Below, piece after piece: positions 1 to 64,000 of a stretch of DNA of 64,000 nt. The notes under the pieces were generated by a model. The model had not been told where the DNA came from. It did not search any database and saw only the letters and a program-made list of their open reading frames with translations. The translations under genes were made by a program, and so were the position numbers. The stretch is taken from the NCBI GenBank assembly GCA_000002435.2, contig CM018792.1; one strand, 5' to 3'. The DNA is from Giardia intestinalis (Eukaryota). Numbering within the stretch: position 1 is the first letter of the stretch; each line of letters opens with the position of its first letter.

Positions 1-1533
1 ATCAACAACAGATTTATCAATCATATTCTCGTCAAGGAATTGCTGAAGCCTAACCAGGAGCTCCTCTCTATACAACCCTACATTGTCATGGACCATTTCC
101 AACTCATCGACAATCTCCACCGGTTTGTCCATCAGAGAAAGTACGTAGACAAAAGATACTTGATTCGGAAGAGAAATTTCAACGTTGATGCGAGACGTGA
201 GACTAGACTTGGTTGGTCTGCGCTTAATTACAACTGAAGAGGCTGTATCTAAATTGGCAGGAACATGGAGAATAGAGCCTGACTGATCAGTGGACACAGT
301 CTCAGAAGCAAGCACATGGCTCAAAGAGTTTGTCACTGCTGTAGTGGGCACAGCAACATTAACAACACTAACGCCCATGCTCGCCGGGCACACAGGCTTA
401 GATAAAGACTGTGGAATGTGGGACTGCTGAGGACCACGTGGCGAAGAAATTGGTAGAGAGGATTGCTGTGGAAGTTTTAGAGCTGTCTGAGCCGCGTTAA
501 CAGCAGTATGGCCTGTTGACTGCATAGTTTGTTCATGTGTTCCAAGAGATACTTGTGCAGAGGGTCCATGGTCCTTTGCATCGGTGGTGAGCTTTCCTGT
601 GTCGGACATATTTGACAGAAAGGGCTTGCTTAGCAACTCGCGTGCACTCGGGCGAGCAGAGGGATCCTTATTAATACATAGCAATATAAGGTCCTTCATC
701 TCCTTGTGAACAACTTTATTTAGCCCGTTCGGTGGGATATTGCCCTCGACCTTCTTGAGCACATCAACTATATTCGCACACTCTAGGTATGGGGTATCGC
801 GCGTAATAAGTTCCAACAGCAACATACCGAATGCATAGATATCCACCTTCTCATCATAGTGTGCATTGCTGTATGTTTCAGGCGCCATAAACTCAGGTGT
901 CCCTATGCAACTGACTGCTGTAGATTGAAGGCCTAGCGAAGCGCACAGACCCAGATCCCCGACCTTAACAACACCAGTGGCCCCGTTAATAAATATATTT
1001 TGTGCCTTAATGTCGCGATGGATTATCTTTGGTTGACACGTGTGCATGTAGTTTAGGGCTTCTAAGATCTGAAGGGCCCAACTCTTAAGCACAGGGGTTG
1101 TCAGGGCTGTGGGGTTCTTCTTCAAGTACTTCTTTAGGCACCCAGACGGCATGAGCTCAGTCGTGAAGATGAGCAGATTGCTACCTTCGAACCAATGATC
1201 ATAGAGCTTAATTATATTCTCGTGGTCAACATCTTTGAGAGCCTTGATCTCCTGAAATAGCTTGCTTGATGCCATTGGCTCCAGAGTGTCGAGGACGACC
1301 TCGTTCCAAGCCACCTCTCGGCCTGCTATCAAATCAAACGCCCTATAGACAGTTTTGAACGCGCCTTTTCCCAAAACATCCCCCGAGTACTTCAAGTAAC
1401 GGTCGGACGGCCCAAGAGTATCGGAGAATGGATTGTAATAAACGCCTTCGTTACGGAGCGGAGAGGATTCTACCTCAGGATACGGCTGATTCTGGGTGCC
1501 CGCAAATACACTGAGTGGAGCAACAATCTCCAT
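1..1533 (-). CDS. WNK-family Ser/Thr protein kinase, partial: ATG at 1533, C-terminus runs off the window start
   Basis: Reverse-strand translation is open from ATG (1531-1533) to position 1. It contains GKGAFKTVYRAFD, a Gly-loop lysine with no lysine in beta-3, which is the WNK hallmark. It also contains IIHRDIKAQNIF, VKVGDLGL and GTPEFMAPE. The ORF track lists no minus-strand ORF here, consistent with one frame open to the edge. Confidence 0.75.
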   Translation of the reverse strand, partial: MEIVAPLSVFAGTQNQPYPEVESSPLRNEGVYYNPFSDTLGPSDRYLKYSGDVLGKGAFKTVYRAFDLIAGREVAWNEVVLDTLEPMASSKLFQEIKALKDVDHENIIKLYDHWFEGSNLLIFTTELMPSGCLKKYLKKNPTALTTPVLKSWALQILEALNYMHTCQPKIIHRDIKAQNIFINGATGVVKVGDLGLCASLGLQSTAVSCIGTPEFMAPETYSNAHYDEKVDIYAFGMLLLELITRDTPYLECANIVDVLKKVEGNIPPNGLNKVVHKEMKDLILLCINKDPSARPSARELLSKPFLSNMSDTGKLTTDAKDHGPSAQVSLGTHEQTMQSTGHTAVNAAQTALKLPQQSSLPISSPRGPQQSHIPQSLSKPVCPASMGVSVVNVAVPTTAVTNSLSHVLASETVSTDQSGSILHVPANLDTASSVVIKRRPTKSSLTSRINVEISLPNQVSFVYVLSLMDKPVEIVDELEMVHDNVGLYREELLVRLQQFLDENMIDKSVVD

Positions 1534-1666
1534 GATGGGGTAGTAGTAGTCTTACTAAAGAGGTAGGCTGTACGGATGTCCGCTCTTTTGTACCAACTTA
1601 ATTTTTCGCATTAAATGTTAGTATTTTTTAATTTCTATACTTCAGCCCTCTGATTTACACGTCAAC

Positions 1667-2068
1667 ATGTGCATATTCTGCTCCATTGTTGCCCGCGATG
1701 TCCCTTCTGAAGCCGTTTATGAAGACGAGCACGTTCTTGCCTTTTTGGATATTATGCCGAGCGCCCCGGGTCACTGTGTAGTCATACCGAAGTATCACGC
1801 GGCCCTTTTCCATGAGCTCCCCCCTGCCTCCGCAGCTGCTCTAGGCGCTGCTCTTGTCAAGGTGTCTGGCGCGTTAATTAAGGCCATGGAATGCTCGTGT
1901 TACAATATTGTCAACAATAACGGGCCAGAGGCAGGACAGGAGGTTCCACATGTTCATTTCCACATCATTCCTCGTAAGGCCGGCGACGGTCTTGGGTACA
2001 AGTTCTCTCCGCAGAGTGGAGGAGACCTCTCTAAGATTGCAGCTCGCATAAGAGAATGTATGGAGTGA
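1667..2068 (+). CDS. HIT (histidine triad) family nucleotide hydrolase
   Basis: 133 aa with the HVHFHIIPR histidine-triad motif. ATG at 1667 verified. Confidence 0.85.
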   Translation: MCIFCSIVARDVPSEAVYEDEHVLAFLDIMPSAPGHCVVIPKYHAALFHELPPASAAALGAALVKVSGALIKAMECSCYNIVNNNGPEAGQEVPHVHFHIIPRKAGDGLGYKFSPQSGGDLSKIAARIRECME

Positions 2069-2153
2069 CTCAGCTGTCGCTAATTCCTGTCTACTATGAG
2101 CTCCAGTAATAACCAGGACTGCAGACGATCACTGAGCATCTGTAGAGCTGTGA

Positions 2154-3617
2154 CTAAAAGAGGAGCATAGCTGTTTCTACCAACTTAATGTATATAGGCT
2201 CTATGAGATCAATCTGATCGTTTATCCGCTGCACCTGATTGCTGGCTAATAGGGTAAATTGGAGTTCTTCAATTTGTTTCAATTTGCTCCTCATGTTATA
2301 GAGACAAGTAAAGGCTGCGTTGGCAGCCACGGAGGAGAAATTGGGGTTAGTGCTATACAGGAAGTAGCTCGTTTCAACCTTTGGTTCTGCACTGGTGGAC
2401 AGCATGGTTATCTGCAGGTACCCCTCTGTGCATAGTGTTGTGAGGAGCGAGACGGCCTGAGACCGTGGAATCATCCCCTCGGCAGCCACAACTGACGCCT
2501 CCATCATCCCTCTTGCTCGTATGATGTTGAACATGCGACGGGCCATGGGGCCATGGCGCTCCGCAACGATGCGTAGAAGCACTGCCATCTGCATGCGCTC
2601 TATTGCTGCATCTATGTCTACAATGTATTGCCCATCACTGGTCATGTGCATCATGGCTTTAGGTTCTGAAACGTACAGCTTGAGCACTGACGCACAAAAG
2701 GAAAGCGTGAAGTTGCTTCCTGTAGCATTTAGACTGTATTGTGCATTCATCAATGCGTCGTGCAGTTGCTCCAAGTTAAAAGAGCGCGTACTGGGTCGCA
2801 CATCTGCTGGAGAAAATGGACAAAATCCTAGAGCCTGAAAGGAGTTGGAGATGAAAAGGGCTGCACGAAAAACAGTGCCCATATCTCTGTCATAGACAGT
2901 ACAGACGTAGTCTGCCAGCTCCTCTTCCTGAAAGAGCGCGATAAGCTGCTCAACGCTCACGCAGTATGACTCTCCACTATCAGATACATTATCAGACTCC
3001 AGACTGTGCAAGCCATGGGAATGCTTCCGTGGGGGCTCTGTGGACTCGGGACCTTTGACGTTGTGACTCTGATGGTGATGTGCATAGTAAACCGAGGTAA
3101 GAAGATTCTGACAGCGTTCTCTGAGTTCTGAACTGCGTTGAACGACTCCGCGAGATAAGAGAGTGGATAAGGTTTCCAACAGACGTGGAAGCCCTACGTC
3201 TACGCCCATGGTGCGAAGAACCTCCAAGATCTCTGGTGCTGTCATGGAGCCACCCAGAGTGAGGGCGGCTAGTAGCTGATCCCCCAGACCATCAAGGTCA
3301 GAAACCCGGGGCAGAACAATGGGGCAGAACATTCGCACCATTGCTTGCTCAGAAAAAACACCATAGACCATGTGCTTTCTGCTCAACTCATGTCCATTGC
3401 GAATAACCGGAAGTTCCACAAAAAAAGCGATATTGTGCCTCAAGAGGGCCATCATGGATGTCTTGATGATGTCAGGCGGCAATCTAACGGCGGTAACAAG
3501 GTCATTGAGCGTGCCGAAAGCCACCTCCATGAGATATTGCACAATAGCGACCGCTGTGGTGTCAAAGTACTCCTCGACGCAGGAGAGGACAACACTTTTG
3601 AATCCTGAAAAGTGCAT
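2154..3617 (-). CDS. hypothetical protein, about 487 aa from the first ATG
   Basis: Long minus-strand ORF. The track start at 3680 is a TTG. The first in-frame ATG is at 3617 (MHFSGF...). It is divergent from the RhoGAP gene 66 bp away. No motif recognised. Confidence 0.5.
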   Translation of the reverse strand: MHFSGFKSVVLSCVEEYFDTTAVAIVQYLMEVAFGTLNDLVTAVRLPPDIIKTSMMALLRHNIAFFVELPVIRNGHELSRKHMVYGVFSEQAMVRMFCPIVLPRVSDLDGLGDQLLAALTLGGSMTAPEILEVLRTMGVDVGLPRLLETLSTLLSRGVVQRSSELRERCQNLLTSVYYAHHHQSHNVKGPESTEPPRKHSHGLHSLESDNVSDSGESYCVSVEQLIALFQEEELADYVCTVYDRDMGTVFRAALFISNSFQALGFCPFSPADVRPSTRSFNLEQLHDALMNAQYSLNATGSNFTLSFCASVLKLYVSEPKAMMHMTSDGQYIVDIDAAIERMQMAVLLRIVAERHGPMARRMFNIIRARGMMEASVVAAEGMIPRSQAVSLLTTLCTEGYLQITMLSTSAEPKVETSYFLYSTNPNFSSVAANAAFTCLYNMRSKLKQIEELQFTLLASNQVQRINDQIDLIEPIYIKLVETAMLLF

Positions 3618-3683
3618 GTGTTTAGAGCCTGGCGCAGACCTGGGACGAAAAGGCAGACAACCCTCACCGACAGAATTCAAAAA

Positions 3684-4253
3684 ATGGATATACGTACACT
3701 TAACGTTTTACTCAAAGACGTCGTCTCTTTTGTGGAGCGTGTCCTACTACACGAGCCCTCTCTTTATCGTATACCGGGTCCAGACACAGAGGCACGAGCC
3801 ATGCTTAACAAATATTTGATGGGGGAGCGGCCTAATCTGGACACTGAGCTTGTCGATCCATTCACCGCCACAACACTGTTAAAGTATGCCATTAAGAACC
3901 TTGACAAACCCCTCATCGCGAGAGAATTTTATCCTGCCCTAAAAATGATCTTGTACTTTGAGGAAAAATTGGGGCACGCTCCGGAACGGGCCCTCACCCG
4001 TGTATACGATAGCTTTCTGGACCAGGATAGAAGAGAGTTCTTCGAAGTCTTTGCCAAGCATTTACTGAAAGTAGCTGGGGAGCCAGAAAATAACATGACA
4101 CTGATAAACCTTGTAACGGTATTTGGCCCAACATGCATCTTGCCGTACCGGGAGATGCAGCTTGAGCAGATGCGTACGGGCCCAGCAATCCTCTTGTACA
4201 TTATAAACTTTGCTGCCAAGAGAGCAGGCGTGGCACAAGTCTGCACTACATGA
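3684..4253 (+). CDS. RhoGAP-domain protein
   Basis: ATG at 3684 is preceded by ttcaaaaaATGG. It has the LYRIPGP arginine-finger region and NNMTLINLVTVFGPTC, which matches the RhoGAP NKMxxxNLAxVFGPxL block. Confidence 0.7.
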   Translation: MDIRTLNVLLKDVVSFVERVLLHEPSLYRIPGPDTEARAMLNKYLMGERPNLDTELVDPFTATTLLKYAIKNLDKPLIAREFYPALKMILYFEEKLGHAPERALTRVYDSFLDQDRREFFEVFAKHLLKVAGEPENNMTLINLVTVFGPTCILPYREMQLEQMRTGPAILLYIINFAAKRAGVAQVCTT

Positions 4254-4288
4254 TTAGTAGGGCTGGATCTGCGAGGAAACAGACAGAA

Positions 4289-4618
4289 TTAAAAGAATCC
4301 TTTCTTGCGTGCAACGTGAACAAGGATAGTCTTAATTACATAGCTGCCAAGCACCAATATATTAGCCACAAGCAGAGGTGTGTGCATGCGCAGAGATTGG
4401 CTCTTCTGAACGACCTTACTAGAGCCTAAGGTGTTGTGAATGTGTGTTATGTTTCTATTTGTATGACTTCGAAGATGAGATAGACGCCTTTCAGCCTCCT
4501 CTATAGACCGCTCCAGGGTGTTAATAGTAATTTCTAAGCGCCTATCCTCTCGAGCAAGCGCCAAGGCACGCGTGTAGCAGGCGTGTGCTTGGGTTGCTAT
4601 CTCTGCTAAAGTCTCCAT
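4289..4618 (-). CDS. small tail-anchored coiled-coil protein (possible SNARE-like)
   Basis: The track start is TTG. The first ATG at 4618 (METLAEIATQ...) has aataaaaATGG upstream. A coiled-coil segment is followed by a C-terminal hydrophobic stretch LLVANILVLGSYVIKTILVHVA. Confidence 0.45.
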   Translation of the reverse strand: METLAEIATQAHACYTRALALAREDRRLEITINTLERSIEEAERRLSHLRSHTNRNITHIHNTLGSSKVVQKSQSLRMHTPLLVANILVLGSYVIKTILVHVARKKGFF

Positions 4619-4726
4619 TTTTATTAAGATAAGTTGGGGCTGACGGACAGAGCAAGGGTCGTACCAGGTATCTAAGGGCCTGTGGATAAAGGTAGATAGA
4701 ACCAAGAAAGACAATAAGCTATTGCA

Positions 4727-5044
4727 TTATTGCATAATGCTCGATTGAAGAACTTGGAGGAGAAGAATGCACACTATTGCTACTAGCGAACAACAATTGA
4801 CAAACAACACAGTGCTGTGAGCAGCACCTGTGAGCTTGAGTCGAAGAAATATGACCTCGCCATTTTTGTCCCTCCGCACGACATCAGCTTCTGTTCTTTT
4901 CCTCAATTGGTTCAACCTTGTTGTAAACGTATCGATAAGCTCCTGCATCTCGCCTATTCGTTCGTCCAGCTGCTGTATTTCATTGTTGAGGCGAATGCCC
5001 TCCATATAAAGACTCTGTGCTTGGTCTTCGATCAACGCCAGCAT
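4727..5044 (-). CDS. small tail-anchored coiled-coil protein (possible Q-SNARE-like), tandem to the previous gene
   Basis: 105 aa, ATG at 5044 verified. A heptad-like segment IQQLDERIGEMQELIDTFTTRLNQLRKR is followed by the C-terminal TM LFVNCCSLVAIVCILLL. Confidence 0.5.
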   Translation of the reverse strand: MLALIEDQAQSLYMEGIRLNNEIQQLDERIGEMQELIDTFTTRLNQLRKRTEADVVRRDKNGEVIFLRLKLTGAAHSTVLFVNCCSLVAIVCILLLQVLQSSIMQ

Positions 5045-5063
5045 CTATTTTTTCTCTTAAGCA

Positions 5064-7121
5064 ATGATACAATTAACTCTACGAACAGATGCTATTGAAG
5101 GACTCTGTGCTGCTATCTCCTACTTCATAGATGCAATGGCTGTATTCAAAGAGATTAATATGTGCTTCCTCTTTGAAAAGGCTCCTGCAAACCAGGCTAT
5201 TCACATTTTTGCAGCCACCACTGGCATTGACCCAAGCGGCGGCACTGCCTCTTTCCTCATTGACTCACCATTCATTGACATTGTCAACACGCCAGATCCG
5301 GCTCGAAGAGGAGATAATTCGTCAATCTTATTATCTGTCTATTCCTCTACCTTGGTTCCTCTTAAAACTCTGTTGGAGCATCACGGGGAGTACCCTCTAG
5401 TGATAGAGTTTAATGTTGTTGACGGTACCAGCTATGCCGTTTTCTTGAGGTACCTCTCGTTAATGAAGTTCAAGCAAGCGTTTGACAGTATGTATGTTTC
5501 CTCTCAGATCCATCTGAGTCTGATCAGCGTTACATATGGACTTACGCCTCTACAATATTTAGTAGCTATTACATCTATTTTTCAATCTACTTACCCAATT
5601 AGATTGCACGCACAAAAAAATGGTGGGCAGAATCCGCTGGCAAGCGCTCTTACAATTCGGCTTTTAATGAATAGTTGCTGTAGTCTAGTCTATGGATTGC
5701 CAGCATTTTATCCTAGAGTGCATTTACCCATCTTTTCCGTTGACGCATCTGACGCAAGTTCATTCCTGCGTCTTTTACGCAAATCTAGTGGCCATTCTGA
5801 TGGAAATCACCTTTCACTATCAACAAGCATTTGTAGGACAGCAGAGGCAGAGTTTGAGCAGCTTCAAACGTCCATCAAAGACAAGGTACCAGAGGTGCTT
5901 GATTTACTACATTGTCCGCATACATCTCATGCACAACAACTGGCTGGCCTTGTTTGGGGTACACTCAATACATCCCTTCTGACTCTTATGCATTGCCCCA
6001 AGCTCCTTGTCCAGCTGGGAGGTGCCACAACCAAGGCGATGCTGAATGCAGTCACCACTCAGACCAAGCCAATGCTTCAAGCGTCAGTGGATGTGGACCA
6101 GATTGCATCGTGCATTGCAGCAGCTCAGGGCCCTGAAGAATGCTACTGTGCATCCGATCTTTTCACATACTTTCAGTCTTCGCTTAAGTATGCATCTGCG
6201 TGCATGTATCTTCAAGGAGAAACAGCGCTGCGGTCGTTTCTTGATCTACAAACGCAGTACCCATCCATCTCCTATGAAGTAGTATTGAGTGCTTCTAGCC
6301 AGGAGGTCCTGGCCAGAGATCTTCAAAGCACAACTGGGGTCTTTGCATCATCTCTACCTGGAGTAGAGCTTCATGTAATGCGGCGCCTGGGACCACAAAC
6401 ATATGCAGTGGTGACAACCAAAGACCTTGTCAATCAGTTTTTTTTCGCTTTTTCTGGTGCTTTCTTCCCCTCGTCACCTCCCACACAAAAGGATAAAGCG
6501 ACGATGGACTATAAGCAAGGGTACGATAATTATACAGTTCCATCTCTGAGTATGCAATGCACGTCCAGTGGCAGCGGTGGACAGCAGATTAGACTTAATG
6601 TCAATCCGCAGCCGATTAACTATGTACACTCGCAATCTCCTGTGGTTACCAGTATAGAGCTGCAGCGGACCAAAAATACTCCACAGGTAAAAGAGACTTC
6701 ACCAACCAGCATGTTTGGTGTCAGGACTCCACCTACCCCAAAGGATGGTTCACCCATCCTTGACGACGGTTCTGTCAAACTAGTGGACCAAACACCAATC
6801 TACCTATCGCAGCAAAGCCCCAGTTCTAAGGATATTTGTCTAGATGCCTCTGGGAGTATAGTTGCCACATGCTTGAACAGTGTTGCCCAAGTATCATTAG
6901 GGAAAACTGCGGATGATGGTAATAGTATGACCCCTTTTCAATCTACCCTCCTTACCAGAGACAAGTCATTGCCCTCAACCAATCAACAAGCAGGTTCTGT
7001 TGTATCGACCCACCTATCAGATTGTCAATCCGAACATAATCTTATTTCCTATATTCTAGGGACGGACAGCGACAGTGGCATTAGTGGGGATATTGAGTTC
7101 ATAATGGATGCACTGTTGTAG
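5064..7121 (+). CDS. hypothetical protein (685 aa)
   Basis: ATG at 5064 verified. It lies only 20 bp from the divergent start at 5044. No recognisable domain. The C-terminal third is Ser/Thr/Pro/Gln-rich. Confidence 0.55.
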   Translation: MIQLTLRTDAIEGLCAAISYFIDAMAVFKEINMCFLFEKAPANQAIHIFAATTGIDPSGGTASFLIDSPFIDIVNTPDPARRGDNSSILLSVYSSTLVPLKTLLEHHGEYPLVIEFNVVDGTSYAVFLRYLSLMKFKQAFDSMYVSSQIHLSLISVTYGLTPLQYLVAITSIFQSTYPIRLHAQKNGGQNPLASALTIRLLMNSCCSLVYGLPAFYPRVHLPIFSVDASDASSFLRLLRKSSGHSDGNHLSLSTSICRTAEAEFEQLQTSIKDKVPEVLDLLHCPHTSHAQQLAGLVWGTLNTSLLTLMHCPKLLVQLGGATTKAMLNAVTTQTKPMLQASVDVDQIASCIAAAQGPEECYCASDLFTYFQSSLKYASACMYLQGETALRSFLDLQTQYPSISYEVVLSASSQEVLARDLQSTTGVFASSLPGVELHVMRRLGPQTYAVVTTKDLVNQFFFAFSGAFFPSSPPTQKDKATMDYKQGYDNYTVPSLSMQCTSSGSGGQQIRLNVNPQPINYVHSQSPVVTSIELQRTKNTPQVKETSPTSMFGVRTPPTPKDGSPILDDGSVKLVDQTPIYLSQQSPSSKDICLDASGSIVATCLNSVAQVSLGKTADDGNSMTPFQSTLLTRDKSLPSTNQQAGSVVSTHLSDCQSEHNLISYILGTDSDSGISGDIEFIMDALL

Positions 7122-7148
7122 TAAGCTCGTGTTCGTAAACAAAAAAGG

Positions 7149-7886
7149 ATGGGGTGGGATCTGCCAATTGATGGGCTTCCTTCACCAGCTACAAGTCCTG
7201 GCCGTAAGTATTTAGAAAGTGACTACAAAATGAACAATAGCTTTCTGTGCGAACCGGAGTGTGAGGCGCCAGAACCCCATGCTGGGTACCATACTAATAC
7301 TGATTCTAGACAGGCTCCTATTGACACACCCGTAGAATTTCGCTATGTAAATGTTACAAATCCGCGGCAAACAAGCATAGAAACAGGCACATTCACGGTT
7401 AACACCCCCTCTGTCCCATGTATTACGGAATCCATAATTGATGATCAGGAGCTGGAGGGCCCCGCTGTTTGGCAGAAAAAGCAGCACGTAGGTATTCACT
7501 CAAGTTGTGGCAGCGACGATGATCTGTCTTTGAAGAAACCTGATCAACCAAAGATGATCAAGCCAGACTACACGTATCAGACCATGTCGTCTAACTTGCC
7601 TAAGATACCCACGGACGAGGAGCTGAACACGCTGATAGCTACAGAGACACACAAAACCAATATTCCTAAAAAGCGCCCTGTAAGCAATTTTGCCAAGACT
7701 GTTGAGAAAAAGGCACAATTGGCCCCTAAATCTGGCGTAGGAAGGGACGTAATAATGCGGAAACTTGGAGCCCTTCTTACAGACACTCCAAGCGACGTTC
7801 CAGTTTACTCTATGGACGACAAGACTCTAGTTGCTCTCACCGAACAAGCTCTAATGAGCTTCAGTGACTCTCTTTATAAGTGGTAA
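7149..7886 (+). CDS. hypothetical low-complexity protein (245 aa)
   Basis: ATG at 7149 with aaaaaaggATG upstream. No motif. It could be a separate gene or a remnant continuation of the upstream ORF. Confidence 0.45.
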   Translation: MGWDLPIDGLPSPATSPGRKYLESDYKMNNSFLCEPECEAPEPHAGYHTNTDSRQAPIDTPVEFRYVNVTNPRQTSIETGTFTVNTPSVPCITESIIDDQELEGPAVWQKKQHVGIHSSCGSDDDLSLKKPDQPKMIKPDYTYQTMSSNLPKIPTDEELNTLIATETHKTNIPKKRPVSNFAKTVEKKAQLAPKSGVGRDVIMRKLGALLTDTPSDVPVYSMDDKTLVALTEQALMSFSDSLYKW

Positions 7887-7984
7887 ACCATATCACCAAC
7901 GCATGCAGAGACGTCAAAGGTTTGAAGAGTCCGTAGAGTACTAGATTGCCCCAAAGACTAAAATTCAGAAATTAAAAACATTAA

Positions 7985-9307
7985 ATGGTCAAAGGACTGG
8001 CGAAGGAGCAGAAGGTGCGTCTCTACCTTGGTGGACTGAAGAATGTAGAGCAGCTAATGAAAGGGGATGTTTTGATGGGCGACGACGGGAATCCACGTAC
8101 CATCAGTGCTGTGCATTCGTCAATGTCCAAAACGTACACCATTACCTATTCGTCCTATTTGGATGTTAAGGACGACCGGAGTTTTGTCTGTGGAGATGAT
8201 GCTGTTCTTATTTTAATCCCCGATGGGAACCGAGAGGTGAATAGAATTATTAATACCGGAGCAGACAACCAATATGTGGTTGAGTTTGTTGAGCCTGTCA
8301 CGGACGCAATGAAGTCCATCTCTGGCGTCAAGCTGCAGTGGAAAGTCTTTGCACAAGCTGACGACGCGCTTTCATATGTGGATCGTAGTCTCCCGAATTT
8401 TCTCTATGAATCTAAGTTGAGCGACTTCATCAAGTTAGAGCCTAAGCTTCAGCGCATGTTCAAGCTTGTTCGTCCGCTTCTTCCAATACGTTTTGTTGAC
8501 GCAGTAACGGTGATTCAAGATGAAACCAAAACAGACGTTGATATCTTGAAGAATATGGATATTCGCCCAACAGACCTGCCATGGTTGTGTGGCCTCTATC
8601 TGATTACCGGGATATGTATTGATGAGAGGTCGTTCCGCTTCCACTTGAAGGAGCTCAATAGTAACATTGCGGGAGAGGTTAAGCGTATATTCCGCTGTTT
8701 GAATTCCTATTATGAAATACAATTTGATGAGGCTTCGGAGAATTACACCATTAGGTTCCAAGGTGCCAGTGAGACAAACGACTTTTTCAAGCGGTTTATG
8801 ATCCAGTTTGGAATGTATGACGCTCGTACGAAGCGATACGTGAAGGATTCATTGAACCCACAGGTGTATCTTGAGAGCTTCAGTAGAATACGGGGCCCTT
8901 TTCTAGCAGGGATCCTCGATGGTAGCTCTGGGTACGGATTATCGGACATAAACCATGGACTGGAGTGTTATATTAGAGGGATCTCATCACCGGCGACACG
9001 GGAGGTGGTCGCTGACCTTGCCCGTTCGTGCTCTCTTAGCGCTGTTGTTGACCAGAGTGACAATAATACGCTAATCTTAGCAGGCGGAATGCTCTTCCGT
9101 GTACCGTGTGTCTCCACAATTCCTAAGGACTTTCCAGGGCTAGTGTCCCTCACATCCTACCCCAACCCAGACGGGAGCTCTGTTCTGCTTGGCATGCCTA
9201 TGCCATTCTCCATAAAAGAGTCTGGCACGCGCGAATGCTATTTCTTGGACATCCAGGAGCCGAACAAGCGGTGCCTTCTCTCCGACTACACCGTTGTTCA
9301 TCTCTAG
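7985..9307 (+). CDS. free-standing intein-like protein (Hint domain plus LAGLIDADG homing-endonuclease-like domain; HO/VDE-like), probably splicing-inactive
   Basis: Its own initiator aaattaaaaacattaaATGG and an AGTAAAT polyA signal after the stop. The N-terminus GLAKEQKVRLYLGGLKNVEQLMKGDVLMGDDGNPRTI aligns ungapped with VMA1 intein block A (CFAKGTNVLMADGSIECIENIEVGNKVMGKDGRPREV, from memory). LAGLIDADG-like motifs: WLCGLYLITG and FLAGILDGSSGYG. The C-terminal blocks DLARSCSLSAVV, LILAGGM, ECYFLDI and VVHL stop align with SLARSLGLVVSV, YMSGGD, ECRGFYFEL and VVHN. Confidence 0.7.
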   Translation: MVKGLAKEQKVRLYLGGLKNVEQLMKGDVLMGDDGNPRTISAVHSSMSKTYTITYSSYLDVKDDRSFVCGDDAVLILIPDGNREVNRIINTGADNQYVVEFVEPVTDAMKSISGVKLQWKVFAQADDALSYVDRSLPNFLYESKLSDFIKLEPKLQRMFKLVRPLLPIRFVDAVTVIQDETKTDVDILKNMDIRPTDLPWLCGLYLITGICIDERSFRFHLKELNSNIAGEVKRIFRCLNSYYEIQFDEASENYTIRFQGASETNDFFKRFMIQFGMYDARTKRYVKDSLNPQVYLESFSRIRGPFLAGILDGSSGYGLSDINHGLECYIRGISSPATREVVADLARSCSLSAVVDQSDNNTLILAGGMLFRVPCVSTIPKDFPGLVSLTSYPNPDGSSVLLGMPMPFSIKESGTRECYFLDIQEPNKRCLLSDYTVVHL

Positions 9308-9332
9308 AGGTTAGAAATCCATCAGAGTAAAT

Positions 9333-10880
9333 TTACTCACTATGAGGGACGGCTGAAGCAGTGGGTGGATGGAGGCTTGCGCTTGTGGATAAAGCGCTAC
9401 CAGTCACTTCCCGGTGCTTCTTCAGAGGAATATATTTGGCAGCATCCTCAATCTCGTCCTTCGTAAGAAACGTGAGATTCTGTGGTTTCTCGGGGACATC
9501 ACAGCGATCACACTCCGTGAGGTGCTCAACAAAGTTCACGTCTTCGTCAACTGGATTCATCTTCGAGATCATGCGCTCAAGCTCCTGGTTCACGCGCTTG
9601 GCTTCTAAGTCGTCATCATACCCTTGTCTCAGAGTGTTGCGTAGGTTACTTCTATTGAGCTCATCCTCCCTTCGCTGAGCCTCATCAAGCTCCTTTAATC
9701 GGGCAGCATTGGCACGCTCGCGCTCTATCTCCTCTCTACGCTGCCGCTCGGCTTGTTCCTTCTGGTTTTTGATTTCGTCCGCCAAGTCTTTCGCCATCTG
9801 CCTATTGTGCTTTCGTGTCTCCTCTGCCAGTCGTGCATTTTCAGCGGCTATTTGATCGTGTAGCTTCCTTGCTATTTCCTTTTCACGCTCGCGCTCCTCT
9901 GTCTCCTTGGCCAATTGCTCGTCTTTAAGACGTTTTTGTTCTGCAGCAAAGTCATTTAGTTCAGCGAGTTTTCTAAGTCTCTCAGCTTCAGTTTCTTCCT
10001 GCCTTCCTACGGGCCCAATATAATCGTTTATCGCTGCCTTCTCCTCCTCGCGTCGCCTATCAGCCTCCTCCTTGCGCCTACGGATGTCAGCCTCGTGGTC
10101 ACGTTTCTGTTGGTCGGCAAAAGCACGCTGGCGTTCCAGTTCTCGCTGAGCATACTCCTGTGCCTCTCGACGTGCAGCCTCTTGTTGTTCCTTTTCGCGT
10201 TCTAACTCGCGCTGCATAGCCTCCCGTGCAGCTTGACGTGCCTTCTCACTCGCTCTAATTGCGGCCTGGGCATCATCTTGCACCCGCTTTCTCTGCAAAC
10301 GTTCAAGAGCAGCCTCGATATCAGCCAACTTTTTAGCATCATCTGCCTGTTGCTTGGCCGTCTTCTTTTCTTTGTCGCGTTCCATCTCTTCCAATAGCTT
10401 CCTCTTCGCCATATTTAGCTCATTGATGCATGTTGGACACCATGCATCCTCGCAGCGATCAACAACAATTCCAGATTTCATTGGATCATTGTGCCTGCAG
10501 TGAAGCGCCTTCTGCTCATTATAGTCTTTCATAGCAGCAAGAAGGTCCTTCTTTTCATCCAAGCTCATTGCTGCTAGTTGTGCAGTGGTGACGTAGGGTG
10601 CTGCTTTGGGCTGAATCCGAGAGCTGCCAGCAGAACCAGTGCTTGATCGAAGACAGCCTTCTTGTGGAGTCCTCTTTGCAGACGAGTTACCCACTGGAGT
10701 CATGGAGCCAGAGGGCGCCAAATCGTCCAACTTCAGATCACGCGGCTTAGCAGCTGGACTCACCACAGGTGGCTTCTCGCGGGGAGCCACAACCTTAAGC
10801 TCAGTGGAGCGGCTGATGGGATGGATGGGCTCGCTGGGAATGCTAACACCCAGGCTTCCCAGAATATCAAAGTCTGTCAT
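9333..10880 (-). CDS. charged coiled-coil protein with N-proximal Cys/His cluster (hypothetical)
   Basis: 515 aa, ATG at 10880 with aaaaaaATG upstream. Long Glu/Arg/Lys/Ala-rich heptad regions and a CRHN...CEDAWCPTC cluster. Confidence 0.6.
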   Translation of the reverse strand: MTDFDILGSLGVSIPSEPIHPISRSTELKVVAPREKPPVVSPAAKPRDLKLDDLAPSGSMTPVGNSSAKRTPQEGCLRSSTGSAGSSRIQPKAAPYVTTAQLAAMSLDEKKDLLAAMKDYNEQKALHCRHNDPMKSGIVVDRCEDAWCPTCINELNMAKRKLLEEMERDKEKKTAKQQADDAKKLADIEAALERLQRKRVQDDAQAAIRASEKARQAAREAMQRELEREKEQQEAARREAQEYAQRELERQRAFADQQKRDHEADIRRRKEEADRRREEEKAAINDYIGPVGRQEETEAERLRKLAELNDFAAEQKRLKDEQLAKETEEREREKEIARKLHDQIAAENARLAEETRKHNRQMAKDLADEIKNQKEQAERQRREEIERERANAARLKELDEAQRREDELNRSNLRNTLRQGYDDDLEAKRVNQELERMISKMNPVDEDVNFVEHLTECDRCDVPEKPQNLTFLTKDEIEDAAKYIPLKKHREVTGSALSTSASLHPPTASAVPHSE

Positions 10881-10911
10881 TTTTTTATCGAGTTTTGCGG
10901 ATCATTTTTGC

Positions 10912-11634
10912 ATGACGGGCGGAACAGATCTTCCGCGACGCGACTGGCGAGAAAGCGAAGACGAGGTGCGGCTCCCTTCTTTGTCTTTTCACGTGAGCGA
11001 CGAATACTTAGGAAGCGCTAGTGTCCAAGCTTCAGAGATATCGATTATTGCATTAGTCTCGAAACCGCTAATCAACACATTTCTAGAGGACGGACGAAAA
11101 GGGCAATTGGTTGTCATTATTCCATCGCAATATACGTCTGCCACATCATTTCTTTCTCTCTTACAGAGGATGCTTGAGTCTATGGTTCTCTTGGAGGCAC
11201 TCACAGCGACTCGTGTGATACTGCGCATACTCCCGTTGTCTCTCAATGGATCGGAACTTTCATGGCTTCATCTGGCCGGCATGTTGGCCTTAGTTGATTC
11301 AGGAATTCCATTACGTTATCTCAGCACGATGGTAGGAGTTGGACTGTCATACAATAAGCACGATGCATCCCAGAAGATAGTCCTTGATCCATACGGTGGA
11401 GAAGCAGACGCAACTCTCTATGTGGAGGCAGCCATAGATTCAATAGATGTAGAATGTAAGGAAGCTCCTGCAACAAGCGTTATAGCAAACCACACAAGAA
11501 GTACAGCTCCCAAGAATATCATTAGAACAGTGGCTAATGGTCCTCTTCTTGTTTCCCACCTTGACCTGTGTATATGCAAAGCCATGAGTGCTTTAGAGCC
11601 ACTTAACAGATGTATCCTACAAGCAATAGCTTAG
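10912..11634 (+). CDS. RNase PH-like protein (possible exosome subunit)
   Basis: The track ORF starts at 10639 and overlaps the divergent gene. The first ATG clear of the overlap is 10912 (catttttgcATG). ALTATRVILRILPLSLNG...LAGMLALVDSGIPLRYL resembles the RNase PH fold C-terminal block (AVLDAGIPMRD in Rrp41-type proteins). Confidence 0.5.
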   Translation: MTGGTDLPRRDWRESEDEVRLPSLSFHVSDEYLGSASVQASEISIIALVSKPLINTFLEDGRKGQLVVIIPSQYTSATSFLSLLQRMLESMVLLEALTATRVILRILPLSLNGSELSWLHLAGMLALVDSGIPLRYLSTMVGVGLSYNKHDASQKIVLDPYGGEADATLYVEAAIDSIDVECKEAPATSVIANHTRSTAPKNIIRTVANGPLLVSHLDLCICKAMSALEPLNRCILQAIA

Positions 11635-11661
11635 CTACTCAACTAGGTATTAACCTCATCT

Positions 11662-14600
11662 TTAGATGAAGTTTCTATCGGTCATTTGTGTAAATTTGTC
11701 AATGTACCAGTGCGTCAAATTGTACTTTGCGGCAAAGGGCTGCTTTCGCAGTGCCCAGAAAACAGAGAGGCACAAAGGATTTCGCATAAATGACAGACTA
11801 TCCAAATCACTAATGGTATTAAAGGAGATTGCAGAGCGAATAGTCCTTATGAGAAAACCGGCGCAATAATGCTTGAGAATAATATGCTGAGCTGGAAGAC
11901 TCTCTGGGGGAAGAATAAAGTCTAGACGACCGTAAATATGTCGTATGTCATGCAGGAGGATATACGGTGGGACAAGTCCGTAGAGATCTTGAGACGGCGA
12001 AGCATAGATGCAGGTCAAGCCGTACTCACGCACTTCTGAATCCAGGTCCAGCTCTTTATCATCAAGAAAATACGGTAGCAGAAGAAGAAGCATGCGTATG
12101 CAGTAGCTTTGAAGACAGGTTAGATCGTAAATAGCCTCCTTAGTTTCTGGATTCATCTTCTCTGCGGTGCTAGAAAGCAAACTAAGCTTGAGTTGTTCTT
12201 GTGCTAGCTTCTTGTCCAACAGAATACCCAATATTGATCCTATTGCGTAAAGAAGATTGGTAACCAAAAATGGATCTTTAATACTTAGCTTACCAGACTT
12301 AAGCACGATAACTGGTTGAGGGTCTGTATACTCCTGAGTACCTGGAGTGTGTATGTTTGAGAGAACGTAGCCGTGTAATAAATGAATTAAAAGAATCAAT
12401 AGAAATTTCAATCGACGAAGATTGGAAAGTAAAATACTTATATGTGAATTTTGTATGAGAAGCCCAAGTGCCTCAAAAAGGCGAAAATCAATGGTTATTT
12501 GCAGACCGATGAGCCATTGAAAGGTGGTGAAATGGGTCCCGATAGAAGGGCTTGTTTCTGCATATTGCTCAGTAAACTGGATTGGAAGATCTGCAGTGAA
12601 AATCTCAAAGATGCTCCCAGTCTGCCAGTTAGGTGGCCCGGGGTGGGCAGATGATGCTGAAGGAGATGTCTCGGAAATTGAAGGGCTGTGTCTATCTTCG
12701 TAGCGTTTATATGTGCTAAGAAGAATATAGGTTGCTTCGTAGATAGAATAATTTAGAATCAGGGTATACAACAGGCTCTCTTTGCAGTCAATAATGTTGA
12801 ATATTCCATCAGCGCAACGGCCAGTGAATACAGCAAGGCTGATGAGGTAAGAAACGTCTCCATATGGTGTCCATGAAATGATGGGGTGACTATCCTCATT
12901 AGCAAAAAGGATACGATAACATAATTTGAAAGCTAACTCCCAGGAAAGACCTACTTCCCATATGTTAATATCACTGAATGAATCTGCAAAGGATTGAATC
13001 GTGAACAACATGTACAGATCAAAGAATCGCTTGTTGACACAGTCATTCAACACGGTAGCTGCTCTATCCATCAATCCGCTATTAGATAGATCTACAAATA
13101 GGCTGCGTATCTTTAAAATGGGGATTTCAGTCTTATTTATGACCGGGTTGTCTGCTGAAAGAATGCACGGAGGATCATTCATCAAGTCAAAAGTTGGTTG
13201 AGCTCGTTGTGAATGCTCCTGAAGCATAAGAGCTAGAACCTGGGGAAAGTATGTGTCCATGTCCAGATGAAAATCAACAATATACAGGAAGCTTCTGGCA
13301 AGAGATAATGTCTCAAACAATGTGCCCATGCGACACTCATGCAGAGAAGCGTTGCAGTATGAGATTATTGAATGAGATACACCGTAGCTGTGTGATACTG
13401 GTTGCTGAACATGTGTTAGGATTGCTTCTATCAAAGAGTAATCGTTGCTTTGTGTATTATAGTGTCCTCCTTCTTCGGCAATCTGGTATGGATAGGTGTT
13501 ATGGTGATGTATCCGTCTGAGGCCTCTGTATCTTCTAGTTGTATCCACTGCTTTACAATCGGCATAGTATTGTCTATACAAGAGAGTTAGCATATGCTGG
13601 GCTTCTTCGTTACTTAGATAAGTATGGGAACACTCTGCCTTGCACTGATTGCTAACTGAGCGTCCAATTGCTTCAACATATCCTAGCTTTTCATTAATAC
13701 TGTAGTATTCGTTTAGCTCTGATATCACCGAAACACTCTGTGACAAGGAGCTACTGGACTTGAAGCAGGAGAAATCGGGAATAAAATGTGTTACTTTTGA
13801 CTTTCGTCGTCGTGATGTTGAGAATTCTCCAAATGACCGGGCTTTCCTTAGTTTGGCATCTTTTGCCACTTGGCGCAGTTCGTGTTCTTCACAGACAAGG
13901 TTTAGTGGTTGAGATTTGTAATCAGAAGTAGCTTTTCGCGAAGGAGACACAAAAGATGATGGCGACGTTTTAGCTGTCATGCTTTCAAGCTTCAGTAAAG
14001 GCTGCTTATTGATACTTGGACCCTTTTTAGGAAGAGAAAACGATCGAGAGAATAACTCACGACGCTTTTGGACTAGAGAGTCAAAGTTTAGATCTAAATC
14101 GGAGGAAGAGCTTAGTTCTGACTCACTGCTAGACAGATCCTTTGGAGGAGGTAACGCTGCATCCAGCAGTCGATATTCTACATGTCTTTTTCTTGACAAT
14201 AAGCAACCTGTGGAAGAACTTTGCAAAAACCTATCTGATTGCAAGCGAGTCAGCGAAGCCTTCTCAGTCGCTACACATGTGACTGAAGATTTTGGCTGTG
14301 CTTTATTTGGCCAAACATGAGATAGTCTTTTCACATCCTTGAAAGCAGGTCCATCCAGGACGGTATCAGTGTTATCGGTTTCACTAAAGACGGGTGCAGA
14401 TAACTCTCGTATGACATGTGCTGGGGCTATTTCAGAAAATGTACTGCAGCTAAGGGATGTTGCTGATTCTTCTACGTTACAAGTAAGCCTTGCTGCATTA
14501 GGATTGATACTGGATCGATTCTTTTTATAGTGCTTCATCTCATTAGCTAGTATTCGTGGCGAAAATCCACCTATTTCTAGGAAGAGCATAGCGGCATTTT

Positions 14601-15255
14601 GTACCCTGCGAGAGTGATAGTTCTTGGATATGATGTTACAAAGAGCGCTATGCAAAATGTCAGACCGACTCCTTTGCGCATCAAGTGCAGCACACCTAAG
14701 CTCTACTGAGGGCTTAAATATCTGTGACACTTGTGACAGGGGAGATTGCATGATAAAGGCCTCATGCTCTTTGATCTTTTCCATGTTGGTCATGTGTGTA
14801 GCAAGAATAGTAGGCGCTGTTTGTTTTGAAATAGGTTGGCAGACGATAGAACTAGGAGATCGCTCATGACATTGAGCCTGCGGGCGAAGAGTTACTCCTA
14901 CGGGTGAAGCGTAAGTCTTGGGGAATACAGTCGCACGGTTAATTGGGGACGACTGTGCTGTCGGATCGATGCTATGATTTGCTTTAGATGGGCGCATTTT
15001 AATGGAGTTATACTCAGCTATGGCATCTGCTGAATATGGAACAACCGGGACACGGCCTTTTGTACTAGCTGCCAAGCGACTAGAAAAAAGATACCCGTGA
15101 GAACTGTGTTGCCTTCCATTTGATATCTCATGAGCTTTGTGTGACGAAGCTGTGGCTACAGTCGACCTGGCACAATTCAAAGGTGGCTCGTGGGCTGCAT
15201 TACGCCGGGAGAGCTTCTCTTCAACCTTTACTTTAATAAAAGGCACCGGCACCAT
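11662..15255 (-). CDS. large hypothetical protein (about 1197 aa)
   Basis: One continuous minus-strand ORF. The track start at 15300 is GTG. The first ATG is at 15255 (MVPVPF...). No motif recognised. Confidence 0.6.
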   Translation of the reverse strand: MVPVPFIKVKVEEKLSRRNAAHEPPLNCARSTVATASSHKAHEISNGRQHSSHGYLFSSRLAASTKGRVPVVPYSADAIAEYNSIKMRPSKANHSIDPTAQSSPINRATVFPKTYASPVGVTLRPQAQCHERSPSSIVCQPISKQTAPTILATHMTNMEKIKEHEAFIMQSPLSQVSQIFKPSVELRCAALDAQRSRSDILHSALCNIISKNYHSRRVQNAAMLFLEIGGFSPRILANEMKHYKKNRSSINPNAARLTCNVEESATSLSCSTFSEIAPAHVIRELSAPVFSETDNTDTVLDGPAFKDVKRLSHVWPNKAQPKSSVTCVATEKASLTRLQSDRFLQSSSTGCLLSRKRHVEYRLLDAALPPPKDLSSSESELSSSSDLDLNFDSLVQKRRELFSRSFSLPKKGPSINKQPLLKLESMTAKTSPSSFVSPSRKATSDYKSQPLNLVCEEHELRQVAKDAKLRKARSFGEFSTSRRRKSKVTHFIPDFSCFKSSSSLSQSVSVISELNEYYSINEKLGYVEAIGRSVSNQCKAECSHTYLSNEEAQHMLTLLYRQYYADCKAVDTTRRYRGLRRIHHHNTYPYQIAEEGGHYNTQSNDYSLIEAILTHVQQPVSHSYGVSHSIISYCNASLHECRMGTLFETLSLARSFLYIVDFHLDMDTYFPQVLALMLQEHSQRAQPTFDLMNDPPCILSADNPVINKTEIPILKIRSLFVDLSNSGLMDRAATVLNDCVNKRFFDLYMLFTIQSFADSFSDINIWEVGLSWELAFKLCYRILFANEDSHPIISWTPYGDVSYLISLAVFTGRCADGIFNIIDCKESLLYTLILNYSIYEATYILLSTYKRYEDRHSPSISETSPSASSAHPGPPNWQTGSIFEIFTADLPIQFTEQYAETSPSIGTHFTTFQWLIGLQITIDFRLFEALGLLIQNSHISILLSNLRRLKFLLILLIHLLHGYVLSNIHTPGTQEYTDPQPVIVLKSGKLSIKDPFLVTNLLYAIGSILGILLDKKLAQEQLKLSLLSSTAEKMNPETKEAIYDLTCLQSYCIRMLLLLLPYFLDDKELDLDSEVREYGLTCIYASPSQDLYGLVPPYILLHDIRHIYGRLDFILPPESLPAQHIILKHYCAGFLIRTIRSAISFNTISDLDSLSFMRNPLCLSVFWALRKQPFAAKYNLTHWYIDKFTQMTDRNFI

Positions 15256-15543
15256 CCACTTATAGCTGGTAAATATGAAAACCAAATATGCTCTGAACAC
15301 GAAGACTTAAAATGTAACTCATATTTACCAATCACAGTATAGCCATCTTACTCATTACAAGTTCTCCAATATCTTAATTGTTATTGTGTGCTATTAAGGT
15401 AAGCAGCTGCTTCACTCATCGTTCGAGAGTATGCCATTTACCAACCAAAGGACTGCTTCTTTATGCCCGCAAAAGTGCACACTGGAGCCACAAGCGGCGG
15501 GAACAGTAACTATGGCTGATGCCCCCATGTGATAACTTTAAAA

Positions 15544-17673
15544 ATGCAGCTACCTAAGGTTTATCGGAAGTGCAAAACATGTCTAGTAGGAAATAGTCTG
15601 CTCCATTGCGTCGCCGAATCACTCACTGTACAAGGTCTGACTCCTGAAAAACTAATCTCACTAGCCAAGCGGCTAGTAAGCAAGTGCTCTGGGGTGGGTC
15701 ACGCTTTGATTTCATACTATAGCGTGACTATAAAAGGTGTTAGCACAATAGAGTTTATATCTCCATATGTAGGATGGTCCATAGAAGACTATCTCATGCT
15801 TACACTATATGAGGGAAGGACCATTCCAGAGGAACAAGTATATAGATTTATGGCCGCCATCATTTGGATACTTAACCAGCTCGTGCACATATGCAGAACC
15901 TCACTTCTTATGTGGATCTTTCTTGGATACGCCAATCTATCACTAAATAATTTCTGCCTAGATGAGTTTGGAGCAATACGTTTCCGCTTAGATCTAGGTC
16001 ACACGCTAAAGAACATGATACTGGTCGATGAACGACTTGCGGACTGGCCACGGATCAAAGGGAGTGAGTTAGGTGTTCATCTTAAACTGCATATAATACA
16101 GTGCATCTTACGTCTAGCGTTTCCCCTTAACAATTTAGAAATAAATGGAATTGATCCGTACTCGGGCGCATTTTCTCGAGTATTTAAAGACTCGGAACGA
16201 AGCAAGGTGTTTTGCAGTCGCATGGAGCGTTTAATTTATTTATTTCAAAAAGAAGACATAACGTTAAGTCATATATTACATACAAACTTATTCAAAACAG
16301 AATTAGAAAAGTACTGGCAATCCTTGGGCATAACAGCAGATGACGATGCATCAACGCCTCTCATCGACTCTGTGCGTGCAAACGATATACAAAAAATATA
16401 CAATTTTTATGGACGGCAGGCTGGAATGATGACTTCTTCTGGTAAAACTGCACTTATGATAGCAGCTTCCAGAGGAGACACACGCGTGACCACACTCTTA
16501 GCGACACGGGAAGCTAACTACAGAGACATTTATGGAAACTATGCAACTCTGCTGGCAATCAAGAATGGATACAAAAATGTGGCGTTGCACCTTGCAGCGT
16601 ATGAGTCCATGGTTCTTCAAGAGGATGGTATCACCCCGTTAATGCTTCACGTTATCGGCAAAAATCTACAAGTCCCATTTCAAGAACTGATACAGGATGC
16701 GGGGAAGCAAATGAAAAATGGATTTTCTGCTCTTATGATTGCTTCCTTGACTAATGATCTGGACTATTCAATGGTACTCGCAAAGAAAGAGGCAGGATTG
16801 TGTAACGCAGAAGGGAAGACAGCAGGAACACTAGCTAACGAGCAAGGAAATACACAAATTTCACAATTCTTGGCTCGTTATGAAATAGTAATGGGAGTTG
16901 ATGGAGAAACACAGCTTCATCAAGCAGTATTAGCGGGTGATCTGCGCGCAGTGGAAGCTTATGTACATGCTGCACGTTCATATAATAAGGCTGGCTATAC
17001 AGCGTTAGGATTAGCAGCAAAGTTCAATCATACTGATATCATAAAAACTCTGATTCCCCACGAAGCTGGGATGCGGTGTAAAGTTAGCTTCGAGGCATGC
17101 GGCAGGACGTTTCAGGATCCAACGGCTTTGGCCATAGCAGTCTATCATAATAACGAGCAGGCAGTGAATCTTTTAAAACGGTATGAGGCAGGATTGGGAA
17201 TGAAGCCCCTCCAAACTACTGCCATGATGCTTGCAGCAGCGTGCGGATATAGCGGACTTATATCTCTTCTGCGAACTCGAGAAGAAAAGATGCAAGACAC
17301 ACACGGCAACACCGCGCTGATGTACGCCGTGAATAGCTCTTCCCTAGACGCAGTTTATAAACTAATGAAATACGAATCTCGAATACAAAATACAGAAGGA
17401 TACACTGCACTTATGTATGCTGCCTTCCACAATAAGGTACAAATTGTTGCTGCTCTTATGAAACTGGAAGAGGGGATGATCAATGTGCAAGGCGAACCGG
17501 CTATTATCTGTGCTATCAAGGCAGAAGCTAAAGAGTGTATAAGTATACTTGTTCGAGGATCAGAGGTGTCGTATTCTAAACAGTGTATTGAAATGATTAA
17601 ATCCAGTGCTACACTGACTTGCGCTATGAAGAGAGTTATGTTGAGGTATTTTAAAGAGGAGAAATTTCATTGA
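15544..17673 (+). CDS. ankyrin-repeat protein ('protein 21.1'-like) with a possible degenerate kinase-like N-terminal region
   Basis: The track start at 15529 is GTG and follows an ATG-TGA. The real start is ATG 15544 in aactttaaaaATGcag. The C-terminal two thirds are tandem TALMxAAxxG...V..LL ankyrin repeats. The N-terminal 270 aa has alphaE/catalytic-loop-like spacing but no GxGxxG, HRD or DFG. Confidence 0.8.
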   Translation: MQLPKVYRKCKTCLVGNSLLHCVAESLTVQGLTPEKLISLAKRLVSKCSGVGHALISYYSVTIKGVSTIEFISPYVGWSIEDYLMLTLYEGRTIPEEQVYRFMAAIIWILNQLVHICRTSLLMWIFLGYANLSLNNFCLDEFGAIRFRLDLGHTLKNMILVDERLADWPRIKGSELGVHLKLHIIQCILRLAFPLNNLEINGIDPYSGAFSRVFKDSERSKVFCSRMERLIYLFQKEDITLSHILHTNLFKTELEKYWQSLGITADDDASTPLIDSVRANDIQKIYNFYGRQAGMMTSSGKTALMIAASRGDTRVTTLLATREANYRDIYGNYATLLAIKNGYKNVALHLAAYESMVLQEDGITPLMLHVIGKNLQVPFQELIQDAGKQMKNGFSALMIASLTNDLDYSMVLAKKEAGLCNAEGKTAGTLANEQGNTQISQFLARYEIVMGVDGETQLHQAVLAGDLRAVEAYVHAARSYNKAGYTALGLAAKFNHTDIIKTLIPHEAGMRCKVSFEACGRTFQDPTALAIAVYHNNEQAVNLLKRYEAGLGMKPLQTTAMMLAAACGYSGLISLLRTREEKMQDTHGNTALMYAVNSSSLDAVYKLMKYESRIQNTEGYTALMYAAFHNKVQIVAALMKLEEGMINVQGEPAIICAIKAEAKECISILVRGSEVSYSKQCIEMIKSSATLTCAMKRVMLRYFKEEKFH

Positions 17674-18611
17674 ATACCAAACCTTTGTGATAGTTTTCTT
17701 GCCCGTTCCATGTCCATGCTTAGTACAGTTGATAGTCCTTTCCAAATGACAGGGTCGAACTCATGTTGGTAAGCAGAATCTACTTGATCATCTGATTGCT
17801 GCGTATCCGAAAAACAAATTGTTGACCTAACATATAAAGACTCATATTCGTGCTTATTAAGGTCTATTTGTAGACCATGAATTGCGTAAAGTCGTTGCTG
17901 TTCTATCTTATCTGTGTATCTTCTTATCGTAATTAATCCTTCTGCATACAATTGCGCTATATCAAAGATAGCATGCACCGTTCGAGTAAAGTCTGTTGGG
18001 CTGAGAAATACGAAGGCCAGGGGGTAGAAGCCGCGGCGCGAGAGCTCCGTGACCCGCGCGAGGAGCCCCTGCTTCCGGCGCTCCTGGAGCTCGGCGCCGC
18101 ACATCGCGAGGGCCTCGTAGCGCCGCCGCTCGACGGCCTGCGCGCCGGAGGGCTCTGCCTCCCGGGGCCGCGGGGGAGCCCTGGGGGCTGCGGGCCCTGC
18201 GGTGCCGGCGGCGCACCCCGCGTACAGCGAGGCCGCGAGCTCGGGCGGGAAGCGGGCGGCGTACCCGGCCTGGAACGCGTCGGCGAGGAGGCGCAGGTCG
18301 ACGCGCGGCGGGTCTGCAGGGGCCCCGGCCCGGGGGAGGAGCCGCAGCTGGCCGCGGAGGAAGCCGGCGCCCTGGTCCTCGGCCGCCCGGGCCACCCGCG
18401 CCTCCAGGCTCCGGGCAGACAGGCGCACCGTGGCGGACAGCGCGGCCTCCGTCTGCAGCATCAGGCCGACGTCCCCCCGGGGCTGGGCGGCGTAGGACTC
18501 GTAGCCGTCCCGGAGCTCGGCCAGGAGCGCCGTGACCGCCGCGTGGTCCCGGGCCTGCGCGGCCGCCTGCACCCGGGCGGAGACGCTCGCGAGGCGCGCA
18601 CGGGGCTCCAT
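17667..18611 (-). CDS. island gene A: small Ala/Arg-rich protein. 203 aa are encoded inside the island, and in this copy the frame stays open for 111 more codons into flanking DNA
   Basis: The GC3-rich frame on the minus strand runs from ATG (18609-18611, MEPRARLAS...) down to the island edge at 18004. In copy 1 there is no stop until 17667-17669. In copy 2 the same frame stops 4 codons outside the island. Confidence 0.5.
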   Translation of the reverse strand: MEPRARLASVSARVQAAAQARDHAAVTALLAELRDGYESYAAQPRGDVGLMLQTEAALSATVRLSARSLEARVARAAEDQGAGFLRGQLRLLPRAGAPADPPRVDLRLLADAFQAGYAARFPPELAASLYAGCAAGTAGPAAPRAPPRPREAEPSGAQAVERRRYEALAMCGAELQERRKQGLLARVTELSRRGFYPLAFVFLSPTDFTRTVHAIFDIAQLYAEGLITIRRYTDKIEQQRLYAIHGLQIDLNKHEYESLYVRSTICFSDTQQSDDQVDSAYQHEFDPVIWKGLSTVLSMDMERARKLSQRFGIQ

Positions 18612-18621
18612 CGGACGGGGC

Positions 18622-18650
18622 GGAATTTTGCCGGCCGGCCAAAAATTCAC
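18622..18650. promoter_or_regulatory. palindromic AT-containing spacer between divergent island genes A and B (putative bidirectional initiator)
   Basis: ggaattttgccggccggccaaaaattcac is a near-perfect inverted repeat (aattttGCCGGCCGGCCaaaaatt). It is one of only about four AT-containing spots in the island and sits exactly between the two ATGs at 18611 (-) and 18654 (+). Confidence 0.4.
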
Positions 18651-18653
18651 TCG

Positions 18654-19793
18654 ATGGACTGCATCGGCCGCGGCGTCCTCCTCCCCCCGGGCGGGGCGTG
18701 CTCGTGCGGGGCGCTTCTGGCGGAGCTGCAGCGGGTCTGCCCCCTCCTCGCCGCCTCCCCGGGGGTCTGCGCCGCGCCCCGGGCCCTTGCGTGCTGCCAC
18801 CAGCCCCCGTGCCTCGAGATCGCGCCGGCGCCGGCCACCCCGCGCAGCGCCGTCCGGGTCCCTGGGTCCGCGTGCACGGCTCCACCGCCCGCCGCAGGGC
18901 CCCCGGAGGCCGCCCCGGCCGAGAGCGTCCAGGTGACCCTCAGCGCCCAGCGCGAGTCGTTCGTGATGCAGACGATGCGGCAGGCGCACTACGGCGGCGG
19001 AGAGGCCCCCGCGAGGGCGGAGAGCGCCCGCCTGCCCGCCCCGCAGGCCTCGGACCCGAGGGAGGCCCGGCGGAGCCACGCGTCCCGCCCGCGGACGGCC
19101 GGCCCCCGCCTCCCCGCCTGCCCCGAGGAGCCCCCCGGCAGGGTCCAGTTCCGGGGCGCCCCCGAGGCCCCGCCCCTGCGCTGCGAGCCGGCCCCGCCCT
19201 CCGAGTTCAGCGACTTCGGGTGCGAGCTGCTCGCGGCGGGCCAGCCCGAGGACCGGCGGGTCTGCGGCGCCCCGTGGGTGGACGCGCAGGACCTGCTGAG
19301 CGACGGCTCCGAGCACAGCGAGTTCTACCGCCTCGTCGAGAGGGAGCTCGCGCGGCTTCCGGAGCCCGCGGCCCCGGCCCTCCCGGAGAGCGAGCCCTCG
19401 CTGGACGCGCTGCCCGTGCACGCCTCGCCCCGGGGCCCGCAGATCATCGAGCCCACGCCGGCCGCCCTGCAGGAGCCAGAGGAGCCCGCGCCCCCGCAGC
19501 CCCCCACGCCGGGCCGCTCCGACAGCGTCTCGGCAGACATCACGGAGTCGCTCCTCGTGGAGGGCCGGCCCCTGCCCGACCGCCCCCCGGGCCCGGAGCC
19601 GTCCGAGGGCAGCGCCGGGTACAGCGGAGAGGCCTTCGACAGCTCCGGCTCGCCCCGGGGCCTGACCGACGAGGCCGCGGGGTCTGCGGGCCTGGACGAG
19701 GAGGACCTGCTGGGGTCCGTCGGCGGGGACCTGCGGGCGCTGCTCATGGACAGCGGGTCCGGGTCGCTGTCTGCGGGGGCCTGGCCGGAGTGA
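18654..19793 (+). CDS. island gene B: Pro/Ala/Glu/Ser-rich, acidic, probably disordered protein (379 aa)
   Basis: ATG at 18654 (MDCIGRG...). A GC3-rich frame runs to TGA 19791-19793. The stop overlaps a polyA-type signal gAGTGAACt. Confidence 0.6.
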   Translation: MDCIGRGVLLPPGGACSCGALLAELQRVCPLLAASPGVCAAPRALACCHQPPCLEIAPAPATPRSAVRVPGSACTAPPPAAGPPEAAPAESVQVTLSAQRESFVMQTMRQAHYGGGEAPARAESARLPAPQASDPREARRSHASRPRTAGPRLPACPEEPPGRVQFRGAPEAPPLRCEPAPPSEFSDFGCELLAAGQPEDRRVCGAPWVDAQDLLSDGSEHSEFYRLVERELARLPEPAAPALPESEPSLDALPVHASPRGPQIIEPTPAALQEPEEPAPPQPPTPGRSDSVSADITESLLVEGRPLPDRPPGPEPSEGSAGYSGEAFDSSGSPRGLTDEAAGSAGLDEEDLLGSVGGDLRALLMDSGSGSLSAGAWPE

Positions 19794-19816
19794 ACTCGGG
19801 AGAGCCTTTTTATTGA

Positions 19817-22327
19817 ATGGATTCTGCGCCACTCGCCGTCGCGATCCGGGAGCACGTCCCGGGCCCGAGGCCCCCGCCGCGGCCGTCCGGGGGGCGGTCC
19901 CTCTTCGCGCAGGCCGTGGCCGCCGGGGCCGGACAGACCGGGAGGCCCTTCGCCCTCGGGCAGCCCCCGCCGCGCGCCCCGGCCCCAGCGCCGCCCCGGG
20001 GCCCCCCACCGCCCCCCGCCGCAGAGGACCCGGGCGGGCCCCTCCTCGGGTACGGGGGCGCCGCAGACCCGGAGGCCGTCCCGTTCTGCAGCGCGGCGGA
20101 CATCGGGCTCCTCTGCCGGTCGACGAACCCCGCCCAGCGCGAGTACGGGCTCCGGATGCTCGCGAACGCCGTCGCGCTCCGGCGCGTCCGGGACGGCGGC
20201 GCCCCCGACCCCGTCCTCGAGGCCCTGCTCTGCCTCCCCGCCGACCCGCACGCGTGCCCCTCGTCTGCCGGCCACCTCCTCCTCCTGGGCCTGCGGGACG
20301 CCCTGGAGTCCGGGAGCCCCGGCCTCCTCGACGCCGCCCTCTCCGGCCTCGCCACGGTCTTCGTCGCCGACGAGGGCTTCCTCAGCGAGACCGTCCACGT
20401 CGGGGCCGCGCTGCTCGGGCTGACGTCCAGCTCGGTCGCCTTCCCCCTCGGCTCCCTGCTGCGGCGGCTCGTCGAGCACGGGCTCCCGGGGCTCCTGGGC
20501 CAGGCCCTCGACGCCGCCGCGCGCGCAGACGAGCGGCGCCGGGAGCGGCTCGCCCACAGCGCGTACCTGCTGGCCGAGCGCGTGCTCATCGGCTGCTGCC
20601 CCGCAGACGAGCCCCCGGAGACCGCCGCCGGCCTGCGGGCCCTCGCGGAGCGGCTCCTCGCGGCGCTCCTGGGCGAGCTCGCCGGGCTGGCGGAGACGGG
20701 GGCCTTCCTGACGACCGCCTCCCGCGTCGCCCTCCGGACGCTCTGCTACGACCACGTCCTCGACGGCCACGCGCTCGGCCGGGACGCCGTCGCCCTCCTC
20801 GTCGAGTCCCTCGAGGCGTTCGTCGGGGCGCTCCCCGGCCAGGACGAGGCGGTCCGCACAGAGCTCCTCTCGGCCGCCACGCTCCACTACCTCCTCGTCG
20901 CCCGGGTCCTGCGGGGGAGCCCCGAGCTCTGCGCCCTGCACGCGGCCGTCTCTGCGACGTGCGCCGCCGCCCTGGAGCGCCACGCCCCGGCCGCCCCCGC
21001 GGAGCTCAGCGCGCTCCTCGTCCTGCTCCGGATCCTCCGGGCCCGGGCCGCCGTCCCCCGCGCGCGCCTGGGGCTCTCGGAGGCATGCTTCCGGCGGCTG
21101 GTCGACTGGCGGGCCCCGCCCGAGGCCGGGGGCTTCGCGCTGCCCCAGGGGCCCTCCGCGGCGTTCGCCCCGTTCTACGCCCTCGCGGCCGTCCAGTGGC
21201 GCGGCCCGGGCGAGTGGGGCGCGGCGGAGGCCTGGGTCGGCTGCGTGATGGACGTCCTCGCCAGCGGGCCCCCGGTCGCGCGCTGGGCGCCCCCGGCCGT
21301 CGACGCCCACCGGCGGGCAGGCGTGCTCCCGTGCGCGGTGACCGACGCAGGGGTCGCCCTCGCGCTCCTCGTCGCGGCCCTGGCGGCCGTCTGGGGCCCC
21401 GGGCTCCCGTTTGCCGCCGGCCTCGCCGAGCGGGTCGGGGAGCGCCTGGCAGGGCTCCCGGCCGAGTTCCGGTTCGTCGTCGCGTTCCCGCTCGCCCGGC
21501 TCCTCCCCCCGCTGCCCGCTATCGAGTGCGGGCTCTACCCGAACGCGGCGCTCCTCGGGGCGCTCCGGGCCGTCACGGGCCACCCGGGCTACGACCCCGC
21601 GGCAGAGGCGCTTGCGCACGTCGACGCCCGCTGCCCGTGCCCCGCGCTCGCGGCCCTCCACGCGGCGTGCGTGCTCGCCTCGGACGGGATGCGGCGCGAC
21701 GGGGCGTGGCGGCTCGCGGTCCTCCGGCTCGCGCTGCAGCGCCTGGCCGGGCTGGAGACCGCAGGGGCCGCCCGGGGCCGCGTCCTCGCGTACGGGCTCC
21801 TCTGCGTCCTCGACACGCTGACGGGCGTCTGTCGCCTCCCCCCGGACGCCGCGGCCCTCCTCGCGGAGACGCTCGCCGGGGTCCTCCGCCTCGCCCGCGC
21901 AGGCCCCGCCCCCGCCGCCGAGCTCCTCTACGCAGCGCCCGCCGGGGGGCTCCGGACGCTCGACGCCGCCGCCGGCGCGTTTGTCGAGGGCCTCCACGGG
22001 GGCGCGGCGGTGCTCCCCGAGGCCCCGCTCGTCTACCTCGCGCTCCTCCACCCGCAGCTCGTCCCGGACCCCCGCCGCCGGGCAGAGCTCTGGTCCGGGC
22101 TCGCGCTCCTGCGGCTCGACTTCGCGGCGCTCGACGGGGGCCTCCTCGCGGGGCTCTGCGAAGACGACCCCGCGCCCGTCCTCGCGTGCCTCGCGTGCTA
22201 CGAGCGCCGCGCAGAGACCGCCCTGTCGCGCCGCGTCCTCGCCCGGTACGCAGAGGCCCACCGGGGGCAGAGGCCCGACCGGGTCGTCGTCGCGGCCGTC
22301 GAGGAGGCCCTCCGACCAGCGGGCTAG
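19817..22327 (+). CDS. island gene C: 836-aa Ala/Leu/Arg-rich protein, predicted alpha-helical repeat architecture, unknown function
   Basis: ATG at 19817 in ctttttattgaATGG. GC3 periodicity across the whole length and a single long frame. Confidence 0.7.
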   Translation: MDSAPLAVAIREHVPGPRPPPRPSGGRSLFAQAVAAGAGQTGRPFALGQPPPRAPAPAPPRGPPPPPAAEDPGGPLLGYGGAADPEAVPFCSAADIGLLCRSTNPAQREYGLRMLANAVALRRVRDGGAPDPVLEALLCLPADPHACPSSAGHLLLLGLRDALESGSPGLLDAALSGLATVFVADEGFLSETVHVGAALLGLTSSSVAFPLGSLLRRLVEHGLPGLLGQALDAAARADERRRERLAHSAYLLAERVLIGCCPADEPPETAAGLRALAERLLAALLGELAGLAETGAFLTTASRVALRTLCYDHVLDGHALGRDAVALLVESLEAFVGALPGQDEAVRTELLSAATLHYLLVARVLRGSPELCALHAAVSATCAAALERHAPAAPAELSALLVLLRILRARAAVPRARLGLSEACFRRLVDWRAPPEAGGFALPQGPSAAFAPFYALAAVQWRGPGEWGAAEAWVGCVMDVLASGPPVARWAPPAVDAHRRAGVLPCAVTDAGVALALLVAALAAVWGPGLPFAAGLAERVGERLAGLPAEFRFVVAFPLARLLPPLPAIECGLYPNAALLGALRAVTGHPGYDPAAEALAHVDARCPCPALAALHAACVLASDGMRRDGAWRLAVLRLALQRLAGLETAGAARGRVLAYGLLCVLDTLTGVCRLPPDAAALLAETLAGVLRLARAGPAPAAELLYAAPAGGLRTLDAAAGAFVEGLHGGAAVLPEAPLVYLALLHPQLVPDPRRRAELWSGLALLRLDFAALDGGLLAGLCEDDPAPVLACLACYERRAETALSRRVLARYAEAHRGQRPDRVVVAAVEEALRPAG

Positions 22328-22334
22328 CGTTCAC

Positions 22335-23264
22335 TCAATCAGGGGCACCTGACCCCAGGGCGGCCCGCAGGCCCGCGACCTCCCCCCGGAGCCGGGCGAC
22401 CTCGTCCTCCAGGGCCTTGAAGCGCAGGGCCGTCGCGACCGCAGGCGCCCCGCCCTCTGCGTCGAGGAGCTCCACGAGGGCCGCGGCGGTGAGGCGGCGC
22501 TCCGGCTCCAGGACGAGGAGGTGGGCGAGGACGCCCCGGACGACGGGGTCCCCGACCGCGCCCAGGTCCGGCCGCCAGCCCGCGACGTAGACCTCCGCGG
22601 GGGCCCGCCCGGAGAGGAACGGGGGCCTGCCGCCCGCCGCGAGCTCGTAGGCGACCATCCCGAGGCTCCACATGTCCGCGGCCGGCGTGTGGCTCCCGCC
22701 CCGCAGGACCTCCGGCGCGGCGTAGACGGGGACGGCCATGGAGGCGAGCCCCCCGGGGCCCTCCCTGCAGAGCCCGAAGTCGGAGATGGCGAACTCCGCC
22801 CCGGCCTCGTCGAGGAGGACGTTCGCGGGCCGCAGGTCGCAGTGCGTGAGGGCGGGGAGCGGGGCGCCCGCGGCGTCGGTCTTCCCGGGCCGGTGGAGGT
22901 AGGCGAGCCCCGCGCCCACCTGGCGGAGGACGGCGACGACCATCTCGCGCGGGGCGAGCTGCCTTCTGCGGCGGAGGCTCCGGATGGCCCCGTCGAGGGA
23001 GCCTGCGTAGCGCCGCATCTCGACGTAGATGTAGCCCTCGTGCCGGACGACGCGCCCGTACTCGACGACGTTCGGGTGGCGGAGGCGCGGGAGGGTCCGG
23101 AGCTCGAGCTCGAGCGAGGCCTGCGCGTCGGGGGGCAGCCCGTCGGTCGGGATCTCCTTGACCGCCCTGTCGGGGGCGCTCTTCAGGCCGTAGACGGTCC
23201 CGTGGGCCCCGCTCCCGAGCTCTGCGCCCAGGTCTTCGAGGAGGGCGTCGATGGCCTCGGACAT
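22335..23264 (-). CDS. island Ser/Thr protein kinase (309 aa) with atypical catalytic loop HCDLRPAN
   Basis: LGSGAHGTVY (Gly loop), RAVKEI (beta-3 Lys), HCDLRPANVLL (catalytic loop, R->C and K->R versus HRDLKPEN), SDFGL (DFG), YAAPEV (APE) and DMWSLGMVAYEL (subdomain IX). The ATG is preceded on the minus strand by ggattaaaaagATG. The stop TGA overlaps AGTGAAC. Confidence 0.85.
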   Translation of the reverse strand: MSEAIDALLEDLGAELGSGAHGTVYGLKSAPDRAVKEIPTDGLPPDAQASLELELRTLPRLRHPNVVEYGRVVRHEGYIYVEMRRYAGSLDGAIRSLRRRRQLAPREMVVAVLRQVGAGLAYLHRPGKTDAAGAPLPALTHCDLRPANVLLDEAGAEFAISDFGLCREGPGGLASMAVPVYAAPEVLRGGSHTPAADMWSLGMVAYELAAGGRPPFLSGRAPAEVYVAGWRPDLGAVGDPVVRGVLAHLLVLEPERRLTAAALVELLDAEGGAPAVATALRFKALEDEVARLRGEVAGLRAALGSGAPD

Positions 23265-23268
23265 CTTT

Positions 23269-23595
23269 TTAATCCGCGACTGGGCGATTGGGTGGGCTCA
23301 ATCGCTTGGGCTCAGATCGGGGCCTGTATAGATTCACCGAACAGATATGACAATTAGCGCACTTACTACCTAAGTTACGTCTTCCTGCAGCAGAAAAATC
23401 CAATGAGACCACCGCGCTCTTAGTAATATTAGAATTTGCGCATTTTGTCTTATCGTTATTAGAGTCAAAGATTTTTATCCTGGCACAATTATTGGATCTG
23501 TCCTTGTAGTTAGTAGTGGAAAATCCCACTCCACATGATGTTTGTGCCCATATAAACTGGATAATTAAGGCAACAAACACAAATCTGCCAAGCAT
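23269..23595 (-). CDS. questionable small ORF (108 aa) with N-terminal signal-peptide-like segment and 6 Cys; its last ~16 codons lie inside the island's right edge
   Basis: ATG at 23595 verified. MLGRFVFVALIIQFIWAQTS is hydrophobic. The frame continues across the island boundary at 23316 to a stop at 23269. Confidence 0.3.
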   Translation of the reverse strand: MLGRFVFVALIIQFIWAQTSCGVGFSTTNYKDRSNNCARIKIFDSNNDKTKCANSNITKSAVVSLDFSAAGRRNLGSKCANCHICSVNLYRPRSEPKRLSPPNRPVAD

Positions 23596-24034
23596 TAAGG
23601 GATAAGCTGCTGCACAAAGGCCTTAGCTTAAAAGGAATGAAGTTGCTCTCCGTAAATCTCTGACTGAGAGTCTCTCTACCGCGGTCGATCATATCGCTCA
23701 TTTTCGAAGGTCTGCTTTCCCTATAAATATGTTAATGATACCGTGAAAATTTAGTTTGTTGCAAAATTTGCTTTGAGAGATATGCTGGTCAGGTTCCTTA
23801 TTCCTTAATTAATCTGTAGCTCAATATCGTATGAATTGCGGGTTAGTAATAAAGCTGATCAAGTGGTAAAATGCATGCATAATCAAGGGAAGCTGTTACG
23901 ATAGAATCCTGAAAAAAGTGTTATTACACCGTAAGCACCCGATGAAACCAACCAAAGTAGAGAACAACTTGGCTATTTGCTAAATAAAATAGAGGGAGTT
24001 CTAAATACATTTAGGTCAGTAACGGATGGAGCTG

Positions 24035-24508
24035 CTACTCAGAAAAGGGTAGTGATCCCGGGCGCAAAGCTGACAACATAGCTAAAAGTAAAAACGAGGG
24101 AAACGTTATTGAAACTGTCGCCGCATACGTTATGATAATGAAGACGCCACCCCCACGTATCATGGCCATGTACTCCAGTCCGGCTATGTCGACCATGAAA
24201 ATCAAGCTTCCTGTGGAGACAACGCAAAAGGTGCTTCCATTATAAAGGTAGAACCTTTTCTGTGCTTCAGGACCCTGTTGAAAACATCGAAGCAGAGCAA
24301 GGATAGATTCTTCAGAGGTCTCCCTTGGTGGCTTGATGACTGATATTCTCACATTTGTTGCGTGGTCTGCATCTGGACCTTCACTCTTTACAAGCTGCTT
24401 AGAGGTGTAAACTGGAACCTCCGTCACTATACAGAGCGATGTGAGGAATATACAATGATCCAGAAAGCTCTGGACAAACTTATTATAAACATGACTGACA
24501 GATGCCAT
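24035..24508 (-). CDS. hypothetical small membrane protein (157 aa)
   Basis: ATG at 24508 verified. C-terminal hydrophobic segment VFIIITYAATVSITFPSFLLLAMLSAL. No motif. Confidence 0.45.
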   Translation of the reverse strand: MASVSHVYNKFVQSFLDHCIFLTSLCIVTEVPVYTSKQLVKSEGPDADHATNVRISVIKPPRETSEESILALLRCFQQGPEAQKRFYLYNGSTFCVVSTGSLIFMVDIAGLEYMAMIRGGGVFIIITYAATVSITFPSFLLLAMLSALRPGSLPFSE

Positions 24509-24547
24509 TTTTCATTAGCCAAAAACAACAACTAATTCACAGAACCA

Positions 24548-26578
24548 TTAGCGTCTATCACGAGCCTGGCCGGAGATCTTACCAGAAAGGAGATGCTTCT
24601 GACGTGTTACGGCCGGTTTCTTATAGTCGAAGCGGCCCTTGCCCGTGTAGTGCCTATCCTGGTAGTCAATCTTCCGCATTTGTTCAACAGATACTCCGTC
24701 TCTACGTGCCTGCTCCTCCATGCGCTCTTGGAGAGTTCGCCATTTATCCTTCATCGGTCTGTTGGGGTTCGGGAATACAGTCCTTGCCACGCTACTATTG
24801 AACTTCTGACCAGTCTTTTTCATGACAAACCTATCCAGTTTTGCACCAGCTGCTGTTCCATGGATCTGAGCTAAGCGCGGCATGGAAGAGCCCAGAAGAT
24901 CCATTCCCTTGAGAGTTGCTTTTTTAATGCGGCGATTATCAGTCAGCTCGCGGTACAAAGCAAGCTTTTCGAATAACCCTTTGTCATCAAACGCGCTTTC
25001 TGCTGCGACCAGTCGCTCTTCTTCTTCCTCAAGTAGCCGGAGCTTTTCATCTATATCCTCGTCAACGGTGATAAAGTCCAGAATGTTTTTACCCTTGTAG
25101 AAATATGGAATAGCGTCATATTTCCAGTCGTCATTGCTGAGAAGCCAATTCTTTCGTTCATCAGGCTTGTAAACGCGTGCGCCTCCATTCTCCAATTCAA
25201 GAACGCGCTCGCTAATAAACCCATCTTCTATTGTGTGGGCCCGCACAGGCATATGGGCCTCTTGGAGAGCCTTAACTGATTCGGGAATATAAGTGCCTCT
25301 CTGCTTACTATCACGCTGGACGGGATTAGCAACGTACTGCCTATCAGCTAGCAGCTCCTGTTTCCTGGCTGTGAACAGCTGAGCTTCTCTAATCCGGAGA
25401 AGCTGCTCACACGCGATAGCCATGGCACGCTCAACGCCTTGCATGTTGACTGTGGAGGCTGGGATAAAGAGTGGATCACCTGATGCTGCTTGTGCAAGAA
25501 TCCTCTGACGCAACTCGTCTTCTTCCTTTACCCGACCCTGGATATTCAGTGAAAGCTCTCCACCACGTGCCAAACAGTCATCGATTTCTGCCTTACTGGG
25601 ATACAAGACGTCGTATAGCTTCAAAGCTTCTAGGAAGGAGACAGCGGGGGACATGGACTGGAGCAGTTGGATGTCGTCAGCAGAAAGCTGATCAGGTGTC
25701 CATGTATCTGCCTTTGAGAGCACAATTACTGTTGGCTTGTTTTGAAAGAAGAGCTTCATCGACTGAAACAGATGAACTTGTTTTTGCAGGTAGTCTCCTC
25801 CACAAGAGATATCGATAAGGAAGAGGATGGCAGCGTTTAGGTATGCCAATGCTGCGACAGCTTGGAGCTCTATGTTGTTACGCTCTTCCAGGGGGTGGTC
25901 CAGCAGACCTGGGGTATCGATTAGCTGATAGCTGAGCCCCTTATAGTCGGAGTGTCCAACAAAAAGGGACTGGGTCGTGAAATCCCAAGACTCCACCTCC
26001 ACATTGGCACGGGTTAAAGCATTGAGAAAGCTAGATTTTCCAACAGAAGGGTATCCCGTGAGAAGTAGAGTGCGTGTCGACGGATCGATGGACGGCAACC
26101 TACTCATGTGCTGGCGGACCTGTTCCAGATATGCGAGATACTCGTTCTGCTTCCTTAGAAGGGAGATCATTCTTCCAAGGGCTGCACGCTTCAGAGTCTT
26201 GCACTGAAAAAGTGAATCTGCGTGCTTAAGAAGCTTTACGTAGTGCTGCCCTACCTTGTCAGTGAGATTCTTACACTGGTGAAGCTGTCCAAGGGCAATC
26301 TTGAAATGGTCCTTATCATACATAATGTTGAACCAGTAACGGTAAAATGGGTGGATCTCATCTATCTTTGGAAACTCGTCTACGATAGCACTTATCTTTT
26401 GCCCAATAGTGTTCTGGGTAAACTTTACCTTGAGCATATAAAAGGCACGGATGCGGCATATCTTCATGGTTTTTCGAATGACAGTTGGAGTCTTCCTCTG
26501 CGTCTTTGAAAGGACAATGTCAACCAGGTCTTTGCCGCTGGGTATAGACCCGATGGTCCGAAAGTCATAGATGGGCAT
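24548..26578 (-). CDS. NOG1: nucleolar GTP-binding protein NOG1
   Basis: The N-terminus DLVDIVLSKTQRKTPTVIRK and the GTPase G1 LLLTGYPSVGKSSFLN match the NOG1 family. ATG at 26578 with gaaataattcaaATG upstream. Confidence 0.9.
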   Translation of the reverse strand: MPIYDFRTIGSIPSGKDLVDIVLSKTQRKTPTVIRKTMKICRIRAFYMLKVKFTQNTIGQKISAIVDEFPKIDEIHPFYRYWFNIMYDKDHFKIALGQLHQCKNLTDKVGQHYVKLLKHADSLFQCKTLKRAALGRMISLLRKQNEYLAYLEQVRQHMSRLPSIDPSTRTLLLTGYPSVGKSSFLNALTRANVEVESWDFTTQSLFVGHSDYKGLSYQLIDTPGLLDHPLEERNNIELQAVAALAYLNAAILFLIDISCGGDYLQKQVHLFQSMKLFFQNKPTVIVLSKADTWTPDQLSADDIQLLQSMSPAVSFLEALKLYDVLYPSKAEIDDCLARGGELSLNIQGRVKEEDELRQRILAQAASGDPLFIPASTVNMQGVERAMAIACEQLLRIREAQLFTARKQELLADRQYVANPVQRDSKQRGTYIPESVKALQEAHMPVRAHTIEDGFISERVLELENGGARVYKPDERKNWLLSNDDWKYDAIPYFYKGKNILDFITVDEDIDEKLRLLEEEEERLVAAESAFDDKGLFEKLALYRELTDNRRIKKATLKGMDLLGSSMPRLAQIHGTAAGAKLDRFVMKKTGQKFNSSVARTVFPNPNRPMKDKWRTLQERMEEQARRDGVSVEQMRKIDYQDRHYTGKGRFDYKKPAVTRQKHLLSGKISGQARDRR

Positions 26579-26657
26579 TTGAATTATTTCTCTGGTTTGT
26601 TAAGCATTTTTTATCAAAACATTGAAAGTATCGGTTGAAAAACACTTTGCGATTCAT

Positions 26658-28061
26658 ATGCTCCCCAAGACAGATGTTACAGGTACAAAAACGAAGCCCT
26701 TGAGACCTATGGACCCGGGGCTTCGATACATCCAAGTATCAGCTTTGCCCCTGAGCACACCGATTATTCATTGTGCGCGGCCATTTTCCGCTGATACTAA
26801 CAGACATCGCATGTCTCCTCTAGCCTTTCATTCCTACCGACATAGTACGCCTCCATCCTCGCGGCAAGTACTCAACATTTCTGCTCCAACGGCGTCTACA
26901 AAACCCGATTTACCATACTTTATAGATCCATGCATAGACCAATATGCCAATTTAGATTTGACAGAGCCGTCAAGCCCGCGCCCTTCAAGGACTCCGACTA
27001 CAAGTGAGGAGCCGATAAGATACAATACATATATCCCACACCCTCGGTTCAGAGGCCCTAATAAGCTAACTCATAACATCAGTGAACCCCGTGACCCTGT
27101 TTTAGGAGAGTCTGTACTTTTTAACGAGATTAGTTTGGAGCGAGCACGGATAAATCCGGTAGTCATAACTGGCACCTTTCCATTCAATGAAGATTTGACA
27201 GTTTCTCAGTCCCTGCCAACACGAATTCTATCTGCTTCCACCTCCACTGCAGCAGCCCCAAGTCCATATAAAAATTTAGCCACCGCGCGCTCTATACCCA
27301 TCATTACATTCCCAAAGAAGGAGAATAAGAGCGCCCACCTTGGTGCCTTTCTAGATGTGCCTTTGCTGACAGTAGAGGCAAGCATTTCTAAAGCTCCAAA
27401 CCCCAAGAGTTATATAGAGCAGGAGATGCTTGGCCTTAAACTAAGCCATACTCCAGATATTCTCCACAAGGAACCTATTAATGAAGTGATTCAACGACGA
27501 CGTACCCAACTGAAAAAGACCGTCATTGAGACAGTTAGTGACATGAGTCTACACAATGCAAAGTCGCCTCATCTTGATCATCTATCTATCAACAGCGTCA
27601 GCAGCCCACAAGAGCAATCCATAATCAAGGAGCAACGAGGGGGGATTCCATCACGCATCACAAACGACACTAGGAGGTATAGAAACGGGTATAGCAGTCA
27701 ACTATCGCACCGCTCGTTCGCAACAGCTACAGATATATATAGTTCTGAGAGTCTTGCACCAGAAATATCGGTGGATTCGCCACTAACTAAAAACCACATC
27801 GATACAGAGGATGATATTAAAATATTCACCACTCGTGCTTCTCCGATTAATGATGAGCTTTCCGGATGTGTAATTGACCAGAAGCAAGTGTCGAGTTCTT
27901 ATGAACCAAGTAGCGACACACGGCCAAAAACATCTCCAAACATCTGCTGTTTATCTGTCAAGCCATTAACTCAAACAAGTAACATTGATAAATCGCAACG
28001 AGAATTGTCTAGTATGCTAGAATTATTAGATAATCGCATGTATCCGCAAAAAAGGCAGTGA
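26658..28061 (+). CDS. hypothetical Ser/Pro/Thr-rich low-complexity protein
   Basis: The track start at 26622 is TTG. The first ATG is at 26658. Long open frame. No motif. Confidence 0.4.
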   Translation: MLPKTDVTGTKTKPLRPMDPGLRYIQVSALPLSTPIIHCARPFSADTNRHRMSPLAFHSYRHSTPPSSRQVLNISAPTASTKPDLPYFIDPCIDQYANLDLTEPSSPRPSRTPTTSEEPIRYNTYIPHPRFRGPNKLTHNISEPRDPVLGESVLFNEISLERARINPVVITGTFPFNEDLTVSQSLPTRILSASTSTAAAPSPYKNLATARSIPIITFPKKENKSAHLGAFLDVPLLTVEASISKAPNPKSYIEQEMLGLKLSHTPDILHKEPINEVIQRRRTQLKKTVIETVSDMSLHNAKSPHLDHLSINSVSSPQEQSIIKEQRGGIPSRITNDTRRYRNGYSSQLSHRSFATATDIYSSESLAPEISVDSPLTKNHIDTEDDIKIFTTRASPINDELSGCVIDQKQVSSSYEPSSDTRPKTSPNICCLSVKPLTQTSNIDKSQRELSSMLELLDNRMYPQKRQ

Positions 28062-28072
28062 GCTTGTCTTCG

Positions 28073-31000
28073 CTAGGGATACTGCTCTGTTGGTGTAAGA
28101 ATATACTGTTGGAGTATTTGAATTATGCGGTTTTTGCAAGTAGGATCCACACTCTTATGACAATTGATCGCCCAGTCTAATGCAGTTAGACCGTTTTTAT
28201 CCACGAGGCTGTGTTCCCTTGGAGCAAGGAGACTAACACACATACCGTACCCATAATAAGCTGCGTACATTAATGCCGTTACGCGGGAGCCGACCAGCCC
28301 TGCAGTCTCTACACACATACCGCCTTCTAATTCAATGAGGGCCTCGACAATCATTGGATGGTTGGCTCTTGTTGCAAGCATCAGGGCAGTATGATGCTCC
28401 TGATTCCGCATTCGTGCCTCTGCTCCCTTTAGCATGTTGACTGCATCTACCTTGTTGTTCACCGCAGCCAACATAAGTGCTGTAGCTCCTTGAGTATTTG
28501 TTATTTTCTTTTCGATGTCTAGTAGGATTCTTATCGTATCTGCATGACCCCTCTCAGCTGCATACATTAGAGCAGTGCACCCACTCATGTCTCGCAATCC
28601 GCCTTGTACATGTCTAAAGCAATATACCCGAACTATATCATTGCGCATTGCAGCTTCCATTAGTTCAGTTTTTCTGCCACCAATCCGGACTAATTCTTCT
28701 GACGAGTATCCTTCGTATGGAATAAGCATGTCTGCAATAGCATAGTTCTGTGCAGAAATGGCAATATCAATTGCTCTTCGCCCATCTGCACGACTCAGTC
28801 CAGCTTCACACTGGATCAGAAGACGCGCAAACTCTGGCTCATTATGCTCAGCTGCAAGCATTAAAGCCGTGACTCCATTCTCCATTGCTTCTCCAGCTAA
28901 GCTTAGGTTAGCATAAAATTTCTCTCGGTCACCGTTCACAACCGATGTCATGAGATCTGTAGGCACATTAGATGCATACACCATCGACTTGGTTAGCTTC
29001 TCCGACAAGATAGATTCCAATTTGCTCGGAGAAGTGGATACTATTGGCATAGTTGGAAGAGAGCTTATCTGATGATCAAAAGAATTTCTACCAACAGGTT
29101 GATAACTACGTGGTATCTGAACAGACTTGACTCCTCTCTCTCTACCACTCCCGCTTGATTGCTTGGCTGAATAGTGTCCACGCTGTACTAGTGGACTAGG
29201 GGATCCATCAAGAGAAGGGCTACGCCAAGCTGATGCAACTGTGTGGCTTCTATGTACGTCGCCTTGATTGCCGTCGAGGTTTTCAACTGGTAGAGATATC
29301 AGATCAGACATGTTCAGAGATTCTTGCGTAAGCTGCGCAGATCTAGTGACATGTGAACGCGCAAAGGGGTTTATAACTGGTGGTCTGTGAGTTGAATTAA
29401 TAGTAGACTGGAAGGTTCTATAAGCACGACATGTATTTAGTTCTTTTTCCACCAGCTGATGCTTTAGTTCCAGTTGGGTATAAGCAGCACGTATGGATTC
29501 GTATTTATGTAGTAGTACTTTATATTTATTGGCAATATTTTCTTGCTCTATTCTATAACTGCGTTCCACGGATCCATATGAAATCAGGGATCGCTTGATA
29601 CTCTGCATCTGAGACTCTAGAGCTCTATTCTTCTTTTGTAACAGACTCACTTCTGCATTTGCCGTCTTCATCGTGCGCTCTTCTGATAGAGTACTTTCTA
29701 GTGCGGCAATTCTCTCCTGGTAACCAGCAAGCTCTCCCATCATTCTTTTGTTGCTTTCTTCTGCGTTTGCTAGCTTTTGCATTAGTACATTTTGCTCCAT
29801 CTCCATGGCTACGTACTTTGGCTCGGATTCCATGGCTTTTTTGAGATTTTGTGCTAACAAGGCATTGGAAGACTTCAGCTTGCTTAGCTCATATTCCATA
29901 ACGCGGACACTTGTCTCTAATACACCATCAGCGGCCGCGTCACGTGTGGAATGTTCTAAATTAGATAATTGTTCCTTCAATGCGGCATTTCTCTGCGACG
30001 ATTCTGCTAGGCGAGTAGTAAGCTCTTCTATTGTGGCCTTAGATATATTGAGATTTTCCATCAAGTTATCTTCTATGCAATCATGCACCTGTACCCCAGT
30101 ATTGACATAGGTGATAGAGGTTAATGCATCATCTAGGTTATATTGTGTTGTGACATCTCTTCCTGGTGTGTCTGCCTTTTTCTCTAACATAGAAATCTTA
30201 TTCTGCTTTTCTCGCAGCCGTTCCTCTAACATAGCAATTTGTACGTCCTTTTCAACGCCTGTGTCATCGCCTACGTATTTTGTGCGTTCCATAATAGTTA
30301 GTAGGTCTTCAACATTGTTAATACTCAGCTCTTCATCTCCCATGGAAATTACATTGTTAGACACACTCTCATCAGTACCCTCTGTGATGGCAGCTATCTT
30401 GGCCCGAAGGGCTACTCTAAGAACGTAAATTTCCCTTTTCTGATCTTCGATTGTGGACAGTGAGAGCTGCAGCTTTTCACGCATTTCGGCCTTGATTCGT
30501 TGGAAGTCCGACAGGTGCTGTTGCATCGTTTCTATAAGATTCTTCTCCTCAGTCTGCTTACTCTTTAGCTCACTGTTTTGGAGCTGTAGTTTGTCAACTA
30601 AATCTGACGTGGACGTGCTTGCTATTATCTTTACCAAAGAAGGAGCTCTATCAGGCTTAGGCAAGGGGGCAGACGTCTGGACTTGTAACTTAACGGATGT
30701 ATCTGTGATTGGAGGAGATATTGTGTCCAATTGTGGGGTCAAATTGTCAGAAAAAATATCAAAAGAGTCTACAGAAGAGTGAGTGTCTGATGCCTCTGGA
30801 TTAGGTGATTCATTAGTCACCGTAAAGATATGTCCGTTACTATTTTTCTTAATGTATTCTGGCAGTGCTTCACCAAAATGTCGAACAACAAGCTCTTCAA
30901 ATTCAGCTAAGTTTTGTCGCTTGACAAAAAGGGAAGCTTTGTTTAAGGATTGCCAACTGTATGTAAATTTGCTCATAAGTATCCTTACGGCTTTAAAATG

Positions 31001-31414
31001 ACCTCGTGTTAGAGCTAACTCAAGGGCTGTCTTTCCATCTGCACCACGTACGTCCTCCATGTATTCATTTTCAAGTAAAAAGCGAAGGCAGCGGGGCGCA
31101 TTATAGGTAATCGATAGAGTTGTAAGGCTTTGGCCTTTAGAAGATAGTTTCTGTTCTAAAGGATACAGGTGAACGAAAATATCTATGTAGTCATTTTTCA
31201 AGGAGGCAACCAAGGCCGTCATGCCGTCATTAGAGATAAGTCCTACCTCGTCTGGAAGAAGTAACTCTAGAATTTCTGAGTGTCCCGCCCTGGCCGCATA
31301 CATCAGTGCCGTTCTACCCCATCTATCAACTGTCTTCCTGAACTTGTTCCGATTAAGTCGTATAAATTCTGTGTCGCCTGAGTATGCTGCTTCGAACCAC
31401 GCAAGTTTGTCCAT
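28073..31414 (-). CDS. ankyrin-repeat / coiled-coil protein ('protein 21.1'-like)
   Basis: Ankyrin repeats at both ends (TALMYAARAGHSEILELLL, TALMLAAVNNKVDAVNML and others) flank a long heptad coiled coil. The track start at 31423 is TTG. ATG at 31414. Confidence 0.8.
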   Translation of the reverse strand: MDKLAWFEAAYSGDTEFIRLNRNKFRKTVDRWGRTALMYAARAGHSEILELLLPDEVGLISNDGMTALVASLKNDYIDIFVHLYPLEQKLSSKGQSLTTLSITYNAPRCLRFLLENEYMEDVRGADGKTALELALTRGHFKAVRILMSKFTYSWQSLNKASLFVKRQNLAEFEELVVRHFGEALPEYIKKNSNGHIFTVTNESPNPEASDTHSSVDSFDIFSDNLTPQLDTISPPITDTSVKLQVQTSAPLPKPDRAPSLVKIIASTSTSDLVDKLQLQNSELKSKQTEEKNLIETMQQHLSDFQRIKAEMREKLQLSLSTIEDQKREIYVLRVALRAKIAAITEGTDESVSNNVISMGDEELSINNVEDLLTIMERTKYVGDDTGVEKDVQIAMLEERLREKQNKISMLEKKADTPGRDVTTQYNLDDALTSITYVNTGVQVHDCIEDNLMENLNISKATIEELTTRLAESSQRNAALKEQLSNLEHSTRDAAADGVLETSVRVMEYELSKLKSSNALLAQNLKKAMESEPKYVAMEMEQNVLMQKLANAEESNKRMMGELAGYQERIAALESTLSEERTMKTANAEVSLLQKKNRALESQMQSIKRSLISYGSVERSYRIEQENIANKYKVLLHKYESIRAAYTQLELKHQLVEKELNTCRAYRTFQSTINSTHRPPVINPFARSHVTRSAQLTQESLNMSDLISLPVENLDGNQGDVHRSHTVASAWRSPSLDGSPSPLVQRGHYSAKQSSGSGRERGVKSVQIPRSYQPVGRNSFDHQISSLPTMPIVSTSPSKLESILSEKLTKSMVYASNVPTDLMTSVVNGDREKFYANLSLAGEAMENGVTALMLAAEHNEPEFARLLIQCEAGLSRADGRRAIDIAISAQNYAIADMLIPYEGYSSEELVRIGGRKTELMEAAMRNDIVRVYCFRHVQGGLRDMSGCTALMYAAERGHADTIRILLDIEKKITNTQGATALMLAAVNNKVDAVNMLKGAEARMRNQEHHTALMLATRANHPMIVEALIELEGGMCVETAGLVGSRVTALMYAAYYGYGMCVSLLAPREHSLVDKNGLTALDWAINCHKSVDPTCKNRIIQILQQYILTPTEQYP

Positions 31415-31470
31415 GGGCTCCAAGAGGACGATAAGGTTATCAAGCCAATGTGTAGAATTTATTCCTCATC

Positions 31471-34400
31471 TCATTTGTCTCCTTTGGACGGAAGAAGAAG
31501 GTCCAGATAGTCGTCTCTCGTCATACGTCGCACATTAGTCTTGCTAGGCTGGTTATCATAGGCATCCACATGCACCAGATTTCCGAATTCATCACGTCTC
31601 TGTCCTCGAAGGACCAACTCTTGGACAATCTCCTTGCTTCTTGCTTTTTCCAATATCTTCTCGTCAATGCTGCCTTCTGTGACAAGCCGATAGATAACGA
31701 CTGACTTCTTCTGACCTAAACGATGAACCCGGTCCATTGCCTGGGCATCTTGTGTGGGGTTCCAATCATTTTCATAGAAGATAACAGTGCTTGCCCTTGT
31801 CAAGTTAAGACCTAAAGATGCTGCCCTTGTGCTCAGTAGGAAAACAAAGATGGTGTCATCCGTCATAAAGCGCTCTACAATCTGCCCTCGCTTATTTACC
31901 GCATCACCTCCGTCCAAGCGCACGTAGTTGTAGCGCCTGAAAACTAGGTAGTCCTCTAGAAGATCAAGCATTTTGGTCATCTGACAATAGATCAAAACAG
32001 GCTCACGCGTCTTGTACAGGTTGTGCAGAAGTTTATCGAGGGCTGTCAGTTTTCCTGAGTCCTTTATTAGACGGAGAACAGACTTAGAATAAACGGGGCA
32101 GTTTAGCAAAGAGTTGCTTACGTACTTTTGATCATATAGCTTAAGAGGAAGGTAGGACTGAGGTGTAATTAGAGATCCCATAAACGTGCTTTCTCGATAA
32201 AGCTCCTCGCCTCGCAGGAGAGCCTGTACGTCGTGAGTATGCATCGGTTTAAAGATAGTCGGGATATGGACCTGAGGTTGCAGCCCAAAGACCTTAGGTG
32301 CTATAGCATCATAGACCAACAAATGATTGAGATGTTGGCTTTCTAGAAAATCGTTTGCCGCCTTTATCAGCCAATGCTGCTTGAACTGATGCAGCGCCAG
32401 GAGATCCCTCTGAGTATACCTTACATGATATTCTTTAGAAAGTGTATTAGTGAAAACACAGCTAGTCTTTTCGATGGCAAAGTGCTCAGCTGAGGTGTCT
32501 GATTGGCCGTTTTCAAGGGCATCAGAAACCAAGAGATGAGACATTGGAGAAACTATTAAAAGACTGGAAGGATTAACCAAGATGGATGGCAGCGTTGATG
32601 AGAAAGTACTAGAAAGAATCGATCTATCAAAAGACATGAGCTGGCTTCCAATTAGACTATACAGATGTAACACTATAGAAAACCTTGTTTCATACTTCGT
32701 GTCGAAGGGGAAATGTGCTATCATCGGGAATAGAGCTGGCCATGCTGCATTGTGTGCAATAAGCAAAGGACAATATGCTAAGAACCCCAAATCCTGAACC
32801 GAAAGGGCTAAAAATCTCGAAATTGTCCGCAAAACAGGTACATCAGTATTCCAAATGTTAAAGTATTTTGCTATGGTACACTCTAGGATCTTTTGAGCGA
32901 GGTCACTACAGAATCCAAGGAGAACAGGTGAGGGAAGGGAAAGTTCTATGTCACTACATGCGTTCGATGGGTTGATGCGACGTCCAATATAATTGGCGCG
33001 TGCTATATCTGGTATTCCTATCTTGACAAAGATATCTGTAAACGCCTCTACATCGCTCTGCGCAGTACGCTTGAAAATTAAATCTCTACGCGCATTAAGC
33101 AGCTTACTATTTCCTAAAGAATCGTCTGCTCCTGTAGCTACTAGTGAAGACTGGGAATCAACTGTGGATATCTGGTCTCCATCAAGTTGGAACACTCCAG
33201 GAAGATCACTCAACCCAGAAATAAGTGGCATACTAGAAGTCGTAGGAAGCACAGCATCTTGGGCAGCAGGTCCATTGTGAATAGAAGATAGTGATGACAC
33301 CCCGGCCAGACCAGAGGTCTGACTGGATGTAGATACACGACGCAAGTTTTTCTGCTGCTTCTGGCCAGCTGCCACCAAGCCTGTTGCTGAGGTCACAGTT
33401 GATAGTCTGTCATCGTCATCATCAGGGTCTCCCTCCATGTCAGCCTTCATAACCTCTAAGTACTTTGTTCCTTGGCACCATCTAGACTGTGAGATGAAGA
33501 AATAAAGCATAAACGGACCCACGGAACTAGTGTGTTCAAAGAGATCTGGATGGCAGCATATTTTTCTCAATTGCATGACAATATTTCTAATGTCTGCGTC
33601 ATCTTTAGAGCTGCGCATGGTATCTAGGGAAAACTGCTGCTGAACAGTCTTGTACAACCGTGCCTGATGATAGCTCATTGAGCACTTGATAATTATTTCT
33701 TTCTTTGATCCCAGATCCTTCTCTACATCTCCTTTTACACGGCGTAAAACAAAGGGTGCAAGGATTCCCTGAAGGCGGCGAAGTTGGTCTGCATTTAACT
33801 TGACTGCACCAAGCCTACTAGCTGCAGACTCAATATCTTTACTAAACCACTCTGCAAAGTCATCCTTCCGCTCGAAAAGCTCTGGCATGACAAAGTGCAA
33901 TAAAGCCCAGAGCTCTTCGAGTGAGTTCTGAATAGGCGTACCACTCAGCAACACCTTGCAGCGCGACTTGTACTTCATGATAGTCCTCCAACGTTGCGTT
34001 CCACTGGACTTAATAAGCTGGGCTTCGTCCAGCACTATTGTCTTCCACGGTATCGCTGCAAGGGTCTTTATGTCAGACACTGCTATCTGATATGAAGTTA
34101 TAACAACATGTAAGATTGAGTCGGATTTCCCCAGGACACTTTCGTTCTTTTCCATGGCAGTATCTATGTTGTGGCCAAAGTTCAGAGTCGTGGCCCATCC
34201 ACGTTTGATGAGCATCCTTTCCCGCTGGGTTCCCCAATACGGCCACAAAAGTAAACTAGGCACAAACTTCTTAAGCTCCTTTATCCAGTTTATCAGAAGA
34301 GAGTTGGGTGCTATGATTAGGAACGGGCCATGATAATGATACTTTTCGACCAGATGTTGAAAAAATGCAATTGTTTGGACAGATTTTCCCAGCCCCATTT

Positions 34401-37050
34401 CATCTGATAGAATGGAATTTAGTTCCAGTTCAAACCGATTGACAAGCCATGAGAAACCGATAATTTGGTATTTCTTAAGCTTGCCAATAAACTTCGTCGG
34501 CTGCTTCTTTAAGTCAATATTGAGCCCGCTTATGTTTAGAGTCCTTGGATTATCCTTTGCCTTTGAAAGCGCCTCTTCTTCGTCAGTGTACTCGTTCTCA
34601 AGGTCTTCTCGTAGAATCTTTAGTTTAAACAAATCGGTGCTATCCAGGTTTGCCTTTTCCGCTCCTGTGTTCACCAGAGTCACCCCTGTTTTAGATTTTA
34701 TATTATCAAATGTGTATTGTTCGGTCTGCCTTATCAAAAAGTCAAGCCTCTCTCTTTGATGCTTCTCCTGTAGTTGCTCTGCTCTTTTAGACTCTAGCTT
34801 AACTCGAATTTTAGAGTCTCTGTTGTAAGCGTCGCGTCCCTCTCTCAGTAGCCTCTTATACGTTGATATTTGGTCTTTTACTACGCGACGGATTCTGGCT
34901 AACTCTGCGCCAGGCGCGAATGCTTGTTTGTTACTACGAAGACGCTTCATCATGTGCTTTGTGGCATAGGAAATCAACCTGTTCTGGATTGTTGTTGCTG
35001 TTATCACATGTGGTGGTAGAAAAGCCTTGTTTCGCTGTAATCGTTCTTCAAATGAATAATTTGTATAGTCGAAGAGGGTTACCGCACTATCGATATATTC
35101 GTCTGTATGATTGTATAGCGTCTTAAACTCAGTGGTGCTACCAATTGCTAGTTGACTGAGCGAATTGATCGTGAGTATCCCCCCGTCGGTAGTACCTGGA
35201 TTTAGACCTAAGGCACTCCCTTGATGGAGGGCGTCTGTCAGAGCCCAGGCTGCGGAGTGACTATTGCCTATATCCTTAAGATCGGAGGACTGGTCATGGC
35301 TGCGAGATCTCTTTTGAACGTCTGGTACCGTTCGTCGCTTTGTCCGTGATGATTTCAGGGATGTGTCATGGTGGCGAAGGGTAGAAACACGAAGCGGCTT
35401 AAGAGGAATCGAGCGTTGAAGAAAGGTACTGTTACTAAGTGCTTCCTTGGTACAATAAGATGATAGTTGTGGGTCGTAGTGAAACTCCTTCCCTGTATTA
35501 CTTATCAGAGACGACGGTGTTTCAGTAAGCAATGGATACAGACAAGCATGTGGGGTGATACTGTGTAATCCATAGTCTTCATACCAAGAAAGGCTACCAC
35601 GACAGAACTGCACCCAAGAGGGATATGGAAGGGCACTTATATTTTGTGAATAGCGCTCTTTGGCATCTATGTAAAGAAGTCGTTGGGAAAATCCACCATA
35701 GTTCTTAAGATTAGTGCCCAGCTTCTTGCACAAAGTAAGAGTAAGAAGCAAGGATTCTTCATTGGTCATGACCTCAAGTGTACTAAGAACAGATGAATCA
35801 AGTGCAGTAAGACCAACAGCTACATTGGTCTGTAAAATTTGTGACTGAATGGATGTGTCACTGAGAAGAAAAAGCAGCGCGTTGTACGATGTGAATACTT
35901 GGCTAAAGTTCTCAAGCAAAGGCAAATGAAGGAATTGCATAGATGTGAGCATGTCTTGATCTTCATGTTCAATGGCAGGTGATTGGAAAAAAGAAATAGA
36001 GTGCAAAGTATAAAGATTGCTGAAGTCAGAGACCCTCTCAAATAAGAGCTGGGCTAACCCAATATATGAGGTAAAGAAGAGAGAAAGGAAGCAAAGATAG
36101 ATATTTGCCGAAAACTGGGAAGACTGGAAGGTCGACGGAACTAACAGAAGATATGCTTGGGGCCGGTCAGTAAGGACCTGCAGAGACCAGAATTCATTGG
36201 CTGATAATGTTGCTGCAGTGCTAGTTCTAAAACAAGGAGGAGTGCTGCTATCAAGACCAAAGGAACGTGTCAGCATGGAGCTTGCATGCTTGATACATTG
36301 AAACAACAATCTGTGGATGTCAACAAAAATTGTGCTGGTATCACGAGGAACTTTAGAGACTAAATTTGAGGGCAGTGACAGAATATCTGCTATACTTACC
36401 TCTGTATATGGTTCTGCACGGTTTGAGGAAAGGTAGAATATACTCCAATCAATACAGCATGGTCTTTGTAGCAAGTTATCAAACGAATATGTTGGGGTAG
36501 GAAGTACTGGAGCGGTACCCACGGGAGCGTCCATGACGTCCAAGGATGTATGTACACATGTCAGTAGAAACTTCTCTGTGTCGTCGTTAATTGGAGGAAA
36601 AGGATCTTCCATGGGAGCAAGTGCGCGTTCTCCTTGTAGATATTCGCATATTTCAAAGGTACACGAGGAGATAACATCTGCAGAAAGATTCTCGCAATCA
36701 TATGGTCTCGAGAGAGGAGGCATCGAAAGACGGCCGTAGTGATCAAGAGCTTCCAACTGTATGCGAGATAGGAGCTCTCTCTGCTGGATAGCAATCGAGT
36801 GGTAAAGCTCAGTCCAAGTATCTCGATCATAAAAGAGTTGCTGAATGTCCTTAGCTTCCTGCGGTTTCTCTGGAGCAGGGCATGCGGACGTTTCGTTGGA
36901 AGGCGCGTGTGATGCAGCATACGCCAAAGAAGGCCCAACCCGCTGCGGGAGAACATACATTTGATAAAGGTGCTGTGCAAGCTCTCTAGGGGACAGTGCA
37001 GATGTACCACAAGACTGCGGGGCCACCGAGCTCCTGGAAAGTGGGTCCAT
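31471..37050 (-). CDS. SNF2-family chromatin-remodelling ATPase with split ATPase domain (INO80/SWR1-like)
   Basis: SDEMGLGKSVQTIAF (motif I), VLDEAQLIK (DEAQ box), then an insertion of several hundred residues before the helicase-C block LDGGDAVNKRGQIVERF...NDWNPTQDAQAMDRVHRLGQ. ATG at 37050 verified. Confidence 0.85.
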   Translation of the reverse strand: MDPLSRSSVAPQSCGTSALSPRELAQHLYQMYVLPQRVGPSLAYAASHAPSNETSACPAPEKPQEAKDIQQLFYDRDTWTELYHSIAIQQRELLSRIQLEALDHYGRLSMPPLSRPYDCENLSADVISSCTFEICEYLQGERALAPMEDPFPPINDDTEKFLLTCVHTSLDVMDAPVGTAPVLPTPTYSFDNLLQRPCCIDWSIFYLSSNRAEPYTEVSIADILSLPSNLVSKVPRDTSTIFVDIHRLLFQCIKHASSMLTRSFGLDSSTPPCFRTSTAATLSANEFWSLQVLTDRPQAYLLLVPSTFQSSQFSANIYLCFLSLFFTSYIGLAQLLFERVSDFSNLYTLHSISFFQSPAIEHEDQDMLTSMQFLHLPLLENFSQVFTSYNALLFLLSDTSIQSQILQTNVAVGLTALDSSVLSTLEVMTNEESLLLTLTLCKKLGTNLKNYGGFSQRLLYIDAKERYSQNISALPYPSWVQFCRGSLSWYEDYGLHSITPHACLYPLLTETPSSLISNTGKEFHYDPQLSSYCTKEALSNSTFLQRSIPLKPLRVSTLRHHDTSLKSSRTKRRTVPDVQKRSRSHDQSSDLKDIGNSHSAAWALTDALHQGSALGLNPGTTDGGILTINSLSQLAIGSTTEFKTLYNHTDEYIDSAVTLFDYTNYSFEERLQRNKAFLPPHVITATTIQNRLISYATKHMMKRLRSNKQAFAPGAELARIRRVVKDQISTYKRLLREGRDAYNRDSKIRVKLESKRAEQLQEKHQRERLDFLIRQTEQYTFDNIKSKTGVTLVNTGAEKANLDSTDLFKLKILREDLENEYTDEEEALSKAKDNPRTLNISGLNIDLKKQPTKFIGKLKKYQIIGFSWLVNRFELELNSILSDEMGLGKSVQTIAFFQHLVEKYHYHGPFLIIAPNSLLINWIKELKKFVPSLLLWPYWGTQRERMLIKRGWATTLNFGHNIDTAMEKNESVLGKSDSILHVVITSYQIAVSDIKTLAAIPWKTIVLDEAQLIKSSGTQRWRTIMKYKSRCKVLLSGTPIQNSLEELWALLHFVMPELFERKDDFAEWFSKDIESAASRLGAVKLNADQLRRLQGILAPFVLRRVKGDVEKDLGSKKEIIIKCSMSYHQARLYKTVQQQFSLDTMRSSKDDADIRNIVMQLRKICCHPDLFEHTSSVGPFMLYFFISQSRWCQGTKYLEVMKADMEGDPDDDDDRLSTVTSATGLVAAGQKQQKNLRRVSTSSQTSGLAGVSSLSSIHNGPAAQDAVLPTTSSMPLISGLSDLPGVFQLDGDQISTVDSQSSLVATGADDSLGNSKLLNARRDLIFKRTAQSDVEAFTDIFVKIGIPDIARANYIGRRINPSNACSDIELSLPSPVLLGFCSDLAQKILECTIAKYFNIWNTDVPVLRTISRFLALSVQDLGFLAYCPLLIAHNAAWPALFPMIAHFPFDTKYETRFSIVLHLYSLIGSQLMSFDRSILSSTFSSTLPSILVNPSSLLIVSPMSHLLVSDALENGQSDTSAEHFAIEKTSCVFTNTLSKEYHVRYTQRDLLALHQFKQHWLIKAANDFLESQHLNHLLVYDAIAPKVFGLQPQVHIPTIFKPMHTHDVQALLRGEELYRESTFMGSLITPQSYLPLKLYDQKYVSNSLLNCPVYSKSVLRLIKDSGKLTALDKLLHNLYKTREPVLIYCQMTKMLDLLEDYLVFRRYNYVRLDGGDAVNKRGQIVERFMTDDTIFVFLLSTRAASLGLNLTRASTVIFYENDWNPTQDAQAMDRVHRLGQKKSVVIYRLVTEGSIDEKILEKARSKEIVQELVLRGQRRDEFGNLVHVDAYDNQPSKTNVRRMTRDDYLDLLLPSKGDK

Positions 37051-37144
37051 ACAAGGGGGAAGATCCGTTAACGATCAGCTTTTCCAGATAAAAATCAAAA
37101 TAGAATGTACTCCAGTGATAGCTCCCTCTAAGCACTAAAACCCG

Positions 37145-38536
37145 TTATTGGGAGGCCTGAACACGGGAAGCCAGGAGGATCCTCTTCTCCCGCTTTTCAA
37201 CCACTACTATTTCTCCACTATCGGTGCGTCCTACCTCACGAGTATAATCTTCGGTGATGGCGTTAGGGTTTTCGTGAGGAGCACATACATCTATCATTAG
37301 TGCTGTAAATGCGCTCTTGCTCCATCGCTGTTGGATATCGAGCAGTTCAAATGCCCTGTTAAGCGGATTGCTACTCAAATGGGAACGCTCTATGTACATA
37401 AACTGAGACTCAACTGAAAGATTGCGCTCTGGTGCCATCCAGCAGGCTGATGTGTCAACGCTCCTTAGGTCCCGTAAACTCCTTGGGGCCAGAAGATCCA
37501 CATAAGCTATAATGGGCAATGAAAATATCTCGCTGACCTTTTGCGCTAGCTGCTCTCCCAGCATTGCCTCTTCCATGTAAGCCAAAAGGAAGTCGTGAGG
37601 AAGAGATATCTCACCCACCTTGGAAACAATAGCTTTAAGTGTGAATTCAATTACGTGAATACCTGCTTTGGTCATGTGTATCCCGGACTGAGTGATAAAG
37701 GAGAGTACAATGCTTGCAAGTATCTGCCTGGAACTCAAGCGTATTGCAGTTTGAGGGCTTAAATGTAGACTCGTTGGGTCAGAGACAAACCCAGCCAATT
37801 TCTCCAGTGACAGTATACACCCATCGATGGCATTAGAAAGAGATATTATTGCGTGGGCAGCTACTCCCCAGGAGACCCCTGGAAGAACGCGCTGTATGAT
37901 GTCTACCAGAGCAGCTAGTGGTATTGATGGAGTGCACCAGGATAAAGTGCTTTGATCTGCTCCAAGACCACTCGGATCGCCTCCTAGAAATATGGCCAGT
38001 ATCTCGGCAACTTTACCGGTATGGAAGCGGGCAAGAGGATACTCCCCATTGGCAGCAAATAGGCAACGCTCTGAATTAGCGTCTAGATCACACGGAAGCA
38101 TAGCAAGGGATGCCAAGTAGGTACAGACATCTCTCTTTGTGCCAATATAATTAGATTCTGAAAGAAGCCTAGATAGATAGATGGGCGCAACAATGTTGCT
38201 TCCCAACTTTTGGGCGACGCAGCGCCTCAGAATACTGTTCACAATTGGTGGGCACGGGTCTAATTCAACAACTGACCCAAATACACACAGAACACCGTAT
38301 GTCTGTGATGATTCCGAGGCTTCACTGGGGGATGTTATAAGGAATCGTGTATTACTGCTGTCACGAGCAAGAAGCTTGTATATATGTGTGTCTGTGATGT
38401 AGTATGCCTGTGAGCCCTCAGACATTGCGACAACTTGACCGTTGCATTCATTTTCTAAATCAGATGGGAGCTGCATAACAATGTACTCTGTTGAGGTATA
38501 CTCCAGAGTGCTTGGAGCATGGATGAGACAGGTCAT
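37145..38536 (-). CDS. hypothetical protein (about 463 aa)
   Basis: The track start at 38569 is GTG. The first ATG is at 38536. No motif. Confidence 0.5.
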   Translation of the reverse strand: MTCLIHAPSTLEYTSTEYIVMQLPSDLENECNGQVVAMSEGSQAYYITDTHIYKLLARDSSNTRFLITSPSEASESSQTYGVLCVFGSVVELDPCPPIVNSILRRCVAQKLGSNIVAPIYLSRLLSESNYIGTKRDVCTYLASLAMLPCDLDANSERCLFAANGEYPLARFHTGKVAEILAIFLGGDPSGLGADQSTLSWCTPSIPLAALVDIIQRVLPGVSWGVAAHAIISLSNAIDGCILSLEKLAGFVSDPTSLHLSPQTAIRLSSRQILASIVLSFITQSGIHMTKAGIHVIEFTLKAIVSKVGEISLPHDFLLAYMEEAMLGEQLAQKVSEIFSLPIIAYVDLLAPRSLRDLRSVDTSACWMAPERNLSVESQFMYIERSHLSSNPLNRAFELLDIQQRWSKSAFTALMIDVCAPHENPNAITEDYTREVGRTDSGEIVVVEKREKRILLASRVQASQ

Positions 38537-39575
38537 ACACCCAGTACCAATCAGACTACTGCAGGACACTAGTGGTATAGATGGTAGGCCGACCGGCTAG
38601 AGAACGATGCCCTGGAAATTATTAGCAAGGGCACGTGCTTGATGGTTAACATTTCAAATGCTTTTAGATGGTCACTAAGGACTGGGCGTACCATAGACTA
38701 CATCAGCCCACGACCAAAGTAGTTCCTAAGGTAATGTTGCGTAACATTATGGCAAAGACGTTGGCAAGTGTAACACAATTTACTCTAATTGAAAGCAGAG
38801 CTCGCTATCGTGTTGCGTATCGTTACATGGCTATAGCAATTTTCTGTGGCAAGCGAAGTGCAGCAGGGATAGAGCCTACAACCTGATCCACAACACCTTT
38901 CTACATAGAGAAAACAATCGGTTAGCATGACCGCAAGCGGGTCACTGCCCTTCATTATGATTCTCTGCCAGGTGATACTGCTCATATTCAAAAACGAGAA
39001 CCCCTGACAGTAGCTCTAAAAGATCAATAAGCATTTGTTCTTTGTCCGGTCCCTCCTATCTATCTCTGCTTGTGTACTGCTCTAATCTCCACTTATCCTT
39101 TCACTATTCTGGCAGTAACGATACTAATAAGGATGATTTTCGCTTTTCTCAATAATTACTTTCAATCTAAGCTCCAGAAACAATGACGCTGGCTCAAAGG
39201 ATTTAGTGGAATGTTGTGAATGCGAAATAGAAAGGATATAGCTACTCCTATGCACGGACCTTGGGAGGAGACGTTACCATAACACAATGCTGGCGGTCCT
39301 GACAAGCGAGCAAATGAAAATTAATGCCAATACGTATCTGGTGCCGCTGCCTCCTAGACTAAGTGATAAAAAGAATAAGACGAATGCTCATATGTTTGAG
39401 CTGTCATAACATAGTCACAAATGGGTTTACAAAATGTCGACCCTCGCCTTCCCTATAACGGATGTGATACTGTGGTGAGCACAGAAGTATATCCGTGCCG
39501 CTGTTCGAGTCACCGTCATACATTTTTACTGTCACCACACTTTAACCTTTGAAGCTTTGTCTGCGTCTCAAAAAA

Positions 39576-41075
39576 ATGTCTATGCTTTCCTCTCTACTTG
39601 TTGGCCTATGGGCGCTCCAGTGCCCACAGGGCATGACAAGCCACGCTGACCGGTGTGTACCACAGTCGTGTATCAACAATAAGACAGTTTGTGGGGCCCA
39701 TGGGGTCTGTGACAAACACGGCATCTGTAGGTACAAAGACAGGCAAGCCGTTCCACGTGTCGTGAAGGAGCCCCAAGAGTGCATGGACGGCGAGCTCCTC
39801 TGCAATGGCCGCGGGCAGTGCGTGCAGCAGCCCGGTGGAAGCTATCAATGCAAGTGTGAGAACGGCTTTTCCCCCTTCGGCTCATCATCGCATTGTGTTC
39901 CAGATATATGCATAACCGGCGACAAATTATGTAGTGGCAGAGGAGAGTGTGTGGACGACCGCGAAGCCGATGAGCAGCGATGCAGCTGTGTAGAGCTAGT
40001 GACTGGGAACCAGTGCGAATCGTGCGACCAGGACGGCGTTGACGTAGATGGGAAATGCGTTTATAGAGAATGCGTGGTGACGTATCCGGATGGAACCATA
40101 GGTGAATGCAATGGGATCGGCGTCTGTGGAAAGCTCGATGGCCGCTATCAATGTATCTGCAGTCAGCTGGACTCATATACAATCGATCGCTTCACGTGCC
40201 TGGCCTATGCTTGCTTAGCAAGTGATCTGACAAAAGGAGTGTGTTATCGTCATGGCTTCTGTAAGGGGGGAAAGTGTATTTGCGACGAGGGGCACAGTGG
40301 ACACCTTTGCGAGATCACCAGTGTGGGCTGCGACGAAGGAGAGACGCAGGTCGGAGAGCGATGCTACCCGACAGGCTGCATCAGTGAAATAGGTGAGACA
40401 TCTCCTGTCTTATGTAACGCTGCTGGACACTGCAATTACAAAACAGGCGTCTGCGAATGTTCTATAGCGTACGTTGGCAGTCTCTGCACGGAGTGCGCAG
40501 ATACGGCAATACTGTTCAACGGAGCTTGTGTCGACAAAGCATGCGTCACAGATGAGCCAGATGGGAGCATCAGCGTCTGTAACGGTCATGGAAAGTGCAT
40601 AGAAGGCCTCGAGGACTCCGTGAAATGTCTTTGCGATCAGGATTATCGCACGATTGGCACACTGCTCTGTTATCCTTCTTCTTGCGTCAGGTTCAACGTT
40701 CTCTGCAACAATCGTGGAACCTGTATAGATAAGGAATGTGTCTGCGATGATGATTTCTATGGTGACTATTGTGAGTTTTCTAAGTCATGCCCCGCTGGCC
40801 ATCAGCTTGTCCTCGGCTACTGTGTGCCAAATGTCTGCGTGACTACTTATTCGGATGGCTCCAAGACCGTCTGCGGAGGCTACGGACACTGTGTCGAGAA
40901 GGAAGGCGGCCACACCTGCGAGTGCATTAAGGACGGCCGCTTCATCAACGGCGCTTGCGTCAGTGACGCCTGTATCACTAACAAGATGTACGACGTAGTA
41001 TGCTCGAATAATGGTCAGTGCAAGGGAGGGGTGTGTTTTTGCAAATACGACAACCCGTCGCCAACCTGCTCGTAG
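39576..41075 (+). CDS. secreted high-cysteine EGF/tenascin-like protein (no C-terminal TM)
   Basis: The track start is TTG. ATG at 39576 (aaaaaaATGtct) gives the signal peptide MSMLSSLLVGLWALQ. Many CxxxxC/GxC EGF-like repeats follow. The protein ends ...NPSPTCS with no membrane anchor. Confidence 0.75.
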   Translation: MSMLSSLLVGLWALQCPQGMTSHADRCVPQSCINNKTVCGAHGVCDKHGICRYKDRQAVPRVVKEPQECMDGELLCNGRGQCVQQPGGSYQCKCENGFSPFGSSSHCVPDICITGDKLCSGRGECVDDREADEQRCSCVELVTGNQCESCDQDGVDVDGKCVYRECVVTYPDGTIGECNGIGVCGKLDGRYQCICSQLDSYTIDRFTCLAYACLASDLTKGVCYRHGFCKGGKCICDEGHSGHLCEITSVGCDEGETQVGERCYPTGCISEIGETSPVLCNAAGHCNYKTGVCECSIAYVGSLCTECADTAILFNGACVDKACVTDEPDGSISVCNGHGKCIEGLEDSVKCLCDQDYRTIGTLLCYPSSCVRFNVLCNNRGTCIDKECVCDDDFYGDYCEFSKSCPAGHQLVLGYCVPNVCVTTYSDGSKTVCGGYGHCVEKEGGHTCECIKDGRFINGACVSDACITNKMYDVVCSNNGQCKGGVCFCKYDNPSPTCS

Positions 41076-41297
41076 CTTGCGTTGTTCTCATCTTTGGAAT
41101 TATTCTTTCTTACAGCGAATCCTTACCACTTTGTAACAAGCGCAATCCAAATTAATGTAAATTTGATAGGAAGAAAATAATTGACCGTTGACTAGCTTGT
41201 TAAGACGCCGCAGTTTTGCTATGGGGTGCGTGGTGGACTTAGTTATGAAGGGCAGTGCATCGTACAAGAGCCCGGTGAGACAGTTAGTTAAAAAATA

Positions 41298-42500
41298 ATG
41301 AACATCACCAACACAACGAAGACGTCTATATACCGCAGAACCGGCTTGAAAAAGCCTAAGGTTCTCTGCATCTACACCGGAGGTACCATAGGAATGAAGA
41401 AGGACAGCAGTGGTTCGTATACTCCTGTTCCAGGGTATCTACGGGAAGTGACAGATAGAACTCCGAACTTTAAGGACCCAGAAATGCCCCTCTTTGAGAT
41501 ACTCGAATACTCCACGCTAATTGACTCCTCCAACGTGAAGCCTCAAGATTGGCTCAACATTTGTCAGGACATCGAGGCCAACTACGCTGCTTATGACGGC
41601 TTCGTTGTAATTCACGGAACGGACACCTTGTCGTTCACTGCCTCGGCACTGTCATTCTTCCTACGGAATCTCAGCAAGCACGTTGTGCTGACTGGTGCAC
41701 AAATACCCCTTTCGGAGCTCTACAACGATGGGCTATTCAATCTTATAGGGGCTATATACATGGCCGGGTGGTACGAAATTCCTGAGGTTACGCTCTTCTT
41801 TGCAGGCAAGCTCTACCGTGGCAACCGCACGCAAAAGTACTCGTCGTGGGAGCTGACGGCCTTCGACTCTGCGTGCTTCCCTTGTCTGGCCCAGTGGGGC
41901 GCGACCATATCTGTACACGATGAATTCGTCATGTATCACAAGGAGTTCCTCGACCTTAAGGAGAACAGCAAAAGCAAGCACATAGGTTCGCTCGAGCAGA
42001 CAGAGTCGCTGGAGCTCATGGCAGACGATAAGCCCATGGACATCATGACCCACCCAAATGAGGCCCTGATTATCCCAACTAAGGTGTGCAACGACGTGGT
42101 GATGATTTACCTCTATCCAGGGATCAGCGGGCAAGACATCCTCGCGGCTGCAGCAAGCAAGCGTGGCGTTATTCTTCTTGCATACGGTGCGGGCAACGGG
42201 CCGACAGACGACAAGCACTTTGTATCTGCGATCAAGCTCCTTAAGTCTAAGAACGTTGTGGTCATTGGGGTCACGCAGACACACTGGGGCTTGGTGGATC
42301 TCGGGATGTACTCGGCGGGCTTGGGTCGTGCAGGCGCCATCTCGGGCTTCACTATGACACCATCAGCAGCATACACGAAGCTCGTGTACCTGCTCTCCAT
42401 CGGCTGTAGCTCGCTAGAAGAGATTGAAACGGCTATGTGTACAGACATCCGCGGGGAAATCGAGACCTTCCAGGCATCGACCGCGAGAAGTAACTACTAG
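41298..42500 (+). CDS. type I L-asparaginase
   Basis: IYTGGTIGM (asparaginase threonine signature) and VVIHGTDTL. ATG at 41298 with aaaaataATG upstream. Confidence 0.85.
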   Translation: MNITNTTKTSIYRRTGLKKPKVLCIYTGGTIGMKKDSSGSYTPVPGYLREVTDRTPNFKDPEMPLFEILEYSTLIDSSNVKPQDWLNICQDIEANYAAYDGFVVIHGTDTLSFTASALSFFLRNLSKHVVLTGAQIPLSELYNDGLFNLIGAIYMAGWYEIPEVTLFFAGKLYRGNRTQKYSSWELTAFDSACFPCLAQWGATISVHDEFVMYHKEFLDLKENSKSKHIGSLEQTESLELMADDKPMDIMTHPNEALIIPTKVCNDVVMIYLYPGISGQDILAAAASKRGVILLAYGAGNGPTDDKHFVSAIKLLKSKNVVVIGVTQTHWGLVDLGMYSAGLGRAGAISGFTMTPSAAYTKLVYLLSIGCSSLEEIETAMCTDIRGEIETFQASTARSNY

Positions 42501-42656
42501 TCTCTTTCCGCAGACATATCTAGACGTTTGTAAATCTAATAGGCCAGTGTTCAGCAAAGCATATGGCCTGCCGATTGGTGCGCTGGAAATGTTTATAAAA
42601 AGGATTCAATTTAGAATCTGAATTGTCCCTGCAAAAAACGGGTCCTCCGAAGCGTG

Positions 42657-42977
42657 ATGGGTATTGTATATGAGCATACGATCCGCCTCAACAAGGCAGT
42701 TCGGGGGAAGCCGAGTAAGAAGGCTGCGCCTATCGCCATCCGCGCCATCCGCGCACAGGTTGAGAAGCTTGCAAAGGTAGAGGACGTTCGCCTTGACCCT
42801 TCTGTCAACGTCTTTGTTTGGTCGCGAGGCATTCGCCACGTTCCTCGTAGGATCCGTCTCGAGGTGAGGCTGGAGGGAGACGACGAGCATAAGTTCGCCT
42901 ACGTCATCAACAAGGACGTGGAGAACTTTAAGCACCTCACTACAGAGAAGAAGGGCAGCGAAGACGGCAGCGAGTAA
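42657..42977 (+). CDS. RPL31: 60S ribosomal protein L31e
   Basis: TIRLNKAVRGK...VRLDPSVNVFVWSRGIRHVPRRIRL aligns with eukaryotic L31 (INIHKRIHG...[25 protein letters not shown]). The track start at 42654 is GTG. ATG at 42657. Confidence 0.9.
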   Translation: MGIVYEHTIRLNKAVRGKPSKKAAPIAIRAIRAQVEKLAKVEDVRLDPSVNVFVWSRGIRHVPRRIRLEVRLEGDDEHKFAYVINKDVENFKHLTTEKKGSEDGSE

Positions 42978-42995
42978 ACTTGTGCACGCTCGCAT

Positions 42996-45900
42996 TTACA
43001 TATGCTTTTTTGCCGTAAGTGGGTCGTCCTCGGCAGGCGCCGTCTCGACTGGTATCAACACAGGCTCGATCATGGGCTCGGTCAGGGGGCCACTTACATC
43101 CGGTGAGACGTGCTCAAAGTCGGGGCAGGTGCCTGGTACGATGGTAGGAGACGCTTGACGCCTCTCTCCGTACATCAAATCGGATATAGAGAGCTTCCCA
43201 GGGGTGCGGGTCACCGTTCTCGGATTTGGATCCATCTTGGGGGCATTCAGAACTGATATTTGGAGCGATTGCCCACAGTTCAACGAGCCAGCGGACTTTG
43301 GAATGACTGCACTGAGAAAGCTGGGATCATTGGGTTCTTGGATCTGCGTTGTGCTCTGTCGAAATAGTTTGGAAACCTGTCTCCTTGCTCGCGGGCTTCC
43401 CCCAGACGCATCTGTATTTAGCTCCAGATCAGTGTAGACGGCATCCACAGCTGCCTTTAGAAGCGGAATAGAGACAACACTCTCCATAGCTTTGTCGCTA
43501 TTGACTGTTGCTAGCTGCCTTTCTATTCGCTTTGTATAGGTCTCTAAGCATGCGATATGCTTCTGCCGAATGTTCTTAAGGGCCACAGCGGCAGCCTCCT
43601 GTGTCTGTGAGTCCGTGCTTCCAATCAAGGTCAGCAATCCATAAATACCGCCGTTCTGTCTGAAGAGAATAGCACACTTCTTGTTCTTAGAAAGCTCTGC
43701 AATACAAACAGCAGCTGCCCTGTTGGTGATAATGTAGGGATTATCTGTGGCCTGCGGATCTTTATCAACAGGTGCATTTACGTCAAGGACACTAGATGCT
43801 TCCTTGAAGTTGACATAAGACCCATACTGGTTGGGGCATTCAATAACTGGCCCGCCGACGACAGTGGTTTCAGCTTGAGAGATGGGGTCGAAAATAGAAG
43901 TGCCGTCTGTTGCTGTTATGAAGCGTACAATGGAAGGTATTGTCCCGAGAGTTGCAATTTCGTTCTTGTTAGGTTCTATCTTGGAGAGAGATGCTAGTGC
44001 CAGAGCACACTTTTCACGCACCAGCTGGAAAGCGTGAAAAGCATAAGGATGGTCTACCTTCGCGTCAGACACAGAGTACTGCCGTGTTAAGTCACAGATA
44101 ACAGGTAACACACCATACTCTGTCAATATCTTCGCATTCTCCTCGTCTCGGCAAAGTTCTGCAACTATTCCTGTCAACCAACCCTTACATTCTAATGTCA
44201 GGTACTTACGATATGTATTGTCTGTAATTGAGTCTGTTGAATTCTCGAGGACTGTTGGGCACTTAAGAAGTAAGCTTAGCTGCTCTAGAGACCCATTGAT
44301 TTGCCGACCAACCACCTGAGCACGACTTTTATCATAGAGCAAAGGCACTAACGCACGAGCTACAGCTGTCACTACAAGAAGATTTGGATGCTTGATAAGG
44401 GACCAGAGCTTTTTCAAGCCATCTTGAGCCGTTATCTGTTTGCACGTTTCTGGGTCTCCCTCGGCGCCAGTTCCTAGCGCAAAGCATGTTGCAGTTATAA
44501 CTTCTGGATCAGCGACATTGATGTGCATAAGTAACGCATTGAAAAGCTGTTTGCTGGCCCTAAATGCAGCGCGACCCTCCTTGGATGATAGAAGAGGGAC
44601 GAGAGCACGGGTTGCGCTGAGAACCAAGAGTCTCTTTTGCTTTGCAAGGGAAACTTGTATTTGGTCCTTTTCATCAGCACTAGCTGTCACAATCAGATTT
44701 GCCGATGGATTTTCGCTGACGCCTAGAACATCTAGGCTCACTTCTATGTGTGCTGCTAGGTTAGTAATGGACTTGTAGCGCACTAAAGCTAGGATGTTTT
44801 CATCGTTGCGTGCATTAAAACTAAGATACCCGTTATGAACACCATAGACCATTGAATCATCATAGCTGCCAAAATATGGTCCACTACGACAGACCAGCAC
44901 AATCGTTTTGCACGCAGATAAAAGGGTATCAACATCTTGGGATAATAAAAGTGAACTGAGCACGGCAAGACCACCAGCTTTTCGTACAGCCGAGTCTACA
45001 CCGGGATCTTGGGCGCAATTCGCTAAAATGGCAACAGAGCGCTGCCTCACACGTGCACTTTGTGTTTTTTGCAGAAGGGAGCACACCTTAGGGATACCGC
45101 CAAAGTGATGTATGTCTTGACGGCCTGCTTTAGATTGAGAAAGGGTCCTGAGAGTAGTGGTTACTGTTTCAAAGAGAAAATCTGGAGGGTTGCCTTCCTT
45201 AACAGCGTCTCCAGTCAATTGTGACATATCGTCAGTGATGGGAAACGTAAGGGGCATCTCCGAAATGATCTGAACCAAGACGCTGATGCCATTTTCCAGT
45301 CTGAAGGCCTCTCTACACTTTGCAGACCCCATTAGTGAATCTAGCACGGATGCTGTTGCATATAGGATAGAGCCTGCCTCAGGAGATGGTTTTGCTTGGT
45401 AGTCTTTCATCGCTTGACGCAGCAATCCAATAATTATAGGGACGGCCCCTATTTTCCGTGCAGTGCGTCGACACTCGGCGTTTAGAAGACAGCCAGCTAT
45501 CATTCGAAGGGCTCTCGCCTTTATTCCAGCAACAAAGGGTATCTGGGACGAAAACTGTGCTCGAACGACAGACAAGCCAATCTTCAAACCGTCATTATCA
45601 ATGATCATCTTCCGTGAGTCATGTGTGAGGTCGGCTAAGGAAGCTAGAATGAAGAGACTTTCATAAGCCAACTTTGGATCGCTCCTGATAAGAGTGTCTT
45701 GGGTCGCCCCGTCCTCCGCTGGCTTAATAGGATACAGAGATACTGTCGAGACAACGCGGAGCAGTGAAGAAATGCCTCCAGCGGTCAGGAAGAGCTGGCG
45801 AGTCTTGAGAACCGTAAAATCAGTCGACTTAAGCGTGGCAACGGCCAAGATTGCTTGCAATCCACTATTATCGTTTATTGCCTGAACCATCCGGACAAAG

Positions 45901-46223
45901 AGATTGCTTGAACTGGGAGCCACAGAGGGGGTTCCATGCCGCCCATCGTCGATTTGTGCCTTTGGACAACCCTCGCAGTCTTGGTCATCCAGGGATACAG
46001 AGTTCATTGAGATATCATCATCGTCTGATATCTCTGGGAATGCCTCTGTAGTAATAATCTCATCACGACCCTTTTGAGATCTGTGCTGCGAATATGCCAG
46101 CGAAGACTTAGACAGGCCCACACCACGGGACGCATTCAGCATACCAATGTTTTGGCTTCTTGCTCGGAAAATTCCGCCCAACGGAGTAGAGCCATAGAAA
46201 TCCGTTGCCTCCTTTGTGGCCAT
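42996..46223 (-). CDS. large hypothetical protein (about 1075 aa), probably helical-repeat
   Basis: Continuous ORF. The track start at 46274 is GTG. The first ATG at 46223 has tttaaaaATGG upstream. No catalytic motif recognised. Confidence 0.55.
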   Translation of the reverse strand: MATKEATDFYGSTPLGGIFRARSQNIGMLNASRGVGLSKSSLAYSQHRSQKGRDEIITTEAFPEISDDDDISMNSVSLDDQDCEGCPKAQIDDGRHGTPSVAPSSSNLFVRMVQAINDNSGLQAILAVATLKSTDFTVLKTRQLFLTAGGISSLLRVVSTVSLYPIKPAEDGATQDTLIRSDPKLAYESLFILASLADLTHDSRKMIIDNDGLKIGLSVVRAQFSSQIPFVAGIKARALRMIAGCLLNAECRRTARKIGAVPIIIGLLRQAMKDYQAKPSPEAGSILYATASVLDSLMGSAKCREAFRLENGISVLVQIISEMPLTFPITDDMSQLTGDAVKEGNPPDFLFETVTTTLRTLSQSKAGRQDIHHFGGIPKVCSLLQKTQSARVRQRSVAILANCAQDPGVDSAVRKAGGLAVLSSLLLSQDVDTLLSACKTIVLVCRSGPYFGSYDDSMVYGVHNGYLSFNARNDENILALVRYKSITNLAAHIEVSLDVLGVSENPSANLIVTASADEKDQIQVSLAKQKRLLVLSATRALVPLLSSKEGRAAFRASKQLFNALLMHINVADPEVITATCFALGTGAEGDPETCKQITAQDGLKKLWSLIKHPNLLVVTAVARALVPLLYDKSRAQVVGRQINGSLEQLSLLLKCPTVLENSTDSITDNTYRKYLTLECKGWLTGIVAELCRDEENAKILTEYGVLPVICDLTRQYSVSDAKVDHPYAFHAFQLVREKCALALASLSKIEPNKNEIATLGTIPSIVRFITATDGTSIFDPISQAETTVVGGPVIECPNQYGSYVNFKEASSVLDVNAPVDKDPQATDNPYIITNRAAAVCIAELSKNKKCAILFRQNGGIYGLLTLIGSTDSQTQEAAAVALKNIRQKHIACLETYTKRIERQLATVNSDKAMESVVSIPLLKAAVDAVYTDLELNTDASGGSPRARRQVSKLFRQSTTQIQEPNDPSFLSAVIPKSAGSLNCGQSLQISVLNAPKMDPNPRTVTRTPGKLSISDLMYGERRQASPTIVPGTCPDFEHVSPDVSGPLTEPMIEPVLIPVETAPAEDDPLTAKKHM

Positions 46224-46312
46224 TTTTAAAACTTGGGGCAGAATCTGGGGAGGAATCCCAAAGGGAGGTCTCACAACTCACCGGTTTACTCTGGGTAGTC
46301 TGACAGAAAACC

Positions 46313-46738
46313 TTACGCTAGCCCCATCTTAGAGGCGACGTCCATGGCCTGCACGTCCGGGGCCAGTCTGATAAACGCCTTCTTAAGTCCGAGGGGAGTA
46401 ATGAGGGTGTTCACGCGGGCAACCTTGGTCTCAAAAACGGTCTCGAAGGCCTTCCTGATCTCGGGCTTTGATGCCCTCCTGTCCACGATAAATACTATGG
46501 TGTTGTTCTTCTCGATCTGGGTTGTATTCTCATCTGTCTTAATCGGGTAGCGAAGAAGGTCACACGGATCATCCCAAGACCCCTTCTTGATCGGGTTGCG
46601 GGGATAAAGAGGTGCCTTCTTGTGAACCAGGGTCTTGGGGCGGAAGAAGTGAACATTGGTCCTTATCTTCTTCGCCTCGACCCGCGTGCCGTGCAAGATC
46701 GCCTTTTGGGCCTTCAGTGCCTGCGCCTTCTCGGACAT
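46313..46738 (-). CDS. RPL23A: 60S ribosomal protein L23a (uL23)
   Basis: KKIRTNVHFFRPKTL...NNTIVFIVDRRASKPEIRKAFE...VNTLITPLGLKKAFIRLAPD matches L23a/L25. Confidence 0.9.
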   Translation of the reverse strand: MSEKAQALKAQKAILHGTRVEAKKIRTNVHFFRPKTLVHKKAPLYPRNPIKKGSWDDPCDLLRYPIKTDENTTQIEKNNTIVFIVDRRASKPEIRKAFETVFETKVARVNTLITPLGLKKAFIRLAPDVQAMDVASKMGLA

Positions 46739-46796
46739 GTCTCGCCGGCACGAGATATTAGACGGCGAAATTTCAATTTAAAATAGAATCGCCAAG

Positions 46797-47099
46797 ATGC
46801 AGGGAAGCATGCCATCCTCCTCCGAAGACGTCACAACCTTGTGCTACCGTGTCACAGGTAAGGTCCAGGGGGTCTTCTTTAGAAAGTATACCAAGAAGGA
46901 GGCCGACGCGCTCTCCCTTGTGGGATACGTCACGAACAATGAAGACGGAAGTGTCTCTGGCGTAGTGCAAGGCCCTAAAGAGCAGGTAGACGCATTTGTT
47001 AAGTATTTACATAAAGGAAGCCCGAAATCCGTCGTCAAGAAGGTGAGCATACACGCTTCTTCCCGTGTAGATGCAGATGGGTTTGAGATACGGCGCTGA
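46797..47099 (+). CDS. acylphosphatase
   Basis: VQGVFFRKYT ... GYVTNNEDGSVSGVVQG matches the acylphosphatase signatures. Confidence 0.85.
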   Translation: MQGSMPSSSEDVTTLCYRVTGKVQGVFFRKYTKKEADALSLVGYVTNNEDGSVSGVVQGPKEQVDAFVKYLHKGSPKSVVKKVSIHASSRVDADGFEIRR

Positions 47100-47133
47100 T
47101 CTGGTGTGGAGACCTCCTAACACAACATGCGTG

Positions 47134-47808
47134 TCAAAGGATGGTCAGGACAAAGAGGAGAACAGGCTGCATAATCGCCCAAAGAAGCACGAACCAATTC
47201 TGAATCGAGATCTGGCGTCTACTGAGATATAGCTCCGACTGAGTAGCCTTTATACAGCCAATTCCGTAAAGAGCCAGGTGAACCCCGAGGGCAACGCCCA
47301 ACCAGACTAGAGCTATATAGTACAGCACCCGATTGAATATTGAGATAAATGACGCTATCACTGAAACGAATACTTTGTAGCAGGAAAGTGCTATTAGCTC
47401 CAGTTTGGGCACCTTAAGGCTTACACTAGAGGAAATGCCGATTACCACGAGTGCTTCCAAGCCAACAATTATAGCTGCAAGTATAACATTCCGTGTAAAT
47501 AGAGCAGGCCTGAAGCCTCCAGTGGAGAGAATCTCTGTGAATGCCATTATGACACCGTATGCGGCATGTCCCACCAGTGGCATGTAAAGGTCCAACGGTA
47601 GGTTTGTCGATCGCTCATTGAACCGCACGTAGGGAAACATCAAAAGGCCAAGACGCTTAAGGAAGGTGGAGGTCGTTATATTGAAGTATGGTCGCAGGCT
47701 CCGCCCCAACACACCCTGCTGTTCTTGTGCAAACTTAATAGCAGGCGCAGCTTGAGGAAGCGTAGCGCCTCCCAGCTTAGCCAACTGTGCCGGGTTGAAC
47801 AAGTTCAT
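47134..47808 (-). CDS. Yip1/Yif1-family multi-pass membrane protein
   Basis: RPYFNITTSTFLKRLGLLMFPY matches the Yip1-domain opening block YFxVxTxYVxxKLxLLxFP. Several hydrophobic helices follow. Confidence 0.6.
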   Translation of the reverse strand: MNLFNPAQLAKLGGATLPQAAPAIKFAQEQQGVLGRSLRPYFNITTSTFLKRLGLLMFPYVRFNERSTNLPLDLYMPLVGHAAYGVIMAFTEILSTGGFRPALFTRNVILAAIIVGLEALVVIGISSSVSLKVPKLELIALSCYKVFVSVIASFISIFNRVLYYIALVWLGVALGVHLALYGIGCIKATQSELYLSRRQISIQNWFVLLWAIMQPVLLFVLTIL

Positions 47809-48007
47809 GATCCTGTTGAGTTTTTAATGAATCATCCTACATCCAAACCTCCACCTATTTGCATACGACGATTACTGGAAGGCTTGCTGGTTTTTAAAAA
47901 CATGGATTGTTCTTAAGGTGCTCTCCCTGCGTCTTTCCCTGACTCTTGCCAGCTCAGCTAGCAAAATTGGACAAGAAAATTAATTAAATTCTGCCCGATC
48001 CCGATCT

Positions 48008-50341
48008 ATGCAGTCAAACTTCTCTGTCTGCGTGCGCGTCCGGCCTCTTATTGAGCGGGAAATTCGAGCGAGAGAGGAGGAAGTCATTCAGATTAGCGAC
48101 GAGTCCAAAGTTATCACCATACTGGAGCCCATGATCAGTTCAACAGTGGACACCGCAGCCTACGCTAGGCATAGTTTTACTTTCAACCAGGTCTTTGGGC
48201 CAAACGTTTCCCAAGCTCAAGTATATAATCAGCAATGCAAGCAGATAATAGATTCTGTTTTCCGTGGCTTCAATGCGACAATCTTGGCTTACGGACAAAC
48301 AGGGACAGGAAAATCCTTTACCATTTCTGGAACGCCTACAGAGCCGGGTATCATACCCAGAGCAATAGAGGATATCTTCGCTAAAATACACGAGGCAAAA
48401 GACACACAGTTTCTTCTGAGAGCTTCATTTCTGCAACTGTACAAGGAGCAGCTCCAAGACTTGCTGGACACTCGCACAAAGAACTTGCGTATTAGGGAGC
48501 AGCAGACCCAAGACGGCGTTCTGATTTATGTAGATAACCTATCGGAGTTTATTGTGCGAAATCCCCAAGAATTGTTTCAGCTTCTAGAGCATGGAGGAAA
48601 AAACCGCAAAATAGGACCCACACACATGAACGTAGAGTCGTCGCGTTCACACTCCGTTTTCTCTCTCACAATAGAGCAACGTAGCACCACGTGTGATGGA
48701 GGAATCATCTTATCTAAGTTAAATATTGTGGACTTGGCTGGAAGCGAGCGCATTTCAATGACTAAGGTTAATGGAGAGAGGCTTGAGGAGACAAAGAAGA
48801 TCAACTCCAGTCTTACGGCTCTGGGGAACGTTATTGCCGCGTTAATAGATCTAGAAAAAGGCAAGAGAAGTCACATTCCATACAGAGACTCCAAGCTCAC
48901 CAAACTTCTCCAGGATTCCTTAGGTGGAAACTGTAAGACAATCTTTATAGCAAATGTCACGCCATCCAGTTCTTCTTATCAGGAAACACTCAACACACTA
49001 AAATTTGCAGACAGAGCACGGAAAATCCAGAACAAGGCACACATCAACGAGAAATTCGATTCTAAAGTCATGATAAAGCGTTACGAGAAAGAGATATTAC
49101 GTTTGCGGCAGGAACTCAAGATGCTACAGAGCTTGGAGGGAAGTCAGTTGGACGGCAATGGTCAGCTGTGCCACCAATCTACGAACATTGTTTCTACAGA
49201 TAAGTACACGGCTGATCGCACGGCCATTTACAGCGAAATAGAGTCCAAGTCAAGAGAGGTGCTTGAGGAGAAGAGCTTGATAAAGAAGCTGCAAGATCGA
49301 ATCATATTATTGGAAAGCTATTTACAGGACAACACAGGTCAGACAAGAGCAGTGTCAGATGATGCCAACGACTGGGTTGCCAAGCTGAATCAGATAGAGC
49401 TAGAGCGAAACGAGCTTCTTAATGAGAAGCGGCACATTGAGCAGTACAGAGAGATGTTGCTGAAACAGAAAGATATCATTATATCTCTGACAGGAAAGCT
49501 CGATGAAAGAGACAAACATCTTAGTGAGCTGAATGAGCAACTAGAGGAGGCCGACGATGAGCAGCAGAACATCGAGGATGAGATAGTGTATCTTCGGCGA
49601 GCAGTACGGTTCTTGGCGGGAAAGCTGAAGCTTGGTGTCATCGTCGATGGCGAGGGCAACCTTTCTGACGAGTTCTGCAGGGAAAATAAGATCAAACCCG
49701 TGAAGTTTATGCGAGAGCAGCACGTCTTCATGGACTTTACCAGCATTGGGCCCGGACCTAATGTGGGTTTAGCATCTGAATTCCTTGCTGAAATGAAGGA
49801 GCACAGCGATACCAGTACAGGATCTACCTGTGATGGACAGACATTAGAACAGGAACGAGTCGCAGGGCTCCAAGAGATTCTATTAGAAAAGCAGTTGGAG
49901 GAAGAGGAACTCCGCAACAAAATTCTGGGGCTGAATGCAGAGATAGCGGCCGCAGAAAAAACGCTTTCAGAAGGCATTGAGCAGATCATGGCCACAGAGC
50001 TTGCCGACGGGTCTGCGTCTCGGGAGTGGGGGAGTAACTTTGCAAGTACTGACTACCTGAAAGAACGAGAGCGCTATGTTCAAATCTTGAAAGAAGCCAG
50101 CCACGAAAGGAGCCTGGTTCTCAAGATCTTTACAACCAAATTAAAGCCCATGCTGGAGTATGTTGGAACACTAATCAAAAGTCCGGATTACAAAAAGAGT
50201 GTCTATAAGCAGATGCTTTCCTTTGAGAATTTTGTCCTAGGAACGTCTGAGGCACTGGTAAATTCTACAGTAGCCCAAAAGACTAATAATCTCACCGCAA
50301 TCCCCAACGCATCCGAAATTGCCCCTGAAATCCAATTGTAG
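48008..50341 (+). CDS. kinesin motor protein (N-terminal motor, C-terminal coiled coil)
   Basis: GQTGTGKSFTI (P-loop), SSRSHSVFSL (switch I) and DLAGSER (switch II). Confidence 0.9.
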   Translation: MQSNFSVCVRVRPLIEREIRAREEEVIQISDESKVITILEPMISSTVDTAAYARHSFTFNQVFGPNVSQAQVYNQQCKQIIDSVFRGFNATILAYGQTGTGKSFTISGTPTEPGIIPRAIEDIFAKIHEAKDTQFLLRASFLQLYKEQLQDLLDTRTKNLRIREQQTQDGVLIYVDNLSEFIVRNPQELFQLLEHGGKNRKIGPTHMNVESSRSHSVFSLTIEQRSTTCDGGIILSKLNIVDLAGSERISMTKVNGERLEETKKINSSLTALGNVIAALIDLEKGKRSHIPYRDSKLTKLLQDSLGGNCKTIFIANVTPSSSSYQETLNTLKFADRARKIQNKAHINEKFDSKVMIKRYEKEILRLRQELKMLQSLEGSQLDGNGQLCHQSTNIVSTDKYTADRTAIYSEIESKSREVLEEKSLIKKLQDRIILLESYLQDNTGQTRAVSDDANDWVAKLNQIELERNELLNEKRHIEQYREMLLKQKDIIISLTGKLDERDKHLSELNEQLEEADDEQQNIEDEIVYLRRAVRFLAGKLKLGVIVDGEGNLSDEFCRENKIKPVKFMREQHVFMDFTSIGPGPNVGLASEFLAEMKEHSDTSTGSTCDGQTLEQERVAGLQEILLEKQLEEEELRNKILGLNAEIAAAEKTLSEGIEQIMATELADGSASREWGSNFASTDYLKERERYVQILKEASHERSLVLKIFTTKLKPMLEYVGTLIKSPDYKKSVYKQMLSFENFVLGTSEALVNSTVAQKTNNLTAIPNASEIAPEIQL

Positions 50342-50429
50342 CTCTGCTTTCTTGTGGGCTGCTTCTAGTATAATTTCAAAAAATTATATTTGCTCCGCTT
50401 CGTAAAAAACTTCAAAATCAGGGCAAGGT

Positions 50430-51146
50430 ATGAATGTTACACCTCCGCGAGCTTTTGAGAAGAAGATGGAGCAGCAAGCGCCCATGAAGCTTGTTCCAAA
50501 AATTAAGCCGGGGACCATAACGGCTCCGAAGCCGCGTCCAGGAAAGCGAACCAGCCCGTTTGAGATTCGCGACATGCCTCCAACAGAGTTTCGTCTCTAC
50601 TATAACCGCGGAGACATCCCCGCGTCCATCCAGCACGGATCATATAATAACCGCCTCCTTTGGAAGACTGAACTTCATAATTTAGATTATCATCACTACC
50701 TTCCGCTCTTCTTCGAGGGCCTCCGTGAGCTTCAGTACCCATACAACATCGTTGCGGAGCAAGGGACGCGAGACCTTTTGATGGCAGGGGGCCAGAGGAT
50801 AGTTCCAGTCATCCCCCAGCTGATCCTCCCCATCAAGCAGGCTCTTGACACGCGCAATGAGTTTATTATCTGCCGCGTTCTCCGATGCCTGCAGCTTCTT
50901 GTAAGTTCGGACGATCTGGTTGGCCCCGCGCTAGTGCCTTACTTCCGCCAGATTCTCCCTGTGTTCAATCTGTTCTACACGAGAAACATAAACATCGGTG
51001 ACTCTATTTACTATGGTCAAAAGGAGAATAACAATATCGGCGACCTTATTATGGAAACTCTGGAACTGTTTGAGAGGAAGGGTGGCTCGGATGCACTCAT
51101 CAACATACGGTACATGGTCCCTCAGTACCAGTCCTGCATCTTGTAA
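50430..51146 (+). CDS. PACRG: PACRG (parkin co-regulated gene protein), an axonemal protein
   Basis: LDYHHYLPLFFEGL...VPVIPQLILPIKQAL...PYFRQILPVFN...NIGDLIMETLE matches PACRG along its length. Confidence 0.9.
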   Translation: MNVTPPRAFEKKMEQQAPMKLVPKIKPGTITAPKPRPGKRTSPFEIRDMPPTEFRLYYNRGDIPASIQHGSYNNRLLWKTELHNLDYHHYLPLFFEGLRELQYPYNIVAEQGTRDLLMAGGQRIVPVIPQLILPIKQALDTRNEFIICRVLRCLQLLVSSDDLVGPALVPYFRQILPVFNLFYTRNINIGDSIYYGQKENNNIGDLIMETLELFERKGGSDALINIRYMVPQYQSCIL

Positions 51147-51165
51147 ACAATTATTTCCGCCTCTT

Positions 51166-51534
51166 TTATGTGTCCTCTTGTGACCGATAGTTCTCGAGGA
51201 GCTCCAGAGTCAGTGCATGGTCTTCATCAGATTCAAACAGCAGGTCTAGGGGGTGAAGCGTGTCATAGAAGTAAAGGCGTATAATGAGGCCTAATGCCTT
51301 GAAGTTTGCAAGCGCTCCCATGCTCATCACGAAGTCCTTTTGGTACATGGGATCAATGTTTGCTTGGTTAATGAAGTAAAGCATGTTATTGCTATGCGCA
51401 ATGAAGCCTACAAACTGCTTGCAGTCATTGATTTCCATGCTGCTGCTGCACGGCACAAGGGTTACCCTGTTCTTTGTGTGCCACAGACACAGCTCTGGGA
51501 TACGCTCAAGGTCAACGAGGCACGGAATCAGCAT
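51166..51534 (-). CDS. small hypothetical protein (122 aa), possibly a longin/sedlin-like fold
   Basis: ATG at 51534 verified. Weak resemblance (QFVGFIAH...) to the TRAPPC2/sedlin region. Confidence 0.3.
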   Translation of the reverse strand: MLIPCLVDLERIPELCLWHTKNRVTLVPCSSSMEINDCKQFVGFIAHSNNMLYFINQANIDPMYQKDFVMSMGALANFKALGLIIRLYFYDTLHPLDLLFESDEDHALTLELLENYRSQEDT

Positions 51535-51554
51535 CTACGGTCGAAGAACAAGCT

Positions 51555-53183
51555 CTATAGGGGAAAGAGGACAGGGTTTTTATTTTGCATATCCATCCTG
51601 CTACTAGAAACCCCTTGGTAGAACTCAGGCGTTGCTAAAGAGCCCTGTTGGAGCTCGTGCAGACCAGCATCACTCTCTTCAACCAGTACTATTGATTTAC
51701 CTCGGCGCCCGGCTTCCTTCTGGATAGAGCAATCAGGGACGTCAAGAGGTTCATCCACCACACTGGTCACAACAGTGGACAATGCGAAAGTCGAACTGAT
51801 AGGGGCTGGTTCTTGCCGAAGGTCGTGTCTTCTATGTATAGATCCGCTAACGTCTGTGGCCGCATCAGCAGAGTAATTAGAATCGGATCGCGAATAGTGA
51901 GTGATCGGTGATAGAAGGGCCGCTAGCTCTGTACGCTTGATATATTCTGTAGCCACAGGGTTGAGCATCGCTGAATGCGGCGGAGGAGTAAATATGTGCT
52001 CAGAAGACGACGCAGGCTGCCAATCTTCAATGGACGGTTGAGCTATGAGGGAGTAAAATTGGGCAGTAGGAAGCACGCCCTCTGGAAGACCCTTGTAGGA
52101 AAAAAGATTGCAGATAGTATCCTCAACAGCAGATAGCGTGTTCCAGCCAGCAGGCAGAAGAAATGTAGTTATTTTAAAGGAAGTAAGAGAGAAAAGGAAT
52201 GCCATAAACCCGCGTAGGTCATCTAAAAGATCAGCTTCAGAAACAGGGTGCGCAAGCTTTCCTCCAAAACTCAAGAGAATGGAGTATATCACAAGGATGG
52301 TTACTGGTGAATACAAGCGGCATGGCACGTCGGAGAGCCGAGAGGCAAGGTCTTTAAAGTTAGAAAGGGAGTCACTTGTCTTGCTAGCCAACAGGAAAAG
52401 GGCTTCCGATATATTTGCCTGCTGGTCATGTAACGTACTTGTCTGCGTGGCTTGTGTAGCCTGAGATAGACGAGTTGCTGAATCTACAGACTTTGCTGGC
52501 TGATCTCTCTGCAGGGACATTACAGTCGATGGATAGAACGAGGACAGATAATATAGGGGAATAAGTGCTGCGCAGGGCGGTGCAATACTATCCATGCTCT
52601 GTGGAAGTAGGGGGATGCCACTGGTGTTAATGAGAAGATGGAATAGTGGCCAAGTTCTGCCATGGGCGACGGCTGATGGCAATCGATCAACGCGCATGGC
52701 ACCAGAATAAGTTTTTGTGGCTTGGTCGTTCATCAGTTTAAGTAGAAGGTTCTGTATATTGATCGATTGGTTATTGCAGCGCCCCTGGAAGAGGCTAGCA
52801 ATAACCTGCTCAGCGGCATATGCTTCTGTGCAAGATGCCGCATACATAGAGCAGTTTATCGCTGTGAGAAGTATGCAAGAAGTTGACTCCTCTTCTAGAG
52901 CCTGAATGGTGCTTGAATGGAGTTGTGCCTCTTGGGGACTAAGAAAAGACACAAAGCGGATAGTAACGCAGTGATTGCCAATAGTTGTCGTAGCACAGTT
53001 CAAAAACTGATCTTGGTAGATGAATGTATCCGTGAGAGACGAGTCGATGCTGGTGAACAAGGCCGTGCAGAGGTCGCGTGCGAGTCTCCACGCATCGTTA
53101 AAGAGGAAGAAGGTAAGAATGTGCTCGCTTTCCTGGTCCGAGACCCAGCTTGACGTGGCCAGCTGGGGAATACTGTCTGTCAT
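51555..53183 (-). CDS. hypothetical protein (542 aa)
   Basis: ATG at 53183 verified. No motif. Confidence 0.5.
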   Translation of the reverse strand: MTDSIPQLATSSWVSDQESEHILTFFLFNDAWRLARDLCTALFTSIDSSLTDTFIYQDQFLNCATTTIGNHCVTIRFVSFLSPQEAQLHSSTIQALEEESTSCILLTAINCSMYAASCTEAYAAEQVIASLFQGRCNNQSINIQNLLLKLMNDQATKTYSGAMRVDRLPSAVAHGRTWPLFHLLINTSGIPLLPQSMDSIAPPCAALIPLYYLSSFYPSTVMSLQRDQPAKSVDSATRLSQATQATQTSTLHDQQANISEALFLLASKTSDSLSNFKDLASRLSDVPCRLYSPVTILVIYSILLSFGGKLAHPVSEADLLDDLRGFMAFLFSLTSFKITTFLLPAGWNTLSAVEDTICNLFSYKGLPEGVLPTAQFYSLIAQPSIEDWQPASSSEHIFTPPPHSAMLNPVATEYIKRTELAALLSPITHYSRSDSNYSADAATDVSGSIHRRHDLRQEPAPISSTFALSTVVTSVVDEPLDVPDCSIQKEAGRRGKSIVLVEESDAGLHELQQGSLATPEFYQGVSSSRMDMQNKNPVLFPL

Positions 53184-53260
53184 GTGCTGTACGAGTTTGC
53201 CTTTGCATTAAAGAAATGATTTTGAATTGACTTTAGAAGGACAAATTTGAGGTGGGCTGA

Positions 53261-53698
53261 ATGTCTCGCAAAGTAACCTACGCGCCGGAGAATCTTCCAG
53301 CGAAGAACAACAACAGCGAGGCCTTCGCTGTGTGCCACATCTACGCGGGCAAGAACGACACATTCATCCATGTGACCGACCTCTCGGGCCGCGAGACCAT
53401 TGGCCGTGTGTCAGGTGGAATGAAGGTGAAGCGCCACTGTGATGAGCCATCGGCATACGCTGCAATGCAGGCCACCCAGGATCTTATCGAGATCATTACC
53501 GACCGCGGTATAACCGCCGTGCACATCAAGATCCGCGCCGACGGCGGCACGGGCAAGCGCGTCTATGGCCAGGGCGGCAGTGCTGCCATCCGCGCCCTTG
53601 TGCGCGGTGGGATCAAGATAGGGCGTATAGAAGACTCCACCCCGATACCTACAGATCGCACGCGCCACAAGGGTGGTCGCCGCGGTCGCCGTCTGTAA
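53261..53698 (+). CDS. RPS14: 40S ribosomal protein S14 (uS11)
   Basis: [36 protein letters not shown]...[16 protein letters not shown]...[26 protein letters not shown] is near-identical to eukaryotic S14. Confidence 0.9.
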
Positions 53699-53759
53699 GC
53701 CAGTAAATCGGTACCGAACTCCCTCTATGTTTACATAACACGGCGCTTGTTCGTTTTGG

Positions 53760-55400
53760 TCACTCCTCCCATCCATCCAGGTTATAGTTGTCCTCTTCAT
53801 CAGAAGCGGCCTTTTTAGGAGTGCTAAGGCGCTGCATGTCTAGATCTGCAGTTAGTTGACCGCCTTTTTCTGAAGAAACCTTGTCTTGAGGGACAGAATC
53901 ACCGCGGGCTTGGTCCTGCGGATCTCTGTCAGATTCTCCATTCATCTCGGCAGCCAGATCAAAATGATCATCCTGCTCGCTCATGTTTGCCAATGACTGC
54001 GCTTCTTGTCCACTCAGATCCAATTCAGCGTTATGAGTGCGATCAGCAACCGCTGCGTCATCGACGTGAGTCTCTGCCTCGTCAAAATAGTCATCATTGT
54101 CAGGCAGACCCTCCTGCTGGGGCTCTGCAATCGTGTCATCGGCTACAATGGTCGTCTGCCTGTAGGTGTCAGTAGGGACAAATGTCCGTGTACCTGCAGC
54201 CACGGTGTACTCGTCTGCTATATATTTCTTGAGAATGGATTCTCCATCTAGCGTAAGAATAGTCTTGTTCGCCATCTGTGCGGAATACAGTGCCTCGCCA
54301 CTCTTGTCTGTAGCCATAATATCCTGTCCGGTTTCGTCGAGACTGAATGGTGAGTCATTAGGAGCTTTCTTTAGCTTCACCATCTCGTGCTTATGCTTCA
54401 GAACAATCTCATGCATGATGTTGGTTTGTCTATTGGTCAACTTATCCTTATCCAGCTGATAGGATTCATTCAGTGCCTTTCTGCCGAATTTTATCTTATT
54501 CTCAAGTATTTCTGTTTCAACCACTTGGCGAGATTGCATCTTCTTACGTAGTCGCACGATATTCTGATGGGCCTCTAGGCTTCTCTTCTCATCTTCAAGC
54601 TGTTGCTGGGCATCTGCTTCTCCCCTCTTCTTCGTAGCATCCTTATATCTTCCTGCACGTAAAAGTTGTGCCTGCGTATACCGCATATCAAGCAGCTTCG
54701 AGGAGTATTTAGGGTGAACCTCAGCGTGCTTCTTCTCTAAAGAAGCTGTGTATTCATCTAGTTCTGCCTTTTGCTTATTTGCAAGAGTCTCACGCATGTT
54801 CTTGACCTCTGCTTCGAAGTTTATCCTCCGTGTCTTATAGGCCTCTTCAAGTTCCAGCCTTTCCTCCTCAAACTGTGCTTCTACAACGCTGACTTCTAGC
54901 TCTTGCTTCCTCTTAAGGCGACCTATTCGCAGCTTCTTGTCCTCAGCAAAAACGGACACCAACTTAAGGCGAATGTTGTCGGCCCGGATATACTCCTCTG
55001 CAGCCTCTAAGTCAGCCCGTGCCTGACGCATACGCCGTATCTTATCGTGAAGTGCAAATATCTGATCATCCATTTCGTCCACATATGGAGCGGCTTCTTC
55101 AACGGCAAAGGATTCATCGTCATATTTAGCAGTTATTTCACTTATATTCGTTATGCCACCTGGTCCGTCGGTGGTATTGCCGTACGATTTGTTCTGTAAA
55201 TCATCCGATTGCTGCGATCTAGGTGCCCCGTTTTCCTGGGGTGTGCGTAGCCGCATCAATTCACAGGAGGAGCCTGGTGACTGGATTGTATACTTGTTAG
55301 CATCACTTTCAATTTGGTCTTTGGTTGTATCGAAGCCCGGGGTAACAAGGCGCGCCAGTTCAACATCGTTAGCGGCATTCTGGTACATCTTGGGAGGCAT
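53760..55400 (-). CDS. coiled-coil protein (hypothetical)
   Basis: The track start at 55508 is TTG. The first ATG at 55400 (MPPKMYQ) has attctaaaaATG upstream. Long heptad-rich middle region. Confidence 0.6.
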   Translation of the reverse strand: MPPKMYQNAANDVELARLVTPGFDTTKDQIESDANKYTIQSPGSSCELMRLRTPQENGAPRSQQSDDLQNKSYGNTTDGPGGITNISEITAKYDDESFAVEEAAPYVDEMDDQIFALHDKIRRMRQARADLEAAEEYIRADNIRLKLVSVFAEDKKLRIGRLKRKQELEVSVVEAQFEEERLELEEAYKTRRINFEAEVKNMRETLANKQKAELDEYTASLEKKHAEVHPKYSSKLLDMRYTQAQLLRAGRYKDATKKRGEADAQQQLEDEKRSLEAHQNIVRLRKKMQSRQVVETEILENKIKFGRKALNESYQLDKDKLTNRQTNIMHEIVLKHKHEMVKLKKAPNDSPFSLDETGQDIMATDKSGEALYSAQMANKTILTLDGESILKKYIADEYTVAAGTRTFVPTDTYRQTTIVADDTIAEPQQEGLPDNDDYFDEAETHVDDAAVADRTHNAELDLSGQEAQSLANMSEQDDHFDLAAEMNGESDRDPQDQARGDSVPQDKVSSEKGGQLTADLDMQRLSTPKKAASDEEDNYNLDGWEE

Positions 55401-55441
55401 ATTTTTAGAATTCCGTGGAAGTTTAATTTTTCCGCTATCGC

Positions 55442-55702
55442 ATGAAAGACGCTGGCTTTGACGTCCGGTCGACAGAAGCCACGCATTCTCCTGATGAGGA
55501 CTTCCCAAAAATGGAAAGCGGCTTTGTGAGCCTTGACCCAGAAGAGGAGAAGCTTTTGGCAGAAATTAGGACAGATCTCGAAGGTATGAAGAAGAAAGAA
55601 GCAGCTATGGAGGCGCTTCTTCAAGAGCTTGCAGCGTCTAACAAGATAACTTATGCGGCCATAGCCGCTCACTCGGGTGTTTCTGTCCCAGCTGCTCCTT
55701 AG
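55442..55702 (+). CDS. questionable small ORF (86 aa), charged and helical
   Basis: ATG at 55442. It is divergent, 41 bp from the start of the previous gene. No homology recognised. Confidence 0.3.
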   Translation: MKDAGFDVRSTEATHSPDEDFPKMESGFVSLDPEEEKLLAEIRTDLEGMKKKEAAMEALLQELAASNKITYAAIAAHSGVSVPAAP

Positions 55703-56287
55703 TGTTTTGGTACTGATGGCATTGCTCAGGTTAGGTATACGGGCATCTGCGGGCCAGTGAAAATGACTGCCATCTTCGAGATCAATCTGTGCGGAAGGTG
55801 TCGTGTAAACAGATGCATACCAGTAAAGCACATTCTTTTCGCTTCCTTAGTGCGTGAGTTTGTTGGTGAGAAGGTACGGATTCTGATGTTTCTAAGTCAG
55901 GGACACTGCTATGAGATATAGGTCTTTATCTAGATAGATGAGTGTTTTCTTGAAATCCCAGGACACTCCTGCCAGCCCTAATTGAACATATTTCAGTATT
56001 TATGCTATCAAGCGTTTTTGCCACAGTATGCTCAGAGTCTTGGTCTATCTATTAACACCCATTTACAAAGGCGCTATGTTATGAGAAATTTAAATTAGGT
56101 ATATAAGAATAGATTAAATGTATAGATAGTTAAGTACAATTGAACACAAAATTTAATTAACTTCAAGAGCTATGACAAACACACCATGAGACTCACTTAG
56201 AAGCAACCAAAAAGAAACAAAGAGGAGCATGAGCTAACTATAAGGCTTTCTATAGATGGTTCAAACGTGTAATTCTCGGTATTTAAA

Positions 56288-56911
56288 CTAAAGAGTAAGC
56301 TTAAGAAATACGAAGGCCAGGGGGTAGAAGCCGCGGCGCGAGAGCTCCGTGACCCGCGCGAGGAGCCCCTGCTTCCGGCGCTCCTGGAGCTCGGCGCCGC
56401 ACATCGCGAGGGCCTCGTAGCGCCGCCGCTCGACGGCCTGCGCGCCGGAGGGCTCTGCCTCCCGGGGCCGCGGGGGAGCCCTGGGGGCTGCGGGCCCTGC
56501 GGTGCCGGCGGCGCACCCCGCGTACAGCGAGGCCGCGAGCTCGGGCGGGAAGCGGGCGGCGTACCCGGCCTGGAACGCGTCGGCGAGGAGGCGCAGGTCG
56601 ACGCGCGGCGGGTCTGCAGGGGCCCCGGCCCGGGGGAGGAGCCGCAGCTGGCCGCGGAGGAAGCCGGCGCCCTGGTCCTCGGCCGCCCGGGCCACCCGCG
56701 CCTCCAGGCTCCGGGCAGACAGGCGCACCGTGGCGGACAGCGCGGCCTCCGTCTGCAGCATCAGGCCGACGTCCCCCCGGGGCTGGGCGGCGTAGGACTC
56801 GTAGCCGTCCCGGAGCTCGGCCAGGAGCGCCGTGACCGCCGCGTGGTCCCGGGCCTGCGCGGCCGCCTGCACCCGGGCGGAGACGCTCGCGAGGCGCGCA
56901 CGGGGCTCCAT
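56288..56911 (-). CDS. island gene A, copy 2 (207 aa; the stop lies 4 codons outside the island)
   Basis: ATG at 56909-56911. The protein is identical to the island-encoded part of copy 1 and ends ...FVFLKLTL. Confidence 0.55.
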   Translation of the reverse strand: MEPRARLASVSARVQAAAQARDHAAVTALLAELRDGYESYAAQPRGDVGLMLQTEAALSATVRLSARSLEARVARAAEDQGAGFLRGQLRLLPRAGAPADPPRVDLRLLADAFQAGYAARFPPELAASLYAGCAAGTAGPAAPRAPPRPREAEPSGAQAVERRRYEALAMCGAELQERRKQGLLARVTELSRRGFYPLAFVFLKLTL

Positions 56912-56921
56912 CGGACGGGGC

Positions 56922-56950
56922 GGAATTTTGCCGGCCGGCCAAAAATTCAC
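56922..56950. promoter_or_regulatory. palindromic spacer between divergent genes A and B, copy 2
   Basis: Same aattttgccggccggccaaaaatt element as in copy 1. Confidence 0.4.
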
Positions 56951-56953
56951 TCG

Positions 56954-58093
56954 ATGGACTGCATCGGCCGCGGCGTCCTCCTCCCCCCGGGCGGGGCGTG
57001 CTCGTGCGGGGCGCTTCTGGCGGAGCTGCAGCGGGTCTGCCCCCTCCTCGCCGCCTCCCCGGAGGTCTGCGCCGCGCCCCGGGCCCTTGTCTGCTGCCGC
57101 CAGCCCCCGTGCCTCGAGATCGCGCCGGCGCCGGCCACCCCGAGCAGCGCCGTCCGGGTCCCTGGGTCCGCGTGCACGGCTCCACCGCCCGCCGCAGGGC
57201 CCCCGGAGGCCGCCCCGGCCGAGAGCGTCCAGGTGACCCTCAGCGCCCAGCGCGAGTCGTTCGTGATGCAGACGATGCGGCAGGCGCACTACGGCGGCGG
57301 AGAGGCCCCCGCGAGGGCGGAGAGCGCCCGCCTGCCCGCCCCGCAGGCCTCGGACCCGAGGGAGGCCCGGCGGAGCCACGCGTCCCGCCCGCGGACGGCC
57401 GGCCCCCGCCTCCCCGCCTGCCCCGAGGAGCCCCCCGGCAGGGTCCAGTTCCGGGGCGCCCCCGAGGCCCCGCCCCTGCGCTGCGAGCCGGCCCCGCCCT
57501 CCGAGTTCAGCGACTTCGGGTGCGAGCTGCTCGCGGCGGGCCAGCCCGAGGACCGGCGGGTCTGCGGCGCCCCGTGGGTGGACGCGCAGGACCTGCTGAG
57601 CGACGGCTCCGAGCACAGCGAGTTCTACCGCCTCGTCGAGAGGGAGCTTGCGCGGCTTCCGGAGCCCGCGGCCCCGGCCCTCCCGGAGAGCGAGCCCTCG
57701 CTGGACGCGCTGCCCGTGCACGCCTCGCCCCGGGGCCCGCAGATCATCGAGCCCACGCCGGCCGCCCTGCAGGAGCCAGAGGAGCCCGCGCCCCCGCAGC
57801 CCCCCACGCCGGGCCGCTCCGACAGCGTCTCGGCAGACATCACGGAGTCGCTCCTCGTGGAGGGCCGGCCCCTGCCCGACCGCCCCCCGGGCCCGGAGCC
57901 GTCCGAGGGCAGCCCCGGGTACAGCGGAGAGGCCTTCGACAGCTCCGGCTCGCCCCGGGGCCTGACCGACGAGGCCGCGGGGTCTGCGGGCCTGGACGAG
58001 GAGGACCTGCTGGGGTCCGTCGGCGGGGACCTGCGGGCGCTGCTCATGGACAGCGGGTCCGGGTCGCTGTCTGCGGGGGCCTGGCCGGAGTGA
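56954..58093 (+). CDS. island gene B, copy 2 (379 aa, acidic, low complexity)
   Basis: ATG at 56954. Three amino-acid differences from copy 1 (G->E, A->V, H->R in the ASPGVCAAPRALACCH region) plus A->P near the C-terminus. The stop overlaps AGTGAAC. Confidence 0.6.
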   Translation: MDCIGRGVLLPPGGACSCGALLAELQRVCPLLAASPEVCAAPRALVCCRQPPCLEIAPAPATPSSAVRVPGSACTAPPPAAGPPEAAPAESVQVTLSAQRESFVMQTMRQAHYGGGEAPARAESARLPAPQASDPREARRSHASRPRTAGPRLPACPEEPPGRVQFRGAPEAPPLRCEPAPPSEFSDFGCELLAAGQPEDRRVCGAPWVDAQDLLSDGSEHSEFYRLVERELARLPEPAAPALPESEPSLDALPVHASPRGPQIIEPTPAALQEPEEPAPPQPPTPGRSDSVSADITESLLVEGRPLPDRPPGPEPSEGSPGYSGEAFDSSGSPRGLTDEAAGSAGLDEEDLLGSVGGDLRALLMDSGSGSLSAGAWPE

Positions 58094-58116
58094 ACTCGGG
58101 AGAGCCTTTTTATTGA

Positions 58117-60627
58117 ATGGATTCTGCGCCACTCGCCGTCGCGATCCGGGAGCACGTCCCGGGCCCGAGGCCCCCGCCGCGGCCGTCCGGGGGGCGGTCC
58201 CTCTTCGCGCAGGCCGTGGCCGCCGGGGCCGGGCAGACCGGAAGGCCCTTCGCCCTCGGGCAGCCCCCGCCGCGCGCCCCGGCCCCAGCGCCGCCCCGGG
58301 GCCCCCCACCGCCCCCCGCCGCAGAGGACCCGGGCGGGCCCCTCCTCGGGTACGGGGGCGCCGCAGACCCGGAGGCCGTCCCGTTCTGCAGCGCGGCGGA
58401 CATCGGGCTCCTCTGCCGGTCGACGAACCCCGCTCAGCGCGAGTACGGGCTCCGGATGCTCGCGAACGCCGTCGCGCTCCGGCGCGTCCGGGACGGCGGC
58501 GCCCCCGATCCCGTCCTCGAGGCCCTGCTCTGCCTCCCCGCCGACCCGCACGCGTGCCCCTCGTCTGCCGGCCACCTCCTCCTCCTGGGCCTGCGAGACG
58601 CCCTGGAGTCCGGGAGCCCCGGCCTCCTCGACGCCGCCCTCTCCGGCCTCGCCACGGTCTTCGTCGCCGACGAGGGCTTCCTCAGCGAGACCGTCCACGT
58701 CGGGGCCGCGCTGCTCGGGCTGACGTCCAGCTCGGTCGCCTTCCCCCTCGGCTCCCTGCTGCGGCGGCTCGTCGAGCACGGGCTCCCGGGGCTCCTGGGC
58801 CAGGCCCTCGACGCCGCCGCGCGCGCAGACGAGCGGCGCCGGGAGCGGCTCGCCCACAGCGCGTACCTGCTGGCCGAGCGCGTGCTCATCGGCTGCTGCC
58901 CCGCAGACGAGCCCCCGGAGACCGCCGCCGGCCTGCGGGCCCTCGCGGAGCGGCTCCTCGCGGCGCTCCTGGGCGAGCTCGCCGGGCTGGCGGAGACGGG
59001 GGCCTTCCTGACGACCGCCTCCCGCGTCGCCCTCCGGACGCTCTGCTACGACCACGTCCTCGACGGCCACGCGCTCGGCCGGGACGCCGTCGCCCTCCTC
59101 GTCGAGTCCCTCGAGGCGTTCGTCGGGGCGCTCCCCGGCCAGGACGAGGCGGTCCGCACAGAGCTCCTCTCGGCCGCCACGCTCCACTACCTCCTCGTCG
59201 CCCGGGTCCTGCGGGGGAGCCCCGAGCTCTGCGCCCTGCACGCGGCCGTCTCTGCGACGTGCGCCGCCGCCCTGGAGCGCCACGCCCCGGCCGCCCCCGC
59301 GGAGCTCAGCGCGCTCCTCGTCCTGCTCCGGATCCTCCGGGCCCGGGCCGCCGTCCCCCGCGCGCGCCTGGGGCTCTCGGAGGCATGCTTCCGGCGGCTG
59401 GTCGACTGGCGGGCCCCGCCCGAGGCCGGGGGCTTCGCGCTGCCTCGGGGGCCCTCCGCGGCGTTCGCCCCGTTCTACGCCCTCGCGGCCGTCCAGTGGC
59501 GCGGCCCGGGCGAGTGGGGCGCGGCGGAGGCCTGGGTCGGCTGCGTGATGGACGTCCTCGCCAGCGGGCCCCCGGTCGCGCGCTGGGCGCCCCCGGCCGT
59601 CGACGCCCACCGGCGGGCAGGCGTGCTCCCGTGCGCGGTGACCGACGCAGGGGTCGCCCTCGCGCTCCTCGTCGCGGCCCTGGCGGCCGTCTGGGGCCCC
59701 GGGCTCCCGTTTGCCGCCGGCCTCGCCGAGCGGGTCGGGGAGCGCCTGGCAGGGCTCCCGGCCGAGTTCCGGTTCGTCGTCGCGTTCCCGCTCGCCCGGC
59801 TCCTCCCCCCGCTGCCCGCTATCGAGTGCGGGCTCTACCCGAACGCGGCGCTCCTCGGGGCGCTCCGGGCCGTCACGGGCCACCCGGGCTACGACCCCGC
59901 GGCAGAGGCGCTTGCGCACGTCGACGCCCGCTGCCCGTGCCCCGCGCTCGCGGCCCTCCACGCGGCGTGCGTGCTCGCCTCGGACGGGATGCGGCGCGAC
60001 GGGGCGTGGCGGCTCGCGGTCCTCCGGCTCGCGCTGCAGCGCCTGGCCGGGCTGGAGACCGCAGGGGCCGCCCGGGGCCGCGTCCTCGCGTACGGGCTCC
60101 TCTGCGTCCTCGACACGCTGACGGGCGTCTGTCGCCTCCCCCCGGACGCCGCGGCCCTCCTCGCGGAGACGCTCGCCGGGGTCCTCCGCCTCGCCCGCGC
60201 AGGCCCCGCCCCCGCCGCCGAGCTCCTCTACGCAGCGCCCGCCGGGGGGCTCCGGACGCTCGACGCCGCCGCCGGCGCGTTTGTCGAGGGCCTCCACGGG
60301 GGCGCGGCGGTGCTCCCCGAGGCCCCGCTCGTCTACCTCGCGCTCCTCCACCCGCAGCTCGTCCCGGACCCCCGCCGCCGGGCAGAGCTCTGGTCCGGGC
60401 TCGCGCTCCTGCGGCTCGACTTCGCGGCGCTCGACGGGGGCCTCCTCGCGGGGCTCTGCGAAGACGACCCCGCGCCCGTCCTCGCGTGCCTCGCGTGCTA
60501 CGAGCGCCGCGCAGAGACCGCCCTGTCGCGCCGCGTCCTCGCCCGGTACGCAGAGGCCCACCGGGGGCAGAGGCCCGACCGGGTCGTCGTCGCGGCCGTC
60601 GAGGAGGCCCTCCGACCAGCGGGCTAG
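58117..60627 (+). CDS. island gene C, copy 2 (836 aa, Ala/Leu-rich)
   Basis: Same frame and length as copy 1. One difference noticed: Q->R in ALPQGPS. Confidence 0.7.
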   Translation: MDSAPLAVAIREHVPGPRPPPRPSGGRSLFAQAVAAGAGQTGRPFALGQPPPRAPAPAPPRGPPPPPAAEDPGGPLLGYGGAADPEAVPFCSAADIGLLCRSTNPAQREYGLRMLANAVALRRVRDGGAPDPVLEALLCLPADPHACPSSAGHLLLLGLRDALESGSPGLLDAALSGLATVFVADEGFLSETVHVGAALLGLTSSSVAFPLGSLLRRLVEHGLPGLLGQALDAAARADERRRERLAHSAYLLAERVLIGCCPADEPPETAAGLRALAERLLAALLGELAGLAETGAFLTTASRVALRTLCYDHVLDGHALGRDAVALLVESLEAFVGALPGQDEAVRTELLSAATLHYLLVARVLRGSPELCALHAAVSATCAAALERHAPAAPAELSALLVLLRILRARAAVPRARLGLSEACFRRLVDWRAPPEAGGFALPRGPSAAFAPFYALAAVQWRGPGEWGAAEAWVGCVMDVLASGPPVARWAPPAVDAHRRAGVLPCAVTDAGVALALLVAALAAVWGPGLPFAAGLAERVGERLAGLPAEFRFVVAFPLARLLPPLPAIECGLYPNAALLGALRAVTGHPGYDPAAEALAHVDARCPCPALAALHAACVLASDGMRRDGAWRLAVLRLALQRLAGLETAGAARGRVLAYGLLCVLDTLTGVCRLPPDAAALLAETLAGVLRLARAGPAPAAELLYAAPAGGLRTLDAAAGAFVEGLHGGAAVLPEAPLVYLALLHPQLVPDPRRRAELWSGLALLRLDFAALDGGLLAGLCEDDPAPVLACLACYERRAETALSRRVLARYAEAHRGQRPDRVVVAAVEEALRPAG

Positions 60628-60634
60628 CGTTCAC

Positions 60635-61564
60635 TCAATCAGGGGCACCTGACCCCAGGGCGGCCCGCAGGCCCGCGACCTCCCCCCGGAGCCGGGCGAC
60701 CTCGTCCTCCAGGGCCTTGAAGCGCAGGGCCGTCGCGACCGCAGGCGCCCCGCCCTCTGCGTCGAGGAGCTCCACGAGGGCCGCGGCGGTGAGGCGGCGC
60801 TCCGGCTCCAGGACGAGGAGGTGGGCGAGGACGCCCCGGACGACGGGGTCCCCGACCGCGCCCAGGTCCGGCCGCCAGCCCGCGACGTAGACCTCCGCGG
60901 GGGCCCGCCCGGAGAGGAACGGGGGCCTGCCGCCCGCCGCGAGCTCGTAGGCGACCATCCCGAGGCTCCACATGTCCGCGGCCGGCGTGTGGCTCCCGCC
61001 CCGCAGGACCTCCGGCGCGGCGTAGACGGGGACGGCCATGGAGGCGAGCCCCCCGGGGCCCTCCCTGCAGAGCCCGAAGTCGGAGATGGCGAACTCCGCC
61101 CCGGCCTCGTCGAGGAGGACGTTCGCGGGCCGCAGGTCGCAGTGCGTGAGGGCGGGGAGCGGGGCGCCCGCGGCGTCGGTCTTCCCGGGCCGGTGGAGGT
61201 AGGCGAGCCCCGCGCCCACCTGGCGGAGGACGGCGACGACCATCTCGCGCAGGGCGAGCTGCCTTCTGCGGCGGAGGCTCCGGATGGCCCCGTCGAGGGA
61301 GCCTGCGTAGCGCCGCATCTCGACGTAGATGTAGCCCTCGTGCCGGACGACGCGCCCGTACTCGACGACGTTCGGGTGGCGGAGGCGCGGGAGGGTCCGG
61401 AGCTCGAGCTCGAGCGAGGCCTGCGCGTCGGGGGGCAGCCCGTCGGTCGGGATCTCCTTGACCGCCCTGTCGGGGGCGCTCTTCAGGCCGTAGACGGTCC
61501 CGTGGGCCCCGCTCCCGAGCTCTGCGCCCAGGTCTTCGAGGAGGGCGTCGATGGCCTCGGACAT
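60635..61564 (-). CDS. island Ser/Thr kinase, copy 2
   Basis: Same motifs as copy 1. One substitution noticed: P->L in RRRRQLAPREM. The track ORF extends 15 codons upstream only because the 8-bp insertion changes the upstream frame. The ATG at 61562-61564 retains the aaaaagATG context. Confidence 0.85.
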   Translation of the reverse strand: MSEAIDALLEDLGAELGSGAHGTVYGLKSAPDRAVKEIPTDGLPPDAQASLELELRTLPRLRHPNVVEYGRVVRHEGYIYVEMRRYAGSLDGAIRSLRRRRQLALREMVVAVLRQVGAGLAYLHRPGKTDAAGAPLPALTHCDLRPANVLLDEAGAEFAISDFGLCREGPGGLASMAVPVYAAPEVLRGGSHTPAADMWSLGMVAYELAAGGRPPFLSGRAPAEVYVAGWRPDLGAVGDPVVRGVLAHLLVLEPERRLTAAALVELLDAEGGAPAVATALRFKALEDEVARLRGEVAGLRAALGSGAPD

Positions 61565-62019
61565 CTTTTTAATCCGCGACTGGGCGATTGGGTGATTGGG
61601 CGGGCTCAATCGCTTGGGCTCAGACTGAGATACCGCCTAGCTGAGCGCCGCTCAATGAGGGTGATCGGGCGGAATTGAACGAAAAGGAAAGGACCCGACC
61701 ATCGTTCCAGAGATGGCTTGACCGAGTTCGCCTGTCGACTAGGATCAGATCAGGCAGCTAGTACTGGACTACTCACTATCAATATGTATTCTATCACTGG
61801 AGTTATGGAACAGCTAAGTGAAGTCTATATTCTTAAGATGAATCTTAATTGTCAATAATTGATGTTTACAAATCTGGAGTCTCTGCATCTTAGGTCAATC
61901 CTAAATAGGTAAATATGAGCATGTCCAGATAAAGTTTACTGTCAACCCACATAGTAAGATAAGTTAAAGCAGATTACGACCTCCGAGGTTGAAAGAGGGA
62001 ATGCTTGTTGATGACCTCA

Positions 62020-63588
62020 TTATGGATGCAGTGACGTATTTTCACTTTTCCGTGAGCGGTCCTTCTTTTTCCCACAGCAAAATATGTAGGACACCAAAGC
62101 AATCACTGCAACCAGAATCGGAATAAGTACAAATACAACTATGATACCATTGCTCCTGAGGAAGCTAGATGTCTGAGGGGGGTCAACATCCAAAGCATGC
62201 TCATTCCCTCGCTGAAGAATGTCAGTCCAGACGTTGTCTTCAAGTGTGGGTGCTCTATTGGCATACAATTGATTCGCGTCTTTTCCTTTTAAGGGGAAAT
62301 ACTTTGGTATTTCTGAGTACAGTTCCTGTTCGGTGCACAGTGAGTTCTTCCCGATTGGAGCGTAGAAGTGGCCTTTGCTGCCCCAGTCATCGCCCCAGGA
62401 GTTGCGAACGATCCAGACGTCAATTCCGTTCCGTTTTCCGTACCCTACTATCGTTACTTGATGATCTATAGTCGTATTTTTGCAAGGAACATCAAGAATG
62501 CCTGACTTGTAAGTATGTAGAATCGCTTCAGTTTCTTCTTTTCCATTAGAAATAGTGTTCACAGTAATGACAATGGGGATTCCGCGTGCAAGGAGAGACT
62601 TTGCAACCTTAACGGCGTTCTTAAAGCTATTCTTCTCGAGATATTTGTCATAAACACGAATAAGAGCTGTCTGACAATTAGCCGCAGGTACTATGTTACC
62701 AGGAAGAAACGCTTTTTTAACCTTCATTGATGTGCTGTTCTCTATGCTAGAAGGATTAGCGGATAAATTAACGGCGGTTAAGGGAAAGTTGGTCAACGAC
62801 TCAAGCGTATCTAACCCTTGTTGGTTAGCATAGTCACGAGAAACTCTTAGATAATTACCACCTTCGCAATAATGATTGGCTGGATATGACCTGTTCATGA
62901 TGTACTGCTCTGAAGCCTTGAAGTGAGGGTCCTTGAAGGCATCGTCAATGGTGGAGTCTGACTGAAAGTAATTTCTGGTCAGTCGGACCGATATTTCATA
63001 GAACGCAGCAGAAGCCATTGCCCAGCAGCAGCCACAAGAACCCTGATCTCTAGCTAGATCGATCAAGCCGAGTTCTCGCAAGTCGACAGATGGGGGGAGA
63101 GAAGACAGTGTAGTCAGGGGATTCTTGCGAGAGAAGGCAAATGTCTTGCAATCATAGTTACTCCTCTGAGAGTTCGCAGAAGTAGAGCGACTAAGTTTGA
63201 GCAAGAGCCGCTTGACCGAGAAGGAGAACCGGCGCCAGGGGGTGCTTAGATCAATCATGTCAGCAGGATCAATCGGCACGTACCCATTCTGGCTGATATC
63301 GCGGTTAAGAGTGGGGTTGAGGCCGTATTTAACTGACCCCTCTGTGCGCTCGAGAATGTTGCGGAGGTGACTGAGGTTCTGCGCGTGGCCAGCCCCAAGA
63401 AGAGCCAGATTCTTGCGAAAGTGCTCCAGCGCCGTCTCATACTCCTCAGCGGACCTGTAGAAGTGGGCAAAGTGTGCGTTAAACTCGTCAAAGAGGGTAG
63501 CATCCCCGCGTAGACTATCGATATTTTCGACGCGAGCAAAGGAAACTCCTAGCCAAAAGATTGTTGTGGCACAAAGCATCGACACCAT
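62020..63588 (-). CDS. papain-family (cathepsin B-like) cysteine protease with signal peptide and C-terminal transmembrane anchor
   Basis: N-terminal MVSMLCATTIFWLGVSFA. Active-site Cys block DQGSCGCCWAMASAAF. His in DHQVTIVGYG and Asn in IVRNSWGDDWG. A C-terminal hydrophobic segment IIVVFVLIPILVAVIALVSYIF is followed by a basic tail. Confidence 0.85.
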   Translation of the reverse strand: MVSMLCATTIFWLGVSFARVENIDSLRGDATLFDEFNAHFAHFYRSAEEYETALEHFRKNLALLGAGHAQNLSHLRNILERTEGSVKYGLNPTLNRDISQNGYVPIDPADMIDLSTPWRRFSFSVKRLLLKLSRSTSANSQRSNYDCKTFAFSRKNPLTTLSSLPPSVDLRELGLIDLARDQGSCGCCWAMASAAFYEISVRLTRNYFQSDSTIDDAFKDPHFKASEQYIMNRSYPANHYCEGGNYLRVSRDYANQQGLDTLESLTNFPLTAVNLSANPSSIENSTSMKVKKAFLPGNIVPAANCQTALIRVYDKYLEKNSFKNAVKVAKSLLARGIPIVITVNTISNGKEETEAILHTYKSGILDVPCKNTTIDHQVTIVGYGKRNGIDVWIVRNSWGDDWGSKGHFYAPIGKNSLCTEQELYSEIPKYFPLKGKDANQLYANRAPTLEDNVWTDILQRGNEHALDVDPPQTSSFLRSNGIIVVFVLIPILVAVIALVSYIFCCGKKKDRSRKSENTSLHP

Positions 63589-64000
63589 AGCACGCTATCT
63601 TTAAAAGTTGTGCAAATTTTACACTTGCTTATAATTGTAAATATAAGCATTTCTTTAATTGTACTGTAAAAGAAGATTTATCGGAAACAGAGCACAGTGG
63701 GGTCAAGGAGACGCACAATCAGAGTGGTCATATTTCCTGCAATATTCCATTTTTCCAAGAAAAATCTTGACCAAAACAATGAAGACTGACGTGTAGATAG
63801 ATCGATTGGAGATTGGGGCCGTTGCAAATCATCACGTGAGCAGAAGCGTGAAGAAGACGTTCCGCTTTCGACAAGTGCAGATTAAAAAAGTCAGGCAGAT
63901 AGGACCTTTTTGCTGCTTACGTGCTCAGGCTCATGGCTATCAGTTTTCTATGTTACACATCTATCGATGGGCGTATAAAGAGGCTACAATTGGTTTCAAA

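What the first reader, a model, noticed from the sequence alone, without database searches (positions are those of the whole stretch)
17667..18611. Gene A of the island lacks its own stop: it reads 111 codons into flanking DNA in copy 1 but stops after 4 codons in copy 2
The island edge at 18004/56304 falls inside gene A's reading frame. Copy 1 therefore encodes a 314-aa fusion whose C-terminal third (SPTDFTRTVHAIFDIAQLY...) is host-composition sequence, ending convergently against the ankyrin gene's stop. Copy 2 gives a 207-aa protein. The island-encoded 203 residues are identical in both copies. Either the insertion created a chimera with the 3' part of a pre-existing host gene, or the element relies on flanking DNA for termination. 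The 111-codon open stretch in ~47% GC DNA is unlikely by chance. My rough estimate is about 0.5%.
Basis: partly seen in the sequence, partly recalled or inferred. Interest (0 to 1): 0.5.

Follow-up and report, generated by a model that had tools for sequence, protein, structure and literature searches.

The report
Intact gene and its truncated duplicate
The "fusion" is an ordinary, ancient Giardia gene (probably the Nse4 subunit of the Smc5/6 DNA-repair complex). Its first two thirds lie inside a duplicated 5.3-kb block that has become extremely GC-rich, and the second copy is a duplicate cut off at the block's edge.

Summary
The window is Giardia intestinalis WB. A 5.3-kb, 79% GC block occurs twice (18004-23316 and 56304-61624, 99.6% identical). 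Gene A reads 111 codons past the block edge in copy 1 (314 aa) and 4 codons past it in copy 2 (207 aa).

Head and tail are contiguous in assemblages A2, E and B, in Giardia muris (same convergent ankyrin neighbour, uniform GC3 about 0.6), in Dysnectes and in two unnamed relatives. The tail is under purifying selection (dN/dS 0.10-0.15). The junction lies inside the family's most conserved motif, which weakly but consistently matches the Nse4 C-terminal domain.

So copy 1 is the intact native gene (old ID GL50803_40006). Copy 2 is a 3'-truncated partial duplicate. There is no chimera and no borrowed terminator.

The truncated copy sits at an orthologous site in assemblage B, yet paralogs are 98-100% identical within a genome and only about 77% identical between A and B. 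That is concerted evolution. GC3 is 0.95 in the duplicated head and 0.29 in the tail. In assemblage E the head appears to be single-copy and has decayed toward AT (46 versus 2 changes). GC-biased gene conversion between the copies is the likely cause.

The parts
17667..18611 (-). Gene A, intact copy (314 aa plus stop). Old annotation GL50803_40006, there modelled from Met51. Probable Nse4-type kleisin.
   Evidence: ORF and translation. GC3 periodicity. Full-length orthologs in A2, E, B, G. muris and Dysnectes. Annotation name.
17667..18003 (-). Native 3' third of gene A: 111 codons plus stop, outside the repeat. GC3 is 0.29. It encodes most of the Nse4_C-like winged-helix region.
   Evidence: dN/dS is 0.10-0.15 between assemblages A, E and B. 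Invariant residues across 7 species. Collinear matches to yeast Nse4 residues 300-337 and 379-397.
18004..18611 (-). 5' two thirds of gene A (203 codons), inside the repeat. GC3 is 0.95.
18004..23316 (.). Repeat copy 1 (5313 bp, 79% GC). This is the parental locus for gene A.
56304..61624 (.). Repeat copy 2 (5321 bp).
56288..56911 (-). 3'-truncated duplicate of gene A (207 aa: 203 shared residues plus KLTL). It lacks the winged-helix domain.
   Evidence: The same truncated form occurs in A2 (P0037), in B (P0048, at an orthologous site) and in a further lineage (P0049).
18612..18653 (.). 42-bp divergent intergenic spacer between genes A and B. It holds the palindrome GAATTTT-GCCGGCCGGCC-AAAAATTC (18623-18648). 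Presumed bidirectional AT-rich initiator, duplicated with the block.
   Evidence: Sequence. Function is inferred from the known Giardia promoter style and was not tested.
18654..19793 (+). Gene B (379 aa, GL50803_00d23876). Hypothetical, no Pfam match.
19817..22327 (+). Gene C (836 aa, GL50803_00d60704). Hypothetical, no Pfam match. GC3 is 0.96.
22335..23264 (-). Gene D, a NEK-type protein kinase (309 aa). GC3 is 0.97. A third copy lies elsewhere on the chromosome next to GWT1.
15529..17673 (+). Convergent ankyrin-repeat gene whose stop overlaps the gene-A stop. The same convergent pair exists in G. muris.

Best explanation
Gene A is a single, vertically inherited diplomonad gene, most likely the Nse4 (delta-kleisin) subunit of Smc5/6. 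The copy at 17667-18611 is the intact gene with its own native stop.

The 5.3-kb GC-rich 'island' was not inserted here. It is the unit of an old segmental duplication whose left breakpoint lies in codon 203 of gene A, inside the conserved C-terminal winged-helix motif (YPLAFVFL|SPTDFTRTVHAIFD).

Copy 2 therefore carries only the promoter and the first 203 codons, and it runs into the first stop in unrelated DNA after 4 codons.

The copies have been kept almost identical by gene conversion since before assemblages A and B split. Inferred: a GC bias in that conversion has driven the exchanged tract to about 79% GC (GC3 about 0.95). The intact gene thus shows a compositional step exactly at the duplication breakpoint.

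Shown: contiguity and conservation of head plus tail, orthology of both loci, and concerted evolution. Inferred: GC-biased conversion as the cause of the GC content, and the Nse4 function.
For: 1. Organism and annotation. The window is G. intestinalis WB. The ORF from Met51 equals XP_001706128.1, GL50803_40006.

2. Full-length homologs. Head and tail are contiguous in A2 (P0045), E/P15 (P0046), B (P0047/P0056), G. muris GMRT_10367 (P0050), two unnamed relatives (P0051, P0053) and Dysnectes brevis (P0054). There are 23 invariant residues on both sides of the junction.

3. G. muris locus. The ortholog is convergent with the orthologous ankyrin gene (37% identity, E = 3e-141). Its composition is uniform: GC3 is 0.61 in the head and 0.63 in the tail.

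4. Selection on the tail. dN/dS is 0.10-0.15.

5. Nse4 link. Pfam Nse4_C is the top or only hit in all 8 full-length members scanned, at 15-23 bits against a 26-bit cut-off. The family profile's four best PDB hits are all Nse4/EID3, with two collinear motifs. Smc5 and Smc6 are reported in Giardia (PMC2488364, Table 2).

6. Age of the duplication. Assemblage B has a truncated copy whose breakpoint is within 4 nt of WB's. Its flank aligns to the WB copy-2 flank at score 27.5, against 8.1 +/- 3.3 for shuffles (0 of 500 reach it), while a control flank does not align. In A1, A2 and B the truncated copy lies about 20 genes from NOG1.

7. Concerted evolution. Paralogs are 99.6% identical in WB (100% in gene A) and 98% in B, against about 77% between A and B in gene A. 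All 4 differences between A1 and A2 in the head are shared by both paralogs of each isolate.

8. Composition. GC3 is 0.93-1.00 in the head and 0.29 in the tail in both A and B.

9. Assemblage E. Two independent assemblies break at the start of gene B, and the gene-A head is assembled as unique sequence. Head GC3 there is only 0.63-0.80. With B as outgroup, 46 third positions went from G/C to A/T in the E lineage, against 2 in the WB lineage. The tail is symmetric. Genes B and C in E-type DNA keep GC3 about 0.95.
Against: The Nse4 assignment is below Pfam's gathering score. The PDB profile hits are marginal (E = 0.04). No N-terminal Nse4 domain was detected. Both AlphaFold models were of low confidence (pLDDT 43 and 49), and the fold search gave nothing significant.

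The single-copy status of the head in assemblage E is inferred from contig ends, not from a finished assembly.

GC-biased conversion is inferred from pattern only. No conversion tracts or polymorphism spectra were analysed. G. muris lacks genes B to D beside gene A, so the history of the rest of the block is unknown.

No expression data were available for either copy.
Confidence: 0.85

Rival explanations
1. Ancient chimera: a foreign or mobile GC-rich island was inserted into a host gene, fusing an island-borne 5' ORF to the 3' end of an unrelated host gene.
For: There is a sharp compositional step inside the ORF. The island occurs twice.
Against: G. muris, Dysnectes and two other relatives have the head and tail as one gene of uniform composition. 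The G. muris gene has the same neighbour. The junction lies inside a conserved motif that matches a single Nse4 domain. No integrase or transposase domain was found in the block, and no inverted terminal repeats.
Confidence: 0.02
2. The element carries an open-ended gene that relies on whatever flanking DNA it lands in for termination. The 111 open codons in copy 1 are luck.
For: Copy 2 does terminate in unrelated flanking DNA after 4 codons.
Against: The chance of 111 open codons is 3e-4 to 2e-3. The tail has dN/dS of 0.10-0.15 and is conserved as far as Dysnectes.
Confidence: 0.01
3. Copy 1 is intact and copy 2 is truncated, as above. But the GC-richness is not caused by conversion between the copies. 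The block was already GC-rich, from a local mutation bias, a recombination hotspot or selection. The duplication breakpoint fell at the pre-existing compositional edge, for example because such an edge is fragile.
For: The third copy of kinase D is GC-rich simply by inheritance. On the right side, GC falls about 65 nt before the repeat ends. GC-enriched genes in Giardia have been linked to conversion between alleles or lineages rather than between paralogs (PMC12669663).
Against: It needs a pre-existing GC3 step from 0.95 to 0.29 in the middle of a conserved domain, and a breakpoint that landed within about 12 nt of it. It does not explain why only the gene-A head decays toward AT in assemblage E while genes B and C stay at GC3 0.95.
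Confidence: 0.12

Closest known systems
Nse4 / EID3 (delta-kleisin of the Smc5/6 complex; Pfam PF08743 Nse4_C)
   Same: Length is 310-400 aa. There is a C-terminal motif of the form hydrophobic-F-x-h-x-P-x-x-F-x-x-[ST]-h-x-x-h-F-x-h-x-x-L-x-x-x-G, followed at the very C-terminus by MDMxxxxKLxxxxxI. Both are collinear with yeast Nse4 residues 300-337 and 379-397. Nse4_C is the top Pfam hit in every full-length family member. Giardia is reported to have Smc5 and Smc6.
   Different: All scores are below the curated thresholds. No N-terminal Nse4/Nse3-binding domain was detected. The head is alanine-, arginine- and proline-rich in G. intestinalis because of its GC content. No structural confirmation was obtained.
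Partial (truncated) gene duplicates at segmental-duplication breakpoints
   Same: One intact parental gene, and one copy cut at the duplication edge that reads into unrelated DNA to the first stop. The promoter is duplicated with it.
   Different: The truncated copy has persisted since before the split of assemblages A and B and is still sequence-identical to its parent, because of continuing conversion.
Concerted evolution with GC-biased gene conversion, as proposed for rDNA arrays (including Giardia rDNA) and for multigene families in vertebrates and yeasts
   Same: Paralogs are more alike than orthologs. GC3 is enriched only in the exchanged tract. The tract decays toward AT where exchange seems to have stopped.
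   Different: This is a two- to three-copy dispersed protein-coding block, not a tandem array. The enrichment is extreme (GC3 0.95-0.98 in a 46% GC genome). The tract edge is visible inside one conserved gene. The organism has no known sexual cycle.
Genomic island or mobile element insertion
   Same: A discrete block of deviant composition, present twice, with sharp edges.
   Different: No mobility genes and no terminal inverted repeats were found. The left part of the block is the 5' end of a native gene. A third partial copy has a different edge (22329).

Membership tests
Nse4/EID kleisin (PF08743 Nse4_C) | C-terminal winged-helix domain matching PF08743 at or above the gathering score (26 bits) | tested here: inconclusive
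   Scores are 17.4 bits for WB and 15-23 bits for the others. It is the top or only hit in all 8 full-length members. In Dysnectes the match covers profile positions 7-87 of 89. The family profile's four best PDB hits are all Nse4/EID3, E = 0.04-0.3, with two collinear motifs.
Nse4/EID kleisin | N-terminal helical domain that binds the Smc6 neck and Nse3 (PF15412) | tested here: not met
   No Pfam hit in any member at E <= 1. The N-terminal region is predicted helical, but the model has low confidence.
Nse4/EID kleisin | Winged-helix fold of the C-terminal domain | tested here: inconclusive
   The AlphaFold2 model has pLDDT 49. Foldseek against the PDB gave no hit with E < 1. The weak hits are mostly winged-helix proteins, including the ScpA C-terminal winged-helix domain, but none is significant.
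Nse4/EID kleisin | Smc5 and Smc6 partners present in the same genome; physical bridging of their heads | not testable with these tools
   Smc5 and Smc6 (Rad18) are listed for Giardia in PMC2488364, Table 2. Binding was not tested.
Inserted mobile element or genomic island | Empty site in relatives; the flanks rejoin into uninterrupted sequence | tested here: not met
   The G. muris ortholog continues from tail into head with no break, and the 'island' part of gene A is homologous native sequence.
Inserted mobile element or genomic island | Mobility genes, terminal repeats or target-site duplication | tested here: not met
   Pfam finds only a protein kinase in the block. No inverted repeats were found with the settings used, that is 100 nt or longer. 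The only end feature is an 11-nt near-match (10 of 11), TTGGGCT[G/C]AGA, at 17996-18006 and 23306-23316, with chance about 0.02.
Segmental duplication under concerted evolution | Both copies at orthologous sites in diverged lineages, yet paralogs more similar than orthologs | tested here: met
   Flank orthology between A and B is supported by 0 of 500 shuffles reaching the observed score, and the breakpoints lie within 4 nt of each other. Paralogs are 98-100% identical against about 77% for orthologs. All 4 of 4 A1/A2 differences are shared by both paralogs.
GC-biased gene conversion tract | GC3 raised only within the exchanged tract, and relaxing toward AT where exchange stops | tested here: met
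   GC3 is 0.95 in the head against 0.29 in the tail, and 0.61 against 0.63 in G. muris. In the E lineage there are 46 changes from G/C to A/T against 2 in WB, in the head only. The single-copy status of the head in E is inferred from contig ends.
GC-biased gene conversion tract | Excess of AT-to-GC fixations over polymorphisms; observed conversion tracts | not tested
   This needs population resequencing mapped to both copies.

The most novel reading that the evidence does not exclude
Gene conversion between dispersed repeats in Giardia has a GC bias strong enough to push a 5.3-kb protein-coding block to 79% GC (GC3 0.95-0.98) in a roughly 46% GC genome. The edge of the exchanged tract is recorded to within a few codons inside a conserved gene (a probable Nse4). 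The loss of one partner in assemblage E then gives a natural decay experiment. Together these would give a direct, quantifiable read-out of recombination-associated bias in an organism whose sexuality is disputed. They would also offer one explanation for Giardia's other extreme-GC repeats, such as its rDNA.
Probability: 0.55. Interest if true: 0.6.

Novelty: new member of a known kind. Interest (0 to 1): 0.4.

Why it matters
For the finding as posed, the answer is mundane. No gene fusion or open-ended mobile gene exists here, only an intact gene and its truncated duplicate.

Three by-products have some value:

1. A hypothetical Giardia protein (GL50803_40006) gets a plausible identity as the missing Nse4 kleisin of Smc5/6.

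2. Public gene models start this gene at Met51 and treat the GC-rich block inconsistently. These can be corrected.

3. The locus is an unusually clean case of concerted evolution with an extreme compositional consequence. The step from GC3 0.95 to 0.29 occurs inside one conserved domain, and a sister lineage shows relaxation. This bears on how much recombination and conversion operates in Giardia.

Tried and rejected
1. First guess: the 79% GC block is Giardia rDNA and its ORFs are artefacts. Rfam found no RNA family in the window, and clean codon periodicity shows four real genes.

2. The mechanical ORF list gives 780-aa and 978-aa ORFs across the block in several frames. These are artefacts of stop-codon scarcity. 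Only the frames with GC3 near 1.0 were kept.

3. My first coordinates for gene B (18653) were one base out of frame, so its 'no hit' results are void. They were redone with 18654-19790.

4. An exact look-up of the 314-aa protein found nothing, because the old public model starts at Met51.

5. Logan contigs L005 and L006 join the copy-1 flank and the copy-2 flank, respectively, to the third kinase copy next to GWT1. Both cannot be true, so they were treated as assembly paths through a repeat. They were used only to show that a third copy exists and ends at 22329.

6. The word-indexed search with the seven-species alignment added nothing new.

7. Two AlphaFold2 runs were of low confidence, and the Foldseek PDB search was uninformative.

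8. Searching for a second tail copy in the window found none.

9. Literature searches for the gene IDs, or for a description of this GC-rich duplication, found nothing. The supplement of PMC12669663 was not available.
Full report
**What is there**

The window is from a 2.76-Mb chromosome of Giardia intestinalis WB. Exact protein look-ups return NOG1, cathepsin L, 'Kinase, NEK' and hypothetical proteins GL50803_0060704 / 00d60704.

A block of about 79% GC sits in about 46% GC DNA. It occurs twice in direct orientation, at 18004-23316 and 56304-61624, with 15 substitutions and one 8-bp indel (99.57% identity). It is not rDNA, since Rfam finds nothing.

Codon-position GC shows four genuine genes with GC3 of 0.92-1.00:
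- gene A, minus strand, to 18611;
- gene B, 18654-19793, plus strand;
- gene C, 19817-22327, plus strand;
- gene D, 22335-23264, minus strand, a protein kinase.

The many other long ORFs in the block come from stop-codon scarcity.

**The observation**

Gene A runs from ATG 18611 to a stop at 17667-17669 (314 aa). In copy 2 it runs from 56911 to a stop at 56288-56290 (207 aa, ending KLTL). The 608 shared nucleotides are identical. The repeat edge falls in codon 203.

The tail is 38% GC, not 47%. The chance of 111 open codons is 3e-4 to 2e-3.

**What gene A is**

Searching with the 314-aa protein returns full-length relatives that contain both head and tail. These come from assemblage A2 (DHA2_152216), assemblage E (GLP15_3080) and assemblage B (P0047, which clusters at 90% identity or more with QR46_3279). 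Truncated forms turn up in A and B as well.

An exhaustive profile search adds G. muris GMRT_10367, two unnamed relatives and Dysnectes brevis. All are 350-395 aa and cover both parts. Across the seven species, 23 residues are invariant, on both sides of the junction. The best-conserved block is YPLAFVFL|xPxxFTQTVHxxFDIxQLYxEG, with the junction at the bar.

In G. muris the gene is convergent with the ortholog of the same ankyrin gene (E = 3e-141). It is compositionally uniform, with GC3 of 0.61 in the head and 0.63 in the tail. The WB tail evolves under purifying selection, with dN/dS of 0.10-0.15 against E and B.

The old WB annotation already carries this ORF, from Met51, as GL50803_40006. 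So copy 1 is an intact native gene with its own stop. It rules out both a chimera and a borrowed terminator.

**Likely function**

Pfam Nse4_C is the top or only hit for all eight full-length family members. Scores are 15-23 bits against a 26-bit cut-off, and in Dysnectes the match covers almost the whole profile.

The family profile's four best PDB matches are yeast Nse4 (three entries) and human EID3. Two collinear motifs align:
- YPlaFlalhPadFtrtvhalFDiaqLyaeG against yeast residues 300-337;
- the C-terminal lsldaerakklveryGiq against IFQMDMPTWRKLIKKYNIT, residues 379-397.

Giardia is reported to encode Smc5 and Smc6 (PMC2488364, Table 2).

Against this, the scores are sub-threshold and no N-terminal Nse4 domain is detected. 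The AlphaFold models were poor, and the fold search was uninformative. I rate 'divergent Nse4 kleisin' at about 0.7.

If that is right, the truncated copy lacks the winged-helix domain that binds the Smc5 head and could not close the ring. This last point rests on established kleisin architecture and is an inference.

**What the 'island' is**

The block is a segmental duplication whose left breakpoint lies within gene A. Several results show that the duplication is old.

- Assemblage B has a truncated copy whose breakpoint is within 4 nt of WB's.
- The flank of that copy aligns to the WB copy-2 flank (score 27.5, against 8.1 +/- 3.3 for dinucleotide shuffles, 0 of 500 reaching it). A control flank does not align (first seen).
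- In A1, A2 and B the truncated copy lies about 20 genes from NOG1, judged from accession order.
- A further lineage (L011) has a truncated copy broken two codons earlier.

A third copy of the kinase alone lies next to GWT1 and ends at 22329. The repeats therefore do not share fixed ends, and no mobility genes or terminal inverted repeats are present.

**Concerted evolution and composition**

Paralogs within a genome are 99.6% identical in WB (100% in gene A) and 98% in B. A-B orthologs of the same segment are about 77% identical. All four amino-acid differences between A1 and A2 in the head are shared by both paralogs of each isolate. The copies are therefore being homogenised.

GC3 is 0.93-1.00 right up to the breakpoint and 0.29 beyond it, in both A and B. 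Because the head belongs to a native gene that is compositionally ordinary in G. muris, the GC-richness arose in place. It cannot be explained by foreign origin.

Assemblage E gives a natural control. The P15 contig runs through the gene-A head as unique sequence and ends 96 nt into gene B. There it overlaps an E-type contig that starts at the gene B ATG. This suggests the repeat in E starts at gene B.

In E the head has GC3 of only 0.63-0.80. With B as outgroup, 46 third positions changed from G/C to A/T in the E lineage, against 2 in WB. The tail is symmetric, and genes B and C keep GC3 of about 0.95.

The simplest reading is that conversion between the copies carries a GC bias, and the sequence relaxes toward AT when the partner is lost. 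I rate that at about 0.6. The main alternative is a pre-existing GC-rich domain whose edge happened to become the breakpoint.

GC-biased conversion has been suggested for Giardia rDNA (PMC10123126). GC-enriched genes have also been linked to conversion events between A sub-assemblages (PMC12669663). I found no description of this locus.

**Verdict**

The thing itself is ordinary: an intact gene and its truncated duplicate at a duplication breakpoint. The compositional step it exposes and the probable Nse4 identity are modestly interesting by-products.

Noticed in passing
window 18623-18648 (and 56923-56948): The 42-bp spacer between the divergent genes A and B holds a near-perfect palindrome, GAATTTT-GCCGGCCGGCC-AAAAATTC. 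It places an AT-rich element 6-18 nt upstream of each ATG. It looks like a symmetric bidirectional Giardia initiator kept AT-rich inside a 79% GC block.
   Followed up: no
window 17996-18006 and 23306-23316: An 11-nt near-identical direct repeat, TTGGGCT[G/C]AGA, spans the left breakpoint of copy 1 and forms the last 11 nt of the repeat. The repeat unit both starts and ends with AGA. This may be microhomology used when the duplicate formed. The chance of such a match within +/-20 nt is about 0.02.
   Followed up: partly
window 61594-61601: Copy 2 has an 8-bp insertion (GATTGGGC, a local tandem duplication of the ATTGGG motif) 30-37 bp upstream of the kinase D ATG. It is the only indel between the copies.
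   Followed up: no
L005 and L006 (Logan contigs); window 22329-23316: A third copy of kinase D (308 aa, KAE8303967) lies next to a GWT1 gene elsewhere on the same chromosome. Similarity ends 6 nt past the kinase stop. The two Logan contigs join it to different window flanks, so at least one of them must be a chimeric path through the repeat.
   Followed up: partly
window 18763-18843 and 19933-20296: The 15 substitutions between the copies are clustered in gene B and the 5' part of gene C. There are none in the gene-A head and one in the kinase. This suggests more recent or more frequent homogenisation near the repeat ends.
   Followed up: no
window 17667-17673: The stop codons of gene A and the convergent ankyrin gene overlap, with 7 nt shared by the two ORFs. 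In G. muris the annotated orthologs overlap by 83 nt, so the tail-to-tail overlap is conserved.
   Followed up: no
window 18654-19793 and 19817-22327: Genes B and C have no Pfam domain. The word-indexed search with gene C found relatives only in Giardia-like short contigs (69-99% identity), and nothing in G. muris. In G. muris the upstream neighbour of gene A is an acetyltransferase instead. Gene B itself was not searched.
   Followed up: partly
window 18461-18611: Public models of gene A in WB, DH and P15 start at Met51 (264-265 aa). Conservation of the first 50 residues with assemblage B and the GC3 periodicity support the upstream ATG at 18611.
   Followed up: partly

Follow-up and report, generated by a model that had tools for sequence, protein, structure and literature searches.

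Two copies of a GC-rich block and its genes

The window analysed here is a 64,000-nucleotide stretch of Giardia intestinalis WB DNA. Self-BLAST of this window revealed a 5.3-kb block that occurs twice in direct orientation, the copies being 99.57% identical, with 15 substitutions and one 8-bp indel between them (Table 1). The GC content of the block is 0.78–0.81, that of its flanks about 0.41–0.53, and the window background about 46%. Genes B and C and a kinase gene lie within copy 1, as do the 5′ two-thirds of gene A. The block proteins match annotated G. intestinalis WB proteins exactly.

Table 1. Coordinates of the block copies, their genes and the putative expression signals in the window.
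Feature	Position	Strand	Remarks
GC-rich block, copy 1	18004..23316		5313 bp, 79% GC; from self-BLAST edges, composition and codon-position GC
GC-rich block, copy 2	56304..61624		Same orientation as copy 1; 8 bp inserted upstream of the kinase gene
Gene A, full-length form	17667..18611	-	314 aa; predicted diverged Nse4-like kleisin
Gene A of copy 2, truncated	56288..56911	-	207 aa; ends five codons past the block edge
Gene B, GL50803_23876	18654..19793	+	379 aa; exact match to annotated WB protein
Gene B, copy 2	56954..58093	+	
Gene C, GL50803_60704	19817..22327	+	836 aa; exact match to annotated WB protein
Gene C, copy 2	58117..60627	+	
Kinase gene, annotated 'Kinase, NEK'	22335..23264	-	309 aa; exact match to WB proteins
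Kinase gene, copy 2	60635..61564	-	
Conserved upstream element of kinase	23277..23312	-	CCCAATC(G/A) and CAAGCGATTGA repeats; one extra 8-bp unit in copy 2
A/T run	18006-18010		Left edge of block, inside gene A
Initiator-like patch, gene A	18624..18630	-	CAAAATT on minus strand; run AATTTT at 18624-18629, 13-18 nt 5′ of ATG
Initiator-like patch, gene B	18641..18647	+	AAAAATT, 7-13 nt 5′ of ATG at 18654
Initiator-like patch, gene C	19807..19814	+	TTTTTATT, 3-10 nt 5′ of ATG at 19817
Initiator-like patch, kinase	23266..23273	-	ATTAAAAA on minus strand, 2-9 nt 5′ of ATG at 23264
AGTGAAC polyadenylation-type signal, gene B	19789..19795	+	Overlaps stop TGA at 19791-19793
AGTGAAC polyadenylation-type signal, kinase	22329..22335	-	Begins on last base of stop TGA, 22337-22335
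Third AGTRAAY motif, AGTGAAT	18645..18651	-	Divergent A-B spacer, upstream of gene A; absent from the preliminary description

The possibility that foreign GC-rich contigs were misjoined to the Giardia chromosome, as an assembly artefact or by contamination, can for practical purposes be set aside. Short-read assemblies do break at the block and some contigs appear chimeric, but independent assemblies of several lineages carry the block together with Giardia flanks, and the reading frames are conserved across the junction. Moreover, the WB assembly matching the proteins of the window was obtained from PacBio long reads, with a longest contig of 2.76 Mb (PMC7000408).

The kinase gene encodes a complete domain (Pfam Pkinase, 4.4e-32) with GSGAHG, VKE, HCDLRPAN, DFG and APE motifs in its translation. 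Its best PDB sequence match is the eukaryotic NEK2 (2.8e-17), and the assignment to the NEK family follows from the source annotation together with this ranking among solved structures. Word-index matches of the kinase outside Giardia are mostly bacterial or metagenomic kinases and some plant ones, a ranking affected by amino-acid composition. A solo copy of the kinase gene lies beside GWT1, with synteny kept in three lineages. Homology between the solo and the island kinase stops exactly past the AGTGAAC motif, and the GC-rich stretch at the solo copy ends at the same place.

The gene B protein is largely low-complexity, with conserved short blocks, in-frame indels and a dN/dS of 0.5–0.8. Gene C homologues in other Giardia lineages are 69–89% identical (dN/dS 0.26–0.59). 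The gene C protein is all-alpha and probably solenoid-like; its AF2 model is poor and just generic HEAT/ARM matches were obtained. For genes B and C no homologues were detectable beyond the G. duodenalis complex; native origin is demonstrated for gene A only.

A composition edge inside an Nse4-like gene

The left edge of block copy 1 cuts through gene A. Codons 1–202 lie inside the block with a GC3 of 0.95, and codons 203–314 lie in ordinary DNA with a GC3 of 0.30. Conservation of the 314-aa form extends to DH, P15 and the L014 lineage, and orthologues were found in G. muris (E 9e-36), in two uncultured relatives and in Dysnectes brevis. Seven family members were scanned, the WB protein and six homologues; each had Nse4_C as its top Pfam match, at 15–23 bits against a cutoff of 26. 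A PDB profile search with gene A placed Nse4/EID3 proteins (yeast Nse4, human EID3) in the top four positions with E of 0.04–0.3. The AF2 model of gene A (pLDDT 51) is too poor for structural comparison. As in Nse4, the delta-kleisin of the SMC5/6 complex, the signature block hPxxFxxTVxxlF...G.i and a C-terminal helix occur in collinear order, although all scores are below the curated threshold and the N-terminal half is unrecognisable by sequence. Judged from these alignments, gene A is a putative diverged Nse4-like kleisin gene of vertical descent.

The GC boundary and the repeat boundary meet inside the conserved Nse4_C-like domain, and the codon at which they do so is common to all lineages. 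Directly past the YPLAFV codons GC falls from 0.72–0.87 to 0.30–0.43 in WB copies 1 and 2, L014, L015 and L012, and from 0.60–0.73 to 0.35–0.47 in P15. The left edge of the GC-rich tract agrees within about 10 nt at six loci. Alignment of gene A with the outgroup orthologues is continuous across this boundary. In gene A of G. duodenalis the fraction of GARP amino acids is 0.42–0.51 in the N part and 0.18–0.21 in the C part; the outgroup genes (G. muris, Dysnectes and both uncultured relatives) have a difference of no more than 0.07 between their N and C parts. As the outgroup orthologues show no compositional break, the break in gene A is derived.

The preliminary description had viewed the block as an alien element adapted to the transcription machinery of its host. 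Such an island would be expected to resemble known horizontally acquired or endogenous viral elements, and it does so in being a sharply bounded compositional anomaly with orphan genes and more than one copy. It differs from them in holding part of a vertically inherited gene, in being present across the species complex and in having no integrase, transposase, terminal repeats or donor homologues. A search of the block ends for direct or inverted terminal repeats gave nothing above GC-rich noise, and reading of both copies' junctions showed no clear target-site duplication. No recombinase domain was detected in the block genes by Pfam scan, and neither a transposase nor a reverse transcriptase was found. 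Viral and prokaryotic contig collections held no relatives of the block, and genes A–C gave no PHROG or NCBIfam matches.

A transposable element was rejected for lack of transposase or reverse transcriptase and of terminal repeats. A horizontally transferred island or endogenous virus was rejected likewise: genes A–C match only Giardia or fornicate proteins, gene A is present in G. muris and Dysnectes, the edge falls within a native gene, and no hallmarks of integration were seen.

An older version of the same idea is that a foreign GC-rich element was integrated before the assemblages diverged and was then domesticated, keeping its own composition and acquiring host signals. The extreme compositional contrast, the restriction of genes B and C to the G. 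duodenalis complex and the mostly bacterial or metagenomic word-index matches of the kinase, composition-affected as these are, would agree with it. However, G. muris and Dysnectes have orthologues to which the N-terminal, GC-rich part of gene A can be aligned and in which no compositional break is seen, and the edge falls in the middle of a domain, so that for gene A this origin is largely refuted. The absence of terminal repeats, of a recombinase gene and of viral or prokaryotic relatives, the proximity of the kinase to eukaryotic NEK2 and the syntenic solo kinase in three lineages also speak against it, and we consider an ancient foreign element to be highly improbable. With the foreign reading failing, the GC-rich tract represents native genes enriched in place. 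The logic of the alien-element view is thereby reversed: these are host genes with host signals that were driven GC-rich, and the signals resisted.

The same edge bears on selection for GC-rich coding sequence in the four genes, which might act, for instance, on mRNA stability, on translation or against antisense pairing. Codon-position analysis gave GC3 > GC1 > GC2 in the block genes, with a block GC3 of 0.95–0.97, and the genes are conserved under purifying selection (dN/dS 0.14–0.8), as such selection would predict. Yet the non-coding spacers within the block are likewise GC-rich, signals excepted, the step lies in mid-gene, and the truncated copy of gene A has the same composition. In addition, the amino-acid content of the block proteins is dragged to about 50% G/A/R/P and dN/dS is fairly high, which looks like non-adaptive pressure. 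Selection on coding sequence therefore appears very unlikely as the cause.

AT-rich patches and polyadenylation-type motifs

Transcription of Giardia genes begins at short AT-rich initiators lying within a few bases of the ATG, and the polyadenylation site is preceded by an AGTRAAY-type signal that coincides with the stop codon or closely follows it. Candidates for both were recovered at the positions and with the motifs given in the preliminary description, that is, AT patches close to the four ATGs and AGTGAAC at two stop codons, those of gene B and of the kinase gene. Copy 1 contains five runs of at least four A/T, four just 5′ of ATGs and one at the left edge. As a first-order Markov model of the island predicts 2.6 +/- 1.6 such runs, their number is ordinary and it is their placement that stands out. 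The four 20-nt zones 5′ of the ATGs cover 1.5% of the island sequence, and the probability that four of the five runs fall there by chance is about 3e-7. Apart from the left-edge run, the block coding sequence has no A/T run of this length. The claim that AT occurs solely 5′ of the four ATGs holds for the four patches but overlooks the left edge and the AT-rich kinase stop region (22330–22339), both of which are also among the AT-richest 10-mers of the island.

The patches recur in other lineages. An AT patch lies at the position equivalent to that of gene A in P15, L012 and L014/L015, and in the same lineages AAAAAT or AAAAAA is kept upstream of gene B. Upstream of gene C, CTTTTTATTGAATG is identical in WB, L009, L010 and L011 and is replaced by CTTTTTATTAATG in L012, while the surrounding spacer diverges. 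P15 and the L001 lineage (65% identical) both keep the kinase patch ATTAAAAA. All four block genes have a short A/T-rich element no more than about 20 nt 5′ of the start codon, and several host ORFs of the window do too. In the block the element is conserved between lineages, with variable bases around it. Since the patches are kept in lineages whose proteins are only 57–89% identical, they are host-type signals under selection, and we interpret them as putative Giardia-type initiators.

The AGTRAAY motif occurs three times in the island (both strands) vs. 0.07 expected, and none of 2000 simulations reached three. A sense-strand consensus at or just past the stop was seen for gene B and the kinase gene and is conserved between lineages. 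At the gene B stop, GAGTGAAC is kept in L009, L010 and L012, with TGTAAAT nearby in L011; 3′ of the kinase stop, (A/T)GTGAAY is found in the solo WB copy, P15 and L001, and TGTRAAC in L009–L011. No clear AGTRAAY was found after the stops of genes A and C. The third motif, in the A-B spacer, is conserved in four lineages as GAGTGAAT, GAGTAAAT, GAGTGAAC and GAGTAAAC at variable positions, and it may terminate minus-strand read-through or antisense transcripts.

That neighbouring host genes use AGTRAAY, as had been proposed, is borne out modestly. The exact motif follows the stop within 80 nt in one of 18 long host ORFs of the window, and the looser [ATG]GTRAAH lies at -4 to +30 nt of the stop in six of the 18, overlapping it in two. 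In polyA-site mapping the commonest Giardia hexamer was AGUGAA, with GUGAAC also listed (PMC3610916).

Taken as expression signals, the block elements have the habits of Giardia core promoters and polyA signals and of the host genes in the window: the patches lie 2–13 nt from three ATGs and 13–18 nt from the fourth, and AGTGAAC overlaps two stops. They are unlike them in standing in a GC-rich rather than the usual AU-rich context and in that two of the four genes have no canonical post-stop signal; their use by transcripts is presumed. Placement statistics, conservation between lineages and the published polyA hexamers are in agreement on these signals. A recent bacterial or viral arrival is excluded, in line with the preliminary description.

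Concerted evolution and the origin of the GC enrichment

Copies of the block are far more alike within a lineage (99.57% in WB, 98.1% for L014/L015) than between lineages (72–82%). The break point of L015 is that of WB copy 2, and the L015 flank matches the copy-2 flank alone, a weak match of 61% over 232 nt (E 1e-7). By these junctions, the duplication looks older than the split of the lineages. Within-lineage identity exceeding between-lineage identity in spite of an older duplication amounts to concerted evolution. The GC enrichment is confined to the tract common to the copies, at the left edge at six loci and at the 3′ edge of the solo kinase. A composition maintained locally and irrespective of the remaining genome had already been suggested and is upheld.

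These results are best explained by interlocus gene conversion with a GC bias that enriched the shared tract only, with selection retaining the AT-rich signals; we give this reading a probability of about 0.65. Under it, segmental duplication would have copied native genes, i.e., the 5′ part of the Nse4-like kleisin gene, a low-complexity orphan, an alpha-helical orphan and a NEK-type kinase, and interlocus gene conversion would keep the copies near identical. If heteroduplex repair is GC-biased, or if another homology-delimited process acts in the GC direction, the shared tract alone would be pushed to about 79% GC and a GC3 of about 0.96, the push stopping where homology ends. This enrichment would date from after the split from Giardia muris. 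Purifying selection would meanwhile hold the initiators and polyadenylation-type signals AT-rich against the GC pressure, so that they would remain as the sole AT spots and form a natural imprint of the minimal signals for expression.

In other systems GC-biased conversion is well documented. Like rDNA arrays, mammalian histone and Hsp70 paralogues and sex-chromosome palindromes, the block combines greater identity within a genome than between lineages with very high GC3, and its enrichment is limited to the tract able to pair between copies. Unlike those systems, it has two or three dispersed copies and has nevertheless gone from 46% to 79% GC, its edge lies inside a conserved single gene, and for Giardia the bias is a presumed one. 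Giardia genes in inferred gene-conversion events are reported to be GC-enriched, their median GC being 0.54 (PMC12669663). Against biased conversion, so extreme an outcome would seem to call for more than two or three copies, and no comparable GC-richness is reported for other Giardia duplications.

A GC-ward mutational process could act locally instead, for example by error-prone repair where breakage or replication recurs, or by a repeat-triggered mutator resembling fungal RIP in reverse. The repeat-triggered version also predicts sharp edges that coincide with the repeat, and young and fixed substitutions have similar spectra: polarised young differences between copies 1 and 2 comprise 9 S>W vs. 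3 W>S (small numbers), and those fixed on the A and E branches 58 S>W vs. 28 W>S (Fisher p 0.75). Yet the young differences run mostly in the opposite direction, concerted evolution is directly demonstrated and biased conversion is documented in other systems; to our knowledge, no process of this kind has been described in any organism. We therefore regard mutation as an unlikely source of the enrichment. The counts, with two spectra that do not differ, give no direct evidence of a fixation bias toward GC either, a point against biased conversion. A further such point is that the equilibrium GC implied is only about 0.65 for the A and E branches, so that the enrichment on them may date far back and be relaxing at present; a third lineage (probably B) is at about 0.80.

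Returning to biased conversion and its implications, a more speculative and rather doubtful proposal is that Giardia has a homology-delimited process that drives old dispersed duplicates to extreme GC, either unusually strong biased interlocus conversion or a repeat-triggered mutator mirroring fungal RIP. As a side possibility, the conserved, truncated N-terminal Nse4 fragment encoded by copy 2 might be functional and modulate SMC5/6-dependent recombination. Giardia rRNA has been described as uniquely GC-rich (PMC10123126). If such a process exists, the GC-richness of Giardia rDNA and that of the block would have one cause.

Composition and gene content of the block

The GC-rich block is present twice in the window as a direct repeat, with 15 substitutions and one 8-bp indel separating the two copies. 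Its GC content is 78-81%, with about 41-53% in the adjacent DNA. In every block gene (the 5' part of gene A, gene B, gene C and the kinase gene) third-position GC (GC3) reaches 0.95-0.97 and Gly, Ala, Arg and Pro together make up about 50% of residues, vs. 0.39-0.50 and about 22% in the neighbouring genes. The effect is milder in the most distant lineage sampled, yet block GC3 (about 0.74) is still far higher there than the background (0.29). Gene C proteins of other Giardia lineages share 69-89% identity with that of WB.

Giardia intestinalis WB clone C6 has annotated proteins that match all four island proteins and a flanking cathepsin L exactly, among them GL50803_23876 (gene B), GL50803_60704 (gene C) and 'Kinase, NEK'; the longest contig of the assembly that carries them is 2.76 Mb. 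We found no description of the block and no mention of GL50803_23876 or GL50803_60704 in the searched literature. The WB reference-genome paper (PMC7000408) uses neither 'GC-rich' nor 'GC content' in its text, and the block genes are absent from the supplements of the transcriptome paper. No Rfam family reached threshold anywhere in the window, so the block is not the GC-rich rDNA unit, and a different structured RNA was rejected on the same ground. Long open reading frames also run in non-coding frames of the block (17667-22590), e.g., 978 aa on the strand antisense to gene C, and 925 aa in a further frame. As stop codons are scarce at 79% GC, these are a by-product and were not counted as genes, and ORF length by itself gives no evidence for a gene within the block.

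Coordinates of the block copies, AT patches, AGTRAAY sites and kinase upstream repeats (window positions; L001 and L002 are other Giardia contigs)
Feature	Position	Strand	Remark
Block copy 1	18004-23316		direct repeat of copy 2
Block copy 2	56304-61624		direct repeat of copy 1
AT patch	18624-29	-	upstream of gene A ATG
AT patch	18641-47	+	upstream of gene B ATG
AT patch	19807-14	+	upstream of gene C ATG
AT patch	23266-73	-	upstream of kinase ATG
AGTRAAY	19789-95	+	overlaps gene B stop
AGTRAAY	22335-29	-	overlaps kinase stop
AGTRAAY (AGTGAAT)	18651-45	-	A-B divergent spacer, upstream of gene A
Kinase upstream repeats	23277-23312; 61577-61620	-	also L002:2740-2790, L001:340-395

Gene A and the origin of the block

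In copy 1, gene A stays open past the block edge for 112 more codons in ordinary DNA, to position 17667, and its GC3 falls from 0.95 (codons 1-202) to 0.30 (codons 203-314). Six loci (WB copies 1 and 2, P15 of assemblage E, L012, and the third-lineage loci L014 and L015) have the step at one common codon, between YPLAFVFL and the signature xPxDFTxTVHxxFD, within a conserved domain. Assemblages A2 and E and the third lineage all keep the long form, whose C-terminal part is strongly conserved. Searching 1.8 billion proteins with a profile identified orthologues in Giardia muris (GMRT_10367, E 9e-36), two uncultured relatives and the free-living fornicate Dysnectes brevis, all of which align over the whole length, including across the block boundary. 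The Gly/Ala/Arg/Pro fraction changes across the step in the G. duodenalis lineages (0.42-0.51 vs. 0.18-0.21), and in the four outgroups amino-acid composition is alike on both sides, indicating that the break is derived and arose after the split from G. muris.

Nse4_C was the top Pfam match for every member of the gene A family, with scores of 15-23 bits that are all under the cutoff of 26. When the family profile was compared with all PDB sequences, the first four were yeast Nse4 (three entries) and human EID3, with a match that spans the Nse4 signature block as well as the C-terminal helix. Together with the orthologues, these results suggest that gene A, which is without annotation in the WB reference, is very probably the Nse4 of Giardia, the kleisin of SMC5/6. 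For gene A (pLDDT 51) and gene C (pLDDT 48) alike, the AF2 models were of too low quality to compare folds; Foldseek with gene C gave only generic alpha-solenoids (TM about 0.2), from which no functional conclusion is drawn.

Full-length gene A (minus strand) and an ankyrin-repeat gene (15529/15544-17673, plus strand) converge with a 7-nt overlap at their stops (17667-17673), and no canonical AGTRAAY follows the stop of either. Per 60 nt, the block part of gene A has 60-73% GC in P15 (L013:1-780, vs. window 18004-18749) and 72-85% in the WB or L014 lineage; despite this lower value, genes B and C on the P15-like contig L009 have 79% GC. Between WB and P15, dS was 0.54 for gene A and 0.11 for gene C. 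A truncated Nse4-like N-terminal fragment is open in two lineages (window 56288-56911, 207 aa; L015:1302-2051, 249 aa), with differing short tails read from the local flanks. Either this fragment is expressed, or its frame is open merely through conversion from the full-length copy.

The preliminary description had taken the island for an alien element carrying host-type signals and a composition held locally. The last two points stand, and the first had to be abandoned since gene A is native. Moreover, human NEK2 is the best match of the kinase among solved structures. A bacterial or viral origin was rejected, as gene C has no relatives in IMG/VR or in GTDB genomes and scans with Pfam, NCBIfam and PHROG yielded the kinase domain alone. 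A transposon is disfavoured as well: terminal repeats are absent from the block, and the Pfam scan showed no recombinase in it. Native origin is proven for gene A only, genes B and C being orphans of the G. duodenalis complex.

Predicted initiators and polyadenylation-type signals

In copy 1 the runs of at least four A/T comprise just the four patches listed in the table and a fifth at the left edge (18006-10). The coordinates in the preliminary description proved correct, and its observation is confirmed, with added strength from the comparison of lineages. As a first-order model predicts 2.6 such runs in the island, the count of five is ordinary and the unusual feature is placement: four of the five, 2-19 nt from their ATGs, are within the 1.5% of sequence directly upstream of starts (chance about 3e-7 by our own arithmetic). 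AT runs are nearly confined to gene junctions also in L009, L010, L012 and the block part of L014, and many host ORFs of the window have an A-rich stretch directly before the ATG. Upstream of gene C, CTTTTTATTGAATG is identical in four lineages and near-identical in a fifth, and the remaining spacer diverges. Upstream of the kinase, P15 keeps ATTAAAAA, as does a lineage with just 65% kinase identity, and the patch before each of genes A and B is kept across lineages.

For AGTRAAY, we observed three sites in the island vs. 0.07 expected. Two overlap the stops of gene B and the kinase, as had been reported; the spacer site is an addition to that list. At the gene B stop GAGTGAAC is retained in four of five lineages, and (A/T)GTGAAY after the kinase stop in P15 and in the lineage with the 65%-identical kinase. 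The spacer site, which reads GAGTGAAT, GAGTAAAT, GAGTGAAC and GAGTAAAC in four lineages, changes at degenerate positions only and lies at variable distances from both ATGs (L012:568-576, equivalents in L013, L014 and L015); it may halt read-through on the minus strand, or antisense transcripts, ahead of gene A. Use of AGTRAAY by neighbouring host genes is supported only modestly in the window: the looser [ATG]GTRAAH occurs at or near the stop in 6/18 host ORFs, overlapping it in two, but exact AGTRAAY follows the stop in only one of the 18. In published polyA-site mapping, the commonest signal hexamer of Giardia is AGUGAA, and GUGAAC is listed as well (PMC3610916).

Conservation of the AT patches and AGTRAAY across diverged lineages indicates that these elements are under selection. 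Together with their placement and the AGTRAAY excess, it agrees with the proposal that they are functional host-type expression signals, as which we predict them.

Two further arrangements were seen. The convergent host genes 7985-9307 (plus) and 9333-10880 (minus) have a common palindromic AGTAAATTTACT at 9326-9337 with AGTAAAT on each strand, the minus-strand copy overlapping the stop codon of the latter gene. In addition, the kinase start is preceded, at 15-50 nt, by repeated CCCAATC(G/A) and CAAGCGATTGA units that P15 and the L001 lineage conserve; the sole indel between the WB copies is one additional 8-bp unit in these repeats.

Concerted evolution and GC enrichment

Block homologues from other Giardia lineages included the P15-like L009, the more distant L011 and L012, and L010 and L014, which represent a third lineage (probably assemblage B). 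This third lineage has both a full-length locus, L014, whose flank is orthologous to that of WB copy 1, and a truncated one, L015, with the same break codon as WB copy 2; the L015 flank matches the copy-2 flank only, and weakly (61% over 232 nt, E 1e-7). Block identity is 98.1% for L014/L015 and 99.57% for the WB copies vs. 72-82% between lineages, the classic signature of interlocus gene conversion. Judged by their sequences, the block copies are kept alike by this process, i.e., by concerted evolution. Twelve of the 14 polarisable copy differences (18763-21147 vs. 57063-59447) are derived in copy 2, and the first 190 nt of gene B hold a cluster of five of these.

A third, solo kinase copy adjoins GWT1 with synteny conserved in three lineages, and here the GC-rich stretch and the homology to the island kinase end together, directly after AGTGAAC. 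In the Logan short-read contigs L003 and L004 the right flank of copy 1 or copy 2 is joined via the kinase to GWT1, and the P15 contig L002 (ACVC01000137) carries the copy-2 right-flank orthologue (cathepsin L side), then a VSP gene, then kinase-GWT1. These joins are either repeat-induced assembly chimeras or mark kinase copies as sites of true rearrangement; L003 and L004 were excluded when placing the 5' edge of the solo copy.

Conversion between dispersed copies would reach the shared tract only, and with a GC-biased outcome it would enrich exactly the repeat and halt at its edge even mid-gene, which matches what we observed. Under such pressure only needed bases would stay A/T, in Giardia namely initiators beside the ATG and AGTRAAY at the stop, and it is these that are left in the block. 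Moderate dN/dS (gene A 0.14-0.39, gene B 0.5-0.8, gene C 0.26-0.59, kinase 0.41-0.51) and the inflated Gly/Ala/Arg/Pro fit non-adaptive pressure on still-functional genes. A recent population study found Giardia genes within inferred conversion events to be GC-enriched (PMC12669663), and another report describes Giardia ribosomes as uniquely GC-rich (PMC10123126). However, only two or three copies are involved, a small number for this effect, and such high GC is not reported for duplications in Giardia generally; a homology-triggered, GC-ward mutational process may act instead. Polarised WB copy differences comprise nine G/C to A/T vs. three A/T to G/C changes, and fixed substitutions on the A and E branches 58 vs. 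28 (Fisher p 0.75 between the spectra, a test without power). The implied equilibrium GC is about 0.80 in the third lineage and near 0.65 on the A and E branches, so the enrichment may be mostly old. Conversion with a proposed GC bias is its most likely cause, and the block is best filed as an unusually extreme, cleanly bounded case of duplicates that evolve in concert and have become GC-rich.

Within a eukaryote's own genes, GC can thus rise by 33 points at razor-sharp edges, and compositional 'islands' should not be called foreign without an orthology check. The recombination biology of Giardia, which has no known sexual stage, is debated; the block, in which half of one gene is transformed and the other half untouched, serves as a clean natural experiment on GC enrichment limited by homology. 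Besides providing a candidate Nse4, the SMC5/6 kleisin, for Giardia, it is a place where GC pressure has erased dispensable A/T, so that the leftovers mark, at base resolution, the predicted minimal initiators and polyA signals for four Giardia genes.

Follow-up and report, generated by a model that had tools for sequence, protein, structure and literature searches.

A known Nek-like kinase of Giardia intestinalis carries a conserved, family-typical HCDLRPAN catalytic loop

The window analyzed here, a stretch of 64,000 nucleotides from contig CM018792.1 of Giardia intestinalis (assembly GCA_000002435.2), contains two copies of a GC-rich repeat with a kinase gene in each (Table 1). Copy 1 is the ancestral locus, since it holds gene A at full length and is syntenic with P15 on its left flank; at the left edge of copy 2, gene A is truncated. 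Gene A straddles the repeat edge, with its 5' 606 nt inside (GC3 0.95) and its 3' 339 nt outside (GC3 0.29). Gene C is convergent with the kinase, leaving 7 nt between the two stop codons, and only five homologous proteins were found for it (69-99% identity), whose contigs align with the Giardia sequence of the window. Its AF2 model was all-helical and of low confidence (pLDDT 47.7, from a 5-sequence alignment), too poor for a fold search. Gene B had no Pfam match and gene C neither a Pfam nor an NCBIfam match; the kinase is the only gene of the repeat segment matching either database, which agrees with the original prediction that it is the sole recognizable enzyme. An rDNA unit was rejected as the identity of the 5.3-kb, 79% GC island because no Rfam match at gathering thresholds was present in the whole window.

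Table 1. Repeat copies, neighboring genes and kinase features, in positions of the window
Feature	Position	Strand	Details
Repeat copy 1	18004..23316	.	5313 bp, 78.5% GC
Repeat copy 2	56304..61624	.	5321 bp; identity with copy 1 of 99.57% (15 mismatches, one 8-bp tandem indel)
Gene A	17667..18611	-	314 aa; orthologues DHA2_152216, GLP15_3080
Gene B	18654..19793	+	379 aa, Pro/Ala/Ser-rich, Giardia-specific; GC phase, orthologous ORF at same position in L011
Gene C	19817..22327	+	836 aa, Giardia-specific; GC phase
Kinase CDS copy 1	22335..23264	-	309 aa, ATG start; ORF, Pfam, exact sequence match to NCBI/UniProt
Kinase CDS copy 2	60635..61564	-	P105L; XP_037902011.1 / A0A644F5Z8
52 nt 5' of ATG	23265..23316	-	Inside repeat; A/T-rich ATTAAAAAG abuts ATG
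Gly-rich loop GSGAHG, G17-S-G19-A-H-G22	23199..23216	-	Translation; invariant in orthologue alignments
β3 lysine K36 (AVKE)	23157..23159	-	Alignment
Codon 105	22950..22952	-	CCG (Pro) in copy 1, CTG (Leu) in copy 2; sole coding difference between window copies
Catalytic loop H141-C-D143-L-R145-P-A-N148	22821..22844	-	CAC TGC GAC CTG CGG CCC GCG AAC
D162-F-G-L-C166	22767..22781	-	DFG, DFG+1 Leu, DFG+2 Cys; Cys invariant in orthologues
APE, A183-P-E185	22710..22718	-	P+1 loop before it reads AVPVYA instead of the common GTPxYx
Stop codon TGA overlapping AGTGAAC	22329..22337	-	End of homology with GWT1-adjacent paralogue

The gene is not new and has a curated annotation. Its copy 1 protein matches exactly XP_001706129.1 / A8BMM4 / GL50803_101307 ('Kinase, NEK') in NCBI and UniProt, and its sequence is identical to entry GK086 (Nek-GL1) in Manning's Table S1. 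The published kinome lists GL50803_101307 as Nek-GL1, 3:1:1, 'Active (K,D,D present)', with SAGE expression in the cluster trophozoites/encyzoites (Manning et al., 2011); in the Giardia kinome papers the label 'Active' means that K, D and D are present, and nothing more. The reading frame is genuinely coding (GC1/GC2/GC3 0.81/0.52/0.965), unlike many spurious GC-rich ORFs. The A/T-rich ATTAAAAAG before the ATG is presumably a Giardia-type initiator, and we take AGTGAAC at the stop codon to match the Giardia polyadenylation signal AGTRAAY. A single nucleotide (22951 G vs 61251 A) separates the two coding sequences in the window and produces P105L in RRRRQLA(P/L)REM, bearing out the one amino-acid change that had been predicted between conserved copies. 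The implied total of two copies, however, did not stand: WB has three near-identical copies, the third of which lies outside the window, encodes 308 aa, ends in GAP before the stop and adjoins GWT1. A further WB copy (copy 2/third copy) has been reported as a transcribed 'gene repeat' (PMC3792122). The dN/dS between copies, proposed as a check, cannot inform on constraint since the copies differ by only 0-1 non-synonymous and 0-2 synonymous changes.

Profile search with the 309-aa ORF assigned it to Pfam Pkinase (PF00069) at 111.9 bits (cutoff 31.7; E=4.4e-32), so the domain passes the kinase HMM check on which the prediction had been staked; PK_Tyr_Ser-Thr (PF07714) scored lower, at 72.2 bits, and NCBIfam gave sub-threshold matches to bacterial kinase equivalogs only. 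A structure model, also suggested beforehand, confidently predicted a bilobal kinase fold (AF2 pLDDT 92, pTM 0.89), a result at fold level that says nothing on catalysis. Foldseek with this model matched many kinase structures (E ~1e-16, TM 0.65-0.8), and the model superposes on active Ser/Thr kinases. In addition to the motifs in Table 1, the translation contains αC E54, subdomain IX D197-M-W-S-L-G and subdomain XI R257. Each of K36, D143, D162, G17/G19/G22, E54, N148, APE 183-185, D197 and R257 is found in the protein and unchanged across the orthologues.

The kinase departs from the canonical HRDLKxxN, which is replaced by H-C-D-L-R-P-A-N, although the two residues replaced, the HRD Arg and the loop Lys, typify kinases without defining them: non-RD kinases and Arg-type loops are known. 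Arg145 is a real departure because at least 90% of the 92 kinases in an alignment have Lys there. At residue 142, just before the catalytic Asp, the A, E and B-type orthologues have Cys and the most divergent orthologue has Gly, which makes the protein a non-RD kinase. The original description of HCD for HRD and Arg for the loop Lys, with the Gly loop, β3 Lys, DFG, APE and subdomain IX otherwise complete, was thus confirmed, the former at codon level and the latter in the translation and the orthologues. All three of K, D and D, whose loss conventionally defines a pseudokinase, are kept, functional inactivity being a separate matter. Tyrosine-kinase signatures are absent: the loop reads R-P-A-N and the P+1 loop AVPVYAAPE, with no HRDLAARN or HRDLRAAN and no P-x-x-W-x-APE.

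Compared with Nek-GL4 GL50803_101534, the kinase showed 44% identity (209 bits, E=7e-71), whereas the best non-Giardia match reached 65 bits. An exhaustive HMMER search recovered 85 relatives at E<=1e-30, scoring 120-264 bits, many of them with TALM-ankyrin repeats. Identity to GK086 and the closeness of the paralogues place the protein in the Giardia-specific Nek-like expansion (Nek-GL1/GL4; 'ncPKDD'), and judged by its sequence it is a native Giardia-specific Nek-like kinase, of Manning subfamily Nek-GL1 and 'non-core' with a KDD triad in the 2025 nomenclature. Its closest known systems are the Nek-GL1/GL4 kinases, with GL50803_86934 as paralogue; with GL50803_101534 it shares the C-lobe signatures GWRPDL and VLEPERR as well as DFGLC, and several Nek-GL4 members carry an identical HCDLRPAN. 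Unlike these relatives, it has only a C-terminal helix and no ankyrin repeats, and it is set apart by a GC3 of 96.5%, an Arg/Ala-rich composition and three concertedly evolving copies.

The suggested classification against NEK and other families gave membership of the Giardia Nek-like family, while placement in NEK in the strict sense is ambiguous: human NEK2 (PDB 2jav, 2w5a; E=2.8e-17) is the best solved-structure sequence match, at 66.3 bits, with CaMK1 practically level at 66.1 bits. Foldseek against the PDB returned ASK1, CaMKII, CDK2 and Aurora first, that is, generic Ser/Thr kinases without family discrimination. NEK2 resembles the kinase in an insert before the catalytic loop (HRRSDGGHTVLHRDLKPANVFL vs HRPGKTDAAGAPLPALTHCDLRPANVLL), in the PAN of the loop and in DxWSLG, but NEK2 has HRD, Lys and GTPYYMSPE, and the kinase has none of these. 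The 'Nek' label of GL50803_101307 rests on the curation of Manning et al. (2011) and is questioned by a 2025 re-annotation, in which most Giardia 'Neks' are treated as ambiguous Nek/PknB/Ciliate-A5 'non-core' kinases (PMC12538575).

The unusual loop is conserved. Every orthologue, even at 65% identity, keeps R145, D143 and N148, with R145 always encoded by CGG or CGA; residue 142 varies between Cys and Gly, the most divergent orthologue reading HGD. No catalytic residue varies among the orthologues of assemblage A, E and B type or in the 65%-identity lineage. Identity is 89% to the P15 orthologue and 75% to the GS-type, close to the 88% and 78%, respectively, published as averages for conserved Neks. 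Between lineages dN/dS was 0.43-0.73, moderately below 1, a ratio that is inflated because a GC3 of ~96% depresses dS and is unreliable as a measure of constraint. The K:R ratio of 4:29 reflects extreme GC pressure and shows that many replacements of Lys by Arg in this gene are driven by composition, a point against the active reading below.

The Arg-type loop is as frequent as the Lys type in the Nek alignment published for Giardia (DLRP 55 vs DLKP 55), with HCDL in 24 sequences and HCDLRPAN in at least 18; the Arg type is rare in other kinomes, and Trichomonas and Leishmania together have 10 DLRP vs 261 DLKP. Among 73 family representatives, 11 had Arg at the loop Lys position and 31 were non-RD. 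The K/D/D triad was kept in 6 of 11 Arg members and 36 of 52 Lys members (Fisher p=0.48), which leaves the Arg loop unsupported as a marker of degeneration. These comparisons of sequences indicate that HCDLRPAN is an old inherited variant that other Giardia Nek-like kinases also have, and not a recent lesion. The finding is real but largely ordinary, because the gene is catalogued and the loop is a common, conserved variant of the family. For the kinase itself, a catalogued member of the expansion, little changes; the conservation and family-typicality of the HCD plus K-to-R loop, together with its lack of a link to triad loss, are a useful addition. Since about half of the published Giardia Nek loops read DLRP, the activity of an Arg-loop member would bear on 'active' and 'inactive' calls across a sizeable part of a kinome that is under consideration for drug targeting.

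As to function, we lean with modest confidence toward GL50803_101307 being a catalytically competent non-RD Ser/Thr kinase and a native Nek-GL1 member, because HCD occurs in DYRKs and PKD, which are active. These enzymes keep the catalytic-loop Lys (HCDLKPEN) and belong to other groups (CMGC, CAMK) without specific sequence relationship to the kinase. Like it they have Cys for the HRD Arg and yet are catalytically active, HCD being carried by all DYRKs (PMC3677093) and by PKD (PMC10359097). From the motifs we infer that the kinase is active, that it is Ser/Thr-specific and that R145 has a part in catalysis: K36 and E54 would position ATP, D143 would serve as catalytic base, N148 and D162 would bind Mg, and R145 would contact the γ-phosphate in place of the usual catalytic-loop Lys. 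With Cys in place of the HRD Arg, activity would be expected not to require the usual clamp of that Arg on an activation-loop phosphate. The coiled-coil-like C-terminal helix (residues 272-306) probably serves oligomerization or targeting. The P+1 loop AVPVYAAPE counts against activity, since it lacks the usual Gly-Thr and with it the Thr that normally supports the catalytic Asp and Lys. A literature search found no assay of GL50803_101307 or of any Arg-loop Giardia Nek, and the five epitope-tagged Neks that we checked in Manning's Table S1 (5375, 8445, 92498, 101534, 16279) are all of the Lys type. With its small size, lack of extra domains and full set of motifs, the kinase would be the simplest Arg-loop member to test.

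The chief rival, which we judge rather unlikely though far from negligible, is a pseudokinase or scaffold that keeps the fold and maybe nucleotide binding, with useful phosphotransfer abolished by the K-to-R change, HCD and the lost P+1 Gly-Thr; conservation would then reflect a structural or binding role. Titin kinase, with its Arg-containing catalytic loop, is reportedly argued to be a pseudokinase and speaks for this reading, as do the atypical P+1 loop, the dN/dS of the gene, inflated as it is by compressed dS, and the lack of an Arg-loop Nek assay in the literature. The loss of DFG or another triad residue in 5 of the 11 Arg-loop representatives points the same way, but association of Arg with triad loss was not significant in the Fisher test above. 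The published kinome regards about 70% of Giardia Neks as inactive; pseudokinases among the Giardia Nek-like kinases, however, usually lose such residues as K36, E54, D143, N148, D162, the Gly loop and APE, all of which are invariant here over deep divergence. Moreover, kinases with HCD or with Arg at D+2 are active elsewhere (PMC10359097, PMC3677093, PMC5199340).

Altered chemistry or regulation, either tyrosine or dual specificity through the Arg-type loop or a Cys142-Cys166 redox switch as proposed for DYRKs, is improbable. According to the published kinome, Giardia stains strongly for pTyr although it lacks TK and TKL kinases, and Arg at D+2, in place of the Ser/Thr-type Lys, is a tyrosine-kinase signature that the kinase shares with Src-type enzymes (HRDLRAAN; PMC5199340). 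Tyrosine kinases, though, have Ala-Ala after this Arg and a P-x-x-W P+1 loop, whereas the kinase retains the Ser/Thr-type Pro (R-P-A-N, not R-A-A-N) and a Ser/Thr-type xPxYxAPE without Pro-x-x-Trp; the higher Pkinase than PK_Tyr_Ser-Thr score and the Ser/Thr kinases as closest structures also argue against tyrosine specificity. For the redox switch, DYRKs have an activation-loop Cys ~4 Å from the HCD Cys and redox regulation has been suggested (PMC3677093), and Cys166 is invariant in the orthologues and found in 49 of 73 family representatives. It also occurs in Lys/HRD members, however, and the Cys pair is not universal because the most divergent orthologue has HGD. Slimmer still is the prospect that the HxDLRPxN Arg-type non-RD loop marks a functionally distinct class within the Giardia Nek-like expansion, possibly of tyrosine/dual-specificity or Cys142/Cys166 redox-gated kinases. 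Were Arg-loop kinases of tyrosine or dual specificity, they would help explain abundant phosphotyrosine in Giardia without TK or TKL kinases.

Arrival of the kinase and its odd loop by horizontal transfer, on a GC-rich cassette from a high-GC bacterium or virus, is effectively refuted: the 79% GC of the island stands out against 46% for the genome and the top non-Giardia matches in a word-indexed search were actinobacterial and myxobacterial STKs (one with HRDVRPAN), but these are explained by shared Ala/Arg/Gly-rich composition and the word prefilter, and the 85 relatives resembling Giardia Neks score three to four times as high in the exhaustive HMMER search (120-264 vs ~65-70 bits), the orthologues lie beside GWT1 in conserved synteny in four lineages, and the gene bears the presumed Giardia-type initiator and poly(A) signal. 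Genes A and C each have five relatives, including the named Giardia proteins DHA2_152216 and GLP15_3080, and no transposase or integrase was found among the Pfam matches. The original framing as an 'island' or 'cassette', in the sense of foreign or mobile DNA, was therefore not sustained; the segment holding the kinase is native, and its four genes are specific to Giardia, lie in a segmental duplication of ancient date and have orthologues and conserved synteny in other assemblages. The high-GC tract (~79% vs 46% for the genome) ends to the nucleotide at the repeat boundary, within native gene A, and because it stops exactly there, GC-biased gene conversion is probably behind it. This genomic context may be more interesting than the catalytic loop, as the tract offers a clean case from nature of GC enrichment tied to a repeat, in an organism that is putatively asexual and tetraploid.

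With a GC content of 79%, the kinase region contains long ORFs in each of its six frames, and an ORF is by itself weak evidence of coding here. The 309-codon ORF was accepted as the coding frame because of its GC by codon position (0.81/0.52/0.965) and the match of its product to Pfam Pkinase (E = 4.4e-32, 111.9 bits, cutoff 31.7), a hit that the original prediction had expected. Every motif listed in that prediction was found in the translation, which has GSGAHG (G17-G22), AVK36E, αC E54, D162-F-G, A183-P-E, D197-MWSLG and R257, and the two copies indeed differed by one amino acid (P105L).

Coordinates of the island features and the adjacent gene
Feature	Position	Strand	Remarks
Neighbouring gene	15529-17673	+	714-aa ankyrin-repeat protein
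Gene A, copy 1	17667-18611	-	codon-phase GC; orthologues DHA2_152216, GLP15_3080
Gene B	18654-19793	+	codon-phase GC; 379 aa, Pro/Ala/Ser-rich
Gene C	19817-22327	+	codon-phase GC; 836 aa, predicted all-helical
Kinase, copy 1	22335-23264	-	309-codon ORF, ATG start
Catalytic loop	22821-22844		H141-C-D-L-R145-P-A-N148
8-bp tandem duplication, GATTGGGC/T	23293 / 61594-61601		only indel between island copies; ~30 nt upstream of kinase ATG, copy 2
Gene A, copy 2	56288-56911	-	cut at repeat edge: 207 aa, ending FVFLKLTL and stop
Kinase, copy 2	60635-61564	-	one base differs: 22951 G vs 61251 A (P105L)

The original prediction implied that the loop or its gene was peculiar to an island, but HCDLRPAN proved to be a variant typical of the Giardia Nek-like family. 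The column of R145 (D+2) is Lys in at least 90% of an alignment of 92 kinases. In the Giardia Nek alignment of Manning, where all counts are approximate lower bounds, DLRP and DLKP each occurred at least 55 times, HCDL at least 24, HRDL at least 77, HRDLRP at least 17 and HCDLRPAN at least 18, the last including several Nek-GL4 members; the Trichomonas and Leishmania kinome table gave 10 DLRP, 261 DLKP, 3 HCDL, 348 HRDL and 0 HRDLRP. In a set of 73 family representatives scoring 120 bits or more and clustered at 50% identity, D+2 was Lys in 52, Arg in 11 and another residue in 10, and the HRD-Arg position was Arg in 42, Gly in 15, Gln in 6 and Cys in 4; all four with Cys also had Arg at D+2. 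Only 2 of 76 more distant matches had Arg there. Judged from these counts, the loop is unusual outside Giardia and not within it.

A word-indexed search returned only orthologues (89%, 74% and 65% identity) followed by bacterial STKs at ~65-70 bits. This picture was misleading: when 1.84 billion representatives were searched exhaustively with HMMER, 85 relatives reached E≤1e-30. The best of these shared 35-43% identity, and many carried the TALM-ankyrin arrays typical of Giardia Neks. BLASTP aligned the kinase to the Nek-GL4 member GL50803_101534 over 257 aa (44% identity, E = 7e-71), with GWRPDL and VLEPERR in common. The kinase is less securely placed in the NEK family proper than in the Giardia Nek group: NEK2, which has a matching insert ahead of the catalytic loop, was the top solved-structure match but tied with CaMK1, and Foldseek on a confident AF2 model (pLDDT 92, pTM 0.89) retrieved ASK1, CaMKII, CDK2 and Aurora. 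A 2025 re-annotation found 'non-core' Giardia kinases equally ambiguous, between Nek, PknB and Ciliate-A5 (PMC12538575).

Across WB, P15 (assemblage E), two B-type copies and one lineage at 65% identity, the orthologues were invariant at R145 (CGG or CGA), D143, N148, K36, E54, DFG, APE, D197 and R257; at residue 142 the A, E and B orthologues have Cys and the most divergent one has Gly. The kinase is 89% identical to that of P15 and 75% to the B type, in line with the published means for conserved Neks, 88% and 78%. Nei-Gojobori dN/dS was 0.43-0.73, a range that should not be read as weak constraint since a GC3 of ~96% compresses synonymous divergence. The K:R ratio was 4:29 in WB versus 19:16 in a 59%-GC orthologue; GC pressure has thus reshaped the composition and left the catalytic residues untouched.

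The original prediction of a non-RD kinase of uncertain activity was partly right. We consider it fairly probable that the protein is catalytically active, as a non-RD Ser/Thr kinase whose R145 would stand in for the catalytic-loop Lys, because no part of the catalytic machinery is missing, its residues are conserved, and both substitutions have precedents: HCD occurs in active kinases, namely every DYRK (PMC3677093) and PKD (PMC10359097), and the Src-type signature HRDLRAAN has Arg at D+2 (PMC5199340). Arg at D+2 showed no association with loss of the K/D/D triad among the 73 representatives (intact in 6/11 Arg versus 36/52 Lys, Fisher p = 0.48). The DYRK Cys pair resembles Cys142 with the invariant Cys166 at DFG+2 (PMC3677093), but Cys166 is a family-wide feature, present in 49 of the 73 representatives, and HRD members have it too. 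Counting against activity, all five Giardia Neks checked (5375, 8445, 92498, 101534 and 16279) have Lys at D+2, and the Gly-Thr that is usual in the P+1 loop is missing; a pseudokinase or scaffold is the main rival, which we hold to be doubtful. Tyrosine specificity is unlikely, as the loop retains Pro-Ala, the P+1 loop is of Ser/Thr type and PF07714 scored below PF00069.

The gene, its triplication, predicted activity and classification are already known from database entries, the 2011 kinome table and a transcript study. Copy 1 matches XP_001706129.1 / UniProt A8BMM4 ('Kinase, NEK', Giardia intestinalis WB) exactly, copy 2 is XP_037902011.1 and a third WB paralogue is XP_001706668.1 (308 aa). 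The sequence is GL50803_101307 (GK086) in the curated kinome (Manning et al., 2011, Table S1; PMC3218828), where it shares with GL50803_86934 a SAGE profile peaking in trophozoites and encyzoites, and a TSS-seq/RNA-seq study describes the third copy as a transcribed 'gene repeat' (PMC3792122). The loop variant is visible in the 2011 supplementary alignment, and neither kinome paper draws attention to it in its text: 'HRD' is absent from both main texts (PMC3218828, PMC12538575), and 'catalytic loop' from that of 2025.

More noteworthy than the loop is a by-product, the repeat-bounded GC tract. The repeat (18004-23316 and 56304-61624) is 99.57% identical, with 15 mismatches, one 8-bp tandem indel and sharp edges, and codon-phase GC resolved four genes, namely A, B, C and the kinase. 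As predicted, the kinase is the only recognisable enzyme, genes A, B and C having no significant domain match in searches including Pfam and NCBIfam. The gene C product was modelled by AF2 at pLDDT 47.7. Relatives of genes A and C were few (52-99% identity), and both appear confined to Giardia; gene B has an orthologous ORF in contig L011, and B and C are conserved, apparently Giardia-restricted and extremely GC-rich. The A-B-C block has 77-79% GC in every lineage sampled. Residues 201-245 of gene A gave a weak, sub-threshold match to Nse4_C, the Smc5/6 kleisin C-terminal domain (E = 0.005, 17.4 bits, cutoff 26), which straddles the GC-rich/AT-rich junction of the gene and may be spurious. The N-terminus of the adjacent 714-aa ankyrin protein resembles a degenerate Nek or '21.1'-type kinase domain, and its syntenic counterpart in P15 (L015) is an ankyrin protein of 709 aa.

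Copy 1 is the ancestral locus, since gene A is full-length there and the left flank is syntenic with P15. Precisely at the repeat boundary, 18004, the GC3 of gene A falls from 0.95 to 0.29, and P15 shows the same step (L015, around nt 780). The enrichment in GC thus seems to go with the repeat, through biased gene conversion, and not with what the gene does. Kinase paralogues inside one genome are near-identical (2 synonymous differences in WB; dS 0.04 in the B type), whereas A and B copies have diverged (dS 0.25, dN 0.15), and the pattern indicates that the duplication is old and that gene conversion has homogenised its copies. The tract is most economically explained by GC-biased conversion, and Giardia genes in conversion tracts are GC-enriched (PMC12669663). 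A foreign origin was effectively excluded. The truncated product of gene A copy 2 turns up in identical form elsewhere in assemblage A (P0301), and a B-like lineage has one truncated in a different way (P0303), so the duplication is either old or recurrent.

The 8-bp duplication in copy 2 opens a TTG-initiated ORF of 324 aa, explaining the N-terminally extended database models P0001 and P0124. In all three WB loci the shared kinase unit begins ~52 nt ahead of the ATG and ends with the AGTGAAC signal that overlaps the stop. It adjoins GWT1 in four lineages; in a second junction type, also found in E-like and B-like contigs, gene C is convergent with the kinase. A VSP-like cysteine-rich gene, absent from the WB window, lies in P15 (L001, 418-2705) between the kinase and a flank syntenic with WB copy 2; it is apparently split in two frames and ends CRGRA. 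The order there is copy-2-type flank, VSP gene, kinase, GWT1. Compared with window positions 22329-25026 and 60629-63211, short-read Logan contigs from two assemblage-A samples (L004, L005) join the copy-1 or copy-2 upstream flank and kinase directly to GWT1 instead of gene C. These arrangements are either assembly chimeras over the 1-kb repeat or the products of real recombination between the kinase copies.
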